From: a virus | Taxonomy: Duplodnaviria; Heunggongvirae; Uroviricota; Caudoviricetes | Direction: 5' to 3' (one strand) | IMG/VR virus record: IMGVR_UViG_3300047548_000621 | Span: 8,200-72,199 of that record | DNA: 64,000 nt | In this document: positions 1 through 64,000 of the stretch, piece by piece | Position numbering within the stretch: the first letter of the stretch is position 1 | How the letters are laid out: each line of letters starts with the position of its first letter | The notes under the pieces: generated by a model | Told to the model about the DNA's origin: nothing | The model's database searches: none | What the model saw: only the letters and a program-made list of their open reading frames with translations | Position numbers and translations under genes: made by a program

Positions 1-2300
1 ATTTCAGTTACCTTACCTATTATCCCGTTATATCCTGACTCGGGATTATTGACTTTAATAATATCACCAACCTTAATGTTACCTGCTGCACTAGATTTTT
101 CAGGTTCAATCTTTTCTACATCTTTTACATTGATATCAGGTGTGCCAGATCCATCACTAAATGCTACTGCAACTTCTGGATAGTTAGAATAAACATATTC
201 AACCGTGCCAGTCTGGTTCTTGAAATCACCACTGATTACCTTTACCTTATCACCAACTTTAAGTGTTTCTTGTTCAATCTCGTCAGTTGATAATTCTAAA
301 ACTTTGACAGGAAGAGTAATTAGATATCCATTCTTAAGTAATTTAAGATCAACCTCATCTGGGAAAACATCACTAACATAACTTACTGTTGCAAAGTTTC
401 CTTTATAATCACCGTCAGTTATTTTAACTGTGTCCCCGACCTTAAACTTAACTGCTGGCTTTTCTGGTTTATCATAATGCTCTAGGTCGTCAATCTTTAC
501 ATCAATTTTCTTGTCTAATCCAGTTAAATCAACAGATGCTTTTATGCCGTTCCCATATAGATAGTCAACCTTGCCTACATAGCCACTATGTTCGCCGCCG
601 GTTATGTTAACTTTGTCTCCCACGTTAAACACTTTATCTTCTTTTGAGACAAGATCAGGGCCGGCATTCTTTAATAGTACCAATTGTTCTGGTTGGAAAT
701 CTATATACTCCCCCAATTTCTGTAGATAGACTTCAATAGTACCAGAACTATAGATATGATTAACTCTGCCTCTAGCCTTATAATATTTACTATCAGGGTC
801 GCTGACAACAACATCATCTTGGTCGTGAATAGTAGGAGGCTTAGATTCTAACTCTTTGGCTAGTTTTTGTTCTAATTCCTCTGAGTAGGGCGCAACTTGA
901 TTTTTATACATAGTGAACGAGTTTTTGGTAACTTCATCAGTGGCTTCAATCTTACCATTTGGATATACATAGTTAATAACAGCAGTGACACCATAAAATC
1001 TACTTTCACTATCAGTAACGATTACCTTTTCCCCTCGCTCAAACATAGGGATAGAACCATCTGGTAGTTTATATAATTCAATATCAGTTTTTTCAACGCC
1101 CACACCATTAATCTTAGTTGATATAAACAATTCTACGCTACTGGTATATTCGTAAGTGATAGTACCAAGCATATCTTTGTATGGACCATTTAAAACTTTA
1201 ACTACGTCACCCTGTTCATATGCTAGTGGCATTTCACCAACTGAATCAGGTAACTCAACATTATCCGTATCAATTTGCTGTAAAAACTTTATCAATTCAT
1301 CTACGTGGTCAATATTAACTGCATAGTATGGACCTGTCAGGTATATCTCTTTGTTGCTTAATATAGCTTCAAACAAGTCTTTGTCTGTGAACTTAAAGTG
1401 TTCTTGAATACTCTGGGGAGTCAATAATTCATCTAATAAATCTGCTACCGTTTCTGGAACCAAATTCTTTTCAATCAAGCTTTCTACTTTTCTATAGTCA
1501 GAATTATAATCATATCCATTACGAAATAGTTCGGCTGGACTAGCAAAAGGAAACTTTTCAGGATTTTCATTATAAGATTTAATAATTTCATTAACGATTT
1601 GTTGACGAACATTTTTGTCAATCATATTCATTCGTTTAGCACTATCTAAAACCAAATCTTTGACCGTTTTACTCCAAGTAAACTTAAAACCATCTACAGG
1701 AAATAATACATACAGACTATATCCATACCCACTTGCTTGGCTTCTATCGCCGGTCGTGAATGTAGAATTTTCTCTATCCGCTTCAAATCCCATATCTTTA
1801 ATGGCGTTATTGAGCAAATCGTGCAATTCTCTATCACTATCTTTGGGTTTACGAGCTTCAAAAGGTTTTCCATATAGTGCATCATCGCTTGATCTAATGC
1901 CTCTAAACAAAAACCTTTGCTTATTAAAGTTATTTTTGTTGAGTTCCTTATAGACCTTTATAATCTCTTTGCAATTCTTACTTAAAGCCTTAAACAGATT
2001 ATCCATCTTGACTGGTCTGTCATTGACTCTAGACTTCTCGTACATAGTTGAATATGCTGTATTAACCTTCTCTATCTCTGCATCTAACTTATCCTGCAAA
2101 GATTGCATATCACCCTTAAGTTCGGGAGGCATACTAGCAGACTGTAAATAGCTCATTGAATTTTTATATTTGTCTAACTCTGCCCTAACTTTATCAAGCC
2201 TCTTTAAATTAAAGGATATTCCCTTTCGTTCACCCGGCTTAACAGGGGCTTCAGTAAGCTGTAACTGATTAAGTTTTTCTAATAGGTCTCTCATTAACAT
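1..2300 (-). CDS. Hypothetical protein (5'-partial in window) with at least 6 tandem KOW-like motifs (VGDxVKV..G.YkG..G.V..V)
   Basis: Continuous minus-strand frame from an ATG at 2298-2300 that runs off the window start. The translation shows the same short motif repeated about every 55-60 aa. It is absent from the ORF track because its stop lies outside the window. Confidence 0.5.
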   Translation of the reverse strand, partial: MLMRDLLEKLNQLQLTEAPVKPGERKGISFNLKRLDKVRAELDKYKNSMSYLQSASMPPELKGDMQSLQDKLDAEIEKVNTAYSTMYEKSRVNDRPVKMDNLFKALSKNCKEIIKVYKELNKNNFNKQRFLFRGIRSSDDALYGKPFEARKPKDSDRELHDLLNNAIKDMGFEADRENSTFTTGDRSQASGYGYSLYVLFPVDGFKFTWSKTVKDLVLDSAKRMNMIDKNVRQQIVNEIIKSYNENPEKFPFASPAELFRNGYDYNSDYRKVESLIEKNLVPETVADLLDELLTPQSIQEHFKFTDKDLFEAILSNKEIYLTGPYYAVNIDHVDELIKFLQQIDTDNVELPDSVGEMPLAYEQGDVVKVLNGPYKDMLGTITYEYTSSVELFISTKINGVGVEKTDIELYKLPDGSIPMFERGEKVIVTDSESRFYGVTAVINYVYPNGKIEATDEVTKNSFTMYKNQVAPYSEELEQKLAKELESKPPTIHDQDDVVVSDPDSKYYKARGRVNHIYSSGTIEVYLQKLGEYIDFQPEQLVLLKNAGPDLVSKEDKVFNVGDKVNITGGEHSGYVGKVDYLYGNGIKASVDLTGLDKKIDVKIDDLEHYDKPEKPAVKFKVGDTVKITDGDYKGNFATVSYVSDVFPDEVDLKLLKNGYLITLPVKVLELSTDEIEQETLKVGDKVKVISGDFKNQTGTVEYVYSNYPEVAVAFSDGSGTPDINVKDVEKIEPEKSSAAGNIKVGDIIKVNNPESGYNGIIGKVTE

Positions 2301-2318
2301 ATTTATGCTAAATACATT

Positions 2319-2990
2319 ATGCGCTTTAATGAATTTTCTCAGCCGCTAGACGAAGGCGTTCACGATCCAAATATCTTCAAAGCCGTGTTTATGGCAGGAG
2401 CCCCAGGTTCGGGCAAGACAACAGTTTCTAATCAGTTGTTTGCTGGGACTGGATTAAAGTCTCTGAATGTAGACGATTTCTATAACTACTTGCGGCAATC
2501 ACAAAAAGCAGTGGGAGATCCAGAACAAGATTATGCTACTGCTTGGGAAAAGTACAGAAAAAGAGAGCAAAACTATCTAGATGGTCGCCTAGGATTGATC
2601 ATCGATGGCACTGGTAAAAACCCAGCTATTATGAATGATGTTAAGACTAAACTAGAAGAAATGGGATATGAGACTGCAATGGTCTTTGTCAATACATCAT
2701 TGGATACTAGTTTAGAACGCACCACTCGTAGATCACAACGTCCCGGAAGAGATTATGGTAGACAGATTGATCCTAAGTTTGTAAAAGACACTTGGATGAG
2801 AGTTCAACAAGCATTAGGACAATTACAGAGTATCTTTGGAAACAGGTTCTTTATCATTGATAACAATCGCGGTGATCCCGATATTGCATATGTTCAGAAA
2901 ACATTGGACAAATGGCTAAAAGCCAGTCCCCAATCCCACATCGCTAAAGAGTGGATCAAGAACGAGCTTCAAGCTAAGCAACAAAAATAG
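2319..2990 (+). CDS. P-loop NTPase or kinase (AAA_33/zeta-toxin-like fold)
   Basis: Walker A motif GAPGSGKTT about 25 aa from the N-terminus, 223 aa. The ATG is only 18 nt from the divergent upstream start, so the true start may lie downstream. Confidence 0.5.
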   Translation: MRFNEFSQPLDEGVHDPNIFKAVFMAGAPGSGKTTVSNQLFAGTGLKSLNVDDFYNYLRQSQKAVGDPEQDYATAWEKYRKREQNYLDGRLGLIIDGTGKNPAIMNDVKTKLEEMGYETAMVFVNTSLDTSLERTTRRSQRPGRDYGRQIDPKFVKDTWMRVQQALGQLQSIFGNRFFIIDNNRGDPDIAYVQKTLDKWLKASPQSHIAKEWIKNELQAKQQK

Positions 2991-2991
2991 T

Positions 2992-3067
2992 TGGTGGACC
3001 CTGTGGGGTTCGAACCCACGACCTACAGGTTAAAAGCCCGTTGCTCTACCTACTGAGCTAAAGGTCC
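2992..3067 (-). tRNA. tRNA-Lys (UUU)
   Basis: Minus-strand cloverleaf. Anticodon loop CUUUUAA, D-arm AGCUCAGUAGGUAGAGC, T-loop GGUUCGAAC, CCA encoded. Confidence 0.8.
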
Positions 3068-3073
3068 ATTATG

Positions 3074-3150
3074 TGGTGCGCCCGGGAGGATTCGAACCTC
3101 CGACCTTTCGATTATCAGTCGAATGCTCTAGCCAACTGAGCTACGAGCGC
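3074..3150 (-). tRNA. tRNA-Ile (GAU)
   Basis: Anticodon stem UUCGA/UCGAA with loop CUGAUAA. Canonical T-arm and CCA. Confidence 0.8.
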
Positions 3151-3156
3151 ATTAAT

Positions 3157-3234
3157 TGGAGCGACGGGTGTGATTCGAACACACGACTTTATTGCTTTGC
3201 AGGCAATTGCATTGGGCCTCTCTGCCACCGTCGC
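3157..3234 (-). tRNA. tRNA-Cys (GCA)
   Basis: Anticodon stem AUUGC/GCAAU with loop CUGCAAA, T-loop GUUCGAAUC, CCA. The D-arm is slightly long. Confidence 0.7.
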
Positions 3235-3282
3235 ATTAAACTTTATAGATTAGTTATATCAACATTCAGGACGAATGTCAAG

Positions 3283-4812
3283 TTATTTGTTAAGATATTT
3301 CCATAAATTTATGAAATAATTGTCTGCATATTCTGCTGATCTTCTTTTGATTTCTTCGCTTTCATCAACTTTTTTCAAAGAGGTCTTCATCATTTCGTAT
3401 GAATCGTAACCCAATCTTGTTAGACCTGCTGCCTGATATGGGTCTAGCTTTCGGCGGCCCGAATTATATATCTGACTATACTGGTTGCACATAAACTCAA
3501 ACGCTGCTTTCCTGTCCCAAATGTCATTTTTCCAATTGTGGTACAACCCAGATGAACCTAACAATTCATATCCGTATTTTTTTGGATTTTTTAAAATGCT
3601 ACTGTCATCATATTGTCCGGGACCAATTGATAAACACGAAAGGCTTAGCGCATCCATTGGAAAATCTTCATCAGATAACAATTCTATATTCTTCTCTGCT
3701 ATCTCTGGCGTTTCGCCCGGAAGTCCTATAATATATCCTGCGCTTATACCCAAAGCAGTGTCGCTTTCTTCATAGATATCTCTTAGCTTATACAATGTTT
3801 CTATATTTTTTTCAGGGGAGCCGCCCTTGCCTATAGCCTTAGCAGCAGGAGCGTGTAATGATTCTAACCCGAAAAAATAACCGTTAAAATTTAAATCCCT
3901 CAACATATACATCTGTTCAGGTTTAGCTGCTAATAAGTCTAATCTACAGCATCCCATAAATTTCAAATCAATTTTAGACTTGTCTCTAACATAAAGCATA
4001 CGCTCTATGTTATCTGTGCGGTGATTAAAAGTATCGTCAATTATGATGTAGCTAGTTGTTCCAAAATTTTCATAGTTATACAAAACTTCTTCTAGAATAC
4101 AATCTTCGTGTCTCATATACGAAAGGTCGTTTTTATTTTTACCTAAGAGTGGATAGGTACAAAAAGCACATTTAAAAATACACCCTCTCGATACTTCTAT
4201 AGGCAAAGACTCATTGTTTGTTACCCCATCATAGTGTTCCCATATGTGAGTGGAGTGCCTAAAATCAAACATATCACCTTTCATATCATATGATATGTCG
4301 TACATAAAAGTTTTAGGATCGTAATGCGGAGCTCCAACTGTCTTACTATAGATAGGATCTTTGTTTTTCTTGATGCATTCAACAATGTCTAAGATCATTC
4401 CTTCTCCCATACCTCGAACCACGTAATCTACATTAAAATTATGGTGCCGGCCGTGATCAAGCATAACATGGGTATTACCCCCACCGTAGATTATCTTTAT
4501 CTTTGGAAATTTAGTTTTTACGTATTCGTTAATAAGAGAAAATGTATCATCACCATCTTTAAAAGTAGAGACTATGCCCGGCCTACTATCATCCATAAAC
4601 AAAGTACTACTATACCCTAAAAATAAAGTATCAGTGGATATTACCCTATCTAATAAGCGCAACAATTCAGTAGTTGACAAATGGCTCATATGATCAATGA
4701 CCAAAGCCGAATATCCAGATTTGCGCAGTACGTCAGCTATTCTATAAGCACCGAAGGGTTTAAACCTTGTAGTCCAGGTCGCGTCTGATAATATCACTGC
4801 GTTGAATGTCAT
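3283..4812 (-). CDS. B12-binding-domain radical SAM enzyme (class B rSAM-like)
   Basis: 509 aa. N-terminal Rossmann-like cobalamin-binding region, then CIFKCAFCTYP (CxxxCxxC radical SAM motif). Paralog of the adjacent 493-aa ORF. Confidence 0.7.
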   Translation of the reverse strand: MTFNAVILSDATWTTRFKPFGAYRIADVLRKSGYSALVIDHMSHLSTTELLRLLDRVISTDTLFLGYSSTLFMDDSRPGIVSTFKDGDDTFSLINEYVKTKFPKIKIIYGGGNTHVMLDHGRHHNFNVDYVVRGMGEGMILDIVECIKKNKDPIYSKTVGAPHYDPKTFMYDISYDMKGDMFDFRHSTHIWEHYDGVTNNESLPIEVSRGCIFKCAFCTYPLLGKNKNDLSYMRHEDCILEEVLYNYENFGTTSYIIIDDTFNHRTDNIERMLYVRDKSKIDLKFMGCCRLDLLAAKPEQMYMLRDLNFNGYFFGLESLHAPAAKAIGKGGSPEKNIETLYKLRDIYEESDTALGISAGYIIGLPGETPEIAEKNIELLSDEDFPMDALSLSCLSIGPGQYDDSSILKNPKKYGYELLGSSGLYHNWKNDIWDRKAAFEFMCNQYSQIYNSGRRKLDPYQAAGLTRLGYDSYEMMKTSLKKVDESEEIKRRSAEYADNYFINLWKYLNK

Positions 4813-4820
4813 ATCAGTAT

Positions 4821-6302
4821 TTAACTATATAGTTTTTTGATTTTTGAAAAATATTCTTGCTCTATCTTTACTTTTAACTCAGGTATATTAGGCTTTATAG
4901 TTTCGTCAAATGTTTTGAGTGGCATATCAATCAGGTCATCAAATTTTAGACCAAATCTTAAATAGCCGGCTATCGAAAAAGACGGAATCTTCAATTTTCC
5001 AGAATCATACAGAAACAAGTTATAATGATTGGCAATCTCTGCACATTTATGATAGTCCCAAACATCGTTTTCCCAAAAAGGATCGTTTGTTAATCTATAC
5101 CCATATTTTTCAGGATTGGCGTATAAACTACTTTTACCAAATGCACTCTCACTCATCCATAATGGAGACAGTCCCACACAATCTACCGGAGAATCATCTT
5201 CTATTAGACGATTTATCCAGTAATCTACTGTTTCCGGCGTTTCATATGGTAGACCAACGATATACCCTAGCATTAAGTTAACTTTATTGTTGAATGCATT
5301 TTTGAGCTTATGCATTGTTTCAAACAATTCTTCGGCCGGAGCATACTTGCCTATAGCCTTAGCAGTCTTCTCATTTAGTGTTTCAACTCCAAAATAGTGT
5401 CCGTTGAAGTTAAGGTCCTTAAGTAAACTTATTTGCTCTGGCTTCTTTGCAAGCAAATCTAACCTGGTATATCCTACAAAATTTAAATCTAATTTTGTTC
5501 TGTCTCTTGCTCTTAGCAACAATTCTATTTTATCATTGCGTTCATTAAAAGTGTCATCTACGATCATATATGTAGTAGTATTGAACTTTTCATAATTATA
5601 CAAAAGTTCAGAGTACAGGGAATCTTCCAAACGTATATACGAGGTGTCTTGTTTGTGCATTCCTATTAAAGGAAAAGTACAAAATGTACATCGGAAAATA
5701 CAACCTCTTGCAACTTCAAGAGGTAGGCATTCACCCTCTATTATAAAATCTGAATCGTGCCAAAAATGTGTAGAATGCTTATAATCATACAGCTTGCCTC
5801 TGAGGTCATATGAAATAACATAAGCACCATTTACTTTATAATCATAGTAGGGTTCAGTATCATTTGCTAGTGAGTTTACTAAGTCCAACATCATAGATTC
5901 TGCGTAGCCTAATACAACATAATCAGTATACGTTTCTCGTATTTTTACGAGTTGTTCAAGAATTACATTACTATTGCTACCGCCCACTATAATTTTTATA
6001 TTAGGGTATCTATTCTTAATATGTTGATTAATTGCAACGAAATCATCGTCTCCGTTATCAAAGGGAACTTTATGATTTTTTTTACTATGAAACAGGGTGG
6101 TACTGTAACCCAAGAATAAAGTATCATCAGTAATAATGATATCTAATAAAGCAAAAAGCTGGTCTAATGGCAATCTGGATACATAGTCTAATACTTGTAT
6201 TTCATACCCTGCTTTTCGCAGTGTATCAGCAATCGTATATGCGCCTAGAGGTCTAATTCTTTCATCAAATACTGCATCAGTGAGTATAACGCCGTGGATC
6301 AT
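4821..6302 (-). CDS. B12-binding-domain radical SAM enzyme, tandem paralog
   Basis: 493 aa with CIFRCTFCTFP motif. Collinear similarity to 3283-4812, including LFLGYS(S/T)TLF, GYI(I/V)GLP(G/Y)ETPE and NP(K/E)KYGY. Confidence 0.7.
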   Translation of the reverse strand: MIHGVILTDAVFDERIRPLGAYTIADTLRKAGYEIQVLDYVSRLPLDQLFALLDIIITDDTLFLGYSTTLFHSKKNHKVPFDNGDDDFVAINQHIKNRYPNIKIIVGGSNSNVILEQLVKIRETYTDYVVLGYAESMMLDLVNSLANDTEPYYDYKVNGAYVISYDLRGKLYDYKHSTHFWHDSDFIIEGECLPLEVARGCIFRCTFCTFPLIGMHKQDTSYIRLEDSLYSELLYNYEKFNTTTYMIVDDTFNERNDKIELLLRARDRTKLDLNFVGYTRLDLLAKKPEQISLLKDLNFNGHYFGVETLNEKTAKAIGKYAPAEELFETMHKLKNAFNNKVNLMLGYIVGLPYETPETVDYWINRLIEDDSPVDCVGLSPLWMSESAFGKSSLYANPEKYGYRLTNDPFWENDVWDYHKCAEIANHYNLFLYDSGKLKIPSFSIAGYLRFGLKFDDLIDMPLKTFDETIKPNIPELKVKIEQEYFSKIKKLYS

Positions 6303-6315
6303 AATTTTATTTAAG

Positions 6316-6407
6316 TGGCGGAGAGTGAGGGATTCGAACCCTCGGAACCAGTTTCCCAGTTCGCCTTCTTAGCAGGAAGATGGTTTAAGCCACTCACCCA
6401 ACTCTCC
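6316..6407 (-). tRNA. tRNA-Ser (GCU), class II
   Basis: Long variable arm. Anticodon loop CUGCUAA, acceptor GGAGAGU/ACUCUCC, CCA. Confidence 0.75.
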
Positions 6408-6413
6408 GTAGTT

Positions 6414-6833
6414 CTATATATTTAAATGCTGTTTAGCATTTTCAACATAACTTTCAATTCTTTCTTTTCCAACATTGTTCTTAGAATGCACTATATATCT
6501 AGGAAACTTCTTTTGATTATTTACGCAATATTCAACTAACCATTTTGCGCAATCATATCCGGTTTTTTCCGGTCCATAATCAAAGGTCTTTATTAAATCA
6601 CCGTCGTTGTATGTATAAGAATCTGCCTGGGCATTCTCCTCTAACATAACTGCATAATGAAAGTCCGCTAAATCGTGGTCAAAACACACAAACTTCGGCA
6701 AACCAAAAAACTCAACGTGTCTGACAAAACCGTCAAAGCTACGAGCTATAAAAATAGAATCATAGCGAGGAAACTCGGCCCACGTTACTTGATCGGGCAT
6801 TCTTTCGTCATCAAGAAATAAAACGTAAGACAT
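6414..6833 (-). CDS. Hypothetical protein
   Basis: The ORF-track N-terminus (to 6923) overlaps tRNA-Ser(UGA). The internal Met MSYVLFLDD at 6831-6833 is taken as the start. Confidence 0.4.
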   Translation of the reverse strand: MSYVLFLDDERMPDQVTWAEFPRYDSIFIARSFDGFVRHVEFFGLPKFVCFDHDLADFHYAVMLEENAQADSYTYNDGDLIKTFDYGPEKTGYDCAKWLVEYCVNNQKKFPRYIVHSKNNVGKERIESYVENAKQHLNI

Positions 6834-6849
6834 TGTTAATCCTAATAGT

Positions 6850-6937
<88 letters not shown>

Positions 6938-6977
6938 ATATTCATATTTATGAGCGTATTACTACTGTAGTAAAAAG

Positions 6978-7052
6978 TGGTGCGCCCGGCAGGACTCGAA
7001 CCCGCAACCTAGCCCTTATGAGGGGCCAGCTCCACCATTGAGCTACAGGCGC
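6978..7052 (-). tRNA. tRNA-Met or Ile2 (CAU)
   Basis: Anticodon loop CUCAUAA, canonical T-arm GGUUCGAGUCC, CCA. Elongator, initiator and lysidine-Ile identities cannot be separated by eye. Confidence 0.7.
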
Positions 7053-7061
7053 ATTATTATT

Positions 7062-7148
7062 TGGTGGGAGTGGATGGATTCGAACCAACTCAGCCTTCCG
7101 ACAACAGATTTACAGTCTGCCCCAGCTCTCCAACTCTGGCGCACTCCC
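7062..7148 (-). tRNA. tRNA-Tyr (GUA), class II
   Basis: Anticodon loop CUGUAAA, long variable arm, acceptor GGGAGUG/CACUCCC, CCA. Confidence 0.7.
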
Positions 7149-7158
7149 AAATTAAACT

Positions 7159-7380
7159 TTACAAAAATTGATGGAGCCAACCATCAGCCAACTTCTGAAC
7201 TTCTTCGTCAGAAGCAAAATACTTATTCATATCGTTAATAGCGTCAAGTGTATCAAGGACATCATCTTCGTCCAACCCTTGATTACGCAAATGATTTAGA
7301 TAATCAGTAAGAGTTTCACAATCACACAGTTCTTGTTCAACATTCTTCTTACCAAACTCGACTTGAATAACTTGGCCCAT
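7159..7380 (-). CDS. Small acidic hypothetical protein
   Basis: 73-aa ORF. Confidence 0.3.
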   Translation of the reverse strand: MGQVIQVEFGKKNVEQELCDCETLTDYLNHLRNQGLDEDDVLDTLDAINDMNKYFASDEEVQKLADGWLHQFL

Positions 7381-7396
7381 AGTTGGCTCCTATGTG

Positions 7397-7627
7397 TTAC
7401 TTGGTTGCAGATTCCGTTGCAGCACCAGATGGAGTATCAGATGCAGTCTTTACGGTACCATCATCATTAAGCTGAACATCAGCAGATGAGGATGCAGCAG
7501 CGGCTTCATCAGCCGGTACATCAACAGTTTCAGTTCCCTTACTGCAAGCAGCAAGAGTAGCAAGGGCCGCAACAGCAGCAATAGTTACAATCTTCTTCAT
7601 ATTTTTTCCTCTTAATAAATGGTCCAT
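7397..7627 (-). CDS. Small lipoprotein
   Basis: Signal peptide with lipobox LAAC (MKKIVTIAAVAALATLAAC), followed by a low-complexity Ala/Ser/Thr-rich tail. Confidence 0.45.
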   Translation of the reverse strand: MDHLLRGKNMKKIVTIAAVAALATLAACSKGTETVDVPADEAAAASSSADVQLNDDGTVKTASDTPSGAATESATK

Positions 7628-7651
7628 TATTGAACCAAACTCTAAATTATT

Positions 7652-7727
7652 GGTGACCCCTACGGGATTCGAACCCGTGATCTTTCCCGTGAAAGGGGAA
7701 TGTCCTAAGCCGCTAGACGAAGGGGCC
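7652..7727 (-). tRNA. tRNA-Glu (UUC)
   Basis: Anticodon stem UUCCC/GGGAA with loop CUUUCAC, T-loop GGUUCGAAUCC, CCA. Confidence 0.8.
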
Positions 7728-7899
7728 GATAAACTTGTTACGCTATTGCTGCAATATAGCTTCGGGACTTCGAAACCCGAACCTGGTCCCTATTGTCGCC
7801 TTATGGGCTATCGTCGTTCTCCGTGCTAGCCTTACACCACATCTACTGTCACCGTTTGCAACCGTAAAATGCAGCAATATTAAAACTTTTTATTGATTT

Positions 7900-8180
7900 T
7901 GGTATGAGCGGCGGGACTCGAACCCGCACGTCCAAAGGACACAAGATTTTCTTACCACTATAGCTTTCGCTACCCATTAGTTTGTGGTCTGGACTATCCC
8001 TTCATCATATCATGACTGACTTAGATGCCTGCCGTCTAGTCTCTACACCTTCCCTTTCGGGCTTGGCTCGGGATCAGCATTTTACAGCCTTCCCCGAATT
8101 TGACAGGTTCTACTCTAGAGATTTCCCTCTAGGCACTCAAATTAATAAGTCTCGGGCGTCTACCATTCCGCCACGCTCAC
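7900..8180 (-). tRNA. tRNA-Leu (UAA) interrupted by a group I intron (exon 1 at 8147-8180, exon 2 at 7900-7950)
   Basis: The two exons join to an 85-nt class II tRNA. Acceptor GUGAGCG/CGCUCAU, D-arm UGGCGGAAUGGUAGACGC, anticodon stem CGAGA/UCUUG with loop CU-U|AAAA, variable arm, T-arm GCGGGUUCGAGUCCCGC, CCA. The split falls between U34 and A35. Confidence 0.75.
7951..8146 (-). ncRNA. Group I intron (tRNA-Leu UAA type, 196 nt, no ORF)
   Basis: Follows a U at the 5' splice site and ends with G before the 3' exon. Carries recognisable group I conserved elements: P-like AAAUUCGGGGAA, Q-like AUCCCGAGCC, R-like GUAGAGACUAGACGG, S-like AAGGGAUAGUCC. Confidence 0.65.
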
Positions 8181-8240
8181 ACATTAAAACTTAACCAACA
8201 ATGTCAAAGAATAGAGTGTGTTTCTCACTCTGTATATCTC

Positions 8241-8269
8241 TTTATACGATATAATAGGATAAATGTCAA
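8241..8269 (-). promoter_or_regulatory. Sigma70 / T4-early-like promoter (minus strand)
   Basis: Minus strand reads TTGACA, 17 nt, TATAAA. Confidence 0.4.
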
Positions 8270-8332
8270 GAAGTTTTTTCAAAAAAGCACACAATTTCAG
8301 AGAACCGAAAGAAATCAAACAAATTGGTATAA

Positions 8333-8409
<77 letters not shown>

Positions 8410-8413
8410 TATA

Positions 8414-8806
8414 TTAGAAGTGAACTACACCACTGTCAATGACAGGATGCTCATCGTCTGTGCGATCTACAATTGTGTAGGTGAATTTGGTTGTTCCAAA
8501 CTCACGGAGCATATCTGAAACACTGTCTAGTGTGAAATCTTTACAAGAGTAAAGATCAAACTTGAAAAAGGATGGCTCACCAGACCAAAAATGAATGCTA
8601 CTGTGACTAGTAGTAATGCCTACCATACCGGTAACACCTTCGTTACCTTCATCATCACAATATACGCAGATAGGATCAATCAATATTTTCATATCAACTG
8701 CTTCAACCAATCGGCGGAACCAATCATTTAGTTGGGGAACATACTCTGGGCCAGGAGCCTCTGCTAGGTATCCTGTAACCAGGACGTGCTTATTAACTTG
8801 AGCCAA
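8414..8806 (-). CDS. speD: S-adenosylmethionine decarboxylase proenzyme (pyruvoyl-dependent, SpeH/SpeD-like)
   Basis: 130 aa. The motif TTSHSSIHFWSGEP...FKFDLYSC matches the SES(H)xSIHTWPE self-cleavage region of bacterial and archaeal AdoMetDC. Confidence 0.6.
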   Translation of the reverse strand: MAQVNKHVLVTGYLAEAPGPEYVPQLNDWFRRLVEAVDMKILIDPICVYCDDEGNEGVTGMVGITTSHSSIHFWSGEPSFFKFDLYSCKDFTLDSVSDMLREFGTTKFTYTIVDRTDDEHPVIDSGVVHF

Positions 8807-8884
8807 CTCATAAAACCTTTCTCATCAATTTTACTGTCAGACAGCGAATAACTATTTATCATTATGTGTGTAGTTTTTAAGAAA

Positions 8885-8959
8885 TGGTAGCGCCGAGGAA
8901 TTCTGCCATCCTGACCTTTCGGGTGTAAACCGAATGCTCTACTTCTGAGCTACGGCGCC
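8885..8959 (-). tRNA. tRNA-Val (UAC)-like with non-canonical T-loop (GGCAGAA) and D-loop lacking GG; possible pseudogene
   Basis: Acceptor GGCGCCG/CGGCGCU, anticodon stem UUCGG/CCGAA with loop UUUACAC, CCA. The T-stem has a 53-61 mismatch and the T-loop has no TΨC. Confidence 0.45.
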
Positions 8960-8971
8960 ATTATTAAAATA

Positions 8972-9049
8972 TGGTCGGGGTAGCAGGATTCGAACCTGCG
9001 ACCTCCTGCTCCCAAAGCAGGCCGTCTAACCAGACTGACGTACACCCCG
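8972..9049 (-). tRNA. tRNA-Pro (UGG)
   Basis: Anticodon stem CCUGC/GCAGG with loop UUUGGGA, T-arm GCAGGUUCGAAUCCUGC, CCA. Confidence 0.8.
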
Positions 9050-9056
9050 ATATTCT

Positions 9057-9131
9057 TGGTGGAGACGGAGGGAATCGAACCCTCAAGTGCGCCTTGCAAA
9101 GGCGCCAGTTTCCCGTTAGCTTACGTCCCCG
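9057..9131 (-). tRNA. tRNA-Ala (UGC)
   Basis: Anticodon stem GCGCC/GGCGC with loop UUUGCAA, T-loop GGUUCGAUUCC, CCA. Confidence 0.7.
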
Positions 9132-9150
9132 TTGAACTATTTATATACTC

Positions 9151-9179
9151 ACTATAACATAGGCAAATTCCTATGTCAA
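9151..9179 (-). promoter_or_regulatory. Sigma70 / T4-early-like promoter (minus strand)
   Basis: Minus strand reads TTGACA, 17 nt, TATAGT. A TATATAAATA (late-promoter-like) sequence sits immediately downstream. Confidence 0.45.
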
Positions 9180-9188
9180 GAAAAAACT

Positions 9189-9266
9189 TGGTGCGCCCGG
9201 CAGGATTCGAACCTGCAACTTGAAGCTTAGAAGGCTCCTGCTCTATCCAGTTGAACTACGAGCGCG
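9189..9266 (-). tRNA. tRNA-Arg (UCU)
   Basis: Anticodon stem GGAGC/GCUUC with loop CUUCUAA, T-arm GCAGGUUCGAAUCCUGC, CCA. Confidence 0.75.
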
Positions 9267-9320
9267 TTATTCTTACTTATACGATAGATTGAAACGAGTG
9301 TCAACCTCTTTTTTCAAGAA

Positions 9321-9396
9321 TGGTGCTCTAGGAGAGAATCGAACTCCCTGTCTCCGGGTTACAAATCCGGCGCATCGCCAGCAATGCTTCTAGAGC
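9321..9396 (-). tRNA. tRNA-Thr (UGU)
   Basis: Acceptor GCUCUAG/CUAGAGC. Anticodon loop UUUGUAA with an A31-C39 mismatch. T-loop GUUCGAUUC, CCA. Confidence 0.65.
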
Positions 9397-9931
9397 GTAA
9401 TATTTTGTTTCTTTGCTTGTATATAGCAGCGTTAGAGACACCTAGCATATTTTCTAGTTCTCCGATTCTGTGCTTGTCAAGCAATGCAATCAAGTCAATA
9501 CTATCCCAATCTACCTTTCGGCTGTTACGCTGGGCACAAGTATGACTGCAAAACTGTTGTGCAACAGGCTTTTGGGCATCGCAGATTGGACAAGCATCAT
9601 ACTCTGACACTTTCTTGAAGTCAGCAAATGCTTCATTAAAACCTTCATACGTTTCCGGAAGTTCTAAGGCTCCTGCGTGAATCTCACTGTGGCAGTTGTG
9701 ACAAACCAAAATACACTTTCTAAGTTCAGTTACGACCTTAGACCATGATTTTGGATTCGCTCTAGTACCACCGAATCCAATGTCTTTTTGACTAGGATCA
9801 ATATGATGAAATGCCAGCGCAGCAGTATGCTTATCATACCCACAGCATTGACATTTCCCGCCCATTGCTTCTACCATCTTATTTTTGGTATTTTCTCTCC
9901 AGCGTTTTACTTTTTCTGATCCATAGCTCAT
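9359..9931 (-). CDS. HNH homing endonuclease
   Basis: 190 aa with HHIDP...CHNCH HNH/zinc motifs. The last ~12 codons overlap the 5' part of tRNA-Thr. Confidence 0.6.
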   Translation of the reverse strand: MSYGSEKVKRWRENTKNKMVEAMGGKCQCCGYDKHTAALAFHHIDPSQKDIGFGGTRANPKSWSKVVTELRKCILVCHNCHSEIHAGALELPETYEGFNEAFADFKKVSEYDACPICDAQKPVAQQFCSHTCAQRNSRKVDWDSIDLIALLDKHRIGELENMLGVSNAAIYKQRNKILRSRSIAGDAPDL

Positions 9932-9991
9932 AATATAACCTCTAACCTGTAATTCTATTTATCATAAAGTTGCAGGTTAGAGGTTTTAATT

Positions 9992-10067
9992 GGCTCCGAC
10001 ACCAGGACTCGAACCTGGAAAAACGCTGATTAACAGTCAGCTGGGTCTACCATTCCCCCATGTCGGA
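9992..10067 (-). tRNA. tRNA-Asn (GUU)
   Basis: Anticodon stem GCUGA/UCAGC with loop CUGUUAA, T-arm CCAGGUUCGAGUCCUGG, CCA. Confidence 0.8.
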
Positions 10068-10093
10068 ATGAACTCTATAAACTATTTAACTTG

Positions 10094-10122
10094 ACTATAG
10101 CAGCCTGACAAATAAATGTCAA
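10094..10122 (-). promoter_or_regulatory. Sigma70 / T4-early-like promoter (minus strand)
   Basis: Minus strand reads TTGACA, 17 nt, TATAGT, just upstream of tRNA-Asn. Confidence 0.45.
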
Positions 10123-10685
10123 GCTGCTATTTTCAAGATCCTACTGTGCTTGGGAACACCTGAAATCAAGTAATCCATCTGATCCGCAAGAATGTTGCGG
10201 TTCTGTAGAATCAAGCTTTCATAGTGGTTCGGCTCGTAGGGAATGTAACGCAATTCCATACCACTTTGCTTTAATGTCTTGCAACCCTTCTTTTGGTTAC
10301 AGTCAAAGCAAGATGTTACGACATTAGTCCATTCGTCCAAACCGCCCAAGAACCTCGGGACAATGTGGTCACGACTCAAATCATACTTACTTGCGAAATG
10401 ATTTCCACAGTAAGCACAGATATGTCTGTCACGAGCAAACAATGTAGGGTTCGTAAGAACTACTTTGTTGTGCTTTTTGAAATCGAAACCGTTACCCCTA
10501 ATAGCAATAATGCTAGGAGTTTCTAGATAGCTACGAGTACCATCGTTCTTGTAACCACCGTTGTATCTAGCAATTACATCACCTAGACTCCAAGCTACCA
10601 GATTTTTTGCGTGATACGAAATTGCTTCGTCGTGGGAGACCCACGTTCTGGGGACACCCGATATGTCTAAGGCTAGAACTGCCAT
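10119..10685 (-). CDS. HNH homing endonuclease
   Basis: 188 aa with the motif YCGN...DHIVP...CFDCNQKKG. Confidence 0.6.
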   Translation of the reverse strand: MAVLALDISGVPRTWVSHDEAISYHAKNLVAWSLGDVIARYNGGYKNDGTRSYLETPSIIAIRGNGFDFKKHNKVVLTNPTLFARDRHICAYCGNHFASKYDLSRDHIVPRFLGGLDEWTNVVTSCFDCNQKKGCKTLKQSGMELRYIPYEPNHYESLILQNRNILADQMDYLISGVPKHSRILKIAA

Positions 10686-10789
10686 AATAAACTCCTGTTA
10701 TTCTTTCTATATTTACTAATCTACAAAGTGACTTCCCTATTGTCTGTTCACTGTACATTTGTTTGACCGAATTGTCAACCAAAATCTTT

Positions 10790-10875
10790 TGGTGCACGGA
10801 AGAGGATTCGAACCTCTACACCATTTCTGATAGTACCCCCTCAAGATACCGCGTCTGCCGTTTCGCCACCCGTGC
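10790..10875 (-). tRNA. tRNA-Leu (GAG), class II
   Basis: Anticodon stem GUAUC/GGUAC with loop UUGAGGG. Long variable arm, T-arm AGAGGUUCGAAUCCUCU, CCA. Confidence 0.65.
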
Positions 10876-11521
10876 GTGAATCCCACTCTTGTATGTCTTT
10901 CATAAGCTCATCAATAGTACAGCTATTTTTCCAAGTCTTTTTGGCGTTAGCTGAATGTAAGACGAACTCGCAATTAGCAGGATGTGATATAATCTTAGGA
11001 TCAATATTGTTAGTAAATCCGTAATGCACTGATATACGATGATCACGGACTACCCCAGTAGGATTAATCTTTTTATGATACATACCGTGTTCTTGTAGAA
11101 GACAGTACCCTTTAACTTTTTCTATACAGGATGATAAGTGGAATGAGCAATCTTCCTTATACATCACCTTGCAAAGTGCTTGCTCATCAGTTATCTTTCT
11201 TTTACCTGTCATGTTCGTGGCCCAAGAACGGATGCTTTCATGAGTATCTTTAGTGAGACCTTTTGCCCAAGCCATCCTCTGTTTAGAATCTTCGGACAAT
11301 GTTGCATAGCGTTCCTTAGCACTTACTCGTTTACCGCTCTCATAAGCGTTCTTTGTGTTAGCACTATTTCTTGCTCTAACAGCAGGGCATTTGTTAGGAA
11401 CAATCTCGCACGAAAGTTTGCCACTTGAGGTAGAGTAGTGTGCAATATTGCCACACCCATAACTACATAACTCATCAGTGGTGATCTTTATTCCTGATTT
11501 AATAGGCATTTGTTTCTCCAT
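10841..11521 (-). CDS. Putative HNH-family or zinc-finger homing endonuclease
   Basis: 226 aa. Cys-rich N-terminus, C-terminal DHRISVHYGF...H motif. The 3' end overlaps tRNA-Leu(GAG). Confidence 0.4.
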   Translation of the reverse strand: MEKQMPIKSGIKITTDELCSYGCGNIAHYSTSSGKLSCEIVPNKCPAVRARNSANTKNAYESGKRVSAKERYATLSEDSKQRMAWAKGLTKDTHESIRSWATNMTGKRKITDEQALCKVMYKEDCSFHLSSCIEKVKGYCLLQEHGMYHKKINPTGVVRDHRISVHYGFTNNIDPKIISHPANCEFVLHSANAKKTWKNSCTIDELMKDIQEWDSRTGGETADAVS

Positions 11522-11569
11522 TGGTATACACGCAAGTATTTATCTTTTGCATACCAATCGGTATTAATT

Positions 11570-11660
11570 TGGTACTCCTGCTCGGATTCGAACCGAGACC
11601 GACCCCTAATCTGGGCTCCGGGATATAAATCCGGCCACTCTACCATTAAGCTACAGGAGT
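11570..11660 (-). tRNA. Class II-like tRNA, anticodon uncertain (best parse loop UUUAUAU with A31-C39 mismatch, possibly Ile-UAU)
   Basis: Perfect 7-bp acceptor ACUCCUG/CAGGAGU, T-arm CUCGGUUCGAAUCCGAG, CCA, and a variable arm of about 20 nt. The anticodon arm is irregular. Confidence 0.4.
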
Positions 11661-11673
11661 ATGAAACTTGCTT

Positions 11674-11747
11674 GGTGCCTCGTGAGGGATTTGAACCCCC
11701 GGCCTTTGCTTTACGAAAGCACTGCACTACCACTGTGCTAACGAGGC
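11674..11747 (-). tRNA. tRNA with uncertain anticodon (best parse CGU, Thr)
   Basis: Acceptor GCCUCGU/ACGAGGC, T-arm GGGGGUUCAAAUCCCUC, CCA. Anticodon stem GUGCU/AGCAA with a 27-43 mismatch and loop UUCGUAA. Confidence 0.4.
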
Positions 11748-12086
11748 TCAGAATGAGTTGTTATTTTTATGCCACTGACCATAAACACAATGTAAAAACT
11801 CGTGCCCTACATATTCCGGTTCATATCTAACTGATGGGTCAATCATATGAATTGTGCAAGTGTCAAACGGATATTTCAACACAGTAAATGCAGCAGTTTT
11901 GCCAGGGAGCTTTTTTTCAGCTACAACCTTACTAAACTCTTGTTCTGTTTTATAAGTTACGATGTTAACTTTCACCGTTTGTCGTTCATACTGTTTTTTA
12001 CCAAACGTATATCCGTCCTTACCTGGAGTAGGACCTTGATTACAACTTACCAATAATAGCAATAATGTTGCACATAATTTTTTCAT
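11748..12086 (-). CDS. Small lipoprotein with HExxH zinc-metallopeptidase motif
   Basis: Signal peptide plus lipobox (LLLLLVSC) and HEFLH near the C-terminus. Confidence 0.45.
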   Translation of the reverse strand: MKKLCATLLLLLVSCNQGPTPGKDGYTFGKKQYERQTVKVNIVTYKTEQEFSKVVAEKKLPGKTAAFTVLKYPFDTCTIHMIDPSVRYEPEYVGHEFLHCVYGQWHKNNNSF

Positions 12087-12294
12087 AGAGAATCTCCCTA
12101 TGATATTTAGTAAATTATAGTGGGCCCGTCACCACAACATAGACGGCATTATGCGGAATTTATCAGCGCCTCCGCTTGTGGATAGCTTGCTATCCTTTGG
12201 GTAAGTTATTGCAGATTACTTTCAGGTTAGCCTTCGCACCGTCTCCAATGTATGCCTACACGGGATTTCATCTTACTAACACCCACTATAAACT

Positions 12295-12378
12295 TGGTGC
12301 CCCGAGAGGGACTTGAACCCCCACGCCTTTCAGCAAAAGATTTTGAGTCTTCCGTGGCTACCATTACACCATCGGGGC
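12295..12378 (-). tRNA. tRNA-Leu (CAA), class II
   Basis: Anticodon stem GAAGA/UCUUU with loop CUCAAAA. Long variable arm, T-arm GGGGGUUCAAGUCCCUC, CCA. Confidence 0.7.
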
Positions 12379-12497
12379 AAGAAACTAGGCCCGGGATATT
12401 TATACTGCATACGGGCGGCGCAGTATCGGTTCAGCCTAGCGCATAGCTTATTGTGCCTTGAGAACACTCCGGTGCACCGCGTTTCTCTTCCGATATT

Positions 12498-12581
12498 TGG
12501 TGCGGGTAGAGGGACTTGAACCCCCACGCGATTAAGCAACAGATTCTAAGTCTGCCGTGGCTACCATTACACCATACCCGC
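12498..12581 (-). tRNA. tRNA-Leu (UAG), class II
   Basis: Anticodon stem GCAGA/UCUGU with loop CUUAGAA, long variable arm, CCA. Close paralog of the Leu(CAA) gene. Confidence 0.7.
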
Positions 12582-12732
12582 ATTTAAAATTATTTACTCG
12601 CCGTGACTCGTATCTCAAATAAAGTCACCGATAGTTCTTTCAACTACTGCTACGGCCTTCGGGTACACTCTCGCTCGGATTGAGCATAGAGCAAGGTCAC
12701 ATACGGCATACCGTACACACACGAGTAAAATT

Positions 12733-12808
12733 TGGTGCCGCCTCGAGGTTTCGATCCCCGTTCTTCGGTGCTTCAAACCGACGCTATCACCAGATCAGCT
12801 AAAGCGGC
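12733..12808 (-). tRNA. tRNA-Phe (GAA)
   Basis: Anticodon stem UCGGU/ACCGA with loop UUGAAGC, T-loop AUCGAAA, CCA. Confidence 0.65.
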
Positions 12809-13360
12809 ATTTAAGTCATTATATTGTTCTTTCTCTATAATGAGAATCTTCTTGTCAGGATGCTGTTCTATTACTGCATCCATCTTAGCTCTATCATTGC
12901 CCCACCATCTGCCCTTTATCTCAACATAAAGATCAAAAGCAGGAAGATAGAAATCAGGAGTGTAGTTCTTTGTTATTCCATCTAGAACATACTTCCAAGA
13001 CTTGCATCTTTCCCAAGCAATGTTATTATCGTTACAGTATAAAGCAAAAGTCCTTTCCCAGGTACCTTGCACTTTCTTACCGCTCACTTCAAACCATTTA
13101 CTCTTGCCACCTGGATTATGCTGTGACATTCGTTCGGACAATCGTTTACGAGCATCCTCGCCCATTACAGTAGGACCGTATTCAGCAATGCGAAGTTTTG
13201 TAGCTTCAGATTTAGTCCTAGTAATTAGGTCGCCGCGATTTTTGGCATTGACCAATGAGTTAAAAGCGAGTCCGTGCTTCTGTTGCAGGCCTCTAAAGCT
13301 CAACCCAGCGTCATAATCTTTCTGTATTTCAGCCCAATCGTAATGTTTCTTGTGTGGCAT
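12773..13360 (-). CDS. PD-(D/E)XK-family nuclease with N-terminal helix-turn-helix (putative homing endonuclease)
   Basis: 195 aa. The motif PDFYLP...DLYVEIKG fits PD...(D/E)xK. The 3' end overlaps tRNA-Phe and the start codon abuts a tRNA 5'-half remnant. Confidence 0.5.
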   Translation of the reverse strand: MPHKKHYDWAEIQKDYDAGLSFRGLQQKHGLAFNSLVNAKNRGDLITRTKSEATKLRIAEYGPTVMGEDARKRLSERMSQHNPGGKSKWFEVSGKKVQGTWERTFALYCNDNNIAWERCKSWKYVLDGITKNYTPDFYLPAFDLYVEIKGRWWGNDRAKMDAVIEQHPDKKILIIEKEQYNDLNAALADLVIASV

Positions 13361-13385
13361 TTGTGTTCTCCGTGATACTATTTAT

Positions 13386-13436
13386 CCCAGATACACAATC
13401 AACTGCTCTACCAACTGAGCTACAGAGGCAAAAACT
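13386..13436 (-). pseudogene. tRNA 5'-half remnant (acceptor plus D-arm only)
   Basis: GCCUCUGUAGCUCAGUUGGUAGAGCAG is a canonical acceptor and D-arm. No matching 3' half (CAGAGGC-N-CCA) is found nearby. Confidence 0.4.
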
Positions 13437-13588
13437 ATTGACTGGCTGCGTCACACCTACGCGATTTAACAGGATAGACTGTCCTGACCAATCTTTAGTT
13501 TAGTAAAATAACAATGTCAAAGAATAGAAAGCATCGCTCTCTATAGTCTTGTTATAGCAAACAATGATAGTGTTGTCAACTATTATTT

Positions 13589-13667
13589 TGGTCACGCCGA
13601 CGAGATTCGAACTCGCATTCTCCGACTTGAAAGGACGAACTCTTATGCCAATTAGAGGACGGCGTGA
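13589..13667 (-). tRNA. tRNA-Glu (UUC)-like, second copy, degenerate
   Basis: Acceptor CACGCCG/CGGCGUG, T-arm GCGAGUUCGAAUCUCGU, CCA. Anticodon loop CUUUCAA with one U-U mismatch in the stem. The D-loop is 12 nt. Confidence 0.4.
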
Positions 13668-13672
13668 TATCT

Positions 13673-13756
13673 TGGTGGGCCGGTGTGGACTTGAACCACG
13701 CCCCGAAGGATGAGTTTTACAGACTCACTGCTAAATCCAATTAGCTTTACCGTCCC
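13673..13756 (-). tRNA. tRNA-Tyr (GUA), class II, second copy
   Basis: Anticodon stem UGAGU/ACUCA with loop CUGUAAA, long variable arm, T-loop GGUUCAAGUCC, CCA. The acceptor has one A-G mismatch. Confidence 0.55.
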
Positions 13757-13763
13757 ATTAACT

Positions 13764-13948
13764 TGGTGAGGGCGACCAGATTCGAACTGGCAGAAGTCGT
13801 TACCAAAGCATTACCAGTGGCTGCCATCAGGTTCAAAGACTGCCGCGAGTCTACAAAAAATACCCCTAGGCACTTGCGAACAAACTCGGGTGTTACCCCA
13901 ATCGTTCCTTACTTTAACGATGCGTATACCTATTTCCGCTACGCCCTC
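13764..13948 (-). ncRNA. tRNA-like RNA with a ~105-nt insertion between the anticodon-stem halves
   Basis: 5' part has acceptor GAGGGCG, D-arm GCGGAAAUAGGUAUACGC and stem UCGUU. 3' part has AACGA, a 5-nt variable loop, T-arm GCCAGUUCGAAUCUGGU, acceptor CGCCCUC, A, CCA. The two parts are separated by about 105 nt that contains a second AACGA. Confidence 0.4.
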
Positions 13949-13957
13949 ATATAATCT

Positions 13958-14033
13958 TGGTGGAGCCTACGGGGATCAAACCCGTGACCTTTTGTCTGCC
14001 AGACAAATGCTCTCTCATCTGAGCTAAAGCCCC
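13958..14033 (-). tRNA. Atypical tRNA-like (Cys-GCA-like anticodon loop UGGCAGA, D-loop without GG, T-loop UUUGAUC)
   Basis: Acceptor GGGGCUU/AGGCUCC with CCA. Anticodon stem UUGUC/GACAA has G at position 33. D and T loops are non-canonical. Confidence 0.35.
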
Positions 14034-14041
14034 AATATCGG

Positions 14042-14124
14042 AGGAGTGTGATGGCATCGAACCATGTACCTTTCGGTACCTACTGATTTCGAATCAGTGC
14101 GGGGAGCCAACCCCAGCACACTCC
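14042..14124 (-). tRNA. tRNA-Ser (CGA), class II
   Basis: Acceptor GGAGUGU/ACACUCC, anticodon stem ACUGA/UCAGU with loop UUCGAAA, variable-arm hairpin GGUACCGAAAGGUAC. The 3' end reads UCC rather than CCA. Confidence 0.6.
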
Positions 14125-14198
14125 AATCTCGCGGGGGAGTTGCACTGTCCCCCTTCCCTCAATCTGCTATTGTGCAACGCAGTAATGAGGAGTATTTC

Positions 14199-14274
14199 TG
14201 GTCGGGAAGACAGGGATCGAACCTGCGACCTCGGCGTCCCGAACGCCGCGCTCTACCACCTGAGCTACTTCCCG
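14199..14274 (-). tRNA. tRNA-Pro (CGG)
   Basis: Anticodon stem CGGCG/CGCCG with loop UUCGGGA, T-arm GCAGGUUCGAUCCCUGU, CCA. Confidence 0.7.
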
Positions 14275-14410
14275 TTGTTATTCTTTAATCTATCAAAAGC
14301 ACGTTTCATCCGCGCTCTTGCTTCTTCTGCTTCTTTTCCTTTGAGGACTCTTACGCCCTCAAAAACACGGTTGCTCGTGTAGTTGCTAAAGTCAGGTAAA
14401 TCAGACTTCA
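14264..14410 (-). CDS. Small ORF (about 48 aa, MKSDLPDFSNYTSNRVFEGVRVLKGKEAEEARARMKRAFDRLKNNNGK)
   Basis: ATG preceded by AAAGGAAAUCAUU. The stop lies inside the tRNA-Pro(CGG) 5' end. The 124-aa ORF in the track looks like an over-extension across two tRNAs. Confidence 0.3.
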
Positions 14411-14427
14411 TAATGATTTCCTTTAAA

Positions 14428-14506
14428 TGGTCGGGATAGCAGGACTCGAACCTGCGACCTCTTGTCCCCCAGACAAGCGCGCTAAACCAGGCTGCGCCAT
14501 ACCCCG
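14428..14506 (-). tRNA. tRNA-Pro (GGG)
   Basis: Acceptor CGGGGUA/UAUCCCG, anticodon stem CUUGU/ACAAG with loop CUGGGGG, T-arm GCAGGUUCGAGUCCUGC, CCA. Confidence 0.7.
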
Positions 14507-14585
14507 TTGAATTGGCCGCCCCCTTTATTTTCCGTCCCCTTGCACTGAATAAACAGTAAAGCACAAGGTGAGAGGGCGATAAGAT

Positions 14586-14681
14586 TGGTGGACTGTGAAG
14601 GATTCGAACCTTCGAGTGGCCGTCGCCAATGAGTACCATACTTAATGGGAATCGAACCCAATCCTCTTCCAGGAACAGTCC
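14586..14681 (-). ncRNA. tRNA-like element of unknown fold (7-bp acceptor plus CCA, two T-arm-like hairpins)
   Basis: Ends GAAGGUUCGAAUCCUUC-ACAGUCC-A-CCA with a matching 5' GGACUGU 96 nt upstream. The interior holds a second UGGGUUCGAUUCCCA hairpin and no recognisable anticodon arm. Confidence 0.3.
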
Positions 14682-14687
14682 AATTAG

Positions 14688-14777
14688 TGGCGGAGTCGGT
14701 GAGATTCGAACTCACGGTACCCTTACGAGTACAACACCTTTCCAGGGTGTCACAATCGGCCACTCTGTCACGACTCC
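14688..14777 (-). tRNA. tRNA-Ser (GGA), class II
   Basis: Acceptor GGAGUCG/CGACUCC, anticodon stem ACACC/GGUGU with loop CUGGAAA, long variable arm, CCA. Confidence 0.7.
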
Positions 14778-14925
14778 AGTATTTGGCGCGACCACTTATT
14801 TTCTATGCCGACTACTACTTTCGGAAGGTAGCTCTTGCATGTGGCCGCATAAGAATGGAAAAGCGGTGACGTTTTTTCGTCACTATTATAGTGGTATCAC
14901 TCGCCGCCATAAACTTGGTGCGCGA

Positions 14926-14990
14926 TGCAGGAGTTGAACCTGCCGCCTCTTCCATGTCAAGGAAGCGTTCTACCGATGAACTAATCGCGC
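14926..14990 (-). tRNA. tRNA-Val (GAC)
   Basis: Acceptor GCGCGAU/AUCGCGC, anticodon stem CUUCC/GGAAG with loop UUGACAU, T-arm GCAGGUUCAACUCCUGC, CCA. Confidence 0.75.
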
Positions 14991-14997
14991 ATTGAAT

Positions 14998-15072
14998 TGG
15001 CTGACTAAGTAGGACTCGAACCTACATATCCTTCATTAACAGTGAAGTTCATTACCATTATGATATTAGCCA
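14998..15072 (-). tRNA. tRNA-Asn (GUU), second, AT-rich copy
   Basis: Anticodon stem CUUCA/UGAAG with loop CUGUUAA, T-arm GUAGGUUCGAGUCCUAC, CCA. The acceptor starts with U. Confidence 0.6.
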
Positions 15073-15130
15073 ATGAAACTGTGTGCGTTTTTAAAAAGGG
15101 ACGCACGGCCCGAGCAGCCGAAGCTGTAAC

Positions 15131-15208
15131 TGGGGTGGGTGAAGGGATTCGAACCCTCGACATTCGGCACCACAAGCCGACGCTCTAACCAACTGAGCTA
15201 CACTCACC
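15131..15208 (-). tRNA. tRNA-His (GUG) with G-1
   Basis: Anticodon stem UCGGC/GCCGA with loop UUGUGGU. Extra 5' G opposite discriminator C73, which is the bacterial His identity feature. CCA. Confidence 0.7.
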
Positions 15209-15214
15209 ATGAAT

Positions 15215-15290
15215 TGGAGGACCCGCCCGGGCTCGAACCGGGGACCTAGAGATTAAAAGTCTCCCACTCTACCTACTGAGTTACGGGTCC
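15215..15290 (-). tRNA. tRNA-Lys (UUU), second copy
   Basis: Acceptor GGACCCG/CGGGUCC, anticodon loop CUUUUAA, T-arm CCCGGUUCGAGCCCGGG, CCA. Confidence 0.7.
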
Positions 15291-15340
15291 GTAAAACTCT
15301 CAGCTTCGGCTGTAGACCGAACTTAATCGGTCTTAAAAAC

Positions 15341-15417
15341 TGGTGCAACCAGAAGGATTCGAACCTTCAACCTTCGGTTTCGTAGACCGATGCTCTATCC
15401 AGTTGAGCCATGGCTGC
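15341..15417 (-). tRNA. tRNA-Arg (ACG)
   Basis: Anticodon stem UCGGU/ACCGA with loop CUACGAA, T-arm GAAGGUUCGAAUCCUUC, CCA. Confidence 0.75.
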
Positions 15418-15428
15418 GTGAAATTGTT

Positions 15429-16085
15429 TTATAATGATTGTAGTCTATCTATAATAGAATTACGTTCTTCAATTGTGTTTTCTTTTAGGTCTAGAGGATA
15501 GAAAAACGCCATCGGAAGTTCAAATGCCGGCACTGACTCTAGTCCACCCTTAATTGTTTGGTTGTGATAAGTTTTAGCATTTAAACTAAAAACACTCTTG
15601 TTTTCAGCTTCATATTGCTCTATCAAGACAGGTGTACTTGAAGGGAAACTTTCATTGGGATCAGATACCTCACCCGGAACTTCATAAAAATTAATTAAAC
15701 TGTTGTTTGCGCCATCAAGCAAAAAAGTTAATGTGTAGTCAGAAGTGGTTGGGTGCAGATGTTTGTGTATATTTAAAGTAACGTTATTCAACCCAAATAA
15801 CATAGGCAAAAAGTTATATTTCTTACATAATTCAGAAATATTGGTCCTGTTAATTACTTCACTATAAAGTAATTGATCTATATCTCTCACTTCATCCGCA
15901 AGAGCATTGAAACTCATATAAGTTTGTGTACCAGTAACCGTCTGATATAATCCAGATGCCCAGCAATACGAATTCTGTACTGAAGGATCTAACTCATAGA
16001 CCAGAGAGAAGGCTTCTAGAGTGGAAGTGACAATTTCATTGTACACTGAATCTGACAGAATTACGGGAACATAATTTTTTGACAC
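15429..16085 (-). CDS. Hypothetical protein
   Basis: 218-aa ORF inside the tRNA array. No recognisable motif. Confidence 0.4.
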   Translation of the reverse strand: MSKNYVPVILSDSVYNEIVTSTLEAFSLVYELDPSVQNSYCWASGLYQTVTGTQTYMSFNALADEVRDIDQLLYSEVINRTNISELCKKYNFLPMLFGLNNVTLNIHKHLHPTTSDYTLTFLLDGANNSLINFYEVPGEVSDPNESFPSSTPVLIEQYEAENKSVFSLNAKTYHNQTIKGGLESVPAFELPMAFFYPLDLKENTIEERNSIIDRLQSL

Positions 16086-16138
16086 CAGGAAACTTTTCCT
16101 TTTTTGTTATTTAGTCCCGAAATTATTCGTAATTAATA

Positions 16139-16215
16139 TGGTAGACCCTGAGAGATTCGAACTCCCGACCTTCTGTTTCGAAGACAGACATTCTATCCAG
16201 CTGAACTAAGGGTCC
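16139..16215 (-). tRNA. tRNA-Arg (UCG)
   Basis: Anticodon stem UCUGU/ACAGA with loop CUUCGAA, T-arm GGGAGUUCGAAUCUCUC, CCA. Confidence 0.75.
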
Positions 16216-16226
16216 AAAATATTATA

Positions 16227-16300
16227 TGGTGCTCCCAGGAGGTACCGCCCCTCCGGCTCATCATTACCAATGATGTGTATTGCTTTTATACTATGGGAGC
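16227..16300 (-). tRNA. Atypical tRNA-Thr (GGU)-like with non-canonical T-loop (GGCGGUA) and D-loop (AAAAGCA)
   Basis: Perfect acceptor GCUCCCA/UGGGAGC with CCA. Anticodon stem CAUCA/UGAUG with loop UUGGUAA. T-stem GGAGG/CCUCC is perfect but the loop has no TΨC, and the D-loop has no GG. Confidence 0.4.
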
Positions 16301-16331
16301 CGACATCATATTTAGTATGCTAATTCCGGTG

Positions 16332-16928
16332 TTAATTTAAAGGAAGTCCTCTTGATGCTCTGCCATTGCCCTTATTACGACCTTTCCAAGTCGGCGTAAT
16401 ACTATGACAATTAGGACAAACTAATCTAAGGTTGGCGAATTCGTTATTTCCCGCGTTGCCGTCAATATGATCTAATTCCAACGACAATTTTGCGCCGCGC
16501 CATTCCGATATGCCACATTCAAAGCAGTTGCTTCCGTACTCACGAATCAACGCAGTTTTGATAGTCGTTCGTTCGGTTAGGTTTCCTTCATATAATCGTT
16601 TTTTAGTGTCCTCTCTAGTAGGAATATGCTGGCAATCTGCACTACAATATTTTTTTACTAGGTGCTTAGAAGAGGTGTGTTTTTTTCCGCAGCCTGCACA
16701 TTCCCATTCTACTTTGGTAGCTCTATTTTTATTAGAATGGGTAGCGGCGCAAGTGTGGTTACAGAATTTTTTGTGCCTATCAACATATGATAGTGTTTTG
16801 TTGCATTCCGCACAAGAACTAGGAGAACTGTCATAAAGTTCTACTCGTTGCAGTTTTTTCTTTTCTAAGGTAGCTCTGGCTTTTTTCATACCAAGCGCGC
16901 CTGCTTCTGCTTTTGTTAGTTTTCGCAT
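16332..16928 (-). CDS. HNH homing endonuclease
   Basis: 198 aa. LELDHIDGN...LRLVCPNCH HNH motif, several CxxC pairs. Confidence 0.6.
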   Translation of the reverse strand: MRKLTKAEAGALGMKKARATLEKKKLQRVELYDSSPSSCAECNKTLSYVDRHKKFCNHTCAATHSNKNRATKVEWECAGCGKKHTSSKHLVKKYCSADCQHIPTREDTKKRLYEGNLTERTTIKTALIREYGSNCFECGISEWRGAKLSLELDHIDGNAGNNEFANLRLVCPNCHSITPTWKGRNKGNGRASRGLPLN

Positions 16929-16993
16929 ATAATACTCTCCACAATGTATTTATGCTCTAGGTTCAAAACCAGCTAAAAGCAGCATTATAAAGT

Positions 16994-17067
16994 TGGATGC
17001 CCCTCTAGGACTCGAACCTAGGTTGACGGATTCAAAGTCCGCTCTCTTACCACTAGAGGAAGGGGCA
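16994..17067 (-). tRNA. tRNA-Gln (UUG)
   Basis: U1-A72 acceptor (UGCCCCU/AGGGGCA), anticodon stem GCGGA/UCCGU with loop CUUUGAA, T-arm CUAGGUUCGAGUCCUAG, CCA. Confidence 0.65.
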
Positions 17068-17085
17068 ATGTCAACTTGTAGACAC

Positions 17086-17114
17086 ATTATATATGCGATT
17101 GCATAAAATGTCAA
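17086..17114 (-). promoter_or_regulatory. Sigma70 / T4-early-like promoter, near consensus (minus strand)
   Basis: Minus strand reads TTGACA, 17 nt, TATAAT, about 20 nt upstream of tRNA-Gln(UUG). Confidence 0.55.
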
Positions 17115-17120
17115 ATAAAA

Positions 17121-17196
17121 TGGATGCCCGAGATGGGGTCGAACCACCAACCTCCTGGTTCAGAGCCAGGCGATCTGCCAATTGATCTATCGGGCA
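17121..17196 (-). tRNA. tRNA-Gln (CUG)
   Basis: U1-A72 acceptor (UGCCCGA/UCGGGCA), anticodon stem CCUGG/CCAGG with loop CUCUGAA, T-loop GGUUCGACCCC, CCA. Confidence 0.7.
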
Positions 17197-17918
17197 GCAT
17201 ACCATAAATTGTTATGTGTTATATAATCTAGCAATTGAACATCTGGATCAACATATTTTTGCACCTTCTGAAGGTATTCAGGATCCAGTAGCTTTTCTTT
17301 AAGAATCTCATAAACAAAACGTTTTGATTCACTTCCTTCATCATATCTATGATAGTTATCATTGATGATAAGGTTATTGTCATTGCGTAAAGTGCGTATG
17401 AAGGAACACAGTTCGTCTTCTAAACTATCGTCACATTTAAAAAATATACATTTATTAATGTTATAATGAAAAATCACATCAAGCTGCCTATTAGAATGCG
17501 TATCCAATCGCCCTAATTCAAATAAAAACTTAATGAATCTTTCGTTAGTGAATAGTTCTGTGCAAAAATCTAAATCATACCCAGACATATATTGGGCAAT
17601 ACCTGCTACCCAACGTTCAACAGGATCACGAAGAATTATAATATATCTTCTTCTAAGGCCAAGCTTCCTTAATTCTTTTCTCGTGAAACATAGATTTTCT
17701 TCAAATAATTTTGAAACCCAGCAATGAGCATTCTTTAATATAGGTAAATACGCATAGTGAATTGAACCTATTTTAGCTGAATATATGTTCCCGCCGATTG
17801 GAGGATAATACTTCGGTGCAGTTTTCTGTATTGGGATATTAGGTTTAATATTAAACAACATATGTTTATTTATTAGTAAAGCATTCGTTACTAAAGAATA
17901 CTCAAGGTGCCGATCCAA
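17187..17918 (-). CDS. Sulfotransferase-family-like protein
   Basis: 243 aa. RDPVERWVAG resembles the sulfotransferase RDP..R..S region. The true start may be the internal Met (MLFNIKP). Confidence 0.35.
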   Translation of the reverse strand: MDRHLEYSLVTNALLINKHMLFNIKPNIPIQKTAPKYYPPIGGNIYSAKIGSIHYAYLPILKNAHCWVSKLFEENLCFTRKELRKLGLRRRYIIILRDPVERWVAGIAQYMSGYDLDFCTELFTNERFIKFLFELGRLDTHSNRQLDVIFHYNINKCIFFKCDDSLEDELCSFIRTLRNDNNLIINDNYHRYDEGSESKRFVYEILKEKLLDPEYLQKVQKYVDPDVQLLDYITHNNLWYAAR

Positions 17919-18150
17919 GGTTCACAGCCGAGGGGCGTTGTTCTTCTCTCATATTCTTGAATAATGAATGGTTAGCCTTTTGTTGACAAGCGATCTATGT
18001 TGTCTGGCATTTCAGACTTGACCGCTTGAAGGGAATCACTATGTTCCCTACTGATAGATTTTTCATCGCACTAAAGCGAATCCATCCTTACCACCGCCCC
18101 TTCTTTTTTTATAGTGCTTTGCAGGCTCGTTCCGACTTGCACTGTTAGTA

Positions 18151-18181
18151 ATAAAAAACCCCAGAAACTTGAGTTTCCGGG
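18151..18181 (-). terminator. Rho-independent terminator (minus strand)
   Basis: Minus strand reads CCCCGGAAACU-CA-AGUUUCUGGGG (an 11-bp stem with one G-U) followed by UUUUUU. Confidence 0.55.
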
Positions 18182-18478
18182 GGACAAATAAACTAGTTTA
18201 TAACTATGCTTACTTCATCCCCTCATACCCCATTCAATCATTGAATTAAAGGTATTGCGGGCACTTGTTGGATATACTGCCGCAACCTGACCCAATAAGG
18301 AATCGAGTCCCCCGAGTCTATGTTGTTTCAGACATATGTTACGAGTGTTAGTATTCATAGTAAGTTTATTTAGTCCTGGTTTAAAATAGTGCATTTTAAC
18401 GGCTAGTTTTTCAACTTTTCGTCAATCTGCGCTACAATTACTCTTATATATCATTTGAAAAACATTGTCAAGAAAAAA

Positions 18479-18721
18479 TTATCCGCTTAACAATTTATAA
18501 ACTTCGTCGCAATCATTCAATATGCTGTTTAGTGAACGACCATTGCAACGAAGACCGAGCGTGTAAGCAGGGTCTTCAATTACCACGCCGAACTTCCCAT
18601 CATACATAATGAAGTCACCCTGGCGCAGAGTTTTGACATTACTAAAATCAACACGAGGTCCATATTTCATACCAATCTCCTTGCTATATCTCTTTATAGC
18701 AGTTTGAGCTTTCTGTGTCAA
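18479..18721 (-). CDS. Hypothetical protein
   Basis: 80-aa ORF. Confidence 0.3.
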   Translation of the reverse strand: MTQKAQTAIKRYSKEIGMKYGPRVDFSNVKTLRQGDFIMYDGKFGVVIEDPAYTLGLRCNGRSLNSILNDCDEVYKLLSG

Positions 18722-18746
18722 CCGTTTTCTTCTATCTAAATAGAAG

Positions 18747-19307
18747 ATGAACTACGATAGCTTCTCTCACGGTCAAATCCAATCCAAACTATGGCTTTGC
18801 AAGGAGCTTGAAAAGTTTGTCCACGCTAACATCAAGATTGCTATCTTGGGTAGCTGGTACAATGTTTTATCGTTTATGCTTCTTACTAGGAATGCGGACA
18901 GATATCAATATATTTTGGGCGTGGACCTTGACCCAGAGACAAAAGAAATTGCCGACAAGATCACCGAAGCGTGGCGAATCGGTAAGGATTATAAGGTTGA
19001 GAACATTATAGCGGACGCAAATCTTGTAAATTTAGCTGGCTACGACCTTGTAATCAATTGTTCACCTGAACACTTGACCGGAAATGATTGGTTTGAGAAT
19101 CTTGAGTATGGCACTATGGTCTGCATTCAATCAAGCGATGTGCAGACAAGTGACGATGATGTTTGGAAGTGTGTCAATCCAAATGAAAGTTTGGAAGATT
19201 TGGTATTAAAATACCCGTTATCAAAGTATCTTTACTCCGGTGAAAAGGAGATAAGGTATACTGAGGATAACGGGTATAAAAGATTTATGCTGATTGGAAT
19301 CAAATAA
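18747..19307 (+). CDS. Hypothetical protein (possible Rossmann/SAM-MTase-like fold)
   Basis: 186 aa, one of the few plus-strand genes. Contains AILGSWYNV...GVDLDPE, which resembles methyltransferase motif I and the post-I acidic residue. Confidence 0.3.
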   Translation: MNYDSFSHGQIQSKLWLCKELEKFVHANIKIAILGSWYNVLSFMLLTRNADRYQYILGVDLDPETKEIADKITEAWRIGKDYKVENIIADANLVNLAGYDLVINCSPEHLTGNDWFENLEYGTMVCIQSSDVQTSDDDVWKCVNPNESLEDLVLKYPLSKYLYSGEKEIRYTEDNGYKRFMLIGIK

Positions 19308-19767
19308 GACACTTGCTGATTGCAGGAATTACACTTGCAATATCAGCAACAGATTTGATTTGGTCGCTCGGAAATCCATTCAATAATAGATTATTGATTG
19401 TTTGTTGAGCAATATGTGAGTTACCCAAAACTAACGCACTAGCTAATGCATAAGGGGTGTCATATGATGGAACATAAGGTGTACCGAGTAAACAAACATC
19501 ATATGTCATATTAACAATATCAACTGACATAGCTGCAACAGTTTTGGCAATATCTTCACGAATATCATTACCGAACAATACATCGCTCATAGTAATTTCA
19601 AACGCAAGTTCTCCGTTTCCATCAGCAAGTGCAGCAGCTAATGCGCAACTATGCGCTACAGCATCACCTAAATTATGTTCAGTCATTACAGACTGAATCT
19701 TGTTACCTAAATCTTCTGCATAACCAGGAAGACTTATAGTAAGTGTTTTTACCCAATCTCTGTTCAC
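19300..19767 (-). CDS. Hypothetical protein
   Basis: 155-aa Ala-rich ORF. Confidence 0.3.
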   Translation of the reverse strand: MNRDWVKTLTISLPGYAEDLGNKIQSVMTEHNLGDAVAHSCALAAALADGNGELAFEITMSDVLFGNDIREDIAKTVAAMSVDIVNMTYDVCLLGTPYVPSYDTPYALASALVLGNSHIAQQTINNLLLNGFPSDQIKSVADIASVIPAISKCLI

Positions 19768-20390
19768 GGATTCAAATCCTCTAATACTTGTTGATAAATG
19801 CGTCTTGCACCATTTCCGCTAGGATGAATCCCATCACCGAGATGACCATAGTTTTCAAGTGGACCTAAGAATACAACATCTTCCTGTCTTGCTAGATTAG
19901 CAAGCTGTCCATTGACATTTTCTTTTCTAAAGTTAACACGATATGTGCCATAGCGATTATGAATCCAAGGGCTAGTGTTGCTACCAGTTCCTACAAGAAA
20001 CACCAATGCGCCAGCAGCCTTCAATCTGCCAATCTGTTGTCTAATAGGTCTAATATCAAGACTACGACCCTGACCATTCTTACGCTCATAAGTGCTATTG
20101 CTAGCACCACTGCTTAGAATGACAACACTTCCTCGTGCCTTTCCAGTAGCGATGAAATTATCAATGTAACGCAAGATGGTTACAGTATCCTTACCACCCT
20201 TGCGCCAGCGATTATTTCCGGCGCGATCTAAACCATTTTCGTTGGCAATACCAACTGCGATACTATCACCGATCACATACACACGGTCTATTCCGTTAAC
20301 AATCACGTGGCTATTAGTGACACGAATGTTAGCATATGCCGGAGTGGCAACTAACATTGATATAATTACTAAAAACAACTTTTTAAACAT
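19764..20390 (-). CDS. Secreted SGNH/GDSL-family hydrolase
   Basis: Signal peptide, then VIGDSIAVG (block I with catalytic Ser) and C-terminal DGIHP (DxxH). Confidence 0.6.
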   Translation of the reverse strand: MFKKLFLVIISMLVATPAYANIRVTNSHVIVNGIDRVYVIGDSIAVGIANENGLDRAGNNRWRKGGKDTVTILRYIDNFIATGKARGSVVILSSGASNSTYERKNGQGRSLDIRPIRQQIGRLKAAGALVFLVGTGSNTSPWIHNRYGTYRVNFRKENVNGQLANLARQEDVVFLGPLENYGHLGDGIHPSGNGARRIYQQVLEDLNP

Positions 20391-20438
20391 ACTCTATCCT
20401 TTATACATAGGTTGGAAGGGACTAAGTCCCTTCCTAAA

Positions 20439-21506
20439 TTAAAATGCAAGTGCGCTGTAATCGTACAGTACCTTTTCCTTGACACGAGTAAGAATGAGCC
20501 TTGCACCCTTGCTTTCAAAGATAAACATTCCCTTCTGTGAATCCAAATTGATAAGATTTTCGGGAGTGAACTTAAACTCCTTCCATTCAGCCTCATCATT
20601 GTTAGGGTCAGTATCATATTCGATATTAACACCAGACACAGCAAGCGGGTTGCCTCGCCATTCACAGTATTCCAAACGCTCACTAGGAATTTCAGCACCA
20701 CAATCAATGAGAGTGATATCGTACCTAGCACCACTGTCATATTCAGGCTTTGCGTTAAGCATTTCAAGTGCCTCACTCGGGCTTTCGTTATATCGGTTCA
20801 TTTCTTCAATAAGAGCCTTAAGCATATCAAAGTTGAACTCACCAAACAAACTCGTAAGACCACAAATTTGGTCAATATACTGCTTGTTATTAAGACGATC
20901 CTCACAATATTCACGAATGAAGGTTACATCAAGTCCCTTAAAATCAAGCAGGTAGAACAGTCGACCGGGGCGATTACGCATATGCTCATTGACACGCCAC
21001 TTGTCATTCACGGTGAGGATGTAAAGCTTCTTACTACCGAATACACCATCAAGCAGTGTGAGGATTTCCTCCTGCTTGTCGCGGTCGTATACCTTCTCAA
21101 ACTCATCAAAAAGAATGACGCACGGCTGATCAATATCCTGCAATAGCTTGAAGAAGCCATCACCAGTCCAATCACGATTGATCACGATAGTAGGGACGCC
21201 TTGCTTTGCAAGTTCGATAGAGATATTCTTAGCAAGCAGCGTCTTGCCACTACCCTTTTCACCGTTCAACAGAACACCCGTCTGCTGGGGACGGTCCCAA
21301 AACGAATTGATAATCCGATCAGTGTGACGGAGAGTATTACCGTACAACTTTGACGGAATTTCAAAGTTTTCAATCTGATCAAGATAGAAATTACCAAAAG
21401 GATCTACCGCAACGGTATAGTTGCCTGCAGGAAGTTGCTCGTGTAGATTCATTGCTTCCTTGCTGGAAACACGAAAAGTAGTACCACTCTTAAGAAAGTA
21501 TGCCAT
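20439..21506 (-). CDS. AAA+ ATPase
   Basis: 355 aa. Walker A GEKGSGKTLLAKNI, Walker B ILFDEFEKV. Confidence 0.6.
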   Translation of the reverse strand: MAYFLKSGTTFRVSSKEAMNLHEQLPAGNYTVAVDPFGNFYLDQIENFEIPSKLYGNTLRHTDRIINSFWDRPQQTGVLLNGEKGSGKTLLAKNISIELAKQGVPTIVINRDWTGDGFFKLLQDIDQPCVILFDEFEKVYDRDKQEEILTLLDGVFGSKKLYILTVNDKWRVNEHMRNRPGRLFYLLDFKGLDVTFIREYCEDRLNNKQYIDQICGLTSLFGEFNFDMLKALIEEMNRYNESPSEALEMLNAKPEYDSGARYDITLIDCGAEIPSERLEYCEWRGNPLAVSGVNIEYDTDPNNDEAEWKEFKFTPENLINLDSQKGMFIFESKGARLILTRVKEKVLYDYSALAF

Positions 21507-21513
21507 ATTATCC

Positions 21514-21837
21514 TCAAAACTTTAGTAGGTTAAACGCAAGCAGGATATCCCGCTTGTCTTCGTCAACTGGATGAACTGCCAGTGCAGTATACTCACCTTC
21601 ATTTAGATCAGGTTCATAAAACTTTTCATACTTGAATCCAAACTTAGTGAGAATCTTTTCAACAGCCTCGAGGGCTTCTAGGTTGCGAACGCCAACACAA
21701 GTAAAGTATGTGTTGTCAGGATCTTCGGTGGAGCCGAGCTTGAACCCCAGCTTCATAGCAACGTGTGCGGTCTGCACAAGCTGGTACTCCTTGAAAATAT
21801 CTTGTCTGGTGAAAAAATATGCGTATCGTTTTGTCAT
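21514..21837 (-). CDS. Hypothetical protein
   Basis: 107-aa ORF. Confidence 0.3.
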   Translation of the reverse strand: MTKRYAYFFTRQDIFKEYQLVQTAHVAMKLGFKLGSTEDPDNTYFTCVGVRNLEALEAVEKILTKFGFKYEKFYEPDLNEGEYTALAVHPVDEDKRDILLAFNLLKF

Positions 21838-21884
21838 AGTTTCTTATAACAGGAGTTGACCCTAAAGTCAACCCCTTATTATCC

Positions 21885-23258
21885 TCACTTGTTAGCGTTT
21901 GCCCGAACTTCGTCAAAAGTCATATCACGAACAAGAACACCATTTTCAAAAACTGCTTCAAGCATATCCGTAGCAAAAATGTATTCACGGTCATCGCTAC
22001 GAACAGTATGGTACGTTCCATCAACAAACTTGATCAGCTTGAGCTTACCCTTCTTGCTCTGCTTGCCCTTGTCAGTGATCGGGTCCTTGAAAACATCAAC
22101 CCACTTACCATCAACAAGTGCCGCGCTGCACTTCATAGCGAAGCGGAAATCATCTCTATTCACAGTCTGAAGTAACATTCCGCCCTGACCGAAAGCCACA
22201 TTGTCAGCACTGTAACCAGCAAGCGTGATCGTGTAGAGAATGCTACGAATAGTCTGGTGATTGATGCCGTCACCCTGCAAGACACGGACATTGTTCAATA
22301 CCTTGTAGCCCTTGTCATTAACAGTGTGACCAAAGTTCTTGTCAAGAATCTTGAGGCACTTGCAGACAACATCAGCTGGATCTCCCGAGTCAGGACGAAC
22401 AACAAGAGTAGCACCACTATCAAGAACATCCTGCTTAAGTTCGGTACCCCACATTTCGCAAGCAGCGAAAATGTCATAGCTGTCCGAAACACAAGCAAAG
22501 ATACCACCTGGCTTTGCGTTCTGTTTGATCATATTGCGATAGCTGTCAACCTCGTGTTCACGCCCCCAGCTGGTTACAGTGCTGTGTTCCATTGCAGGAA
22601 CGCTAAACCCAGCCATGTCAGCATTGTAATAACGACGGGCAAAAAGCAGAGCCTCAACGGTGTCGGTCCCTTGAAAATTAACCAAGTGCGCGGCACCACC
22701 AATTCCTGCACTTTCCAAACTGCTAACCCCACGAGCACCGAAATCGTGAAGTTTAAAATCAATAGTAGTAGGATCACCAGTTTTCTCCAGATATTCAAGA
22801 ATCAATTTCTTGTTTTCATAGCTGTTAGTAGCAACAGTAGTAGGATACCAAATTGCACGAAGCAGCGCCGTTTCGAGGAACGAAGTCAGCCAGTAACAGT
22901 TAGGATCAGTGTTTTCAATCGTAACGAGAACATTACCAGTAGGAATGACAAGACCCTCAGGTGCTGCTTTAATGCGAACAGGAAGATATCCGTTATGTTC
23001 TAGAAGAATGTAAATCCAGCCTTCTCGATTAAAAGGTTCGCCGTGTGCTGTAATGATAGCTTCCGCTTCTTGGATCATTTCAAGCGTAATCGGGGTAAGC
23101 AAATATTCCTTAATAAAGGCCTGAAGTCCGAAGAAAACAGTAGCATCGTGTTTGCCACCGCGGCTTTCAATGTAGCTGTAGATACCAGTTGTGTTGGGAG
23201 GGTATTGATTGAACTGCGAATACTTATAGCTATCCGCGTTAAGAATAATGTTGTGCAT
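21885..23258 (-). CDS. nadV: Nicotinamide phosphoribosyltransferase (NAMPT)
   Basis: 457 aa. N-terminal NIILNADSYKYSQFNQYPPNTTGIYSYIESRGG is characteristic of NAMPT/NadV. Length fits. Confidence 0.85.
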   Translation of the reverse strand: MHNIILNADSYKYSQFNQYPPNTTGIYSYIESRGGKHDATVFFGLQAFIKEYLLTPITLEMIQEAEAIITAHGEPFNREGWIYILLEHNGYLPVRIKAAPEGLVIPTGNVLVTIENTDPNCYWLTSFLETALLRAIWYPTTVATNSYENKKLILEYLEKTGDPTTIDFKLHDFGARGVSSLESAGIGGAAHLVNFQGTDTVEALLFARRYYNADMAGFSVPAMEHSTVTSWGREHEVDSYRNMIKQNAKPGGIFACVSDSYDIFAACEMWGTELKQDVLDSGATLVVRPDSGDPADVVCKCLKILDKNFGHTVNDKGYKVLNNVRVLQGDGINHQTIRSILYTITLAGYSADNVAFGQGGMLLQTVNRDDFRFAMKCSAALVDGKWVDVFKDPITDKGKQSKKGKLKLIKFVDGTYHTVRSDDREYIFATDMLEAVFENGVLVRDMTFDEVRANANK

Positions 23259-23337
23259 AATAGAACTCCTCTATTTAAAATGCTAGCTTCTATCAGCTAG
23301 ACTTGATGATTGACTATAACAAATCTCTAGCAGAATG

Positions 23338-23934
23338 TCAACCGAATTCTACAAGGGTGACGGACCCGCCCTTACTAGAAACCTTTTCAGCAAAGTCTTC
23401 AATCATCGCAATGATGCGATCCTTATCACCCCCTGCAAGTCCCATACCGATGTAGGGGAAGCCGAAATTAAACATTTCCCCACCAAGTTGTCGGGCAGGC
23501 TTAGTTGCAGTTTGCCATGCCTTGGTATTTCCCTTGCCTGACCTCCAGCGAGTTTCAGCAAGTTCATTAGCAACCTTAGCACTGTCTTCGGAATGTGCTA
23601 CCTTTTCATACAGTGTGTCAAGAATGCGCTGGAATGCTTCATATTCAAAATGATCCTTGTCACGAGGTGCAAAGTCATATTGAGTATACGCATTCACTAT
23701 GAGAAAAGGATTATCCGCTTTTTTTACTACTTCAAGAGAGAAGGTACCTAGTTTGTCCCTATCACTCTTTACCGTAGCAAGGTCAGCTTCATATGCCTCC
23801 GGATATCGTTCACGAATCTCCTTAGCGATTCCAGAACCCATCGTGTGGTGACAATTACAACCATGAACTATCACAGTGAATTCTCCCTGTTCAGCGAGGT
23901 CAATGAGATTTCCCTTAGTGTGCTTAAGCATCAT
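23338..23934 (-). CDS. Macro-domain-like protein (tentative)
   Basis: 198 aa with Gly-rich loops (HGCNCHHTMGSGIAKEI, GFPYIGMGLAGGD) reminiscent of ADP-ribose-binding macro folds. Sits between nadV and natV. Confidence 0.3.
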   Translation of the reverse strand: MMLKHTKGNLIDLAEQGEFTVIVHGCNCHHTMGSGIAKEIRERYPEAYEADLATVKSDRDKLGTFSLEVVKKADNPFLIVNAYTQYDFAPRDKDHFEYEAFQRILDTLYEKVAHSEDSAKVANELAETRWRSGKGNTKAWQTATKPARQLGGEMFNFGFPYIGMGLAGGDKDRIIAMIEDFAEKVSSKGGSVTLVEFG

Positions 23935-24134
23935 CGTCTCCGATCCGTGAAAACATTTTTACCGCATTGCGGGCACTTGATGCCGCGATCAACCGAATAA
24001 TCACCTAAATAATCGTAGCTGTGCTTGATGGACTGCACTTCACTCTGGGTATATTCTAGAACCGAAGCACAAGACCAACAAGTAACACGATGGACGGCTG
24101 ATTCGTCTCTTCCTACAACCTTAACCATAATCAA
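23931..24134 (-). CDS. Small zinc-ribbon protein
   Basis: 67 aa. CWSC...CPQC. Confidence 0.35.
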   Translation of the reverse strand: MIMVKVVGRDESAVHRVTCWSCASVLEYTQSEVQSIKHSYDYLGDYSVDRGIKCPQCGKNVFTDRRR

Positions 24135-25180
24135 AGCCCCAGAAAATATTGAATGATATGAAAGTGATCATCAAACAGGTCTTCCTCACGAAGATCACCA
24201 ATCGGTACCCACTTTGCCTTTTCAGCATCGTCAGCACCCTTCACCTTTGGCAATGTAACATCGTCTGCCAACTTGAAGTGGTATGCCTTCGTGATAACAC
24301 GACCAAGCGTAGAACGATAAGGATCGTCAAAGGTTTGATGGTCACGAATGCTACCACGCAATACAGCTTCCGGAACCTTGATCTTGGTTTCTTCACGAAG
24401 TTCACGAATAGCACCATCAAGCTGACGCTCAAATTCGTTTAGGTGACCGCCAGGCAATGCCCACAGTCCCTTACCAGGTTCTGCTTTACGCTTGACAAGC
24501 AGGATGTGACCACTCTGTTCAACTACTGCATCAACAGTGGCGTGCTTCACAGGATAGGGCGAAACTTCCCACTGCTTCTTGTAGTTACGAACGAACTTAA
24601 GTTCACTCTGCAATTGCTTAAAAGCATCGGTGTTATAAAAGTTTATAATGAACTGTAGAACGCTTTCAGGAATAGCATCATTATGAATAAACTCTCCCGA
24701 CAACCACTTCTCCCGAATATAGGTAGCGTGAACATCAGCCTGAATCTCAACATTCACCGAGCGAAACTGTGGGAACATCTTTAGATAATAGCTGGTGTTA
24801 TCCTTGCTAGCACCGATCAATCCAACCTTAGCATCGTTGAATCCATTTGCGCGGAAGCCGAAGTTGTTGACAACATCAAGCACAGTGTCCTTAACGATAT
24901 GCTGAACCTGATTGATCCAGGCAGCTTCGTTATATGTCTTGTCATAGAGTGGCTTGATGATCAGCCTAGATGCATCTCCGCCGCGCATAGCACCAAAAAT
25001 CATATCTGCTCGTTCTTGGAACGTGAATGGGTTACGGATCGTGCGGGCCTTACCTGCCGAACCTACGAGAACCAATACATTTTTAGATTTTTGTAGCGCA
25101 ATATCGATAATACGCTTATGCTCGTTGTGTAGTGGCTGAAACCTACCTACAAAGACCAATAGGTCAAACTCTTTTTCCAT
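24131..25180 (-). CDS. natV: Bifunctional NMN adenylyltransferase / Nudix hydrolase
   Basis: 349 aa. N-terminal VFVGRFQPLHNEH is the (H/T)xGH nucleotidyltransferase motif. C-terminal GGHLNEFERQLDGAIRELREETKI is a Nudix box. Confidence 0.85.
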   Translation of the reverse strand: MEKEFDLLVFVGRFQPLHNEHKRIIDIALQKSKNVLVLVGSAGKARTIRNPFTFQERADMIFGAMRGGDASRLIIKPLYDKTYNEAAWINQVQHIVKDTVLDVVNNFGFRANGFNDAKVGLIGASKDNTSYYLKMFPQFRSVNVEIQADVHATYIREKWLSGEFIHNDAIPESVLQFIINFYNTDAFKQLQSELKFVRNYKKQWEVSPYPVKHATVDAVVEQSGHILLVKRKAEPGKGLWALPGGHLNEFERQLDGAIRELREETKIKVPEAVLRGSIRDHQTFDDPYRSTLGRVITKAYHFKLADDVTLPKVKGADDAEKAKWVPIGDLREEDLFDDHFHIIQYFLGL

Positions 25181-25276
25181 TGCTCAAAACTCCTTTGAAG
25201 CTATTTTAATGTAGCGAGTCTATCTCGCTACAGTCTTATTTATACTTGGAAAGTAGGATAAAGTCAATAACTTTCT

Positions 25277-25498
25277 TTACCCATTTTTATTACGAATCAC
25301 CGTAGTTACATTATGAATGTCGGTGTTCTGCCTACGAATCTGCCTACTGTTCAATGCCAATAAGTTAGCCATCTTGTTTACCTGCTCACTCAAATGACGA
25401 ACACGATCCTCTAGAAACTTGATTCTTTTTTCTGGATCGTTGGGTTGAACGGTAACTTCTTTGTGTTCAGTTATTTGATTTGTATACATCTTCTTCAT
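25277..25498 (-). CDS. Hypothetical protein
   Basis: 73-aa ORF. Confidence 0.3.
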   Translation of the reverse strand: MKKMYTNQITEHKEVTVQPNDPEKRIKFLEDRVRHLSEQVNKMANLLALNSRQIRRQNTDIHNVTTVIRNKNG

Positions 25499-25507
25499 AG
25501 TGATTCC

Positions 25508-25690
25508 TTACACGGTATTTATGTCATACTTCAAAACAAGATAACTTACTAGAGGATGATCAGCAGGTTCAAACTCAATGATATAGCTCGTATGTCTTTT
25601 GGTATAGGGCAAATGCTTTACACCAGATTCCTTAATCGCCTTGTCAACTTCTCTGAAATGCTGCCAGGGAACTAAAATCTTAGTTGTCAT
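25508..25690 (-). CDS. Hypothetical small protein (MTTKILVPW...)
   Basis: The start ATG overlaps the upstream gene's YDN* stop (11-nt overlap). The ORF-track N-terminal extension is discounted. Confidence 0.3.
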   Translation of the reverse strand: MTTKILVPWQHFREVDKAIKESGVKHLPYTKRHTSYIIEFEPADHPLVSYLVLKYDINTV

Positions 25691-26216
25691 AAAGTTCCTC
25701 CTCAAAGTCCTCTTCCGATTCCAGCTTGTAGCCACGACCATCTTTCTCATAGTCAATGTAATAGTCTTCGTTGGGCATAAGCTTACGAATACCATCTACA
25801 GTGAGTGATAGAAACAGAAAGTCTTTCTCATCGGAAATGCTGACAACATACCAGCTAGTCCCGCATCCTCCACCAAACACTTTTAACATACCGTGCTTGA
25901 TATTATGATTTGTAAGTGCTTCTCTAAGCTGCATACCTTTGCTAGTAATCAACCTAATAGGTTCCTTCTTACCATTTAACCTGTCACGATCTTCTGGCGT
26001 CAATAGGCTTAATGTAGCGTTATTGTCTTCGTCAATTGTCAATAGGCAAGACTTGACCTTGATGCTACCTTTTGTGCTAGGATTGTCGGGAGTTTCTTTG
26101 GTTGACCACGGAACAGAACATTCAACGTGATTAACATAGTAGCTCTCACCCTTAGTTTTCAAGACCCACATGGGAATTGATGGATCGGTGAGGTGACCCT
26201 TATTGAAATGGAACAC
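25680..26216 (-). CDS. Hypothetical protein
   Basis: 178-aa ORF. Confidence 0.4.
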   Translation of the reverse strand: MFHFNKGHLTDPSIPMWVLKTKGESYYVNHVECSVPWSTKETPDNPSTKGSIKVKSCLLTIDEDNNATLSLLTPEDRDRLNGKKEPIRLITSKGMQLREALTNHNIKHGMLKVFGGGCGTSWYVVSISDEKDFLFLSLTVDGIRKLMPNEDYYIDYEKDGRGYKLESEEDFEEELYDN

Positions 26217-26279
26217 AACGTCCTTACAAGCTAATTCAACTTTCTATGCCATTTTACTTTCTCCTTTAGTTAGCATTCA

Positions 26280-26564
26280 TTAATATTTATATGGTAGAAT
26301 ATATTGTTCTTCAAAATATTCTTCTGTGTATAGTATTGCTTTATCTGCAAAATACAACTTAAGCCAAGTTTCTTCTTTGTCAGTATAAGCGTAAATCTTG
26401 GCAGGATCTCTTTTTCCTGCTATCTTAACCGGTTGCCTAGTTCCTATGTCTACAAAATCCAGATAGTGTTGTTCACCGGGTTCGCATTCAATCTTGGACC
26501 GAAGCAGCCACTCAATATCATCTTGAGTGAGTGCTTCGGTAATGATCCAAGTCTTTTTGATCAC
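26280..26564 (-). CDS. Hypothetical protein
   Basis: 94-aa ORF. Confidence 0.35.
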   Translation of the reverse strand: MIKKTWIITEALTQDDIEWLLRSKIECEPGEQHYLDFVDIGTRQPVKIAGKRDPAKIYAYTDKEETWLKLYFADKAILYTEEYFEEQYILPYKY

Positions 26565-26721
26565 ACTAATTCTTCAACGACACCAATTATTTCAGCAAGC
26601 AATAACATTCCCGCAAGAACGGCAATTGAACCCGTTCCCCAAGCTACAGCACATCCTAAAATACGAATGCCGCTCTTTGCAAAACTAATAATCTGATGCA
26701 GTCTAGGATCAGGCTGTTCCA

Positions 26722-27258
26722 TTATTCACCTCGCAAATAAGCAAGAACATTTTCAGGTGAAGTTTCACCATATGGGTCAGTTGTGCAGTTATGCTCAATG
26801 CCGGGCTCAATGAACCACTTTTCAATAACACCATTATCGATAATAACTGCATAGCGCCAAGAACGAACACCAAATCCAAGATTGTCCTTCTGAACAAGCA
26901 TATTCATCTGGCTAGTGAAATAACCAGAACCATCTGGAATAACCTTAACATTCTGCAATCCTTGATCTTGCGCCCACTTATTCATAACAAAACTGTCATT
27001 CACAGAAACACAGTAGATTTCATCAATCCCGAGTTCCTTGAACTTTTCATAGTTCTGTTCAAAGCCCGGAAGCTGATAAGTTGAGCAAGTTGGGGTGAAC
27101 GCTCCGGGGAGCGAAAACAATACTACTCGCTTACCTGCGAAATAGTCGTAACTTGATACATCCTGCCAGCGATAGGGATTTGGTCCTTCAATAGAATCAT
27201 CACGGACACGAGTCTTAAAGACTACAGCAGGAACAATTTGTGGAAGTTGATCAGTCAT
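26722..27258 (-). CDS. Peroxiredoxin (Prx5/redoxin-like, AhpC/TSA family)
   Basis: 178 aa. LPGAFTPTCS contains the peroxidatic Cys in an FTPTC context. Confidence 0.7.
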   Translation of the reverse strand: MTDQLPQIVPAVVFKTRVRDDSIEGPNPYRWQDVSSYDYFAGKRVVLFSLPGAFTPTCSTYQLPGFEQNYEKFKELGIDEIYCVSVNDSFVMNKWAQDQGLQNVKVIPDGSGYFTSQMNMLVQKDNLGFGVRSWRYAVIIDNGVIEKWFIEPGIEHNCTTDPYGETSPENVLAYLRGE

Positions 27259-27275
27259 ATTTTTCCTTTAGTATA

Positions 27276-27350
27276 TGGCGCGCTCGGTGGGATTCGAACC
27301 CACTGTCTCGGGCTTTAGAGACCCTTGCAATACCATTTAGCCTCGGGCGC
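27276..27350 (-). tRNA. tRNA-like gene, candidate amber suppressor (CUA), anticodon arm ambiguous
   Basis: Acceptor GCGCCCG/CGAGCGC (one C-A mismatch), D-loop with GG, T-arm GUGGGUUCGAAUCCCAC, G73, CCA. Standard numbering gives stem AGGGU/GCCCG (27-43 mismatch) and loop CUCUAAA. The alternative is a perfect 5-bp stem GUCUC/GAGAC with an 8-nt loop. Confidence 0.4.
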
Positions 27351-27394
27351 GTTTAATTTCTATGTTGAGAATATATCAGTTATTACAATGATAA

Positions 27395-27649
27395 TCAATT
27401 AATTTGGGTATCTTTGTGACCCTGAATAAACTTCTTTTCTTGGAATGTTCTTTCCTTAAAGAACTTGCGAGGATTACCGCACATTGAACAATCAGGATCA
27501 CCGCAATTCAATGAATGCATCTTAGCATAGCGATGGGGCTGATTCTTAGTATGATTGATACCGTGACATTTAGCAATGCGCTTCTGTCGTTCAATGGCAA
27601 CTTGTGTCCTAGCGCGGCGAGTTGATTTCTTAAGTCTGTTATCGCTCAT
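27395..27649 (-). CDS. Small basic Cys/His-rich protein
   Basis: 84-aa ORF. Confidence 0.3.
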   Translation of the reverse strand: MSDNRLKKSTRRARTQVAIERQKRIAKCHGINHTKNQPHRYAKMHSLNCGDPDCSMCGNPRKFFKERTFQEKKFIQGHKDTQIN

Positions 27650-27784
27650 TTCTTTCTCGTTTTGGGAGTGTGGCAGTTTTTTCTATTGTCTAGATTTTGT
27701 TTCTGTTGGGTTGGTAACCAACCCATCGTACCGACGTTGTTCTGAGCTATTACTTTTTCTATAAACTTTTTACCTGCACCTAAT

Positions 27785-28360
27785 CTATTCAAATCCATTT
27801 AATTCTCTCACTATCCAACCTAATTTGAGTAGGTCCTCTCTTATTTCGTCGGTGACTTCACTTTCACCTACAGTACCTTCACCGTCGTGTCTTCCAATCC
27901 CAGAACAATACCAATCGATATAGTCACCCTCTTCTCGCATATCAGCAATTATGCCTCCTGCATAACGCCAACTACAGCTCCAAGCTTCTCCCTTTAATAC
28001 AGGCCAAACATCATTTTTGATGAATTCATTATTACACATAGCAGCATAAAGGTTCTGTGCGTATGCATCGCTTTCACGAACCTTTATCAATATCCAGTCT
28101 GTAGATCGAAGATCATATTCGAGATTGTTTTTCTGCCATTCTGGATCTTGTTCTCGGTCTTTCTTAAGCTGGTCCCAAGTTCGGTACCACTCAAGCATCT
28201 TATCAGTTTCAGGATCGTCTATTAGGCCCTTTTCAGTCTGTCTTTCTACATACTTATCACGCTGAAAAGTGTTGCGTTCAGGGCTTCTTGATATCGTCAT
28301 ACTTTTTTGCTCTACTAAACATCCAAGATACCAAAATATAAACTCCAATAGGAACAGCAA
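27785..28360 (-). CDS. Hypothetical protein
   Basis: 191-aa ORF, Trp/acidic-rich. The start may be an internal Met. Confidence 0.35.
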   Translation of the reverse strand: MLFLLEFIFWYLGCLVEQKSMTISRSPERNTFQRDKYVERQTEKGLIDDPETDKMLEWYRTWDQLKKDREQDPEWQKNNLEYDLRSTDWILIKVRESDAYAQNLYAAMCNNEFIKNDVWPVLKGEAWSCSWRYAGGIIADMREEGDYIDWYCSGIGRHDGEGTVGESEVTDEIREDLLKLGWIVRELNGFE

Positions 28361-28414
28361 CTCCAGTTACTACTACGGTCCCTATCATAGCTAAAAAGTT
28401 AAGAAATATTTCTA

Positions 28415-28627
28415 TCATCGTTTTATCTTTCGCAACTTACTATTTATATAGTATATTGCTATGAAGGGCGAAACGACCAAAACGCCTATCAAGAATAAAA
28501 TTATCATCATTAACGACAATAACTCATCTGATAGGCGTTTTAACATTATACTACTTGAAACAAAACTAAAGCAAGAATTCCAGTTAGATATAGGAATGTT
28601 CTTCCCCAGCCCGAGTAGACCAACCAA
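28415..28627 (-). CDS. Small membrane protein
   Basis: 70 aa, hydrophobic. Confidence 0.3.
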   Translation of the reverse strand: MVGLLGLGKNIPISNWNSCFSFVSSSIMLKRLSDELLSLMMIILFLIGVLVVSPFIAIYYINSKLRKIKR

Positions 28628-28628
28628 T

Positions 28629-28850
28629 TCATTCTACGAACTCCAAACTAGTAACAACTGCGCTTTCATATTCAGCAAGACCGCGGTGTTCGTCTTCAAC
28701 TAACTCCTTCAACTCATATGCTAAACTCTTTTCGGGAGTAGGATGAACAACAAAATGGTTTCGCTGATGGTAGGATATTAAATCCTCAATTGAAGAAAAT
28801 CTATCTTCATCAAAATGAACATCAAATTCAATAACAGCACGAACACGCAT
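28629..28850 (-). CDS. Hypothetical protein
   Basis: 73-aa ORF. Confidence 0.3.
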   Translation of the reverse strand: MRVRAVIEFDVHFDEDRFSSIEDLISYHQRNHFVVHPTPEKSLAYELKELVEDEHRGLAEYESAVVTSLEFVE

Positions 28851-28912
28851 TTTACATTCTCCGTAGCAATCTATTAGAATCTCACTATATGTTATTTATG
28901 TTCCTAAGTCAA

Positions 28913-28940
28913 CCAAAAAAATAGCCTCTTTCGAGGCTAT
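28913..28940 (-). terminator. Rho-independent terminator (hairpin with T-runs on both sides, so effectively bidirectional)
   Basis: AUAGCCUC-uuuc-GAGGCUAU with A7 on the plus strand upstream (U7 on minus) and a U-rich run downstream. It sits just 3' of the TonB-receptor gene. Confidence 0.55.
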
Positions 28941-28963
28941 TTTCTTTTATTGAGATTGTAACA

Positions 28964-31204
28964 TTAAAAGTGAAGTCCCAACGAGACTCCATATGTCCTG
29001 GGCTCTCTAGCAAAAGCCAAAGACCAAAGACCTACTAGGTTTCCTGCGGCGTGAACTGGGCCTCTAGAATTAAGTAAATTGTGACCCCAAAATGTCAACT
29101 TAGCATCTGCGCCATTAAGTGAAAACGATGTAGCTACACTTGCATCTAATAGATTCAGCGCAGGTGAGCGAACACCTGGGTCCATTGTCAATACTTTATA
29201 ATTTTGTGTCCCGTTTGCATTTGAACTTAGTAAAATTCCAGGTCCTTGCGAATTATAAACATCGTGTGGACCTACGTAACGATAAGCAAGATTAAAATTA
29301 ACATTTTTTAGTGTATAATTAACACTCGCTGTTCCCATAAACTTTGGAGCGTAGATCATATCTACACTAGACAAGTCGTAGGTATCAGTCAATGGAGCCA
29401 AATTCGGGTTAGGAGAATTAATAACAAATCCATTATAACTCGTCTTTAATGCAGAAAATGAACCATTAAATGTTAAATTATTAACTGGCTTATATGAAAG
29501 TTCTAGCTCAACGCCTTTAATGTTGCTTGAAGCAACATTCGCAATTACGACCTCATTTCCGGTTGGGCCTCCTGGAATATTAGTAATTTGCTGCATACCT
29601 TTATATTTTGCAACAAATCCAGCAAGTGATATATTCAGTTTGTTATCAAACAAAGAAACCTTGGTTCCTAATTCAAAAGAATCAACAATCTCTGGATTGA
29701 ATGGTGTAGTTGCTGATACAGGAGTCAGTCCGCGTAAAGAAAATCCGCCCGAACGATAACCCTGAGACCAAGAAGCATATACCATAGTATCCTTGTTTAT
29801 ATGATAATCCACGCTAACTCTAGGAGTAAATCTATTGAAATTCTTAGATGAGTCTCCTAGTTGATAGAAGAAGAACTGGTTTAACCACTTCTTGTCGTGA
29901 GTCCATCTGCCCCCCAATTCTAATCGCAAGTTGTCAGTAATATTTGCGTTAACATCACTGAAGAAAGCGTAAGAAGTTGTTCCTCCCTTAGCAACTTGAG
30001 CATTAGGTAACGAAAGAGAACCCCCGACCCACGAACCAAAGAATCTAGTGTTCATTGCGTGGTAGTAGCGACCATCATAGAAATAAGCACCAACTACATA
30101 ATCAATAGAATTATTAATGTTGCCTGCTGCTCTCAACTCTTGACTATATTGACGAAATGTTTGTTGTCTATAGATAGCAGAAAAATCCAATGAAGTTCCG
30201 TCAAAATCCTGCCACTGATATTCGGTTGACTTCCTATAAGATGAAATGGATGTTAGCTTGACTGCATCAAGATCGTAATTCATTTCCAACGTCACTGATG
30301 GAGCAGAAAAATATGTTTTAGGTTCGTTACCATCAATAGTATTTCCAAAAACAGTGTATAAATCAGAAGTTAGATTGCGATTGCATTGGTTAGAAGGAAT
30401 TAATGCACAAAGATATTCGCCGTTTTTAGTTGTCGAAGAAACATAAGGATTTGATTCTTGAATCTGCTTCTCAACAGTTAATAAAGCATTAAAATTATTG
30501 CTGGGTTCATATAAGAAACTTGCACCGAAGTTTTCATTATTATATCCTCCTACACTCTTTCCATCAGATGCTCGGTGTAGGAAGCCGTCGCTTTGACTAT
30601 GAAAATACCAAAGCTTAGTAGAAATAGAGTCTGCCAACTTAGGCAAGTTTACTACTGTTTTTGCAGTGTATGAATTATAATTTCCGTAAGATACATCTGC
30701 CTTAACATCAAGTCTGCCTAGAGGTCTTGTTCTCTTGATATTAATTACGCCGCCTATAGTGTTTCTACCGAACAGAGTTCCCTGAGGACCTCTCAAAATT
30801 TCAAGTTGTGAAGTATCATACAAATCCAAATATTGTCCAGTGCTTGTTCCGATAAAGACACCGTCAACCACTACAGCAACTGTTGGGTCATAGGATTTTT
30901 CAACATCAGCAAATGACATTCCCCTGATAGATACACTTGCTGTTCCGGCTGCCGAAGGCTGTGCGTTGAAAAGCACATTTGGGGCAATGCCCATCAAGTC
31001 GCCGGTGTTTACATTACCGCGAAGATCCAGCGTTTTTGAATCAATTGCAGTGATGGCGATAGGAGTATTTCGTAGTTCTTCGTTTCTGTATCTAGCAGTA
31101 ACGATGATATCATTGGGATTTTCTGTCTCAATTTTATTAGGTGCAGCGATTGCACTAGTTGATGCTAATAATGAAAGACATAGCCCAAATAAATATTTCT
31201 TCAT
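28964..31204 (-). CDS. TonB-dependent outer-membrane receptor
   Basis: Internal Met at 31202-31204, with an AAGGAAAG Shine-Dalgarno, is taken as the start. Signal peptide, TonB-box-like DIIVTA and a plug region, about 700 aa of alternating beta-barrel pattern, C-terminal aromatic residue (...LGLHF). Confidence 0.7.
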   Translation of the reverse strand: MKKYLFGLCLSLLASTSAIAAPNKIETENPNDIIVTARYRNEELRNTPIAITAIDSKTLDLRGNVNTGDLMGIAPNVLFNAQPSAAGTASVSIRGMSFADVEKSYDPTVAVVVDGVFIGTSTGQYLDLYDTSQLEILRGPQGTLFGRNTIGGVINIKRTRPLGRLDVKADVSYGNYNSYTAKTVVNLPKLADSISTKLWYFHSQSDGFLHRASDGKSVGGYNNENFGASFLYEPSNNFNALLTVEKQIQESNPYVSSTTKNGEYLCALIPSNQCNRNLTSDLYTVFGNTIDGNEPKTYFSAPSVTLEMNYDLDAVKLTSISSYRKSTEYQWQDFDGTSLDFSAIYRQQTFRQYSQELRAAGNINNSIDYVVGAYFYDGRYYHAMNTRFFGSWVGGSLSLPNAQVAKGGTTSYAFFSDVNANITDNLRLELGGRWTHDKKWLNQFFFYQLGDSSKNFNRFTPRVSVDYHINKDTMVYASWSQGYRSGGFSLRGLTPVSATTPFNPEIVDSFELGTKVSLFDNKLNISLAGFVAKYKGMQQITNIPGGPTGNEVVIANVASSNIKGVELELSYKPVNNLTFNGSFSALKTSYNGFVINSPNPNLAPLTDTYDLSSVDMIYAPKFMGTASVNYTLKNVNFNLAYRYVGPHDVYNSQGPGILLSSNANGTQNYKVLTMDPGVRSPALNLLDASVATSFSLNGADAKLTFWGHNLLNSRGPVHAAGNLVGLWSLAFAREPRTYGVSLGLHF

Positions 31205-31306
31205 ATTTCTTTCCTTTATACTAATAATTATCTGAAATAATATGTTCCAAAAAAAATCCAGATAAGGCGGTGCCCACTCTTTCAAGCGGGCACCCATTTT
31301 ATCTAC

Positions 31307-32686
31307 TTACTTAGAAGTTTCTTTCTTAGCAGGTTTTGCGTTAGGTGCACCCAACTTAGTGATTACACCGTTGACAAGAGCCTGACCTTCTTCTGTCTGG
31401 CTAAGAGCAGTCAACATACCTGCAATGCTAGTTCCGCCCGCCGGGCTGAACACGCCTGCAAGATTAGACATACCGCTCTGTACATCACCGCCGTTAGCGA
31501 TGATCTTAAGATCAGCAGCCTTAATAGCTCCAGCCATTTCCTTACCAACAGCTTCGGTAGCTTCAACATTACGAATCTTGATGAGATAATCCTGATAACT
31601 CTGGTTCTCACCGATTTCCTTAGCAAGCGTCATTTGAGCGTTAACCGGGGCAAGCAAGATAGCCTTTTCAGCTTCACCCTTAGCGATACCCTCAGCCTGA
31701 ATACCTTCTGCATTCTTGAGAGTAGCCTGTAGATTACCTTCTGCAATCTTAATTGCAGCTTCACGCTCGGCTTCTGCACTCACCACCTTGACTCGCTGAT
31801 CCTGCTCTGCCTTAACAACAGCAACTTCACGCTCGATTTCAGCAGTCTTGACGCTCTGAACCTTCTGTACTTCCATCTGTCGTTCAGCAGTAGTCTTAGC
31901 TTCTGCCTGAACTTCCTGCTCACTCTTTTCCTGAGCGATGCCGACGATCTTTTCCTTTTCGGCTTCACGAAGACCGACAGTCTGTTCAGCTTCTGTCTTG
32001 CTCAATGCAATCTGTCGCTGGGCTTCAATTTCTCGGGATTCAGCTTCCTGCAAGTTCTTCGCAACTTCCATACGACTTTCCTTTTCAATAAAGGACTTTT
32101 TCTTCGCCATAATGTTGTGAATAACCTGGCTGTTCTGTGCGTCACGAATGTTCATAAACTCAATAGTCTTAACAGTCTGGACACCCCATTCCTTAAGACC
32201 TTCGTCAACAACAGCAGAGAATTCTGCGCCCATTGTAGCACGATCTGTCATAATGTGATCAAGGGTATACTTAGCAAGAACATTACGAACAGCACCTTGT
32301 AGAACACCAGATAGCTGATCCTTGAGTTCCTGGAAGTTAGAAACACGCTGGGCAGCAGTCTGACTATCGCTTACTCGGAAGAATGCACGAACGTCTACGA
32401 GAAATTCAAGACGATCAACGTCATATGCATCGTAATTGAGCAGGTTCAAGTCAAACACTGACAATGGGAACTTACTGACTGTGACACCGATCTTGGGAAT
32501 CCAGCTGGGGAATTCATAGTAGCTGTTGCCGGCTTCAAGTCCAGACCCATATGAGATAGACTTCTTACCTGACTGAACGATATGCACTTCGTTAGTAGGG
32601 ACAACAACGCGCCAAAAGAGGGCGCAAATAATGCTAATGCCGACAATAGCAGCAAGAGCAATCAAACCAATAAAAATCATATTCAA
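31307..32686 (-). CDS. SPFH/band-7 (flotillin-like) membrane protein
   Basis: 459 aa. N-terminal TM helix, SPFH-like region, then a long Glu/Ala/Lys-rich coiled coil (EAEKEKIVGIAQEKSEQEVQAEAK...). Confidence 0.7.
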   Translation of the reverse strand: MNMIFIGLIALAAIVGISIICALFWRVVVPTNEVHIVQSGKKSISYGSGLEAGNSYYEFPSWIPKIGVTVSKFPLSVFDLNLLNYDAYDVDRLEFLVDVRAFFRVSDSQTAAQRVSNFQELKDQLSGVLQGAVRNVLAKYTLDHIMTDRATMGAEFSAVVDEGLKEWGVQTVKTIEFMNIRDAQNSQVIHNIMAKKKSFIEKESRMEVAKNLQEAESREIEAQRQIALSKTEAEQTVGLREAEKEKIVGIAQEKSEQEVQAEAKTTAERQMEVQKVQSVKTAEIEREVAVVKAEQDQRVKVVSAEAEREAAIKIAEGNLQATLKNAEGIQAEGIAKGEAEKAILLAPVNAQMTLAKEIGENQSYQDYLIKIRNVEATEAVGKEMAGAIKAADLKIIANGGDVQSGMSNLAGVFSPAGGTSIAGMLTALSQTEEGQALVNGVITKLGAPNAKPAKKETSK

Positions 32687-32692
32687 TATTCC

Positions 32693-33214
32693 TTAGTTAG
32701 AGTTAGAGGTAAGAACAACGATAGTAGGATCGCTGATACGAAACGGCTTGTCACTGTAAAGGTACTTACCAGCCCACTGAAAATACTGACCATCAGTAGT
32801 CCAGAAGAACACATAAGGGGTAGAGTTACCATAAGTGCCTTCATCGCTAGGAGCTTCGACTACTTCATAGCTACATCCGCCACCTGCGACGCCAAGACAC
32901 TGAAATTCCTGAGGGCGAGTCAGTCGCTTGCCACCAGAAGTGATCTTACCCTTGACACTTGCATACATTACGGGCTTGCCCATTTCATTAAGCAATAGAA
33001 CGAATCCGATCTGACCCGGATTACTTGTCAATTCAAGACGCTGCTTGATATTGTCAATTTCAGCATTTTCATTAAACTTAATTGAATTAGCGGCAGCAGC
33101 AGCCTTTTCAGCTTGAACATCCTTAGCAGTCTTTGGCTCAGACTGAACATCACACCCAGCAAGAGCAAATGATGCTGCAAGAGCAGCAACAATTCCAAAC
33201 TTATTCATAATCAT
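32693..33214 (-). CDS. Lipoprotein
   Basis: Lipobox LAGC after the signal peptide. Immediately downstream of the SPFH gene, so probably the same operon. Confidence 0.45.
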   Translation of the reverse strand: MIMNKFGIVAALAASFALAGCDVQSEPKTAKDVQAEKAAAAANSIKFNENAEIDNIKQRLELTSNPGQIGFVLLLNEMGKPVMYASVKGKITSGGKRLTRPQEFQCLGVAGGGCSYEVVEAPSDEGTYGNSTPYVFFWTTDGQYFQWAGKYLYSDKPFRISDPTIVVLTSNSN

Positions 33215-33218
33215 TTCC

Positions 33219-33617
33219 TTATTCGCAAACAGTTACATCAAGTTCGTAGGGAAGGTTGCGATCCTTAAACAGCCCACGATTAAGCTTCTTACTATCAGCA
33301 TTATAGCCATTAGCAAGTTCTCGGCAGCTTTGCTTCATACCCGAGAGTTCGATCCTAAGATTAGTCTTTTCAGTAGGATCAGTCGTTTCTGCAAGCAATG
33401 CCTTGTGTTCCTTAATCTGCGAAACACGAGATTCATAGTTTGCATTAACATCGAAGAATCGTTCATAATTGAAAACGATGTTGTTGGTTTCAAGTGTCTT
33501 GTTGATGACACGGCCGGGAGCAGTAGCAGCGGTATTAAAAACACCGAGATAAGTGCATCCTACCGGGACTGCAACCAGAATTAGGGCACCAACTGCCACT
33601 ATGCGTAATACGGACAT
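33219..33617 (-). CDS. Membrane-anchored hypothetical protein
   Basis: Internal Met with an AAGGAG Shine-Dalgarno is taken as the start. N-terminal TM/signal (MSVLRIVAVGALILVAVPVGC). Confidence 0.4.
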   Translation of the reverse strand: MSVLRIVAVGALILVAVPVGCTYLGVFNTAATAPGRVINKTLETNNIVFNYERFFDVNANYESRVSQIKEHKALLAETTDPTEKTNLRIELSGMKQSCRELANGYNADSKKLNRGLFKDRNLPYELDVTVCE

Positions 33618-33673
33618 TTTTACTCCTTTATGCCGTTGTAATAATATAGTTATATGTGAATGTATAGAGAATG

Positions 33674-33958
33674 TCAAGCAGAGATTTCAGCTTCGGGCAA
33701 ATCAATATGTCGAGGTCCTTCGGTCTTGAACCACTCAAGAACCTCTTGCTTATTCTTACCGAAGAAGGAAACATCCATACCAAAGTGCTTGGTACTATTG
33801 AAAATCTTACCCTGCCAAGCTGGCCCGCCGGCATTCTTAGGACGACTGGTAAACTTAAGTTGTCCGACAACCTTGCCGTTATACTTGACAGCAAAAGTGT
33901 GAAAACGTTCGTTCTGCAAATCTGCAAAACCGTTGAGAACTTTAGCGAGAGTCCACAT
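33674..33958 (-). CDS. Hypothetical protein
   Basis: 94-aa ORF. Confidence 0.3.
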   Translation of the reverse strand: MWTLAKVLNGFADLQNERFHTFAVKYNGKVVGQLKFTSRPKNAGGPAWQGKIFNSTKHFGMDVSFFGKNKQEVLEWFKTEGPRHIDLPEAEISA

Positions 33959-34221
33959 TACGCAGCTACCTTTTCACCACGAGCAATCTGAATATCAATG
34001 TCACGGAAAGTCACTACGAACTTCATCATTTCGAGAGCAGCGTCCGACAGATAAGTGACAGTTTCACGACCATTGAGATAGTGCTGAACACCAATCCAAG
34101 GGCGAACAACATCGTCGGCGCACATACGATCAACGATTGCTACAACTTCCCCGCGGATAGTACCAGCAGCAGATTCGTAGCGAACACGATCACCAACGAG
34201 AACAGTCTTGGGATAAGCCAT
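33958..34221 (-). CDS. Hypothetical protein
   Basis: 87-aa ORF. Confidence 0.3.
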   Translation of the reverse strand: MAYPKTVLVGDRVRYESAAGTIRGEVVAIVDRMCADDVVRPWIGVQHYLNGRETVTYLSDAALEMMKFVVTFRDIDIQIARGEKVAA

Positions 34222-34287
34222 ATACAGAACCTTTCGTTTGCTCTTTATATGACTGTTATATCAGTTTTGGGTAACCGTGTCAACCGA

Positions 34288-37200
34288 TTATTTTACCCAG
34301 CAATCACAATTGCACTCAATAACCTTAGCAATCGCATCCTTGACGCTTAATGTTGCCGGAAGCAGTGTGCTGCTTGTATAGTTAGGATCTAAATTATAAG
34401 GGACATTTGAAGGATCTAACTGGGAAGGAGGCTGAATTATAGGTATGCCGTCGTCACCTAAGTTGTTCGGTGATTCTGTAACTCCAGTCAAATCAGTGTC
34501 AGGCATATAGATAGTAGAATTTTCATCTGATGTGCTAGGACCAACTGGTACATATGGGCCGACAACCGGATTGTCTGTTGTGCCGGCTATAATAGGATCA
34601 ATGACACCAAATGCAGGCGCAACATCAGTTGTTTCTTCAAATGTTCCAATCAATCCGGTATCAGTGGGCGTATATATTCCATCTGGAATAGGGCTTACTT
34701 CTTCATTGTTTATAATATTAACAGGCCAAGATGGCTCAGTATAGCCATTTATATCATTGTTTAGTCCAGCTAGAACAGTTCCATTTGTCGTTAATGTTTT
34801 AAAATCCATTGCTGATATTTCGTCAGGGATATTATTATCTAACCCAATACCAATATTTGACAATCGCGCTTCATTTCTATCTTGTCGCATTGCACCCACA
34901 ACACTTTGACCCCCTACTAGATCAAGATTGCTTATTGCTTCAAGTGTCTGCACTGACATATGGGGCCTAGTGTCTTGTGCAAAGCCGGGGAGTGCATCAA
35001 CAAAAACAATAGTTGTTGTGGGATAAGGATTTATCCAAGTATTTTGTGGAATTGGAACAGGTTGTAATAGATTATATCTAGTTCTCTGTTCAATCAATAA
35101 TTGCTCACCCAAAAGATTCCAAAAAATGTTTAAGTATTCTGCTTCTTGAGGATATGTCAATGCAAATTCTTCTATGAATTCATTTGCCTGATCAATATAT
35201 GCTTGAACCACTCCATTCATTGGACTAGCCCAACCAGTCGTGCCGTCAGGCGTATTAGTTCCGCCCGTTGCTACTGAACCGTCTGGCTGAATTGGGAGAG
35301 TAGCAGTCGGGGGACATTCTACTGTAATAGTTACATTTGGGGGCGCATTGCCTCCTGTTAGTGATGGCGGATTGTCATTTAAATAATTATAGACGGTGTT
35401 GTAATTCACCGAAGAGCCGTCGTTGGGGGGACCAAACGTTATTCGGCCGAACGTCCCTTCTCCGTTTGACCCCGCATTTTTATCATCAGTCCCTACAATA
35501 GCAGTCATTGAAGCACCTCCGGGATTGGGAGTAATTGTAACAACCGGGGCGGGTGCCGTTCCTCTACCATATCCTCCTCCTAAGCCATCACCGGCAACAG
35601 CTAACGTATACGAAAGTGTGTCTATTCTAGGCTGACAGCAAGGGTCTGTAGTTGGCGTCCCAGTACCGCATTGCAAATATGGATTCGTTGGGTCAATTGA
35701 AGGATAATCAGGATTGGCTGCATTTGCAATATAATGCTGAACGTTTGTATAGGTTGGAGTAACTTCTACTGTAGCGGTAGCTGGTTCCCATTCTACTGCT
35801 AAAAATAACTGCTGATATATGTTTTTTAATTTGTCTAATGGCAATTCGTTAAACTTATTATAAATCGCTTCCCAAGGATAGGGAAGTCCACTCATACAAC
35901 CGAACATATCAGAAAATGTATAAGTTCCATATGGTCCTGTTCCCAAAGATAAATTCGTTATCGCGTTGTCAGTTGATGCTTGATTTGTGGGTTTACTAGT
36001 ACCATTGATCAATGACAGCCCGGCAGTATTTTCCATTGCTTTAGCGACTTTAGCAAACTTCTTAGAATCTGCCTGGTGAATCTTACCTACTTGACGCATA
36101 GTGAATTGAAATGCGCCGGCGGCTATAGCCTGGTCATCCGGTAATATTCCTCGTAAGTAAGAACCAAATCCTTGCGTAGGCTCTTGATAATTTTCAGGAG
36201 ATAAACTACCTTCTGCAATGGGAGGAGGACCATATGGAAGTTGCACTCCCACATAATCTTCCATATCAGGAGTAGATAACGCAGAATTTACTCCCTCACC
36301 TTCGTAAATCAAATAGTATGTTTTACTATTTGTAGGTAATCCTACCTCGCTATTATACATAGGAACAGTTAATGATTGATATGAATTAGGGAAAAGCTTT
36401 TTAACATCTAACAAATCAGCTAATGATTCTAATCCTGCTGTTTTACATTGCAAAGATGCTAAGATAGTTGCAAGATTTTGTCCTTGAATTAATTTAAATG
36501 ACTCGTATATTTTTTGTTCTTGATCCGTAGTAGGTCTTGTTAATGTACCGTTAGTGATCGCAGCTATCTCTGATCCTGACAATCCCGCAGTAAGCAACAA
36601 TAAAGAAAGGTCTTGCGTAACCGCAATGTTTTTACCAAGAATTTCTAACAAGACAGAAGGTAAACCAAATGCATCCAGTCTACTTAAATTTATTATTTTA
36701 CCTAACTTTTCTAAATCGCTTCCAAATTCTTTAGTTGATAAACTAATTCCAGATACATCAGCAGTAATTAAGTCATCCATATTACTATAGATATTATCCA
36801 TAAAATCATCAGAATTATGCGAGGTCATTATAGCACGATTAATATAATCTATAGCACTAGACGCTGACAAAAATGATCCGCAAAATTGACCATAGTCCGG
36901 ATTCGCTTGATCAGGAACGCCATTATAATTAAACTCATCCCACGCTTGTAGTGCGTGTAATCTTGCATAACCCCACTGAGTTACTGATTTATTGGGGTTA
37001 GAAGTATCATATGGTATCCAAGAAGCTTCTTGGCCCTGCCCAGTGTTTCCTGAAATACCATACGAAGTCGCGGCAGGTGTCCCTGCATCAGTCCATTTAC
37101 CAGAAGGATCATTGTCCTTAAAAGTAGGTGGTTTGGCGTTACCTAATGCTTCTACTTGATCTTCACCTATCGAAATTAGATTATCGTATGTCGAGTTAGT

Positions 37201-37434
37201 GACAGTTTTTTCTGGACCGGATACTGCAACACCGCGAGCATATGCATCATTAATCGCATAAGTCAATAGTCGTAATACGGTTCCGTTAACTAGTTTTCCC
37301 ATATCATACTGAGAATTAGTTTTGCTTTTTCCTATATATGATTCAGCTACCGGGTTAATGTTCAGTCCCGTATTAACTAGAAATGATCCTAAGACATTTA
37401 CTCCTAATGGATTTTGTTTACCTGTGTCTGACAT
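34288..37434 (-). CDS. Large virion-associated protein (baseplate or tail candidate)
   Basis: 1048 aa with Gly/Pro/Thr-rich segments. Immediately upstream of the PAAR gene. Confidence 0.4.
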   Translation of the reverse strand: MSDTGKQNPLGVNVLGSFLVNTGLNINPVAESYIGKSKTNSQYDMGKLVNGTVLRLLTYAINDAYARGVAVSGPEKTVTNSTYDNLISIGEDQVEALGNAKPPTFKDNDPSGKWTDAGTPAATSYGISGNTGQGQEASWIPYDTSNPNKSVTQWGYARLHALQAWDEFNYNGVPDQANPDYGQFCGSFLSASSAIDYINRAIMTSHNSDDFMDNIYSNMDDLITADVSGISLSTKEFGSDLEKLGKIINLSRLDAFGLPSVLLEILGKNIAVTQDLSLLLLTAGLSGSEIAAITNGTLTRPTTDQEQKIYESFKLIQGQNLATILASLQCKTAGLESLADLLDVKKLFPNSYQSLTVPMYNSEVGLPTNSKTYYLIYEGEGVNSALSTPDMEDYVGVQLPYGPPPIAEGSLSPENYQEPTQGFGSYLRGILPDDQAIAAGAFQFTMRQVGKIHQADSKKFAKVAKAMENTAGLSLINGTSKPTNQASTDNAITNLSLGTGPYGTYTFSDMFGCMSGLPYPWEAIYNKFNELPLDKLKNIYQQLFLAVEWEPATATVEVTPTYTNVQHYIANAANPDYPSIDPTNPYLQCGTGTPTTDPCCQPRIDTLSYTLAVAGDGLGGGYGRGTAPAPVVTITPNPGGASMTAIVGTDDKNAGSNGEGTFGRITFGPPNDGSSVNYNTVYNYLNDNPPSLTGGNAPPNVTITVECPPTATLPIQPDGSVATGGTNTPDGTTGWASPMNGVVQAYIDQANEFIEEFALTYPQEAEYLNIFWNLLGEQLLIEQRTRYNLLQPVPIPQNTWINPYPTTTIVFVDALPGFAQDTRPHMSVQTLEAISNLDLVGGQSVVGAMRQDRNEARLSNIGIGLDNNIPDEISAMDFKTLTTNGTVLAGLNNDINGYTEPSWPVNIINNEEVSPIPDGIYTPTDTGLIGTFEETTDVAPAFGVIDPIIAGTTDNPVVGPYVPVGPSTSDENSTIYMPDTDLTGVTESPNNLGDDGIPIIQPPSQLDPSNVPYNLDPNYTSSTLLPATLSVKDAIAKVIECNCDCWVK

Positions 37435-37442
37435 AATAATCC

Positions 37443-37709
37443 TTAAGGTACAAAAATGTCTGGGCTACCTTGCGAAATAGGATGACCGCAAGTATTTCCT
37501 GACCCAACCCGTAGAACAGGACAATTTTCAACAAACACAGTAGGACTACCTTCTGTGGTTTTTGCTGAGGCGTGTGGACCAATACCGTGAGAAGTAATAT
37601 CGCTTACGTGCAGTCCTACTGGAATACCGTTTGCAAATACTGTTCCTGCACCGCGTATAATTCGGCCGCCGCCGGAATCTTGATCGCCTTTTCTACTAAG
37701 TTGTGGCAT
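37443..37709 (-). CDS. PAAR-repeat spike-tip protein (T4 gp5.4-like)
   Basis: 88 aa. Gly-rich PAAR-like repeats (GGGRIIRGAGTVFANGIPVG...) and C-terminal Cys/His. Confidence 0.65.
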   Translation of the reverse strand: MPQLSRKGDQDSGGGRIIRGAGTVFANGIPVGLHVSDITSHGIGPHASAKTTEGSPTVFVENCPVLRVGSGNTCGHPISQGSPDIFVP

Positions 37710-37737
37710 TCCGTATCCTTTGTTAATAATATTTATA

Positions 37738-38037
37738 CTAACCTAAAATCAGCTTTTTCTCCGGCATCACAATACCGGTTGTAGCTTCAATATACTTTGA
37801 CTTGATAGTAGCATCAGCCAATGCATAAATTGATATACTATTCTTATTTAATCTAGTCTCAGCCTTCGGATCTGCGGTGAATAGGCTAGGAATAAGTCCC
37901 ATTCCTTGAGGTCCCGGAGCTACAGATAATGGATCGTGAATTACGATTTCACTGTCAGTTACTTCAACCACCTTAGTTACAATCTCTTCACCCGAGTTCA
38001 ACTTAAAAACCCAAACTTCATCTTTCTTAATAGTCAT
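37738..38037 (-). CDS. Hypothetical protein
   Basis: 99-aa ORF. Confidence 0.35.
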   Translation of the reverse strand: MTIKKDEVWVFKLNSGEEIVTKVVEVTDSEIVIHDPLSVAPGPQGMGLIPSLFTADPKAETRLNKNSISIYALADATIKSKYIEATTGIVMPEKKLILG

Positions 38038-38045
38038 AATTTTCC

Positions 38046-38300
38046 TTATGCTGCTTGCGGGAGCAGTCTTGTTCTGAGTTCATTGAACCCACCCACGTAT
38101 TCTTCATCTAAAAAGATTTGAGGTACGGTACGAGCATCAGGAACTGCTTCTAACAAATCTTCCTTTGTATATCCTTCACCAATCTTCTTTTCTATATATT
38201 CAATACCCTTCTGTGATAATAGATTCTTTGCCTGCACACAATAGGGGCAGTTATCCTTTGACCATATAATTGCTTGCATAATGTTTTCCTTTCTTATCAA
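38046..38300 (-). CDS. Glutaredoxin / NrdH-like redoxin
   Basis: 84 aa with the CPYC active site (WSKDNCPYCVQAK). Next to the RNR genes. Confidence 0.7.
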   Translation of the reverse strand: MIRKENIMQAIIWSKDNCPYCVQAKNLLSQKGIEYIEKKIGEGYTKEDLLEAVPDARTVPQIFLDEEYVGGFNELRTRLLPQAA

Positions 38301-38977
38301 TCCTCTATATTCATACCGGATAACTCTCGCATTCTACGAGTGTTAAACTGTGACTTTGTTTCCATTAAATGAGTGCCCGGTTTTGATAGCACAAACCGGT
38401 ATCTTTTATAATCTTCTGCATAACCAAAAACCGATTCTAACTCCTTTTTATCGGTAATTGTTTTGAATGACCCACCGGGATTGTCTATATCATAAATTGA
38501 TATTATTCCACCTAAGTCTAATAATCTAGCCCATATGTCAAATCCTTCATCATAAAGCATAGTATCAGACATAAGTATAGAGTAATTAGTATTGTTCAAT
38601 ATAGTAAAATATAAATCGGAAGCATAGGGTGGTTTTCCTGTATATTTAGGATTTTTAGATGTTCCTACTACCGCTAATCCCTGAGGTCTTATTTCCAATT
38701 CAGAAATTATCACATATTCATTTGTGTTAGGGTCGGTTAACCAGACATACAATATTTTTCCCCCGATATATGTATAATAACCATTACCTAAATCAGTTAT
38801 AGAATCCGACGGGACCGTTTTCTGTAGCTCGTCTATATTATGCTTCATATTTTTATATAAATTGTTTGCTTTTCCTATTAATCTTTGTGGCATTTCAACC
38901 AACCAAGTCTCATTGAAGTCAGTCCTGCTAGTAGGACCAATTCTTAAGTCCGGGATAAACAATTTATTTTCAGTCAT
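38297..38977 (-). CDS. Hypothetical protein, paralog A of a pair flanking nrdB
   Basis: 226 aa. Shares TDFN(E/S)TWL(V/A)EMPQ, PQGL(A/V)V(V/N)G..KNP, ASDLY(F/E)(T/A)ILN(N/D)TN and C-terminal FNTRRMREL(S/A)G with 40094-40723. Confidence 0.45.
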   Translation of the reverse strand: MTENKLFIPDLRIGPTSRTDFNETWLVEMPQRLIGKANNLYKNMKHNIDELQKTVPSDSITDLGNGYYTYIGGKILYVWLTDPNTNEYVIISELEIRPQGLAVVGTSKNPKYTGKPPYASDLYFTILNNTNYSILMSDTMLYDEGFDIWARLLDLGGIISIYDIDNPGGSFKTITDKKELESVFGYAEDYKRYRFVLSKPGTHLMETKSQFNTRRMRELSGMNIED

Positions 38978-38991
38978 TAAGAGTTTTATCC

Positions 38992-40092
38992 TTATAAATC
39001 TGGTAATTCGTCGTAATCTAATGTGTCGGTCATAACACCGATCACATACGAGGTACTTTCAGATTCTTGCAAGGCCGTTTGCTTTTTGGAGGTATCCACG
39101 TGCTTATTGAACCAAGGAATAGGAGTAGACTTGGGTGCTATATTCCAGTATTTAATTCCAATCTGCTTAAGTGCATCTATTGCATTGTAGTCAACAAAGT
39201 CTATCATAATTTTTTCATTAAGACCAATAACTGGACCCTTCTTGAATAGATATCTAGCCCAGTCTTTTTCTTCACGAATCACATCTTCATAAATCTTGTG
39301 AACTTCTGGTTCGCAATCAATCTTTGCCTTAGCAAAGCGAGGATCTTCTTTAACAACTTGATTAATGATCCAAGCAGTCCACTCTTTGTGTAACAATTCA
39401 TCTTGGAGAATAAGACTAATAATGTTCCCATTACCCATAAACAGCTTATTCTCAACCATACCCAGACTAGTCGCAAATGATACCATAAACCTAAATGCTT
39501 CAAGTGCATAGCTTGCGTGAAGTGCTAACCAAATGCTGTTGATATGCTCTTGTTCGTCTACCTTCTGTCCAAGCTCTTTCTTGCAATTAAGAAGGTGAAG
39601 CTTGTCATAATATTTCCCGACACTAGACGCCATATCAATAATTTCTGTAGTGTCGTGGATAGTGTTAAACACTTCTTTAGGAACATTATAGATATTACGA
39701 ATGATATGTGAGTATGAACGACTATGAATGTTCGTTTCGAAAAACGACCAATTACTCATAATAGCTTCTAATTCTGGAATAGAGCAAACAGGAGTAAAGA
39801 CTTGTGCTGGTGCTCTACCTTGTAAACTGTCAAGTGCGGTCTGACGAAGAACATTGCTAGTAAAGATATGAGATACCGCTTCACTAGCTTCCTTCATATC
39901 ATTAGCATCTTTAGATAGATTAACTTCTTCTGGGACCCAAAAGAATCCACGAGCCGTTTGTTCAATCTTCTGTAATTTTTGATACTTGACTTCTTCAAAA
40001 CGCTGGATAGTTACAGGACCCGCAGGATCAAGAAACATCTTGCGCTGAAGGTAATCAGTCTTTGTGTTTAGATTGTATTGTTGCTTTGACAT
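38992..40092 (-). CDS. nrdB: Ribonucleotide reductase class Ia beta subunit
   Basis: 366 aa. Ferritin-like di-iron protein carrying the RNR R2 (E/D...ExxH) iron ligands. Adjacent to nrdA. Confidence 0.8.
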   Translation of the reverse strand: MSKQQYNLNTKTDYLQRKMFLDPAGPVTIQRFEEVKYQKLQKIEQTARGFFWVPEEVNLSKDANDMKEASEAVSHIFTSNVLRQTALDSLQGRAPAQVFTPVCSIPELEAIMSNWSFFETNIHSRSYSHIIRNIYNVPKEVFNTIHDTTEIIDMASSVGKYYDKLHLLNCKKELGQKVDEQEHINSIWLALHASYALEAFRFMVSFATSLGMVENKLFMGNGNIISLILQDELLHKEWTAWIINQVVKEDPRFAKAKIDCEPEVHKIYEDVIREEKDWARYLFKKGPVIGLNEKIMIDFVDYNAIDALKQIGIKYWNIAPKSTPIPWFNKHVDTSKKQTALQESESTSYVIGVMTDTLDYDELPDL

Positions 40093-40093
40093 A

Positions 40094-40723
40094 TTAATCT
40101 TCTAATCCCAATCCTGCTAATTCTCTCATTCGTCTTGTGTTAAAATGACTTCTAGTGTTAAGATAATTGTCACCTGATTCAGATAACACAAATCTATATT
40201 TTCTAAAATTAGTATCATCAGGAGAAAAATATTGTTTCAGATCATCAACCGTCGCAAGTGTAGTGAAAGTTTGTCCTGGTTGATCCGTATTGTATACTGA
40301 TATTTTATGTCCCGATTGTAACAATCTAACCCAAACCTTAAAAGCGTCTTCGCTCATATCTGCATCACTTATTAATCTTATTGATCTATTAGTGTCGTTA
40401 AGAATAGCTTCGTATAAATCTGCTGCGTAGGGGGAGCCTGATATATCAGGATTTTTAGCCAAACCATTAACTACCAATCCTTGCGGCTTAATTTCTAATT
40501 CAGCTCCCAACAATATCACACCATTCTTATTCTCGTACCAATAATATTTGACTTCTTGTCCATCTATTTTTTTCAAACTATCTGTCAGGTTTATTACTTT
40601 GGCTCCTTCTTTAATAAGATCATATATATTATATGTCAACCAATCATACAATTGTGTCTTGCCGATATTTTGTGGCATTTCTGCCAACCAAGTAGAGTTA
40701 AAATCTGTTCTATTGGTAGTCAT
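40094..40723 (-). CDS. Hypothetical protein, paralog B of a pair flanking nrdB
   Basis: 209 aa. See paralog A. Confidence 0.45.
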   Translation of the reverse strand: MTTNRTDFNSTWLAEMPQNIGKTQLYDWLTYNIYDLIKEGAKVINLTDSLKKIDGQEVKYYWYENKNGVILLGAELEIKPQGLVVNGLAKNPDISGSPYAADLYEAILNDTNRSIRLISDADMSEDAFKVWVRLLQSGHKISVYNTDQPGQTFTTLATVDDLKQYFSPDDTNFRKYRFVLSESGDNYLNTRSHFNTRRMRELAGLGLED

Positions 40724-43029
40724 AACTTACAAGCCTCGCAGGATTCGTCTTCTTCAAAAAAGTCAATAGCTTCAAGTGGTGCTTCATCCTCTTCTTCTTT
40801 CGAACCTTGCTTGTTTATGAGACTGTAATATACCGTCTTACAACCATACTTATGTGCAAGCATTAGATTCTTAGCAATCAATGTAGTAGGTACCTTACGA
40901 TCAGGGAAATGTGCAGGATTATAGAAAGTATCCATTGAGATACTTTGATCCATATATGCTGCTAGAACAGCGGCTGTTTTGATGTATCCTAAGCAATCTG
41001 TTTGTTCCCACATCAACTGATATTTGTTCTTTAATCTATGATATTCTGGAACAACCTGCACGAACGATCCAGCCTTTGATTCCTTAACACTAATCAAACT
41101 CATTGGCAATGCAATGCCGTTTGTTGAATTGATCGCTACACTTGATGATTCTACTGGAGCAATAGCACCTTGTGTAGCGTTACGAACACCGTGTTCTTTC
41201 ATTTCGGCTCTTAGTGTTTCCCAGTCAAGTTCAGGAGTAAAGTCTGCAAGTTCATTTACACCCTCAGCACGAAGCTCCCAAGGGAAAATACCCTGACCAT
41301 ATCTAGTCTTGTCACTATCTAAGCACTTGCCGCGTTCCTTAGCGAGTTCAACAGTAGCCTCAGTAAGATAATACATTTGATGTTCAGCCCAGCTTTTAGT
41401 TTCTTGCAATGCTTCTATATCACCATACTTATATCCGCGCTTGGCGTGCCAATATGCAAGATTAGTAACGCCTATACCAATTGGTCTGATTTCTTCGTTA
41501 CTCAACTTACTTTGAATTGATAAGAAATCCTGATAGTCTAATATATTGTTCAAGCTTCTGTGTAATAATCTACACGCTCTGCGCATATCTTCTGGATTTC
41601 TAAATGCACCCCAATTCATACTTCCTAAGGTACAAAGCGCGATACGCCCAGTTGGATCGTCTAATCTTTTGAATGGCTTTGTAGGAAGAAGTATCTCAAC
41701 ACAAAGGTTTGATTGATAGATTGTATGATACTCAGGATCAAATGGACCCTGATTCATAACATTATCAATGAACACTAGATAGATTCTACCTGTGTCAGTG
41801 CGTTCCTTGAGAATGCCTCCCTTGAAGACTTCCTCAGCACTCATTACCTTTCTACGTAAATCCTTACGCTTTTCATACTTCACATAAAGTTCTTCAAACT
41901 TCTTTGTGTCCTTATAAAATGCTTCATACAAGTCAGGTACTTCGTTTGGATCAAAGAACGTGATGTTCTCTTTGTTCTTAAAGCGTCTCCAAAAGAATGC
42001 AGAGAGAACTACACCATAGTCCATATGACGAACACGAGTTTCCTCAGTGCCCTGATTGTTCTTGAGAACGATCAAATCATCAAACTGATGATGCCAGATA
42101 GGATAAAAGACAGTAGCACTAGCATTACGAATGCCGCCTTGTGAGCAACTACGAAGATCACCGAACCACTTCTTCAAGAAGGGAATCATGCCAGTGTGCA
42201 TAATCTCTCCCCCTCGGATAGGCGAACCGAGAGGGCGAAGTCTGCCGATTTCTAAGCCGATGCCAGCACGTTTGCTAGCATACTTAGCCATCATTTCACC
42301 AGAAGCGAAGATTGAATCCAGATCGTCATCGCTGCGAATAAGAACACAAGAGGAGAATTGCTTGGTTGGGGTACCAAGACCAGCCAGAACAGGAGTGGCA
42401 AGTGTAAACAAACCATCACTAGCTGCATTATAATATTCTTTAACAAACTTAAGACGCTTGCTAGATTCTTCCATATGAAAGACTGTTGCAGCCGCGACCA
42501 TATATCTAACTTGAGGTGTTTCATATACTTCTTTCGTGGCTCTGTTGCGAACAAGATATTTTTCAATAAGTTGTTCAATTGCTGCGTATGAGTACTCCTC
42601 ATCTTTTTCGTGATCAATGAATTCATCCATCTTGTTCCACTCTTCCTCAGTGTACCAAGATAATAATTCAGGAGTGTAAAGGCCCACCGATATGTTCTTC
42701 TTTACAATCTCATACAATGGAGGTGGGGTATATTCTCCGTAAACATCTTTACGAAGCATAGATAATCTTTGCTTACCGGCTACAAATTGATAATTCGTGT
42801 GACCAACATCAGGATTACTTTCAACATCAATCAAATCTACGATAGCTCTCAGAGTTATTTCATCGATTTCTCTGGTAGTAATACCATCAAAAAAGTGAGG
42901 GTGAGCTTTAATTTCAATCATAGACTGACTTATATCAGCCGTTCCATTGCATACTTTAGATATTTGTGCTTGCCACTTTTCCAAAGCAAGTGGCTCCTTG
43001 TTTCCTGATCGCTTGGTTACATTAATCAT
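40720..43029 (-). CDS. nrdA: Ribonucleotide reductase class Ia alpha subunit
   Basis: 769 aa. ATP-cone-like N-terminus, catalytic SNLCVEI motif, C-terminal Cys pair (...CEACKL). Confidence 0.9.
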   Translation of the reverse strand: MINVTKRSGNKEPLALEKWQAQISKVCNGTADISQSMIEIKAHPHFFDGITTREIDEITLRAIVDLIDVESNPDVGHTNYQFVAGKQRLSMLRKDVYGEYTPPPLYEIVKKNISVGLYTPELLSWYTEEEWNKMDEFIDHEKDEEYSYAAIEQLIEKYLVRNRATKEVYETPQVRYMVAAATVFHMEESSKRLKFVKEYYNAASDGLFTLATPVLAGLGTPTKQFSSCVLIRSDDDLDSIFASGEMMAKYASKRAGIGLEIGRLRPLGSPIRGGEIMHTGMIPFLKKWFGDLRSCSQGGIRNASATVFYPIWHHQFDDLIVLKNNQGTEETRVRHMDYGVVLSAFFWRRFKNKENITFFDPNEVPDLYEAFYKDTKKFEELYVKYEKRKDLRRKVMSAEEVFKGGILKERTDTGRIYLVFIDNVMNQGPFDPEYHTIYQSNLCVEILLPTKPFKRLDDPTGRIALCTLGSMNWGAFRNPEDMRRACRLLHRSLNNILDYQDFLSIQSKLSNEEIRPIGIGVTNLAYWHAKRGYKYGDIEALQETKSWAEHQMYYLTEATVELAKERGKCLDSDKTRYGQGIFPWELRAEGVNELADFTPELDWETLRAEMKEHGVRNATQGAIAPVESSSVAINSTNGIALPMSLISVKESKAGSFVQVVPEYHRLKNKYQLMWEQTDCLGYIKTAAVLAAYMDQSISMDTFYNPAHFPDRKVPTTLIAKNLMLAHKYGCKTVYYSLINKQGSKEEEDEAPLEAIDFFEEDESCEACKL

Positions 43030-43469
43030 TCTTTGCCTATTTTCTGTTGTAATGGTGTTATATCTAGATATTTGATGTTTGTAAAATCCGATAGTTTCAT
43101 ATTTACTACTGAGTTAGGGTAGTAATTAAGAACATATTTTGCGTTGTCGACCAGGACTAAACATACATTTTCACTATTATCGTCTAAACAGTCAACAAAG
43201 TCAATGTTCTCTACGCCCAATAACAATAGTGTGTATACCATTCCTAAACCTCGCGCATACTGACAATAATTATTGTCGTATATCAGTTCCCATGGACCGG
43301 GCCAGTCTATAGTGTCGGCAGGATGTAAATAATGATTTGACATTGGACATTGTTGCCAAAACTTATCTACTTCAATGCAGATAGTTTGTATGTCTGATTT
43401 CCCGAGATTTTCTTTGAGTTTATGCCACTGTTTTAATCTTGTATAATAGTCTTGAAGAAAGGTATTCAT
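43026..43469 (-). CDS. Hypothetical protein
   Basis: 147-aa ORF. Confidence 0.4.
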   Translation of the reverse strand: MNTFLQDYYTRLKQWHKLKENLGKSDIQTICIEVDKFWQQCPMSNHYLHPADTIDWPGPWELIYDNNYCQYARGLGMVYTLLLLGVENIDFVDCLDDNSENVCLVLVDNAKYVLNYYPNSVVNMKLSDFTNIKYLDITPLQQKIGKE

Positions 43470-43489
43470 TATACTTACTTATAATTTTA

Positions 43490-46400
43490 TTAGAAGAAAA
43501 GAAAGAATTGTCCACCGACAGTAGAAATTAATACACCTATCATATAGGTTATATTAAGATAATCTACCGTGCCAGCAACATAATATATGCCAGTATTATT
43601 TCCATTATCATCTGTATTAGCTCCGACATTCCAAGCAGTAGCTTTACTAAGTGTATATTGACTTGTATTTGTAGATGTCAGATATGTTCTTACATTTGAG
43701 ATACCGTTGACGCTGAATGTGGTCAGACTTTGTGTAGATCCACCTTCAAATAAAATAATAGTAGGCGATGCTGAATTAGTCAAAGTATCAATTGTATTAT
43801 TACCATAGATGAATAAAGGACTAGCGCCAGCAGATATAGTTCCGTACTCTAGACCGCCACCATAGAATGACTGATTTCCAGCAGTACCAGTGAATGTTAT
43901 ATTAAGTGGTGTTGTATATGTTAAGCCTGTAGTATTTTCTATTTCAAATACTGGTATAAATCGTGAATATCCTGAAAATACTCCTTCATCTTTACCGGTA
44001 ATATTAATTTGACCTGAACCTTGAGTAATAGTTTTAGCTGAAGTATCTAATATACTAATACCTTTTGTTGTTAGATTAAATCCGTTCAAATCAAATGTAC
44101 CTGAGACTAGATAAAAGCCTCCTGTGTCATTTGTGGAGTTTAAAGTTAGATTGTCAAGTAGCCTCAATGTTCCTGAAGTTTTAATTACTTCTATTAAGAT
44201 ACCCCCTGATCTACCATTTGATTTAATAGTCTGATCTGTTGATCCTCGAAATGAAAAAATAAAATTAGTAGTAGTTAAATCTACTGAGCTACCTAAATCA
44301 ACATCACCATAAATAAAGATAGAATTTGAAAGACCAGTAGGTTTTCCCCCGAATCCAGTTAGATTTAAGTTATTGATATATCTGTTAGTTAGATTCAATA
44401 TATCTGTTCCAGCAGTTACATTAATATTTACAGAAGTGACAGAAGAATCAAGTAAATTTATACTTCTCGTTCCAGTTGCACCACTATAAGTACAATTGAA
44501 CGTAGGTGTGCCGGTCATAGTGAGATATGTTCCTACACCATTTTGATAACTCAAAATAGTAGCACTATTACCAGTCAAATTAATTGTACTAGTACCAAAT
44601 GTTATAGTTCTATTAGTAGGAACAAATGTTTCTGTAAACGAAGCACCAGTCAAAGTAAACCCATTTAGATTAAGCGTACCTCTTCCATGTGTAATAGTAC
44701 CTGTTGTAGTCGTAGCAGCACTTAACTGAACCGTTCCTGTATTAACAAGATTCAGACCATAGGTCATTGTGATACCAGCAGTATTAATACTTTGTGTGCC
44801 AGTTCCAATAAAGTTGATAGCTGTCGTACCAGAAGAGGTCAACGAGCTATAAAGAGTTAAACTACCAGTCATCCAAGGCGCAAATGATGTACAAGCTAAA
44901 GTTGTAGCCGTAGTTCTAGAAGCATATGTAATTGAACCGACAAGATAGTTTGCATTATATGTTACTACTTGACCAATTGCGGTACCATTATTTGTAAATG
45001 CAGCAGTATCCTGTGCTAATGGAAAGTTATTTAAAGCAGGAGTACCAGACGGAGCAGTAGCCCAAGCAGTAGCAGACCAATTTTGAGGAGTACCTGTTAA
45101 ATTCCAGTATACAGTTTTAGCTGCTGGAAATGTAATATTGCTATTACCACTACCATTACCCAGTCTTGTACCTGACCATGTACCAGCAGCACCAGCCGCT
45201 GTAATATTATGGAAATCAATATCTGTAAAAGTTCCGACCGCTGCTGCTGTAATTGTTGTAGTTGTGTCAAACGAATACAAAAATGTTCTATAGATTACAC
45301 TGGTACCAGCATTAAGTGTAAATGTTCCATTAACTGTTACACCAGTACAGCCTTGGAACTGAATTCGAGATATGCCGACGGAACCTGATCTACCAGTAAC
45401 CGTGAAATTATTACAAGTAAACGAAACCGTAGATGTATACGCCGTACTACCTATATAGGTTGAACTGCCGATATAGATATTACTGATTGTGGTATTAGTA
45501 AATGAAAGATTACGAAATGTAGCCATACCATCTAGAATTAAGGCAGATGTTGTTCCGCTAAATGTTATAGTACTTGTACCGGCGTTGAATGTAGTTGAAC
45601 CATTACTTAACCCGTAAAGTCTAAGTCCAGTACTAGAGGAGCCTCCAGTTATAGTTATTGTGGAGGAACCTAGATTTGTTGTTCTATTAAATGATGAACT
45701 AGAGTCAATATAAACTCCTGCACAAGTTACATTATAATTTTGGGTATTGAAAGTACCAAAATATTGCTGTATTTCGCTACCTAATGTTATAGCAGAGCCG
45801 AGATTAAGAGTACCAGAGCCGTATACTAACAATGATCCTGTAATTGATATAGCAGAACTAGTAAATGTTTGTGTATCTGTATTAATAAAAACAAAACTAT
45901 AACTAACGCCCGAAACTGTTACACCAGAGCCTAAATTAACATCTCCATTCACGACAGGATAATTAAAACCAGGTATACTTAATGTTACAGCACTGGTTCT
46001 GGCACTCATATTAAGAGTACCTATCATATAATTAGCATTTATGGTAACGGTAGTTGCTGCTCCGGTATTATCAAAAATACAAGTATCTTGTGGCAAAGGA
46101 AAGTTTGCGGCAGCAGGTGTGCCACCAGAACTTGTAGCCCAAGCTGTAGCATTCCAATTTTGTGTACCAGTTAGATTCCAATAAACAGTCTTTGTTGCCG
46201 CGAATGTAATATTACTATTTCCCCCTGCATCGCCAAGCCTTGTGCCTGTCCATGGTGTAGCTGGACCAGAAGCCACAATATTTTTGAAATCAATATCATC
46301 AAGACCTGAAATAGCACCAGCATAAATTGTTCTTGTGGCAGGTGTGAGGCTGCCAATAAATGCGAGCCTAGCAGTATTAAGTAATGTTCCTGTTACAGAT

Positions 46401-49400
46401 AAAGTGCCATTGATAGTTTGATTGGCATTAAATACTACTTGCACATAAGAAGCTGCGGCTGGATGCGTAAATGTTAGATTGTTATAGGTATTAGCGCCAT
46501 TAAAAGTCATATCCGTAGGCGCTGTAGATGTGAATGACATGTTATAAAATGTCTGTCCGCCCCCCTGCAATGTTACACTAGCACCAGAAAAACTAATCGT
46601 AGATGTTCCGGAACTAAACGTAAGACCAGTAGTAGTAAAATTCCATACTGTGCCAGTGCCAGATAATGCGACTGTAGAAGCACCAAGTGTAATAGAACGA
46701 GTATTGCTATTACTAGAGGATAATGAAGCAGCAGTTACATTGAAGCCACCAGTAGAAAACGTTCCTGAGTTAATAGTCAACGCATTTGCACCAATGTTAA
46801 GAGCATCCTGTAATGTCCATCCACCTGTAGTTGATGAGAAGGTAATCGGGAATCCAAGAGTCTTACCATTTGATCTTATAGTCTTACCCGTCGATGATGC
46901 TGCAAATGTTAAAGCATTAGCACCAGCTGTCACAGTCATACCAGTTGATACGGTTAAACTTCCAAAAAGTGTTAGTGCTGTGTTAGCCCAGGTTCCTGTG
47001 AAGCCGGTAAAATCTAAGTCGCGTATATTCCCAGCCGTAATTGTAACAGTAGCAGCCCCAGCACCTGATATTTTGAATGAGATTGAATTAGTCTCATCAG
47101 GTGCACCTGGTGTAATAGTTTTAGCAGTCGTTGTAGCATTGGTCATATTTACAACAGGCGTGCCGTAGATAAACAACTCTTGTACTGATGTTGTGTCCCA
47201 TACAGTACCAGTACCATTTACAGCAATAGTACCAGATGATCCAAAATCAATAAAACGAATATTTGAGTTATTAGACGCAAAGTTATTACAAGTCAGCGTA
47301 AAGTTATTAAGAATCAATGAACCATATGTAAGAGTGACACCGTAGGTCGTACCTGTAGTCATAGCATCTTGGAGAGTCCACTCGCCTCCGATACCATTAA
47401 AGACAACAGGAAAGCCTAATGTTTTACCTGCAGATGTGATAGTCTTACCAATTGAAGTAGCAGCAAATGTTACCGCGTTAGCACCAGCTGTAACAGTCAT
47501 ACCGGTAGCAATATTAAGACTGCCATAGATGGTCAGTACAGTATTGGCCCACGAACCGGTGAAACCTGTAAAGTCTAAATCCCGTACATTACCGGCTGTA
47601 ATTGAAACTGTGCCAGCACCTGCCGTGACATAGAAATTAATAGAATTGGCTTCTGACACCGCGCCCGGTTGAATAGTTCGTGTAATACCAGCGCCGGCGG
47701 CTCCAGTCAATCTAACATTTGAAGTGCCAAGAATAGTAATACTTGGTACCGCCACAGCAGGCACAAACCAGACAGTAGTAGTAGTTGTAGCAGTAAGATT
47801 TATTGTACCTGAGTTACCGAAATTAAGTTGCGTAGTAAGTGTATTTGAACCAAACTCAAACGTGGTCGCTTGCAAGGTATAATTATTTAGATTAAGCAAA
47901 CCACTGCTAAGAACAAATGAATTTGTAGAAGTAAAATTACTACCTAATGTAACAGTTCCTGCATTGTTATTATCTGTGCCTGTAATACTAACTACTGCGC
48001 TTATGGTAGCACCATTAGTAGTTAATGAGCGTGAAGATCCAGTAATACTATACATATTTAAAATAGCGGTACCACTTATAGTAAGCGATGAGCTAAGTGT
48101 AATATCACCTAATATTAGGATTCCGTTATTAACTATGATGGAAAATGCGCTTGTTCTAGTAGATGTATCTAAATCTGTTATATTATAACCAATTTGATCT
48201 ACTGTAATAGAAGTTCCAGCTGAAGAATTATCTATAATAACTGTATCTTGAGGTAACGGAAAGTTGGATAAACTTGGTGAACCTCCAGACGAAGCTGCCC
48301 AACCATTTGATGACCAATTATTAGCGCCGGCTAAATTCCAATATACAGTTTTTGGTGCGTCAAATGTAATATTTGTATTATTTCCTATATCACCAAATGA
48401 TGTACCAGTCCATGGTATAGAAGATCCAGCCGCGGTAATGTCTGAAAAATTAACATATGAAAGTGAAATTGCATTAGCCGTAATTTGTCTAATAGACCCG
48501 CCACCACCAATACTATATCTTTTCGTTTCGTCTGTACCGTTAGCAGTTAATGTGCCATTAATGATTTGATTAGCATTAAATGCTACAGAAGCTCTTGTGG
48601 TAGTCGTAGGAAAACTTAAATTATTAAAGGTGTTAATTCCAAATATAAAATAATTTGTTACGGCGCTGTTAGTAAAGCTTACATTGTAAAACGTTTGGCC
48701 ACCACCTTGAAATGTAGTACTAGATCCACTTGAACAATTGATTTGACTCGTACCAGAACTAAATGTAAGATTGGTAGATGTAGTAAAATCAACAGGTGTT
48801 GTTCCAAGGAGCGATACTGTAGATGAACCAAGAGTGATCGTTCTTGTATTTGAGTTGCTAGAGCTTAATTGTGAAGCAATAACACTAAATCCATTTGTAT
48901 TGAGTGAACCATTTGTGACTGTGATAGCACCAGCTGATGACATAGCATCTTGAAGCGTCCAGCCGCCACCAACACCATTAAATGTTATTAACGCAAAAGT
49001 TCTACCTGCACTTGTAATAGTTTTACCTGTAGTGGTAGCGGCAAAAGTAAGACCGTTCGAAGCAAAAGTTACGCCTGATACATTAGTCAAGCTACCATAG
49101 ATAGTTATAGTTGCAGTAATAGTACCCGCGAATCCGGTAAGATTTAGATCATTTACAAAGTTATTATCTGTAAATAATACGGTATCAGTCCCAGCAGAAA
49201 TATTAAAACTAAATGTAGTAGCAGTTGTGCCTGATGTAATAGTTCTTGTACCAGTAGAACCAGCATATGTACAATTAATAACAGGTGTTCCAGATACAGT
49301 CAAATTTGTTTGAGTAGTAGCATCAAAGATTGTTGCGCCATTACCAGTAAGAGTTAAATTACCTGTACCAAAGTTAAAAGTTCTAGCGGTAGTACCTGAA

Positions 49401-50455
49401 ATAGTACATAGACCAACCGAAAGTGTAAAAGAGCTAAGAGCTAATGTTCCTTGAGTAAGAGTTAATGTTCTTGTTGAACCAATAGTACAAGCATCTCCTA
49501 ATGTTACGGTAATACCGCTGCCGTTAATTGTAACAGGAAAATCTAAAAGTTCACCATTTGTAGTAAGTGTTGAAGATCCAACAAATGTCCATGCATTCGC
49601 GCCTGCTGTTAGAGTCATTGTATTGGATAAAGTAACATTACCGTATAAAGATAAAGCAACATTTGAAAGAGTACCAGAAAATCCGGTAAAATTTAGATTG
49701 TTAACTCTATTATTTGCTGTAAATGTTACAGTATCAGAACCGGCAGAAATATTGAATCTAAACGTGGTAACACCTGCACCACAAGCAATAGTTCTTGTAC
49801 CAGTAGAACCAGCATATGTGCAGTTGATAGTAGGAGTACCTGATACAGTCAAACTTGTCTGTGTGGTAGCTGTAAAGATTGTTATACCATTACCAGTGAG
49901 TGTTAAATTACCAGTACCAAAGTTGAATGTTCTCGTTGATGTACCAGAAATATTAGCAGTTAAAGCTGTAAATGTGTTTGTTCCGAGTGCCAAGGTACCC
50001 TGTGTGAGTGTTAATGCTGCTGAGGTACTAACATTACCATTAAGTGTAACTGTAATAGAAGCACCACTAATAACAATAGTACTTGCTATCGTCGTTGTAC
50101 CGGTATTAAATGTAGATGTTGTACCCGATGCAGTTAATGTACCGGTATTTGTCCAGTTTATAGTACCGGATATGGTTAAACCTGCCGTTGTAACACCAAT
50201 AACGCTTGATCCGGCAAACGTCAAAGTACCAGCAGATGGATTAGCCATATTGATACCCTGAACGTTTGTTGTGGCGGTTCTAGTTACGGTATAACTGGCG
50301 CCGGCGCCTGCGACATTGGATGCTGAATCAAAGATAGCAACGTCGGCGGTACTTGGAACCGACGCACCTCCAGAACCACCACTAGTCGTTGACCAGTTAG
50401 TAGTTGTCGTGGCATCCCATGTACCCGTTCCTCCAACCCAATATCTATTTGCCAT
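43490..50455 (-). CDS. Giant internally repetitive fibre/adhesin-like protein
   Basis: 2321 aa, Thr/Ser/Gly/Asn-rich beta-strand-like repeats. Near-identical ~200-aa modules recur (e.g. TFNFGTGNLTLTGNG(I/A)TIF(T/D)ATTQT(S/N)LTVSGTP(T/V)INCTYAGSTGTRTI...). A KTVYWNL(A/T)G..NW...W...GG.P....FPL.QDT motif recurs 3-4 times. Confidence 0.6.
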   Translation of the reverse strand: MANRYWVGGTGTWDATTTTNWSTTSGGSGGASVPSTADVAIFDSASNVAGAGASYTVTRTATTNVQGINMANPSAGTLTFAGSSVIGVTTAGLTISGTINWTNTGTLTASGTTSTFNTGTTTIASTIVISGASITVTLNGNVSTSAALTLTQGTLALGTNTFTALTANISGTSTRTFNFGTGNLTLTGNGITIFTATTQTSLTVSGTPTINCTYAGSTGTRTIACGAGVTTFRFNISAGSDTVTFTANNRVNNLNFTGFSGTLSNVALSLYGNVTLSNTMTLTAGANAWTFVGSSTLTTNGELLDFPVTINGSGITVTLGDACTIGSTRTLTLTQGTLALSSFTLSVGLCTISGTTARTFNFGTGNLTLTGNGATIFDATTQTNLTVSGTPVINCTYAGSTGTRTITSGTTATTFSFNISAGTDTVLFTDNNFVNDLNLTGFAGTITATITIYGSLTNVSGVTFASNGLTFAATTTGKTITSAGRTFALITFNGVGGGWTLQDAMSSAGAITVTNGSLNTNGFSVIASQLSSSNSNTRTITLGSSTVSLLGTTPVDFTTSTNLTFSSGTSQINCSSGSSTTFQGGGQTFYNVSFTNSAVTNYFIFGINTFNNLSFPTTTTRASVAFNANQIINGTLTANGTDETKRYSIGGGGSIRQITANAISLSYVNFSDITAAGSSIPWTGTSFGDIGNNTNITFDAPKTVYWNLAGANNWSSNGWAASSGGSPSLSNFPLPQDTVIIDNSSAGTSITVDQIGYNITDLDTSTRTSAFSIIVNNGILILGDITLSSSLTISGTAILNMYSITGSSRSLTTNGATISAVVSITGTDNNNAGTVTLGSNFTSTNSFVLSSGLLNLNNYTLQATTFEFGSNTLTTQLNFGNSGTINLTATTTTTVWFVPAVAVPSITILGTSNVRLTGAAGAGITRTIQPGAVSEANSINFYVTAGAGTVSITAGNVRDLDFTGFTGSWANTVLTIYGSLNIATGMTVTAGANAVTFAATSIGKTITSAGKTLGFPVVFNGIGGEWTLQDAMTTGTTYGVTLTYGSLILNNFTLTCNNFASNNSNIRFIDFGSSGTIAVNGTGTVWDTTSVQELFIYGTPVVNMTNATTTAKTITPGAPDETNSISFKISGAGAATVTITAGNIRDLDFTGFTGTWANTALTLFGSLTVSTGMTVTAGANALTFAASSTGKTIRSNGKTLGFPITFSSTTGGWTLQDALNIGANALTINSGTFSTGGFNVTAASLSSSNSNTRSITLGASTVALSGTGTVWNFTTTGLTFSSGTSTISFSGASVTLQGGGQTFYNMSFTSTAPTDMTFNGANTYNNLTFTHPAAASYVQVVFNANQTINGTLSVTGTLLNTARLAFIGSLTPATRTIYAGAISGLDDIDFKNIVASGPATPWTGTRLGDAGGNSNITFAATKTVYWNLTGTQNWNATAWATSSGGTPAAANFPLPQDTCIFDNTGAATTVTINANYMIGTLNMSARTSAVTLSIPGFNYPVVNGDVNLGSGVTVSGVSYSFVFINTDTQTFTSSAISITGSLLVYGSGTLNLGSAITLGSEIQQYFGTFNTQNYNVTCAGVYIDSSSSFNRTTNLGSSTITITGGSSSTGLRLYGLSNGSTTFNAGTSTITFSGTTSALILDGMATFRNLSFTNTTISNIYIGSSTYIGSTAYTSTVSFTCNNFTVTGRSGSVGISRIQFQGCTGVTVNGTFTLNAGTSVIYRTFLYSFDTTTTITAAAVGTFTDIDFHNITAAGAAGTWSGTRLGNGSGNSNITFPAAKTVYWNLTGTPQNWSATAWATAPSGTPALNNFPLAQDTAAFTNNGTAIGQVVTYNANYLVGSITYASRTTATTLACTSFAPWMTGSLTLYSSLTSSGTTAINFIGTGTQSINTAGITMTYGLNLVNTGTVQLSAATTTTGTITHGRGTLNLNGFTLTGASFTETFVPTNRTITFGTSTINLTGNSATILSYQNGVGTYLTMTGTPTFNCTYSGATGTRSINLLDSSVTSVNINVTAGTDILNLTNRYINNLNLTGFGGKPTGLSNSIFIYGDVDLGSSVDLTTTNFIFSFRGSTDQTIKSNGRSGGILIEVIKTSGTLRLLDNLTLNSTNDTGGFYLVSGTFDLNGFNLTTKGISILDTSAKTITQGSGQINITGKDEGVFSGYSRFIPVFEIENTTGLTYTTPLNITFTGTAGNQSFYGGGLEYGTISAGASPLFIYGNNTIDTLTNSASPTIILFEGGSTQSLTTFSVNGISNVRTYLTSTNTSQYTLSKATAWNVGANTDDNGNNTGIYYVAGTVDYLNITYMIGVLISTVGGQFFLFF

Positions 50456-50458
50456 TGA

Positions 50459-50743
50459 TTAACCTTGCTGTAGCAACTCTTGAATAGTCGGTGTTGGTGT
50501 AGGTTCTGTCAGCCCCGGTAATGTTATTGCTGTCTCCTCAGGAACCGGGTCGGGAACCCCTTTAATAGCTTCAAGCCAATTATTGAATCTGCGATCTTTT
50601 TCCATTTCAATTTCAGCTGGATCAACTGTAGGATATACATCTGCTCTATAATAGAGAGCATCTCTATAATTATTCACACCATCGGTCTTCTCAAAGATAA
50701 TGCGAATCTGACCATCGTCTGTTGTTTCGATAATATCTTCCAT
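50459..50743 (-). CDS. Hypothetical protein
   Basis: 94-aa acidic ORF. Confidence 0.35.
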   Translation of the reverse strand: MEDIIETTDDGQIRIIFEKTDGVNNYRDALYYRADVYPTVDPAEIEMEKDRRFNNWLEAIKGVPDPVPEETAITLPGLTEPTPTPTIQELLQQG

Positions 50744-50754
50744 AATTTAACTCC

Positions 50755-53523
50755 TTAAAATCCAAAGTTCTTAGCAATCAACTGCCACTTAATTGCAGTT
50801 GAATCATATATAAAACCCAGATAATCTGTCAATGAACTTCCTGATGTTGCTGTAGGTAAAGCCAAATCAGATGATCCATCAAAAATAGAATTCCACGAAA
50901 AGGTTTGGACGTTGCTTGATTTTATTCGTAACATGACCATCTGTCCATTTAATGGTGTTCCAGTTGGAGCATTAATAGTCAATGTGCCTGTAACTTGTGT
51001 ATTTATTTGGGTTGCCATGTCTGTTGTGTCTGCATTGATAGTAATTGACGTTCCGTCTGCGAGAGCATTAACTCTGCGCACTAATCCGCCGGTTGAGTTC
51101 AATGTTCCAGTTACATTTGCACCTGTCGTGGTAACAACAAATACGTTAGCAACATTCCCTACTGAGGTAGTAACATTACCACCTGAAGTAGCGATGTTAA
51201 CATTACTTGTACCGTTTGCAATATTTGATCCACCGGATCCTGAGGGTCCTTGCTGGCCGCCGCCCGACGTTACTGCCGCATAACCTGTCTGGGCGCTGTC
51301 AAAAGTTACAGTTAAGGTTGTTGTGTTATTGAATGTGATTGTAGGATAATTATATCTACCAGTCCAACTGTTTCCTGTTGCGTCTACAAGTTGGACATTA
51401 ACATATTGAACACCTAAATTATGTGTCACCGTCCAAGTTGCACTTGACACTGATTGTGTATGAACATATCCAGTAGTAGAACTAACAAATGATAAATTAC
51501 CAGCACCATCAGTGATGAGAATAGCATTAGCAGAACCGCCAGTAATTTTAAGATTGCTTACAGAACCCAAGCTGACGTTCGGTCCAGTGAATGTTACATT
51601 ACCGGTAGCTACTAAAGCCCCTGTGCCTAAATTACCTACATTAGCGTTGCCAGTTGCAGTTATCGCAGTAACATTAGCATTTGTCGCACCGATATTACCC
51701 ACGTTGGCATTGCCAGTAGCATTTAGTGTTCCGGTAACATTAATTCCGGTGCTAGTAATTACTAATTCATTTGTTCCTCCGGCCGCAGTAATGTTTATAT
51801 TTCCGCTTGCTGTAGGAATAGCAATATTACTTGTGCCGTTTGCAAAAGTACCAATGAGATTACCACCTGTTATATTGCCAGTTACTGATAATGAGGTTAA
51901 TGTACCAACACTTGTGATATTGGGTTGTGTTGCAGTAGTTAATGTACCAGTAATAAAATTTCCTGATATTAAGTTAGCACCTGTTATCTGAGAAGAAAGA
52001 CCAGACAAAGTAATACTGGCATTAGTTGCCATTGAAATAGATGTAAGTGTGCCTACTGTAGTGATATTTGATTGGTTGCCAGTTGTTAATGTTCCGCCAA
52101 GAAGTGTAGCAGCAAAATGTCCATTTGCTAAATTGGCGGAGAATGCAGTATTTGAACCTAATGCATAATTAGCAGTTGTATTACCACTTACAAACGTCGG
52201 GTAATATACGCCGGTTGTTTGTGTTGTGACTACATTAAAGTCGCTTACGTTAGCGTAATTAACATTTAAGTTGGCAACTCTTGTAGTAGAGGTAACAGTT
52301 AACGGTGCAGTACCAGTAGCCACATTTGATGTTAAAGTGCTAGCAATAACAGCAGCACTTGTTAATATATTACCACCTGTGATATTACCAGTTGCAGTGA
52401 TTAGCCCAGCAGTTCCTAAGTTACCGACATTAGCATTGCCGGTTACTGCTAATGCATCTCCAACAGAAGTATTACCTACAATTGTAATATTTCCATTTTG
52501 TTCTACAGTTAAGCGGACAGCATTAGTAGTAGAGCCGTTAGGTGTAGTAGCAATAGCATATTTGGTTCCGTGTGCAGTGGCAGACCAATTTTCCGTAGTT
52601 TGGGAGATTGCATATGCACCCCGTGCATATGTAGTCCCGTCATAACCATAGAAACCATGGTAACCTAATTCAGCTCCTGAAACGACCAAACCATTAGCAT
52701 CAGTAGTATTACCTCGCTTGTATACATTAAACCCGGTACTAAAATTATTATTAGCAACTGAGTAGATAGATACCGTACCTGATGTACTGAGTCCAGTAAG
52801 CTGGCCAACGCTTGTAATATTAGGCTGTGCTGCGGTAGTTAATGTCCCTGTTACTAATGTACCGGATAAGTTGCCACCGGTGATATTACCTGTTGCCGTA
52901 ATTAAACCGCTAGTGCCTAAATTGCCGACATTGGCGTTTCCTGTTACTGAAAGGGCGTTACCCAATGATAGCGTGTTAGAAGTCTTATTAAATGTGAAAT
53001 TTGCGCTTCCGTTCGCATTGCCGGCGTCATTGAATAAAACTTGAGTATTAGATCCGCCGGCTGGACCAACTGCGCCGCCGCCTGAAGTTACAGCGGCATA
53101 TCCAGCTTGTGCGCTATCGAAAGTTACAGTTAATGCACTTGTATTATTAAATGTGATAGTTGGATAGTTATATCTACCAGTCCAACTATTTCCTGTTGCA
53201 TCTACGAGTTGAACATTAACATACTGAATTCCCAAATTATGTGTTACTGTCCAAGTAGTAGCTGCTACTGATTGTGTATGTACATATCCGGTTGTAGAGC
53301 TAGCAAATGATAGATTTCCAGCACCATCCGTGATAAGAATAGCGTTAGCCGAGCCACCAGTTATCTTAAGATTCGAGACATTACCTACACTTACATTTGC
53401 GCCAGTAAATGAAACATTAGCTGTTGCAACTAAGTTAGATGTAGTAGTCGTGTTAGTACTTGCATCTAATGTGATGTTACCAGCCGTCAGGCCATTTTTA
53501 ACATTAAAATTTCTCGTTGCCAC
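50755..53523 (-). CDS. Tail fibre protein with an internal ~110-aa duplicated module
   Basis: 922 aa. The N-terminal M(A/T)TRNFNVKNGLT is shared with the next fibre. The module GxNVSxGxVSNLKITGGSANAILITDGAGNLSF...TWTVTHNLG(I/V)QYVNVQLVDATGNSWTGRYNYPTITFNNT is present twice. Confidence 0.6.
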   Translation of the reverse strand: MATRNFNVKNGLTAGNITLDASTNTTTTSNLVATANVSFTGANVSVGNVSNLKITGGSANAILITDGAGNLSFASSTTGYVHTQSVAATTWTVTHNLGIQYVNVQLVDATGNSWTGRYNYPTITFNNTSALTVTFDSAQAGYAAVTSGGGAVGPAGGSNTQVLFNDAGNANGSANFTFNKTSNTLSLGNALSVTGNANVGNLGTSGLITATGNITGGNLSGTLVTGTLTTAAQPNITSVGQLTGLSTSGTVSIYSVANNNFSTGFNVYKRGNTTDANGLVVSGAELGYHGFYGYDGTTYARGAYAISQTTENWSATAHGTKYAIATTPNGSTTNAVRLTVEQNGNITIVGNTSVGDALAVTGNANVGNLGTAGLITATGNITGGNILTSAAVIASTLTSNVATGTAPLTVTSTTRVANLNVNYANVSDFNVVTTQTTGVYYPTFVSGNTTANYALGSNTAFSANLANGHFAATLLGGTLTTGNQSNITTVGTLTSISMATNASITLSGLSSQITGANLISGNFITGTLTTATQPNITSVGTLTSLSVTGNITGGNLIGTFANGTSNIAIPTASGNINITAAGGTNELVITSTGINVTGTLNATGNANVGNIGATNANVTAITATGNANVGNLGTGALVATGNVTFTGPNVSLGSVSNLKITGGSANAILITDGAGNLSFVSSTTGYVHTQSVSSATWTVTHNLGVQYVNVQLVDATGNSWTGRYNYPTITFNNTTTLTVTFDSAQTGYAAVTSGGGQQGPSGSGGSNIANGTSNVNIATSGGNVTTSVGNVANVFVVTTTGANVTGTLNSTGGLVRRVNALADGTSITINADTTDMATQINTQVTGTLTINAPTGTPLNGQMVMLRIKSSNVQTFSWNSIFDGSSDLALPTATSGSSLTDYLGFIYDSTAIKWQLIAKNFGF

Positions 53524-53572
53524 AGTTCCATATATCCCTGTTTTATATTTTATTTAGCTATTTCTAGCTGTA

Positions 53573-56500
53573 TTATGTCAAAATGTAACTAGACACAATA
53601 TTAACCTTTACATTTGCACCTGTGTTTGCTGCATATAATGAAACATTACCAGAAACACCATTGATATTAGCAGTAACATCGATGATATCAGCAGAAACGT
53701 TTGAGCAAATAGATCCATATATTGTAATATAAGCGTTCACCCCGTCGTGAACCAATAATGATTCAACTGATTGGTATCCATTATCGCCTGATGCACTAAT
53801 GATATATTTAGCTGTTCTGAATGTTGCCGGAGCAAACTGATCAATTACAGTAGCACCAGAAATCGAAACATTTGATCTATTGCTGAGTAATCCGCCATTT
53901 AGTTTAACGTTGCCGGTTGTTACATTACCAGTTACAGTGAGCGAACTAAGAGTTCCAAGACTTGTAATGTTTGGCTGAGCCGCTGTAGTTAATGTACCGG
54001 TTAGTAACGAAGCGCCGATCGTACCTGAGTTGGCATATACATTACCGGCAGTAACATTTGCAGTGAAGGAGCCAGCTGTGGCGCCCACGTTGCCGATATT
54101 TGCGTTGCCGACAATGTTTGCATATCCTGCAATGTTTGCACCAGTAGATGTTACAACCAACTGAGCAGTAGCGTTACCACCGATGAACGTAGAAACGTTA
54201 CCACCTGAAGCAAGAGTGATATTAGAAGTACCATTCTGCACTAAGCCGGTATTAACAGTAGTAATGTTACCGGTAGTAATGATTGCAGTAGTAGTACCAA
54301 GATTACCAACGTTAGCATTTCCTGAAGCATTTAATGTGCCAGTAATATTTGCACCAGTTGATGTTACTACTAGAACGTTAGCGGTACCACCAGCACTAAT
54401 GTTAACATTACCATTAGCAGAAGGAATATTTACATTTGAGTTACCATTTGCATGAACGCCTAATAGATTACCACCAGTGATATTGCCAGTAACTGTAAGT
54501 GATGACAATGTACCGAGTGAGGTAATGTTTGGCTGAGCAGCAGTAGTTAGTGTACCAGTTAACAATGTAGCACTCAGTGCGCCAGTTGCAGCGTTGAATG
54601 AAACGTTAGCATTGGATGCTAATGCATAGTTAGCAGTCGTGTTACCGTTCACAAAAACCGGATAGAAAGTTCCAGTTGTTTGAGTAGTAACAACATTAAA
54701 ATCGCTGACATTTGCGTAAGCAACGTTAAGATTTGATACACGAGTTGTAGAAGTAACAGTTAATGGAGCAGTACCAGTAGCGACATTTGATGTTAATGTG
54801 CTTCCGATAACGGCAGCAGAAGTTAATAAGTTGCCGCCAGTAACGTTACCGGTAGCCGCAATAGAACCAGCAGTACCTAAGTTACCTACGTTAGCATTAC
54901 CTGAAGAGTTCAATGTACCTGCTACGTTAACACCGGTTGATGTTACTACTAGAACGTTAGCAACACCGCCGACAGAAATATTGACGTTGCCAGCAGCAGC
55001 AGGAATTCTTACGTTAGAAGTAGTATTAGCAAGGGTACCTAAGAAGTTACCTGAAGTAGTATTGCCAGTAACAGTCAATGAACCTAGAGTACCAACGCTC
55101 GTCAAACTTGAATTTACGATAGATGAGTTAAGAGTGGTACCTGTCAAGTTAGCAGCATTTGCCTGAATAACGGTATTGCTTGCGGCTGTTAGCTGACCTT
55201 GCTGATTAACTGTAAAGGTTGCTACACTGTCACTACTGCCGTAGGATCCTGATGTAACCGCAGTGTTAGTGATGCTAAATGAATAGTCCGCGTTTAATGT
55301 CAAGCCGGTGTTAGCAGTATATGATTGAATACTACTGAACTGACTGAATACGATGTTGCTTGTACCAAACGTGATTGTACCCGATGGTGCGCTAACAACC
55401 CAAGAAGTATTCTTGTTTACTTGGCCACCACTTACGAAGAAATAGTCGTTGATACTTAAGTCAGTAGTGCTATCCGGACCGTAACTGTCTGCGTCAGTTG
55501 CACGAACAATAGTAGTTGCGTTAGCCCAAGTGTAAACACCGTTCCAAGCTGCGTTTGCTTCGTTCTTAACAAGGATACGAGTACCAACTGTTTGAACGTT
55601 TGCTGTATCGATTAAGTTGAACGAACCTGTAGTAACAAGATTTGCGCCGACGCCGCTTGCACCGTTGTTGTATGTCATTGTACCGCCGGTTGTTGTGGCT
55701 AGAGTTGTAGTTGTAGCAGCAGTAACGGCAGTGTGGAATGCAATACCAGTTGTAGCAATATTGTCTACGTATGCCTTAGTAGCAGCGTCTTGTGCATTAA
55801 CCGGATTTTTAACACTAGTGATGTTTGTGGCATTAGCGTCAATATTACCGGTGCCGTTTGGCTTCAGGTTGATGTTAGTATTAGTACCAGCACTTGTAAT
55901 AGTCAATGCACCGGTGCGACCTAGAATGTTATCAGAAATTAAGTTTGCACTTGAAGTGATATTTCCTGTTGCAGTGATTAGTCCACCAGTACCTAAATTG
56001 CCTACGTTAGCATTACCGCTTGTAGTAAGTGCGGTTAAATTAGCGTTCGTTGCGCCGATATTACCAACGTTAGCATTACCGGTTGCATTCAACGTACCAG
56101 TAATGTTTGCACCAGTTGCTGTTACTACCAATGAAGTGTTGCCAGCAGCAACAAGATTGACATTGCCACCTGAAGCAGGAATGCTTACGTTTGATGTGCC
56201 ATTAGAGATTCTATCTGTTTGAAGACCGGTTAACTGACTGCCATTACCAATAAAGAAGTTAGCAGAGATATTACCATTTGCGTCTCTTAATGCAATGGTG
56301 CTTGCTGTGTTAGCAGTAGCAGTAGTGTATCCATCAAGCAAGTCAGCATTAAGATTAGTAACAAGAGTATTTGATGTGACAACTAGAGGAGCAGTGCCCT
56401 GTGCTACGTTAGAAATAAGCTGCGGAGCAGTTACGTTAGCAGTGGCGAGAACCTGAGCAGTACCTAGATTACCGACGTTAGCATTACCAGTAGCGGTAAT

Positions 56501-57103
56501 TGCAGTCACATTAGCATTTGTAGCACCAATGTTACCAACGTTGGCGTTACCAGTAGCATTCAACGTACCGGCTATGTTTGCACCGGTGGTTGTTACAACA
56601 AATACGTTAGAAACACCGCCTACTGAAGTAGTAACATTACCGCCGGAAGTGAAAATATTAATGTTTGACGTACCATTACTGATACCAGTACCAGTGGGAA
56701 CAGCAGCCCAAGATAGTCCGCCTGAACCATTTGTTTGTAAATAGTAACCTGAAGAACCGCCGGTAATTGTAACATTACCTACCGCTCCTAGATTAGTAGT
56801 ACCAGATACAGTAAGGCTAGTTAATGTGCCAACACTTGTAATATTGGGCTGTGCAGCAGTCGTTACCGTGCCTGAAGTGAGTGCCGTTGTAGCAGCTAGG
56901 TTAGCAACCGTTGTCGTGGAGTTTACGAGGAAAGGTGCAGTACCAGTCGTGACATTGCTAATGATCTGAGGGGCGGTAATATTAGCAGTTGCAAGAACTT
57001 GAGCGGTGCCCACATTACCAAGATTGGCATTACCGGTTGCAGCATCAATAGTCGCAGTTCCTACTGTCAACCCATTTTTAACATTAAAATTTCTAGTTGT
57101 CAT
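53573..57103 (-). CDS. Tail fibre protein (paralog)
   Basis: 1176 aa. Same N-terminus as the 50755-53523 fibre, repeated NANVGN(L/I)G motifs. Its C-terminal domain is shared with 57125-58141. Confidence 0.6.
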   Translation of the reverse strand: MTTRNFNVKNGLTVGTATIDAATGNANLGNVGTAQVLATANITAPQIISNVTTGTAPFLVNSTTTVANLAATTALTSGTVTTAAQPNITSVGTLTSLTVSGTTNLGAVGNVTITGGSSGYYLQTNGSGGLSWAAVPTGTGISNGTSNINIFTSGGNVTTSVGGVSNVFVVTTTGANIAGTLNATGNANVGNIGATNANVTAITATGNANVGNLGTAQVLATANVTAPQLISNVAQGTAPLVVTSNTLVTNLNADLLDGYTTATANTASTIALRDANGNISANFFIGNGSQLTGLQTDRISNGTSNVSIPASGGNVNLVAAGNTSLVVTATGANITGTLNATGNANVGNIGATNANLTALTTSGNANVGNLGTGGLITATGNITSSANLISDNILGRTGALTITSAGTNTNINLKPNGTGNIDANATNITSVKNPVNAQDAATKAYVDNIATTGIAFHTAVTAATTTTLATTTGGTMTYNNGASGVGANLVTTGSFNLIDTANVQTVGTRILVKNEANAAWNGVYTWANATTIVRATDADSYGPDSTTDLSINDYFFVSGGQVNKNTSWVVSAPSGTITFGTSNIVFSQFSSIQSYTANTGLTLNADYSFSITNTAVTSGSYGSSDSVATFTVNQQGQLTAASNTVIQANAANLTGTTLNSSIVNSSLTSVGTLGSLTVTGNTTSGNFLGTLANTTSNVRIPAAAGNVNISVGGVANVLVVTSTGVNVAGTLNSSGNANVGNLGTAGSIAATGNVTGGNLLTSAAVIGSTLTSNVATGTAPLTVTSTTRVSNLNVAYANVSDFNVVTTQTTGTFYPVFVNGNTTANYALASNANVSFNAATGALSATLLTGTLTTAAQPNITSLGTLSSLTVTGNITGGNLLGVHANGNSNVNIPSANGNVNISAGGTANVLVVTSTGANITGTLNASGNANVGNLGTTTAIITTGNITTVNTGLVQNGTSNITLASGGNVSTFIGGNATAQLVVTSTGANIAGYANIVGNANIGNVGATAGSFTANVTAGNVYANSGTIGASLLTGTLTTAAQPNITSLGTLSSLTVTGNVTTGNVKLNGGLLSNRSNVSISGATVIDQFAPATFRTAKYIISASGDNGYQSVESLLVHDGVNAYITIYGSICSNVSADIIDVTANINGVSGNVSLYAANTGANVKVNIVSSYILT

Positions 57104-57124
57104 TTTATTCTTTCCTTTTGGGTA

Positions 57125-58141
57125 TTAGTCTGGAACATACGTTCCTAATAAATTTACTCTTGTATTTGCACTCAAACCAGTAGCACGTAACTCAACTATT
57201 CCAGTATTAATATCCGAATCTAATGTTATGATATCTGATCCAGTGGTGGACAAGTTACCATATACTGTAGTGATACTATTTATGTTATCGTGAACCAAAA
57301 GCACCTCTAGAGCCTGGTAGCCCAAGTCATTACTAGCTCTGATAGTATACTTTGCCGAACGATATTCAGCAATGCTGAAAGAATCTATCACTGTGTCAAC
57401 TGTTACGTATACTGGTGCGCGATTACTGTAAAGATCACCTACTCTAACATTCTGTGCAGTGACCGTACCGGTTGATATTATATTGGATGCGTTGAACGTG
57501 CCTCTAGAGGTGACATTTCCTGAGACTGATCCCATTATAATATTGGCTTCTAAACCAATATTAACATCGTCTACTAATGAAGCGAAAATACCCGCGTTGT
57601 TTCCATCTACCGCAATGACTGCTTGAGAGATTTTAACACAACCTGAGGTAGACACTAGGTAATTGGCGCTTACCGCATTAGCATTAGAAATATTACCCGA
57701 TACGATTAAATCACCTTGCAAATTTGCAGTATTAGAGCTAATCACAAGAACATTGCTAGTACCGGCCACAGACACACTTACGTTACCATTAGCAGCAACC
57801 TTAACGTTGCTGTTACCATTGACAATTGAAGTGCTATCTAATGAAACGAATACAAGATTCCCATTACCATCAGTCGATAAAACCTGCCCGGTCGAACCAT
57901 CGGTATTAGGAAAGCTGTATTGCTCATAGAACGTTACAGTGTTTGATCCAATGTTTACTACGTTGGACCAGCTTCTTACACCGGTCGTAGTTGAAGTGAA
58001 TAAACTACCAGTTGCTGTGGGTACACCCAAACTGGGTTCAGCGTTCGCAAGCCCCAAAAACTCATAGCGGCTGCTAGTGAGATTATTATAAGGAGTAACC
58101 GGAACACGACCACTTATTAGTTTAGATGAGTTCATCGCCAT
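57125..58141 (-). CDS. Fibre-related protein sharing the C-terminal domain of the 1176-aa fibre
   Basis: 338 aa. C-terminal YRSAKYTIRASNDLGYQALEVLLVHDNIN... matches FRTAKYIISASGDNGYQSVESLLVHDGVN... in the 1176-aa fibre. Confidence 0.5.
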   Translation of the reverse strand: MAMNSSKLISGRVPVTPYNNLTSSRYEFLGLANAEPSLGVPTATGSLFTSTTTGVRSWSNVVNIGSNTVTFYEQYSFPNTDGSTGQVLSTDGNGNLVFVSLDSTSIVNGNSNVKVAANGNVSVSVAGTSNVLVISSNTANLQGDLIVSGNISNANAVSANYLVSTSGCVKISQAVIAVDGNNAGIFASLVDDVNIGLEANIIMGSVSGNVTSRGTFNASNIISTGTVTAQNVRVGDLYSNRAPVYVTVDTVIDSFSIAEYRSAKYTIRASNDLGYQALEVLLVHDNINSITTVYGNLSTTGSDIITLDSDINTGIVELRATGLSANTRVNLLGTYVPD

Positions 58142-58142
58142 A

Positions 58143-58481
58143 TTATGAGCCTGTCACCAACGTTTCTAGATAGCTCAATGTCAGTTGTGCGCTGGTGTCA
58201 TCGCTACTAGCAAACTGTAATTCGTCGCCATAGTTCAAAATCAATCTACCTGTTAGCACGGTGATAGCATCATTTGTAGGTATGCTAGCTTCTTTTATCA
58301 AATTAGTGGTAATGCTGGATCTGACAATACTGGCTGTTACCTGTATAGTATCATTACCGTTGTTGCTTACTTGGGCTAATAGAACGACAGTAGCATAACC
58401 TAAAGGGGGAGTATACACGGTTGTCGTGGTGGTTGTTACATCAGCGAGTGTTGTTCTAAAATTATTTAATGCGGCTGGCAT
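58143..58481 (-). CDS. Hypothetical protein
   Basis: 112-aa ORF. Confidence 0.35.
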   Translation of the reverse strand: MPAALNNFRTTLADVTTTTTTVYTPPLGYATVVLLAQVSNNGNDTIQVTASIVRSSITTNLIKEASIPTNDAITVLTGRLILNYGDELQFASSDDTSAQLTLSYLETLVTGS

Positions 58482-58497
58482 AACGTTTCCTTCTTCA

Positions 58498-59748
58498 TTA
58501 ATCTGAACCCAAAGCCAGAATAAACGGGGTCATCTGTGCAAACAAACTTTGATAGTAATAGGTACCGGTGATAGTTCCTGTAGCCTGATTGATAGTAAAA
58601 CCATCACCAACCTTAAAGTTACCTTTCTGATCAGTACTGGTGTAAGTTACAATTCCGCCACCTGTTTGTATAACTTCATTAGCTGGAATAGGAATACCGC
58701 CATATTGCGGTAGTGCAGTTGCAGGATTAGTACCAGCTCCCACATATTCAAACGTGTGTGCGCTTGCTATAATCGAGCTACGTACATAGAATGACACTGC
58801 TGTTCCCGGTGGTGGATTCTTATTATAAATTTGCTGTATAACTACTGTAGCCTGACCCGCAGATGGGGTATCAGGAAAAATTGTATCAATAGTATAGTAG
58901 TTTGGATCACCGTCAACAATCATAATAGTGTTAACGTTAGGTTGATCGGTGAGATTATCAATTACAAATGCACCTTGATATTGAGATACAATAGTTCCTG
59001 AGGTCTGTAGAGGTCCATATCCTTCGGCTACTAATCCATAATTGCCAATAGAACAGTCACTGCCGTTCAATGTGCAGAACGCACCGGATTCCACGTGGAT
59101 ACCAATATCACACGCAATCGTGTAAATGTTTACAAGTTGACTATAACCGGTATTTACTATATGAATTCCTTTGCCGCCTCGATTGATGATCGTAAAGAAG
59201 CCAACAATCATTGCCTTTGTGCTATTTGCACTCACGTTGCTTCCGTCAATATACACTGCGGTGCCGGTTGTGGTAGTTGAGGTTAAGTTTTGAATGTATG
59301 GACTAACGAATACATTTTGTGTGGGAGTAGATGGGTCAAAACTAAATCCATTAGCTAGATAGTTTCTAATAGAAATGCCCCACACATAACACCCGTTAGT
59401 AACATAGAATAAATCGTCAGCAGGAGTTTGTGGAATAACATTAACGTTTCTTAGATTATCACCCATCAGTGCTACGCTAGGAGGAATAGTAATAGGATTA
59501 GCTTCTGTATAATTTCCAGGAGCTACTTGTACCGATACGTTGGTTGGTAATGATGCTGCAACTTGCATCGCGTGTTTAATTGTTAGAAACGGATTGTTAA
59601 ATGTACCGTCATTAGTATCGTCTCCGTTTTTTGCAACATACAATATCTTAGAAGGTGCGCCCACAAGATTTCCGTTGGAATCAATAACCGGTTTTGAGTT
59701 TTCTCCTGCTGAAAAACCACCAACTGAGTTAATCGGTCTTAATGCCAT
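58498..59748 (-). CDS. Right-handed beta-helix (pectate-lyase-fold) tailspike or depolymerase candidate
   Basis: 416 aa. N-terminus shared with the 59786-61600 fibre (NS(V/L)GGFS). Internal Ile/Val/Asn/Gly-rich beta-helix-like rungs (GIHIVNTGYSQLVNIYTIACDIGIHVESGAF). Confidence 0.5.
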   Translation of the reverse strand: MALRPINSVGGFSAGENSKPVIDSNGNLVGAPSKILYVAKNGDDTNDGTFNNPFLTIKHAMQVAASLPTNVSVQVAPGNYTEANPITIPPSVALMGDNLRNVNVIPQTPADDLFYVTNGCYVWGISIRNYLANGFSFDPSTPTQNVFVSPYIQNLTSTTTTGTAVYIDGSNVSANSTKAMIVGFFTIINRGGKGIHIVNTGYSQLVNIYTIACDIGIHVESGAFCTLNGSDCSIGNYGLVAEGYGPLQTSGTIVSQYQGAFVIDNLTDQPNVNTIMIVDGDPNYYTIDTIFPDTPSAGQATVVIQQIYNKNPPPGTAVSFYVRSSIIASAHTFEYVGAGTNPATALPQYGGIPIPANEVIQTGGGIVTYTSTDQKGNFKVGDGFTINQATGTITGTYYYQSLFAQMTPFILALGSD

Positions 59749-59785
59749 CTTTACTTGTTTCCTTTAGTCTCTATATTTATCTATA

Positions 59786-61600
59786 TTATTCTTCGTAGAC
59801 CGTCATTTGAATCTTATACGTAGTTGGATTACTAGTGTAAGGTTCAACATATAGTGTCACTTGCGGTGGCGCAATAATGCTTCCGGGTTGATAACCTACC
59901 GTGAAGTTTCCAACCAATCCATTAATGCTCAATGTATTATATTCGTTATAGTCTAATGTCTCATCGTACATAATAGCTGACAATTTACTAACCTGTCTTA
60001 CGTTATCTAGTGGAGTGGTAGCAACAATAGTATAATCCACACTAGACACCGTAGTAGCGTTTAGTGACACGAGAGGAGTAACAGAAGTAGTAGATGATGA
60101 AGCGTGTACCACATTTGATTTTGAGAACTTGTAAATGCCCGAACCAATTTCAATTGAATTAGCAATCAAGTCTCCTGCAACAGTCAACGTAGTAGTTGCA
60201 CTATTGAATGTGAAGTATGGACTACCTCCAAACAAACCATTGTCATTGTATTGTATTTGTGAGTTTGAGCCTCCCGGGACGCCATTACCATTCGAAGTAG
60301 TTGTCTGCCAAGCTAGATTTCCTAATCCATCAGTAGTTAAAACTTGTCCGTTTGTTCCACCAAATATATGAATGTTACCTACATATCCCAATGATACGTT
60401 AGGTGAAGTATTAGCTGATAGATTACCCAATACGTTCAGCTTTCCGCCGGTGTTAACTGTAAGATTTGAACCCACTGTTGTTTTTATAGTGTTTGCATTA
60501 TCAACAGTTAATGTGTTTGAATATTGATTGAATGTAAAATTTGCAACGCCGCCGAACACGCCGCCATCGTTGAATTGAATTTGCGTTGTGTTGCCTCCTG
60601 GCAAGCCTGCATTAGCATTATTTTCAATCCAAGAAAGATTTCCAGAACCATCAGTTGATAATATATATCCTGCTAGGCCACCAGCAATGTGGATATTAGA
60701 TGGCTGTCCTAAATTTATATCAGGTGAAGTTGCAAAATTTACATTTCCTAAACCATAAAGTGTTCCGGTTATATTAGCAAATGTAGTGATTCGTATGTTA
60801 GCAGCATTCATTGTTCCTGCTGTACTAAAACTTGCAGCAGTAACAAAGCTAGAAGAAATGATACCACCGTTTCCTACTGAAAGATTGAGTAGAGTTCCCA
60901 CTTGAGTGATATTAGGTTGATAACTATTGCTTACTGTGTTAGCAACACCGGCTACAATTCCAGTAAGCTGTGAACCGTTTCCTAAGAAATAACTAGCTTG
61001 CACGTTTCCGGTTGCAACTATATTTCCTGCAACATTGACATTGGATGTATTAACCTTAGTTAAGTTTGCAGTCGTTGCATTAATATTAGTAGTAACAACA
61101 GTGTTCCCTATAGTCAAAGTGTTAGAGGTCTTGTTGTACATGAAGCCGGCATCGCCGCCAAATATACCTTGATCATTGAACTGAACCTGCATATTCGAGC
61201 CGCCCGGGCTAGTGTTGCCACCACCATTGCCACCGCCTGCTACAGACCAAGTTAGTCTGCCTTCACCATCCGTCTGTAAGAAATATCCGTTTTCTCCGCC
61301 GCCGATAGAAAGTTGTGACACATCACCTAATGATAGAATCTTTCCATCCCAAGTGGCATTTGGAATTCCACCGAATGTTCCACTGTTATTGAACTGTAAT
61401 TGTGTGTCGTTTCCTCCAGGCAAAGTCATAAAAGGGGCGCCATTAGGGAAATAGAAAGCATTGGCATATATTACATTAGCAGATACATTACCACTAAGAT
61501 TGTTAAAGTTAGATACAATGTTGCCATTGCTATCCACAACTTCAATGGGAGGAATGTTAACTGAAAACCCACCCAATGAATTGAAAAGTTCTGCTGCCAT
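59786..61600 (-). CDS. Tail fibre protein with a triplicated GG(S/N)xxQ(V/I)Q(F/Y)ND.G.FGG motif
   Basis: 604-aa Gly/Asn/Thr-rich protein with obvious internal repeats. Confidence 0.55.
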   Translation of the reverse strand: MAAELFNSLGGFSVNIPPIEVVDSNGNIVSNFNNLSGNVSANVIYANAFYFPNGAPFMTLPGGNDTQLQFNNSGTFGGIPNATWDGKILSLGDVSQLSIGGGENGYFLQTDGEGRLTWSVAGGGNGGGNTSPGGSNMQVQFNDQGIFGGDAGFMYNKTSNTLTIGNTVVTTNINATTANLTKVNTSNVNVAGNIVATGNVQASYFLGNGSQLTGIVAGVANTVSNSYQPNITQVGTLLNLSVGNGGIISSSFVTAASFSTAGTMNAANIRITTFANITGTLYGLGNVNFATSPDINLGQPSNIHIAGGLAGYILSTDGSGNLSWIENNANAGLPGGNTTQIQFNDGGVFGGVANFTFNQYSNTLTVDNANTIKTTVGSNLTVNTGGKLNVLGNLSANTSPNVSLGYVGNIHIFGGTNGQVLTTDGLGNLAWQTTTSNGNGVPGGSNSQIQYNDNGLFGGSPYFTFNSATTTLTVAGDLIANSIEIGSGIYKFSKSNVVHASSSTTSVTPLVSLNATTVSSVDYTIVATTPLDNVRQVSKLSAIMYDETLDYNEYNTLSINGLVGNFTVGYQPGSIIAPPQVTLYVEPYTSNPTTYKIQMTVYEE

Positions 61601-61692
61601 ACAATAAGTCCATTTATTATCTTGTATTTATGCAGATGCCCAAATTATTAACACTGGTTTTAAGTTTTTAGGTTCGCTTATAAATAGATTAT

Positions 61693-62061
61693 ATGCTTAC
61701 TGAACAACCACCAAGGCCAATCTGCGCTCATTGTAAGTTTGCTCTCAGTAAACCTAACGGAAAAAGCAAACACGGGTTTACGCAATGGCACAAGTATTGC
61801 GAAGACTGTGCAAAAACACTTTATTCAGGTAGATTCAAGCATCTACAACATAAAGGAAATGATTGTGAGGTGTGCGGGTTCGTACCAGAAGATCGTATTC
61901 AACTTGATCTAGTATATAAGGATGGCAATAAGAAAAACAAAAAGAAAAATAATCTATTGACATTATGTGCTAACTGTGCTAGGTTATACAACAAGAAAGT
62001 TCGCACAGGTAAGAAATCTATATTGAATGCTACAGTGGATGGTGACACTAGAATTATTTAA
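61693..62061 (+). CDS. Cys-rich zinc-finger protein
   Basis: 122 aa, plus strand. CAHC...CEDC...CEVC...CANC. A TATAAATA sequence lies 7 nt upstream. Confidence 0.35.
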   Translation: MLTEQPPRPICAHCKFALSKPNGKSKHGFTQWHKYCEDCAKTLYSGRFKHLQHKGNDCEVCGFVPEDRIQLDLVYKDGNKKNKKKNNLLTLCANCARLYNKKVRTGKKSILNATVDGDTRII

Positions 62062-62537
62062 TTGCACCAGCTTTGTTTAGCTTCGCCGTAATATTCTCGT
62101 GCATATCCATTCTGAATCAACATAGCTCGTAAGCTATGTCCATCTAAAATAATATCACCCAATACACGGCCGCCATACTTATCCCAGTCATAAAGAACGA
62201 TTTGTCTTTTAGTAGCAATATCCACTAAATGTTTAGTAAATTGAGTGGCAGCTTGACCTCTCTGATCTTCGCTTGCACACTTTGCCCTAAAACCTTTTTC
62301 AGGGGTGTCCACTCCAAACACACGAATACTGAGTTCTGGTTTTAATGGGGCTGGCAAAAAACTTGCCTTAAATGCTACAGTGTCTCCGTCAATTACTCTT
62401 AATATGTCAACATCATACATAACACCTTGCGGAGTCTTTTGTGCAATTGCTAGAGTTGTTAATAGAAATATAGATAGTAAGGTAGTTATTATTTTTTTCA
62501 TATTGCATCCTTTTAATATTTTTGTAATTCTTTCCAA
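62058..62537 (-). CDS. Secreted thermonuclease (staphylococcal-nuclease-like, SNase)
   Basis: The internal Met MKKIITTLL gives a signal peptide. (V)IDGDTV...VR(V/L)(F/I)GVDTPE...YGR.LG...LDG...L...G.A is the SNase fold signature. Confidence 0.65.
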   Translation of the reverse strand: MERITKILKGCNMKKIITTLLSIFLLTTLAIAQKTPQGVMYDVDILRVIDGDTVAFKASFLPAPLKPELSIRVFGVDTPEKGFRAKCASEDQRGQAATQFTKHLVDIATKRQIVLYDWDKYGGRVLGDIILDGHSLRAMLIQNGYAREYYGEAKQSWCN

Positions 62538-62875
62538 CCTAAATCTTTAATTCTATCTGGACTGATCGTTTTTGTGGTATAATAGAATCCATTACCATAT
62601 TGCAATGGTAATCCGGTAACATCAATTTGCAACAATGTAAGTTGCTCATCATATAACCCTTCATCATCAAGATTACTTTCAATCCAACCACGCACTTCTG
62701 TTATATCTTTAGTGTCGGTGATTAGATACGCTCTACTATTATCATAGAAATCTACATTTCTATCGTTTCTTGGTTCAAGTCCATATTTTAGTATCTCAAC
62801 AGCATTTTCTTCCGTGGTGATGTGGTAGGCTACAGATAGGTGAGTGGATTCTAGAAGGATTTCGTTGATACGCAT
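62513..62875 (-). CDS. Hypothetical protein
   Basis: 120-aa ORF. Confidence 0.35.
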   Translation of the reverse strand: MRINEILLESTHLSVAYHITTEENAVEILKYGLEPRNDRNVDFYDNSRAYLITDTKDITEVRGWIESNLDDEGLYDEQLTLLQIDVTGLPLQYGNGFYYTTKTISPDRIKDLGWKELQKY

Positions 62876-62926
62876 CTATTATTTAGTGTTGCTTACAGTT
62901 ATCACCGTCTTAATGAATATGGCCAT

Positions 62927-63262
62927 TTATTTTCGGTTAAGTTGCAACTGAATTGATTCATATAATTCATAGAGGTCATCATAAAGTTTGTCAAAATCGG
63001 GATCATTTTCAATATGTTGCCAATCAGGATTAGTAAGTAATGCGTGAACATAACTAGATAATTCCAACATATCTTGTCGGGCACGAAAATTATTTTGGTC
63101 ATTTATTATTTTTGTGTATGCATTGAAATATGATTCAATATCAATATCATTACGAAGTTGCCAATATATTCTGATAGAGTCTCTATCTTCTAGTAAATCA
63201 GTTATTTTCATCGCTAATGTCTCGCTGTAGAATTGATTGCACAAATCTGTTAAGATCATCAA
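62927..63262 (-). CDS. Hypothetical protein
   Basis: 111-aa ORF. Confidence 0.3.
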   Translation of the reverse strand: MMILTDLCNQFYSETLAMKITDLLEDRDSIRIYWQLRNDIDIESYFNAYTKIINDQNNFRARQDMLELSSYVHALLTNPDWQHIENDPDFDKLYDDLYELYESIQLQLNRK

Positions 63263-63559
63263 CTTGTTGCTTTAACGTTTTTCTTGTTCCATCCTCATTC
63301 AATGATTCAGTTGGAGTTTCTTTGTATAATCTTCGCTTAGTCATCTCACATATCTTCCTTTTTACAGCTATCAGGTGATTCACATAGCAGTTCATTTATT
63401 CGCATTATTACACCACTCATCAATTTCAATTGTTAACTCATCAATGCCTTGCCGTAACTCATCAAATGTCTTTGAGCCCGGAATGGGTTTTCCAGTAAGA
63501 TTAAACTTAAGTTTATATGTGTCTTTGTATTCATTGATGGGTTCTTCTTCGTTCATTTT

Positions 63560-63967
63560 TTAGCTATCCATTGAAAAAGTTATGACTTGATATTTGATAT
63601 CTTGGTTTATTCCACCATCATCAAATATTTGAACATCAGGAAGCCTACCTATACCCCGATGATCCGGATCTTTGTTCACATATATTGATTCCCGGACGCA
63701 GCGCAATAACCGCTTGAATGTAGGATTATATATAATTTCCGATTCATATGGTCCGTGCCAGGTAGTCACAATCGTCGGTAAGTTGTTGCATATAGCCTTT
63801 TCAAATGCTTCTATCTCGTCATCGGGGATAGGGTCATAATAATCTGGACCTCCTGTCAGGTACCAATACAAACTTTGCTTTTCCCAGCGGGCTTCCCCTC
63901 GCCCTCGCGGGCGATCTGCGTTAACTAACTCTCCTCTAGTCCAGCCTGCTGATTTGAAATATGACAT
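63560..63967 (-). CDS. Hypothetical protein
   Basis: 135-aa ORF. Confidence 0.35.
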   Translation of the reverse strand: MSYFKSAGWTRGELVNADRPRGRGEARWEKQSLYWYLTGGPDYYDPIPDDEIEAFEKAICNNLPTIVTTWHGPYESEIIYNPTFKRLLRCVRESIYVNKDPDHRGIGRLPDVQIFDDGGINQDIKYQVITFSMDS

Positions 63968-64000
63968 TAGCTCTTTATACGATGTCCATCTCGTATTGAA

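Follow-up and report, generated by a model that had tools for sequence, protein, structure and literature searches.

Does the solitary tRNA gene at positions 27276-27350 read the amber codon UAG, and what could such a tRNA do in a phage that uses UAG as a stop? Throughout the text, the window denotes the whole 64-kb stretch of phage DNA that was analysed. From sequence comparison, we assign a probability of roughly 0.7 to the reading that the gene encodes a functional elongator-type UAG-decoding tRNA, conserved as an accessory gene by a very large, uncultured phage with a standard genetic code. The gene is the following.

27276..27350, minus strand: tRNA gene with anticodon CUA (reads UAG), 75 nt, CCA encoded (ARAGORN; Rfam RF00005)

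ARAGORN, run on the whole window, places a tRNA with anticodon cta at exactly 27276-27350 on the minus strand. Rfam RF00005 matches 27279-27350 in the canonical register with 50.0 bits (gathering score 29; E = 1e-7 over the 64-kb window), covering model positions 1-71 of 71 and thus a full-length cloverleaf. The original prediction of a tRNA-like gene at these coordinates, possibly an amber suppressor with anticodon CUA, therefore holds in position and anticodon: the ARAGORN call proposed with it as a check and the Rfam covariance model both return CUA in the canonical register and no sense anticodon, and CUA is found in 35/35 distinct homologues.

The minus strand reads GCGCCCG AG GCTA AATGGTA TTGC A AGGGT CTCTAAA in the 5' half of the gene and GCCCG AGACA GTGGG TTCGAAT CCCAC CGAGCGC G CCA in the 3' half. 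The anticodon stem consists of G28-C42, G29-C41, G30-C40 and U31.G39 with an A27.G43 mismatch on top, and the 7-nt anticodon loop, CUCUAAA, contains U33, C34-U35-A36 and A37; together with the 5-nt variable loop, these are the 4-bp stem, the 27-43 mismatch and the loop that had been described beforehand. Among the core nucleotides, A14, G18-G19, the T loop TTCRANY, U33 and a purine at position 37 are present, while U8, which is near-universal among tRNAs, is replaced by A8 (followed by G9). Further irregularities are C5.A68 and U12.U23; the discriminator is G73. Folding of the naked RNA is no more stable than that of shuffled sequence (z = -0.5).

The surroundings of the gene comprise the following features.

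26722..27258, minus strand: peroxiredoxin gene, 178 aa (Pfam Redoxin 1.2e-26, AhpC-TSA 6.7e-16; phrog_2281 2.9e-68)
27259..27275, minus strand: 17-nt spacer from the tRNA CCA to the peroxiredoxin start codon, containing an AAGGA ribosome-binding site
27370..27398, minus strand: sigma-70-like promoter TTGATT-17-TATATT (consensus scan; motif match only)
27395..27649, minus strand: orf84, basic 84-aa protein with a CxxxxCxxC motif (phrog_4499 1.7e-8), directly upstream of the tRNA
2992..17196, minus strand: main tRNA array, with 34 ARAGORN tRNAs, two Rfam-only tRNAs and an intron-split tRNA-Leu, and HNH/endonuclease ORFs between them

A position next to peroxiredoxin and 10 kb from the array had also been noticed earlier, and the measured distances agree: the Redoxin gene is 17 nt away and the array ends at 17196, 10.1 kb off. 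The peroxiredoxin gene lies directly downstream and constitutes a syntenic anchor in related phages. A sequence scan found no terminator-like site between it and the tRNA, and a spacer of 17 nt that lacks a terminator would imply a tRNA-mRNA co-transcript. The promoter motif has a TG just upstream of the -10 hexamer and ends 19 nt before the 5' end of the tRNA. Comparable motif matches (at least 8/12) are located 3-30 nt, mostly 8-14 nt, upstream of the tRNA in 22/37 family members, and several of them are perfect (12/12, TTGACA-N16/17-TATAAT). Homologues of orf84 occur in 42 related loci; the order orf84-tRNA-peroxiredoxin is conserved in most loci of the clade closest to the window, and it is also the order in locus L002.

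ARAGORN reports 35 tRNAs in the window, all on the minus strand, with 34 at 2992-17196 and the CUA gene alone; counting Rfam matches as well, the window holds at least 37 tRNA genes. A tRNA-Leu(UAA) at 7900-8180 (minus), for which ARAGORN made no call, is split by a group I intron (Rfam RF00028, 65.7 bits) into a 5' exon at 8180-8147 and a 3' exon at 7950-7900. The intron (8146-7951) is inserted between U34 and A35, as is the tRNA-Leu intron of cyanobacteria and plastids. Two Rfam-only tRNA-like genes at 8888-8959 and 16230-16300 (minus; 48.9 and 48.5 bits) have non-standard T loops and apparent anticodons UAC (Val) and GGU (Thr). ORFs of the HNH/endonuclease-I type lie between the tRNA genes (10119-10685, 12773-13360 and 16332-16928, minus) and are probably homing endonucleases that shape the array. 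A polynucleotide-kinase-like ATPase (2319-2990, plus) flanks the array and a cREC_REC protein (cyclic-phosphate-processing receiver; 6414-6923, minus) is encoded inside it, which suggests RNA repair as a possible answer to host defences that cleave tRNAs. Also by the array are two neighbouring paralogues, B12-binding radical SAM proteins of 509 and 493 aa (3283-6302, minus).

The remainder of the window encodes ribonucleotide reductase, tail-fibre proteins and ORFs of 922, 1048, 1176 and 2321 aa, the last of which (43490-50455, minus) adjoins tail-fibre-like genes. NAD salvage pairs have been described for other jumbo phages, and the window contains one at 21885-25180 (minus), composed of a NAMPT of 457 aa and a fused NMNAT/NUDIX protein of 349 aa with a macro-domain-like ORF between them. 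A TonB-dependent receptor (777 aa, Plug and beta-barrel) and an SPFH/Band-7 protein (459 aa) at 28964-32686 (minus) have no homologue in any related phage locus; therefore, they look recently inserted, in this genome only. Among cultured phages, neither megablast of the 5 kb around the tRNA nor tblastn of two large window proteins gave a match, so the phage appears to be without a close cultured relative. The same peroxiredoxin is encoded on a 120-kb JGI metagenome contig, outside which the right end of the window would fall by coordinate arithmetic; no record was found for the right-end protein of the window, and the left-end protein was found only on a 3-kb contig.

Relatives with a 71-88% identical peroxiredoxin are numerous in IMG/VR, where 150 related peroxiredoxin loci were found and 80 were kept. 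ARAGORN detects CUA tRNAs near the peroxiredoxin gene in 14/80 of these loci; by sequence they fall into four or more types with no relation to each other. In IMG/VR, a 42-nt exact-match pattern taken from the window tRNA finds nothing, and a looser pattern was required. With the anticodon left as NNN, this pattern was searched in IMG/VR, JGI metagenomes and GTDB genomes, and it returned 14 IMG/VR loci and 31 JGI metagenome loci, in which 27/27 distinct sequences have CTA. The scan of GTDB genomes gave 0 loci; thus no host-encoded parent or prophage copy was found. The 27 pattern-found sequences and two ARAGORN-called ones constitute a 29-variant alignment. In ten loci where ARAGORN had registered no such tRNA, a covariance model of the lineage then reveals homologues that score 67-76 bits, and the presence or absence of an ARAGORN call is therefore misleading for this gene. 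These homologues are located as follows.

L004 9906-9980: CUA tRNA missed by ARAGORN
L005 9155-9229: CUA tRNA missed by ARAGORN
L007 7925-7998: CUA tRNA missed by ARAGORN
L008/L009 9542-9615: CUA tRNA missed by ARAGORN
L011 9660-9733: CUA tRNA missed by ARAGORN
L015 8073-8146: CUA tRNA missed by ARAGORN
L016 6986-7060: CUA tRNA missed by ARAGORN
L024 9521-9595: CUA tRNA missed by ARAGORN
L027 9891-9964: CUA tRNA missed by ARAGORN

These copies have a D stem with hardly any pairing (GCTG/TCAC); one group measures 74 nt, and in some members the D loop has 6 nt. Compensatory changes keep the acceptor and T stems perfectly paired. Pattern and covariance-model searches together give 35 distinct sequences, all of them CUA. 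Members of the lineage are carried on IMG/VR contigs of 360,683 and 364,247 bp (IMGVR_UViG_3300032675_000001 and IMGVR_UViG_3300043418_000114).

Over the 35 variants, 91% of the cells are paired and 10/21 pairs have changed on both sides, of which the acceptor stem accounts for five, the D and T stems for two each and the anticodon stem for one; 0/500 shuffles reached the observed values, and slid controls show 23-44% pairing. Covariation of this kind is, as judged from the aligned sequences, the signature of a tRNA kept functional by selection. G18, G19 and the CCA end are invariant in the lineage, the T loop TTCRAnY is nearly so (5/7 positions), and U33 and A36-A37-A38 are invariant or nearly so. 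A8 is present in every member, and also in 3/6 tRNA-Trp genes of the same phage group. On these grounds, the gene is a genuine and probably functional amber suppressor.

At least three further types of CUA tRNA, unrelated to this lineage, are present in the related phages.

L023 9891-9967: CUA tRNA in the same slot upstream of the peroxiredoxin gene, resembling the tRNA-Sup of phage XacN1
L030 1586-1660 / L031 3794-3868: CUA tRNA of another type
L060 8533-8607: CUA tRNA within a 27-gene tRNA array

The occurrence of several unrelated types in one group suggests that CUA tRNAs have repeatedly arisen or been acquired. In a more distant clade, tmRNA genes are located just downstream of the peroxiredoxin gene, with the tags ANDDVYEMALAA, ANDSNYDMALAA and ANDDYYEMALAA.

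L034, L037-L039, L043-L045, L056, L057, L059: tmRNA loci
L127 4049-4469: tmRNA locus

Suppressor and tmRNA thus occupy the peroxiredoxin neighbourhood in different clades, and no 20-kb locus of this phage group was seen to contain both.

The covariation has to be weighed against the possibility that the product is a tRNA-shaped RNA which does not decode, acting as a defence decoy or mimic or as a processing signal of the peroxiredoxin transcript, or that the gene is decaying. The unusual core (A8, weak D stem, mismatched anticodon stem) and the lack of thermodynamic stability are in line with such a role, as is the position of the tRNA in the 5' leader of an mRNA; in addition, the RNA-repair-type genes by the tRNA array (the PNK-like ATPase and cREC_REC) suggest tRNA-cleaving defences, e.g., an anticodon nuclease. 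However, G18, G19 and CCA are invariant, the T loop, U33 and A36-A37-A38 nearly or fully so, and compensatory changes have accumulated in the acceptor, D and T stems, with one in the anticodon stem, across 35 variants. A decaying gene would not keep features typical of a translating tRNA under selection, and copies are also known that lie within a tRNA array or at a distance from the peroxiredoxin gene. A non-decoding RNA is consequently regarded as unlikely.

The invariant oddities of the lineage, i.e., A8-G9, the degenerate D stem, the conserved A27.G43 and the U.G or C.A pair closing the anticodon stem, could also mark a tRNA built for a dedicated job, either as a host-takeover device or in the service of unseen TAG genes, although we consider this improbable. 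In the first version, expression from an early host-type promoter would lead to the extension of UAG-ended host proteins and to the loading of ribosome-rescue pathways, and the phage itself would be spared through its few TAG stops and close backup stops. In the second version, the tRNA would serve TAG-containing genes elsewhere in the ~360-kb genomes and might be charged by a phage enzyme.

Another possibility is a code-15-like switch, in which late genes with in-frame TAG elsewhere in the ~360-kb genome are translated once the suppressor has accumulated. Suppressor tRNAs are strongly tied to recoded phages and have been proposed to be made early (10.1101/2021.08.26.457843), the CUA tRNA has an early-type promoter motif, and the TAG survey covers part of the genome, namely the 64-kb window and pieces of up to 20 kb from relatives (~1.3 Mb in all). 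Within this sequence, nevertheless, the phage uses the standard code and UAG is not read as sense as far as seen. Minus-strand genes tile the window under the standard code, and coding density under code 11 is high throughout. A greedy gene set of the window has 39 TAA, 23 TGA and 8 TAG stops; about half of the eight TAG-ended ORFs overlap tRNA genes, and behind each TAG the next in-frame stop follows 3-15 codons on. No ORFs in the 64-kb window are joined through a TAG, and reading TAG as sense lengthens the window ORFs less than the same treatment of TGA or TAA.

The absence of wholesale TAG recoding and of in-frame TAG from structural genes had been anticipated in the original prediction, and both statements stand: the window contains 0 in-frame TAG, and the putative tail and structural ORFs of 416, 604, 922, 1048, 1176 and 2321 aa, amounting to ~7,000 codons of large putative tail/structural genes, are clean. 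A count of TAG at gene ends, which had been proposed at the same time, gives about 7% of stops when run on the window and related loci. This share is 6.8% in loci with the tRNA vs 7.5% in loci without it (Fisher p = 0.89), and the distance from TAG to the next stop does not differ between the two. Homologues of the TAG-ended genes of the window end in TAA, TGA or TAG interchangeably, and none of them has a conserved read-through extension after TAG. An initial set of 433 homology-spanned TAGs consisted almost entirely of antisense or off-frame shadows and of translations across tRNA genes; with the screen restricted to the coding strand and the alignments read, no credible TAG spanned by homology is left in the 1.3 Mb of window and related loci.

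In recoded phages, recoding is concentrated in structural and lysis genes, whereas the large structural genes here are free of in-frame TAG, coding density under code 11 is high and TAG serves as the normal stop of about 7% of genes. Furthermore, neither release factor (RF2) nor synthetase domains are present among 29 window proteins scanned with Pfam, and the complete genome of XacN1 shows no recoding either (PMC5852040). Recoding of the phage's own genes is hence disfavoured on the sequence read, and a late switch of this kind has a low probability.

A misread register would be another explanation: in the CUUCUAAAA variants of the loop, UCU lies one base 5' of CUA, and the gene might really encode a tRNA-Arg(UCU). 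In 10/35 variants the stem ends in C31.A39, which would allow a 9-nt loop with UUCUAA in it; phage tRNA-Arg(UCU) genes, at 67-77% identity, rank with the closest sense tRNAs, and locus L035 has a tRNA-Arg(tct) in the same slot, just upstream of the peroxiredoxin gene. Yet U31.G39 closes the 7-nt loop CUCUAAA in the window copy and 24 other variants, the shifted register would put C instead of the universal U at position 33, and CUA is chosen by ARAGORN and Infernal alike. The main ArgRS determinant, A20, is not conserved in the lineage, and the resemblance to Arg tRNAs is no greater than that to Thr, Met or Trp tRNAs, which together make an arginine tRNA very unlikely.

A related matter is the stem GUCUC/GAGAC, which does exist as an alternative pairing and is used in the minimum-free-energy structure of the naked RNA. 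Of its five pairs, three (29-46, 30-45 and 33-42) each fail in 6-9/29 variants, and it is without compensatory support among homologues. The canonical anticodon stem has a single compensatory change (pair 28-40, G-C to A-U), and the earlier preference for the canonical register over this stem agrees with both pairing and covariation in the homologues.

Finally, the ARAGORN label 'Pyl' is its default for any CUA anticodon and the sole support for pyrrolysine insertion at UAG, and tRNA-Pyl identity is refuted by the structure of the CUA tRNA: tRNA-Pyl has a 3-nt variable loop, a 6-bp anticodon stem and a short D loop that lacks G18-G19, its acceptor and D stems are a single nucleotide apart, and pylS/pylBCD lie close by. 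The CUA tRNA, in contrast, has a 5-nt variable loop, a 5-bp anticodon stem, a 7-nt D loop with G18-G19, the T loop TTCGAAT and 2 nt between these stems, and Pfam detects neither PylS nor PylBCD domains in the 29 window proteins scanned.

If the tRNA decodes UAG, the amino acid inserted is probably lysine, as a weak suggestion from generally known identity rules. The candidates considered are the seven amino acids with a codon that differs from UAG by a single base. A variable loop as short as this one excludes the bacterial Leu, Ser and Tyr types, and the invariant G1-C72 speaks against GlnRS; U1-A72 is found in every tRNA-Gln gene of the phage itself. A73, present in most variants (21/29 aligned), argues against TrpRS, and C2-G71 together with C11-G24 argues against GluRS. 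In E. coli, many artificial CUA tRNAs are charged by LysRS, for which U35 is the main determinant. A36-A37-A38 constitutes the MiaA motif for i6A37 on tRNAs reading UNN codons, a modification that promotes efficient decoding.

A particular sense ancestor does not stand out. Arg(UCU), Thr, Met, Trp and Cys tRNAs are all similarly close, at 67-71% pairwise identity, and the lineage model scores Met(CAU) best among sense tRNAs (63.6 bits), followed by Lys (59.3) and Arg (58.1). A8-G9 is common to some phage tRNA-Trp genes, but A73 in most variants argues against Trp identity. No close relative of the CUA tRNA was found among the tRNAs of the main array.

For a functional suppressor, the motifs at the locus suggest that host RNA polymerase would transcribe the tRNA from its own sigma-70-type promoter, probably early, and probably on one transcript with the peroxiredoxin mRNA that follows. 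The tRNA would be freed by RNase P and 3' trimming and charged by a host aminoacyl-tRNA synthetase (lysine fits best), and in its charged form it would compete with RF1 at UAG. The phage could tolerate such a suppressor because its TAG stops are few (about 7%) and nearby in-frame stops, a median of 7 codons on, back them up. No suppression target was found, and the phage's own coding sequence shows no benefit; the best guess, admittedly speculative, is that the suppressor acts on UAG codons other than those of the conserved phage genes. Takeover might involve the extension of host proteins whose genes end in UAG, or the tRNA might potentially buffer a very large genome against amber mutations, both of which are speculation. 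The locus alone reveals no new mechanism. On the other hand, at least 35 variants with an invariant CUA, a fixed neighbourhood and a promoter motif of their own make it hard to call such genes accidents, and the lineage provides a defined set of natural candidate amber suppressors with unusual cores, which are possible orthogonal tRNAs.

The laboratory amber suppressors of E. coli (supE, supF, Su7 and synthetic CUA tRNAs) have CUA and A37-A38 and compete with RF1, and predictions of the synthetase that charges a CUA tRNA are based on them. They are single-mutation derivatives of identifiable sense tRNAs. Unlike these, the window lineage has no identifiable sense parent, and natural selection has kept it in many phage genomes.

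Phage suppressor tRNAs are usually explained as a tool for the in-frame stops of recoded phages. Borges et al. tie suppressor tRNAs to recoded phages, and describe a relative with the standard code that has gained a suppressor, 'potentially preceding code change' (10.1101/2021.08.26.457843). The code 15 phages (crAss-like, Lak, Agate) carry CUA tRNAs in phages of standard-code hosts, as here; they are recoded, whereas the window phage shows no in-frame TAG, RF2 or synthetase in the sequence scanned. Rfam detects no HDV-like theta ribozyme adjoining the CUA tRNA.

Suppressor tRNAs in standard-code jumbo phages are already known from XacN1 and RsoM2USA, and the window gene belongs to that kind. 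In a BLAST search of cultured phages (50,697 records), the best match to the CUA tRNA is the annotated tRNA-Sup of the Xanthomonas jumbo phage XacN1 (AP018399, 36047-36205), a phage with two CUA tRNAs in tandem and, 1 kb downstream of them, a tmRNA. XacN1 has 18 amber stops only, and in-silico read-through found nothing, the targets not being identified (PMC5852040). Like the window phage, XacN1 is a jumbo phage with a very large tRNA complement and a standard code, in which TAG is a rare stop and no read-through target is found. Its tRNA-Sup also shares the loop CUCUAAA, the three central pairs of the anticodon stem and the non-Watson-Crick 27.43 and 31.39 with the window tRNA. By sequence, however, the XacN1 tRNA-Sup are not relatives of the window lineage: the two copies reach 60.9 and 46.1 bits against the lineage model, compared with 63.6 for a sense tRNA-Met of the window and 67-102 for true members. 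They have U8 and a regular D arm and stand in tandem near a tmRNA, whereas the window tRNA has A8 and is a single copy by peroxiredoxin, with no tmRNA in the 64-kb window; moreover, the two phages have almost no detectable proteins in common.

The Ralstonia jumbo phage RsoM2USA has one CUA suppressor among 44 tRNAs in a genome of 344 kb; its function is given as unknown, and the authors, like those of the XacN1 study, found no target for it (PMC8504454). It likewise combines a single CUA tRNA with a standard-code jumbo phage, a likeness drawn from its description, and it differs in that it is a soil Ralstonia phage, whereas the window represents uncultured metagenome phages. After XacN1 and RsoM2USA, the present locus constitutes the third case of its kind, independent of the other two and much better sampled.

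Follow-up and report, generated by a model that had tools for sequence, protein, structure and literature searches.

Phage-encoded outer-membrane receptors and flotillins

A SusC-like receptor of the marine megaphage Mar_Mega_1 and of LR745206 has been reported as an AMG (PMC9723777), as have six TonB-dependent transporters in phages of ammonia-oxidising bacteria (bioRxiv 10.64898/2026.05.02.722434), and in both studies a role in uptake was proposed. The locus described here lies in a window of 64,000 nucleotides (the whole stretch of viral DNA that was analysed) and resembles these cases in carrying a full-length TonB-dependent receptor (TBDR) in a large phage, read as a boost to uptake. It differs in that its receptor is of a ~745-aa type nearest to alphaproteobacterial receptors rather than to SusC, siderophore or haem receptors (LR745206 gave no match to the window receptor at E 1e-5), belongs to a clade so far seen only in phage contexts and sits in a well-delimited variable slot that follows a flotillin operon. 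The window TBDR is optional cargo, and genes of its kind have been reported from other big phages.

Lambdoid phages also encode outer-membrane proteins, as lysogenic-conversion genes or morons, including the Lc porin of PA-2 and Lom and Bor of lambda. Like these, the window gene encodes a host-type outer-membrane beta-barrel in a phage, has its own terminator and is dispensable for virion assembly. However, Lc, Lom and Bor are prophage-expressed genes of temperate phages, while no lysogeny-related genes were found among the annotated ORFs of the window, and the window gene encodes a predicted 22-strand gated transporter with no private promoter found.

Phage flotillins, a label that the sources give to SPFH homologues, have been annotated in isolates (PMC13384950), and the family present in the window also occurs in Brevundimonas phages Domovoi, Kabachok and others, Ralstonia phage RP13, Xanthomonas phages X1 and BUDD, and Vibrio Thalassavirus phages. 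Unlike in the window, flotillin stands alone in these cultured phages: a TBDR is present in none of four inspected regions, and queries with the membrane protein and lipoprotein described below gave no match in the Brevundimonas, Ralstonia, Xanthomonas and Vibrio groups. Bacterial flotillin operons are of the NfeD-FloT/YqiK and HflK/C-FtsH types (PMC2636767), and like them the window encodes, behind genes for small membrane proteins, an SPFH protein with a membrane anchor and a long helical stretch. It departs from them in that Pfam, even with E up to 10, finds no NfeD partner in the upstream genes, the model for the bacterial FloT equivalog scores far below its cut-off (NF058507, 17.9 bits vs 700), and the upstream pair belongs to a phage-specific family. 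A preliminary description of the locus held that this gene set has no described function in phages; no function has indeed been demonstrated, but phage TBDRs and phage flotillins had already been reported in the three phage studies cited above.

Organisation and phage origin of the locus

The block consists of four minus-strand genes, which by ORF reading encode a 132-aa membrane-anchored protein (33219..33617), a 173-aa lipoprotein (32693..33214), a 457/459-aa SPFH/flotillin-like protein (31307..32686) and a 746-aa TBDR (28964..31204). These identities, proposed in the preliminary description, are borne out by Pfam matches (Plug, TonB_dep_Rec_b-barrel, Band_7), by a lipobox and by the ORF limits. 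The 132-aa protein starts at the ATG at 33617, the very end point given in the preliminary description, where start and RBS could be read, and upstream of it reading and a motif scan located a sigma70-like promoter sequence on the minus strand (TTGACA-N17-TATAAC, 33647..33677). Equivalent sites (TTGACA/TTGACC-N17-TATAAG/TATAAT) are found at the matching place in the related contigs L008 and L022, and the site presumably acts as a promoter from which the modules would be co-transcribed.

Just after the flotillin stop lies a GC-rich hairpin (31262..31294, minus strand), followed 11 nt later by T8, in a 76-nt spacer with a folding energy of -28.8 kcal/mol (z -4.5). Hairpins of different but complementary sequence occupy this position in L008 and L005, and L022 has a canonical terminator there. 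This hairpin is probably an attenuator or RNA-stabilising element, marking the start of a variable cargo slot. The unit is closed by a strong, symmetric intrinsic terminator hairpin (28918..28943) with an 11–14 bp stem flanked by an A-run and, on the opposite side, by a T7 run (-22.3 kcal/mol, z -6.25), in agreement with the bidirectional terminator previously noted. A second sigma70-like promoter (TTGACT-N17-TATAGT, 28884..28912, minus strand) begins the next transcription unit, that of a 73-aa gene, and L005 and L006 conserve both the terminator and the following promoter behind their cargo.

A scan of the window found 23 sigma70-like motifs on the coding strand vs 3 on the other, almost all below 34.3 kb, and the block lies at the edge of this promoter-rich auxiliary/tRNA region. 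It had been placed between phage auxiliary genes and the virion structural module; the first boundary holds, but the second does not, as the block is preceded by small ORFs, a 1048-aa protein, a PAAR protein and RNR genes, and no contiguous structural module immediately adjoins it.

The region is phage DNA and not an assembly chimera, as is clear from an identical 13.4 kb, with identical junctions, in a second assembly and from the presence of a TBDR in the same slot in four related contigs (L005, L006, L106 and L109), which are syntenic with the window and 70–88% identical to it in flanking genes. Megablast of 10 kb against INPHARED gave no match, and tblastn with the 1048-aa and 1176-aa proteins found no close cultured relative.

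The TonB-dependent receptor

The receptor ORF spans 28964–31297 and is free of frameshifts. Its likely true start is the ATG at 31204 (MKKYLFGL...), which gives a protein of 746 aa, homologues being 740–750 aa. Pfam identifies a Plug domain (9.1e-16, above cut-off) and TonB_dep_Rec_b-barrel (1.7e-37), and an AF2 model shows a folded plug and barrel (pLDDT 80.8, pTM 0.82) for which the best Foldseek match is FyuA (E 4e-49, TM 0.89 on target). The FhuA-pb5 and FhuA-Llp complexes are also among the structural matches. An AxA signal-peptide cleavage motif, the TonB box DIIVTA and a terminal Phe were read by eye; signal peptide, TonB box and C-terminal Phe are conserved in all ten clade members and in bacterial homologues, and an alignment of 36 sequences, the window's included, has well over 100 invariant columns. 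The gene is thus intact and not a pseudogene. With its plug, modelled 22-strand barrel, Sec signal, TonB box and C-terminal aromatic residue, the protein is predicted to be a TonB-dependent outer-membrane transporter and has the features expected of a working, exported receptor.

In a simple neighbour-joining tree, which carries no bootstrap support, the window TBDR groups in a clade with P0001–P0009, of which P0001, P0002 and P0008 are confirmed on phage contigs; to judge from these sequences the clade occurs so far only in phage contexts. Its nearest homologues outside the clade, in a search of 5.8 billion sequences, are chromosomal alphaproteobacterial receptors with at most 51% identity.

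The preliminary description had proposed to choose between a BtuB-like and a siderophore subfamily; we found the receptor to be neither BtuB nor any recognised siderophore receptor. It shares the TBDR fold with Escherichia coli BtuB but is ~150 aa longer, and BtuB models match its plug region only (TIGR01779, 37.3 bits vs cut-off 599.7; PRK10641, 31.0 vs cut-off 836). Among models for named siderophore and haem receptors (FhuA, CirA, FepA, FoxA, TonB-hemin and others) the best, TIGR01785, scores 71.6 bits against a cut-off of 316.85, and all specific NCBIfam receptor models score far below their cut-offs. Riboswitches or leaders preceding the TBDR were sought with Rfam over 26–35 kb; only the tRNA and chance matches came up, and no cobalamin riboswitch.

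Modular composition of the block

In L008, the closest relative, the slot behind the flotillin gene is empty, and L022 also lacks the TBDR; both keep the other three genes, co-conserved at 61–91% identity (the 132-aa protein at 89% in L008 and 61% in L022). In L005, L006 and L106 the slot holds an MTA/SAH-nucleosidase-like gene, the TBDR and a second, BtuB-like TBDR that matches end to end (271–293 bits). Upstream of the flotillin gene, L109 has another Band_7 gene in place of the membrane-protein/lipoprotein pair, and L005 has a partial ORF with no lipoprotein match, none being found elsewhere in L005. The four genes are therefore separate modules, not one co-inherited unit. Presence or absence among relatives, together with the terminator, identifies the TBDR as phage moron or auxiliary cargo, with half of the expected transcription signals in place since a private promoter was not found.

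The flotillin-like protein has an N-terminal membrane anchor and a long Ala/Glu/Lys-rich helical region, both read from sequence, and belongs to the SPFH/Band 7 superfamily (Band_7, 4.5e-18, 66.4 bits vs cut-off 23.6, residues 28–211). It is 47–59% identical, over ~90% of its length, to the Brevundimonas, Ralstonia, Xanthomonas and Vibrio phage proteins, and occurs in > 100 metagenomic clusters (62–100% identity), a minority of them on contigs of 100–455 kb. Many large phages carry it by itself. Among 80 other flotillin loci, a single one lies within 7 kb of a TBDR, and 79 have none of the remaining three genes nearby. A scan of IMG/VR with the flotillin found five loci, none with a TBDR, and a scan with the TBDR found no match.

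The 132-aa protein is signal-anchored, and its predicted periplasmic C-terminal domain carries a Cys pair. Its family comprises 282 representative clusters and includes Arthrobacter phage Bauer gp66, Salicola phage SCTP-2 gp523 and Rhizobium phage N34 gp220; the Bauer and SCTP-2 proteins have the Cys pair at corresponding positions. The 173-aa protein has the lipobox LAG|C of a bacterial lipoprotein, with predicted lipidation at Cys21 (invariant in 32 sequences), and its helices precede a small beta domain. In neither protein did Pfam, with E up to 10, find anything meaningful. In Bauer and SCTP-2 the pair occurs with neither flotillin nor TBDR, and it is a two-gene cassette widespread in phages and of a phage-specific family.

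The architecture of the pair is like that of a two-component (Rz/Rz1-type) spanin. Spanin pairs, however, are required only where an outer membrane exists and usually sit in a lysis cassette. A homologous pair is present in Bauer, whose host Arthrobacter is Gram-positive, the conserved globular beta domain of the lipoprotein also speaks against a spanin, and no endolysin or holin match was found in adjacent genes or other scanned ORFs of the window. A SusC/SusD- or TbpA/TbpB-like pairing of lipoprotein and receptor was likewise rejected, since the flotillin gene separates the two and the lipoprotein occurs without a TBDR in L008, L022, Bauer and SCTP-2.

A possible role in nutrient uptake

We propose, with a probability of about 0.45, that the receptor is an accessory uptake gene in an authentic, composite phage block and relies on host TonB. 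A sigma70-type promoter would serve three modules: the membrane-protein/lipoprotein pair, both members of which would face the periplasm; the flotillin-like SPFH protein; and, after the hairpin, the variable cargo slot, closed by the strong terminator and holding a single TBDR in the window's phage. The TBDR would be made during infection, probably early, and would reach the outer membrane via the Sec and BAM machineries of the host, whose TonB-ExbBD would energise it. There it may increase uptake of a scarce nutrient or cofactor whose supply limits phage production.

Slot contents that come and go among relatives are typical of accessory metabolic cargo, and the BtuB-like receptor and nucleosidase in relatives, together with two B12-type radical SAM enzymes encoded in the window, lend the slot a metabolic, cofactor-supply flavour. 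The same role has been proposed for other phage TBDRs (PMC9723777; bioRxiv 10.64898/2026.05.02.722434). Counting against uptake are the absence of the TBDR from the closest relative, the lack of a detected private promoter behind a hairpin that could lower read-through, and the faster divergence of the TBDR than of flanking genes. If the receptor works as proposed, the virus equips the outer membrane of its host with a gated importer of its own. 'Auxiliary metabolism' would then reach beyond cytoplasmic enzymes to the acquisition of nutrients at the surface of the cell, which would bear on trace-nutrient cycling and on how infected cells compete. The slot is itself a natural experiment, being empty in one relative, holding one receptor here and a nucleosidase with two receptors elsewhere.

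A more specific version, which we consider improbable, is a modular cofactor-acquisition cassette behind the flotillin operon, in which the ~745-aa receptor, with or without the BtuB-like receptor and an MTA/SAH (perhaps 5'-deoxyadenosine) nucleosidase, would keep the phage's two B12-dependent radical SAM enzymes supplied and relieve their inhibition, the window phage keeping a reduced version. Viral enzymes would then be served by an outer-membrane import route that the virus itself encodes. The earlier suggestion that the receptor feeds these enzymes with B12 is not supported for the window TBDR itself, given its low BtuB scores and the lack of a riboswitch, but gains indirect support at the level of the lineage from the BtuB-like receptor, the nucleosidase-like gene and the two radical SAM enzymes.

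Alternative explanations

The receptor, alone or with early membrane proteins, might instead alter the cell surface to exclude competing phages or bacteriocins, replacing or diluting a host receptor in the manner of the PA-2 Lc porin, or serving as a decoy carried by vesicles or debris. Phages and colicins classically use TBDRs as receptors (e.g. FhuA-pb5, FhuA-Llp), the gene lies in a promoter-rich, probably early region beside three other envelope proteins, and variable presence among close relatives is common for exclusion genes. The window TBDR is also only 54–59% identical to its phage relatives, compared to 70–91% for flanking genes, a fast divergence that might be due to surface-directed selection of the sort expected under an exclusion or receptor role. 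However, the divergence is not concentrated in loops (strands 0.58 identical, non-strand positions 0.55), and the full conservation of the TonB box, plug and barrel motifs points to selection on transport. An extra receptor alone does not block entry; the known factors that exclude TBDR-using phages (Llp, Cor) are small lipoproteins obstructing the receptor of the host, not added receptors. The cassette partners in relatives are metabolic. We think exclusion an unlikely role.

That the four proteins form one envelope-spanning microdomain built by the phage (flotillin scaffold, membrane protein, lipoprotein and receptor), as the preliminary description suggested, seems more doubtful still. All four genes lie close together on the same strand, bounded by a single promoter-like site and a single strong terminator, and the first three are conserved together in L008 and L022, but their separate distributions leave the assembly unsupported: the TBDR is missing from those same two relatives, L109 and L005 have no lipoprotein match upstream of flotillin, the pair occurs without flotillin in Bauer and SCTP-2, and almost all other flotillin loci lack the remaining genes. 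A conserved hairpin also separates flotillin from cargo, and no NfeD-type partner was detected.

Recent capture of a neutral or decaying host gene, or misassembly with host DNA, is essentially refuted: the gene type is typical of bacteria and TBDRs are rare in cultured phages (matches in 6 of 50,697 records), but the junctions are identical in two assemblies, the slot is common to five phage genomes, the phage receptors form their own clade distant from any bacterial protein, GC (~0.385) is close to that of the phage, and the ORF is intact with all conserved motifs.

The locus also draws attention to two widespread phage gene families, the flotillin and the membrane-protein/lipoprotein pair; in Domovoi the flotillin gene also adjoins NAD-salvage genes.

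Gene content and phage origin of the block

The four genes recognised in the preliminary description are present, consecutive and on the minus strand, at exactly the limits it gave (28964–33617 in the ORF listing). They encode a 132-aa membrane-anchored protein, whose ATG start at 33617 is preceded by AAGGAG, a lipoprotein (32693–33214, minus strand) with an LAG↓C lipobox whose Cys is invariant in 32 homologues, an SPFH/flotillin-like protein (31307–32686, minus strand) and a TonB-dependent receptor (ORF 28964–31297, minus strand). The Pfam families expected of the last two were recovered, Band_7 in the flotillin (4.5e-18) and both Plug (9.1e-16) and TonB_dep_Rec_b-barrel (1.7e-37) in the receptor. 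An internal ATG at 31204 lies just downstream of an AGGA ribosome-binding site, and the product from this start (MKKYLFGLCLSLLASTSAIA↓AP...) is 746 aa long, which fits its homologues (740–750 aa); 28964–31204 is therefore likely to be the receptor gene. From an alignment of 36 sequences AlphaFold gave a confident model (pLDDT 80.8, pTM 0.82) with a plug within a barrel. Among solved structures it matches FyuA best (Foldseek E 4e-49); Fiu, PqqU, FhuE and FecA come next, and BtuB ranks below them.

The genes of the window are those of a large phage, among them a class Ia ribonucleotide reductase, NAD-salvage enzymes, a peroxiredoxin, tail-fibre proteins and HNH endonucleases. Its parent is a 120,127-bp JGI contig (Ga0451681_0000026 of 3300043399), itself incomplete, and a second assembly, from Logan (SRR35181290, 17.1 kb), is identical over 13.4 kb that include both receptor junctions. 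No close cultured phage was found for the window. Four short contigs of related phages (L005, L006, L106 and L109) share the order flotillin – receptor – small ORFs – 191-aa gene – suppressor-type tRNA – peroxiredoxin, with flanking proteins 70–88% identical to those of the window, and the GC content of the receptor gene (~0.385) is in line with that of the phage. Given this gene content, the second assembly, the syntenic relatives and the matching GC, sequence evidence excludes chimerism and pseudogenisation to the extent that it can, and the block stands as genuine phage DNA with an intact receptor gene.

A cluster of 34 tRNA genes (2992–17196, minus strand) has HNH and endonuclease-I-like genes scattered between its members, and a weak SAM-decarboxylase-like ORF lies within the same region (8414–8806, minus strand). 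A tRNA with anticodon CTA, of the amber-suppressor type (27276–27350, minus strand; ARAGORN label 'Pyl', Rfam tRNA 50 bits), is flanked by the peroxiredoxin gene and an 84-aa gene, in a region kept in L005 and L006.

Three independently distributed modules

Judged by sequence comparison, the block is made up of three modules, each with a distribution of its own: the pair formed by the membrane-anchored protein and the lipoprotein, the flotillin, and the receptor. In L008, the closest relative (a 317.7-kb NCBI metagenome contig), the pair is adjacent and 89% (132-aa protein) and 82% (lipoprotein) identical, with a flotillin 90% identical, while a further relative, L022, retains the pair at 61% and 72% identity in a neighbourhood that is otherwise different. 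Adjacent homologues with no flotillin occur in Arthrobacter phage Bauer (gp66–67; 2917–3773 of region L024) and in the 440-kb halophile phage SCTP-2 of Salicola (gp523–524; 2854–3879 of region L025), the homology resting on profile and phmmer matches at E 2e-15 to 1.8e-11 with a small candidate set as search space. On this homology the pair is defined as a widespread two-gene phage cassette, and its recognition as one that crosses the Gram divide appears to be new here. A spanin function was considered for the pair and ruled out, since the homologous pair of phage Bauer belongs to a Gram-positive phage. An N-in signal anchor characterises the 132-aa protein, whose Cys pair falls at positions matching those in its homologues from Bauer and SCTP-2. 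The lipoprotein is predicted to fold into three helices plus a small beta domain, in a weak model (pLDDT 66) whose fold search returned no informative match.

The flotillin is far wider in distribution than the pair, and stands alone in the regions inspected. It is 47–59% identical to proteins of Brevundimonas jumbo phages, Ralstonia phage RP13, Xanthomonas phages X1 and BUDD and Vibrio Thalassavirus phages, and matches more than 100 metagenomic clusters at 62–100% identity, of which a minority lie on 100–455-kb contigs. Among 80 further metagenomic flotillin loci, the pair lies upstream only in a duplicate of L008, and a TonB-dependent receptor within 7 kb occurs only in L069 (2266–3984 of a 33.6-kb contig), where it shares 32% identity with the BtuB-like receptor of L005. 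Besides the flotillin, L008 (13004–13801) and L109 (1075–1872) encode a shorter Band_7 protein of 265 aa, in L109 directly upstream of the flotillin; no counterpart was seen near the block in the window. In Domovoi, a cultured jumbo phage of Brevundimonas (L001, 5926–10397), genes for NMN adenylyltransferase/Nudix and nicotinamide phosphoribosyltransferase follow two genes downstream of the flotillin; the window has the same NAD-salvage genes ~6–10 kb from its flotillin.

A variable cargo slot behind the flotillin operon

Directly 3' of the flotillin stop lies a GC-rich 11-bp hairpin (31262–31294, minus strand), also found in L008 (~11376–11402) and L005 (~1671–1695). Its position is conserved while its stems differ in sequence and keep their complementarity, which suggests a selected RNA structure, possibly an attenuator or stabiliser; L022 has a canonical terminator at this position. 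What follows the hairpin forms a graded series. In L008 a small membrane ORF and then the 191-aa gene come immediately after it, and the window has the receptor, a terminator, a promoter and a 73-aa gene, with neither an MTA/SAH-nucleosidase-like gene nor a BtuB-like second receptor. L109 carries the nucleosidase-like gene (3352–3891) without the second receptor. In the three others (L005 1714–2256 and 4523–6352; L006 2684–4561; L106 1485–6159) the receptor is joined by the nucleosidase-like gene and by the second receptor, 609–625 aa long, whose top end-to-end model is the B12 receptor TIGR01779 at 271–293 bits, below its cut-off. At the end of the cargo, the window, L005 and L006 have the terminator-plus-promoter junction in common. 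This slot and its graded fillings appear to be new here. The stretch separating the slot from the 191-aa gene has a small ORF of ~43 aa with one hydrophobic helix (MLKRLSDELLSLMMIILFLIGVLVVSPF...; 28415–28546, minus strand), which both L008 and L005 retain.

Affinities of the receptor

The nine best matches to the receptor among 5.8 billion proteins are 53–58% identical and form one clade with it in a neighbour-joining tree; all three members checked for context lie on the related phage contigs. Beyond this clade the matches reach at most 51% identity and are receptors encoded on the chromosomes of Sphingomonadaceae and other Alphaproteobacteria, set among ordinary bacterial genes (ribosomal proteins, MlaD, GST). 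A receptor clade known only from phage contexts appears to be new here. As to subfamily, neither BtuB nor any other specific NCBIfam receptor model came near its cut-off. The suggestion of a B12 receptor was not borne out, BtuB models scoring 31–37 bits against cut-offs of 600–836 and the 100-nt leader containing no riboswitch. The haem-receptor family was likewise rejected (71.6 bits against 317).

TonB-dependent receptors have been described in a marine megaphage (PMC9723777) and in phages of ammonia oxidisers (bioRxiv 10.64898/2026.05.02.722434), in both cases read as auxiliary genes, and flotillin/SPFH genes are annotated in phage isolates (PMC13384950). We interpret the receptor as those authors did; what the window appears to add is the phage-context clade and a defined slot behind the flotillin operon. 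The preliminary description knew of no described function for this gene set in phages, and the literature searched yielded no functional study of phage receptors of this type or of phage flotillins.

Putative role of the receptor

The best-supported reading, at a confidence of about 0.45, treats the receptor as accessory cargo: it would enter the outer membrane of the host, be powered by host TonB and raise the import of a limiting nutrient or cofactor. This is favoured because every transport-related motif is conserved (signal peptide, TonB box DIIVTA and terminal Phe are kept in all receptor relatives), because the receptor is variably present among close relatives, whose cassette partners are metabolic, and because the window has two tandem class-B radical SAM genes of B12 type (3283–4812 and 4821–6302, minus strand). 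All top NCBIfam matches of both are B12-binding radical SAM methyltransferase families, far below cut-off, and the presence of the two genes implies that infected cells need cobalamin.

The window's receptor shares only 54–59% identity with those of its phage relatives, against 70–91% for neighbouring proteins, which means either faster evolution or an exchange of the gene; strands and loops share the differences evenly. Fast evolution and the envelope-gene neighbourhood would fit a role in remodelling the surface or excluding competitors, but this lacks a mechanism and leaves the conserved transport machinery unexplained, and we consider it unlikely. More improbable still is that the four proteins form a single complex, as proposed in the preliminary description, since the separate distributions of pair, flotillin and receptor contradict it. 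That the receptor is a neutral passenger, or the region an artefact, is essentially refuted.

Expression signals

The strong bidirectional terminator noted previously was recovered as a hairpin at 28918–28943 (-22.3 kcal/mol, z -6.25), which reads as a terminator both ways because an A-run and a T7 run flank it. A scan of the window for a sigma70-like motif (TTGACx-N16-18-TAxAxx) found 23 matches on the coding (minus) strand and 3 on the other, with 4.4 expected. One lies at 33677, just upstream of the 132-aa gene, with equivalent sites kept in L008 and L022, and another at 28912, after the terminator. The first three genes are spaced by 4–12 nt, and no convincing promoter was found in the spacer before the receptor. 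Host RNA polymerase would transcribe all four genes from the predicted promoter at 33677, probably at an early stage, and the post-flotillin hairpin may modulate read-through into the cargo.

Almost all motifs fall within ~3.3–34.3 kb (3281–34283), the tRNA/auxiliary half of the window, with only two weak matches beyond, and this confinement suggests an early/late boundary near 34.3 kb. A 2321-aa ORF at 43490–50455 (minus strand) has no Pfam match. A PAAR-motif protein (37443–37709, minus strand) is followed by a 1048-aa protein of no database family, the two together spanning 34288–37709, and the latter is 52% identical in L008.
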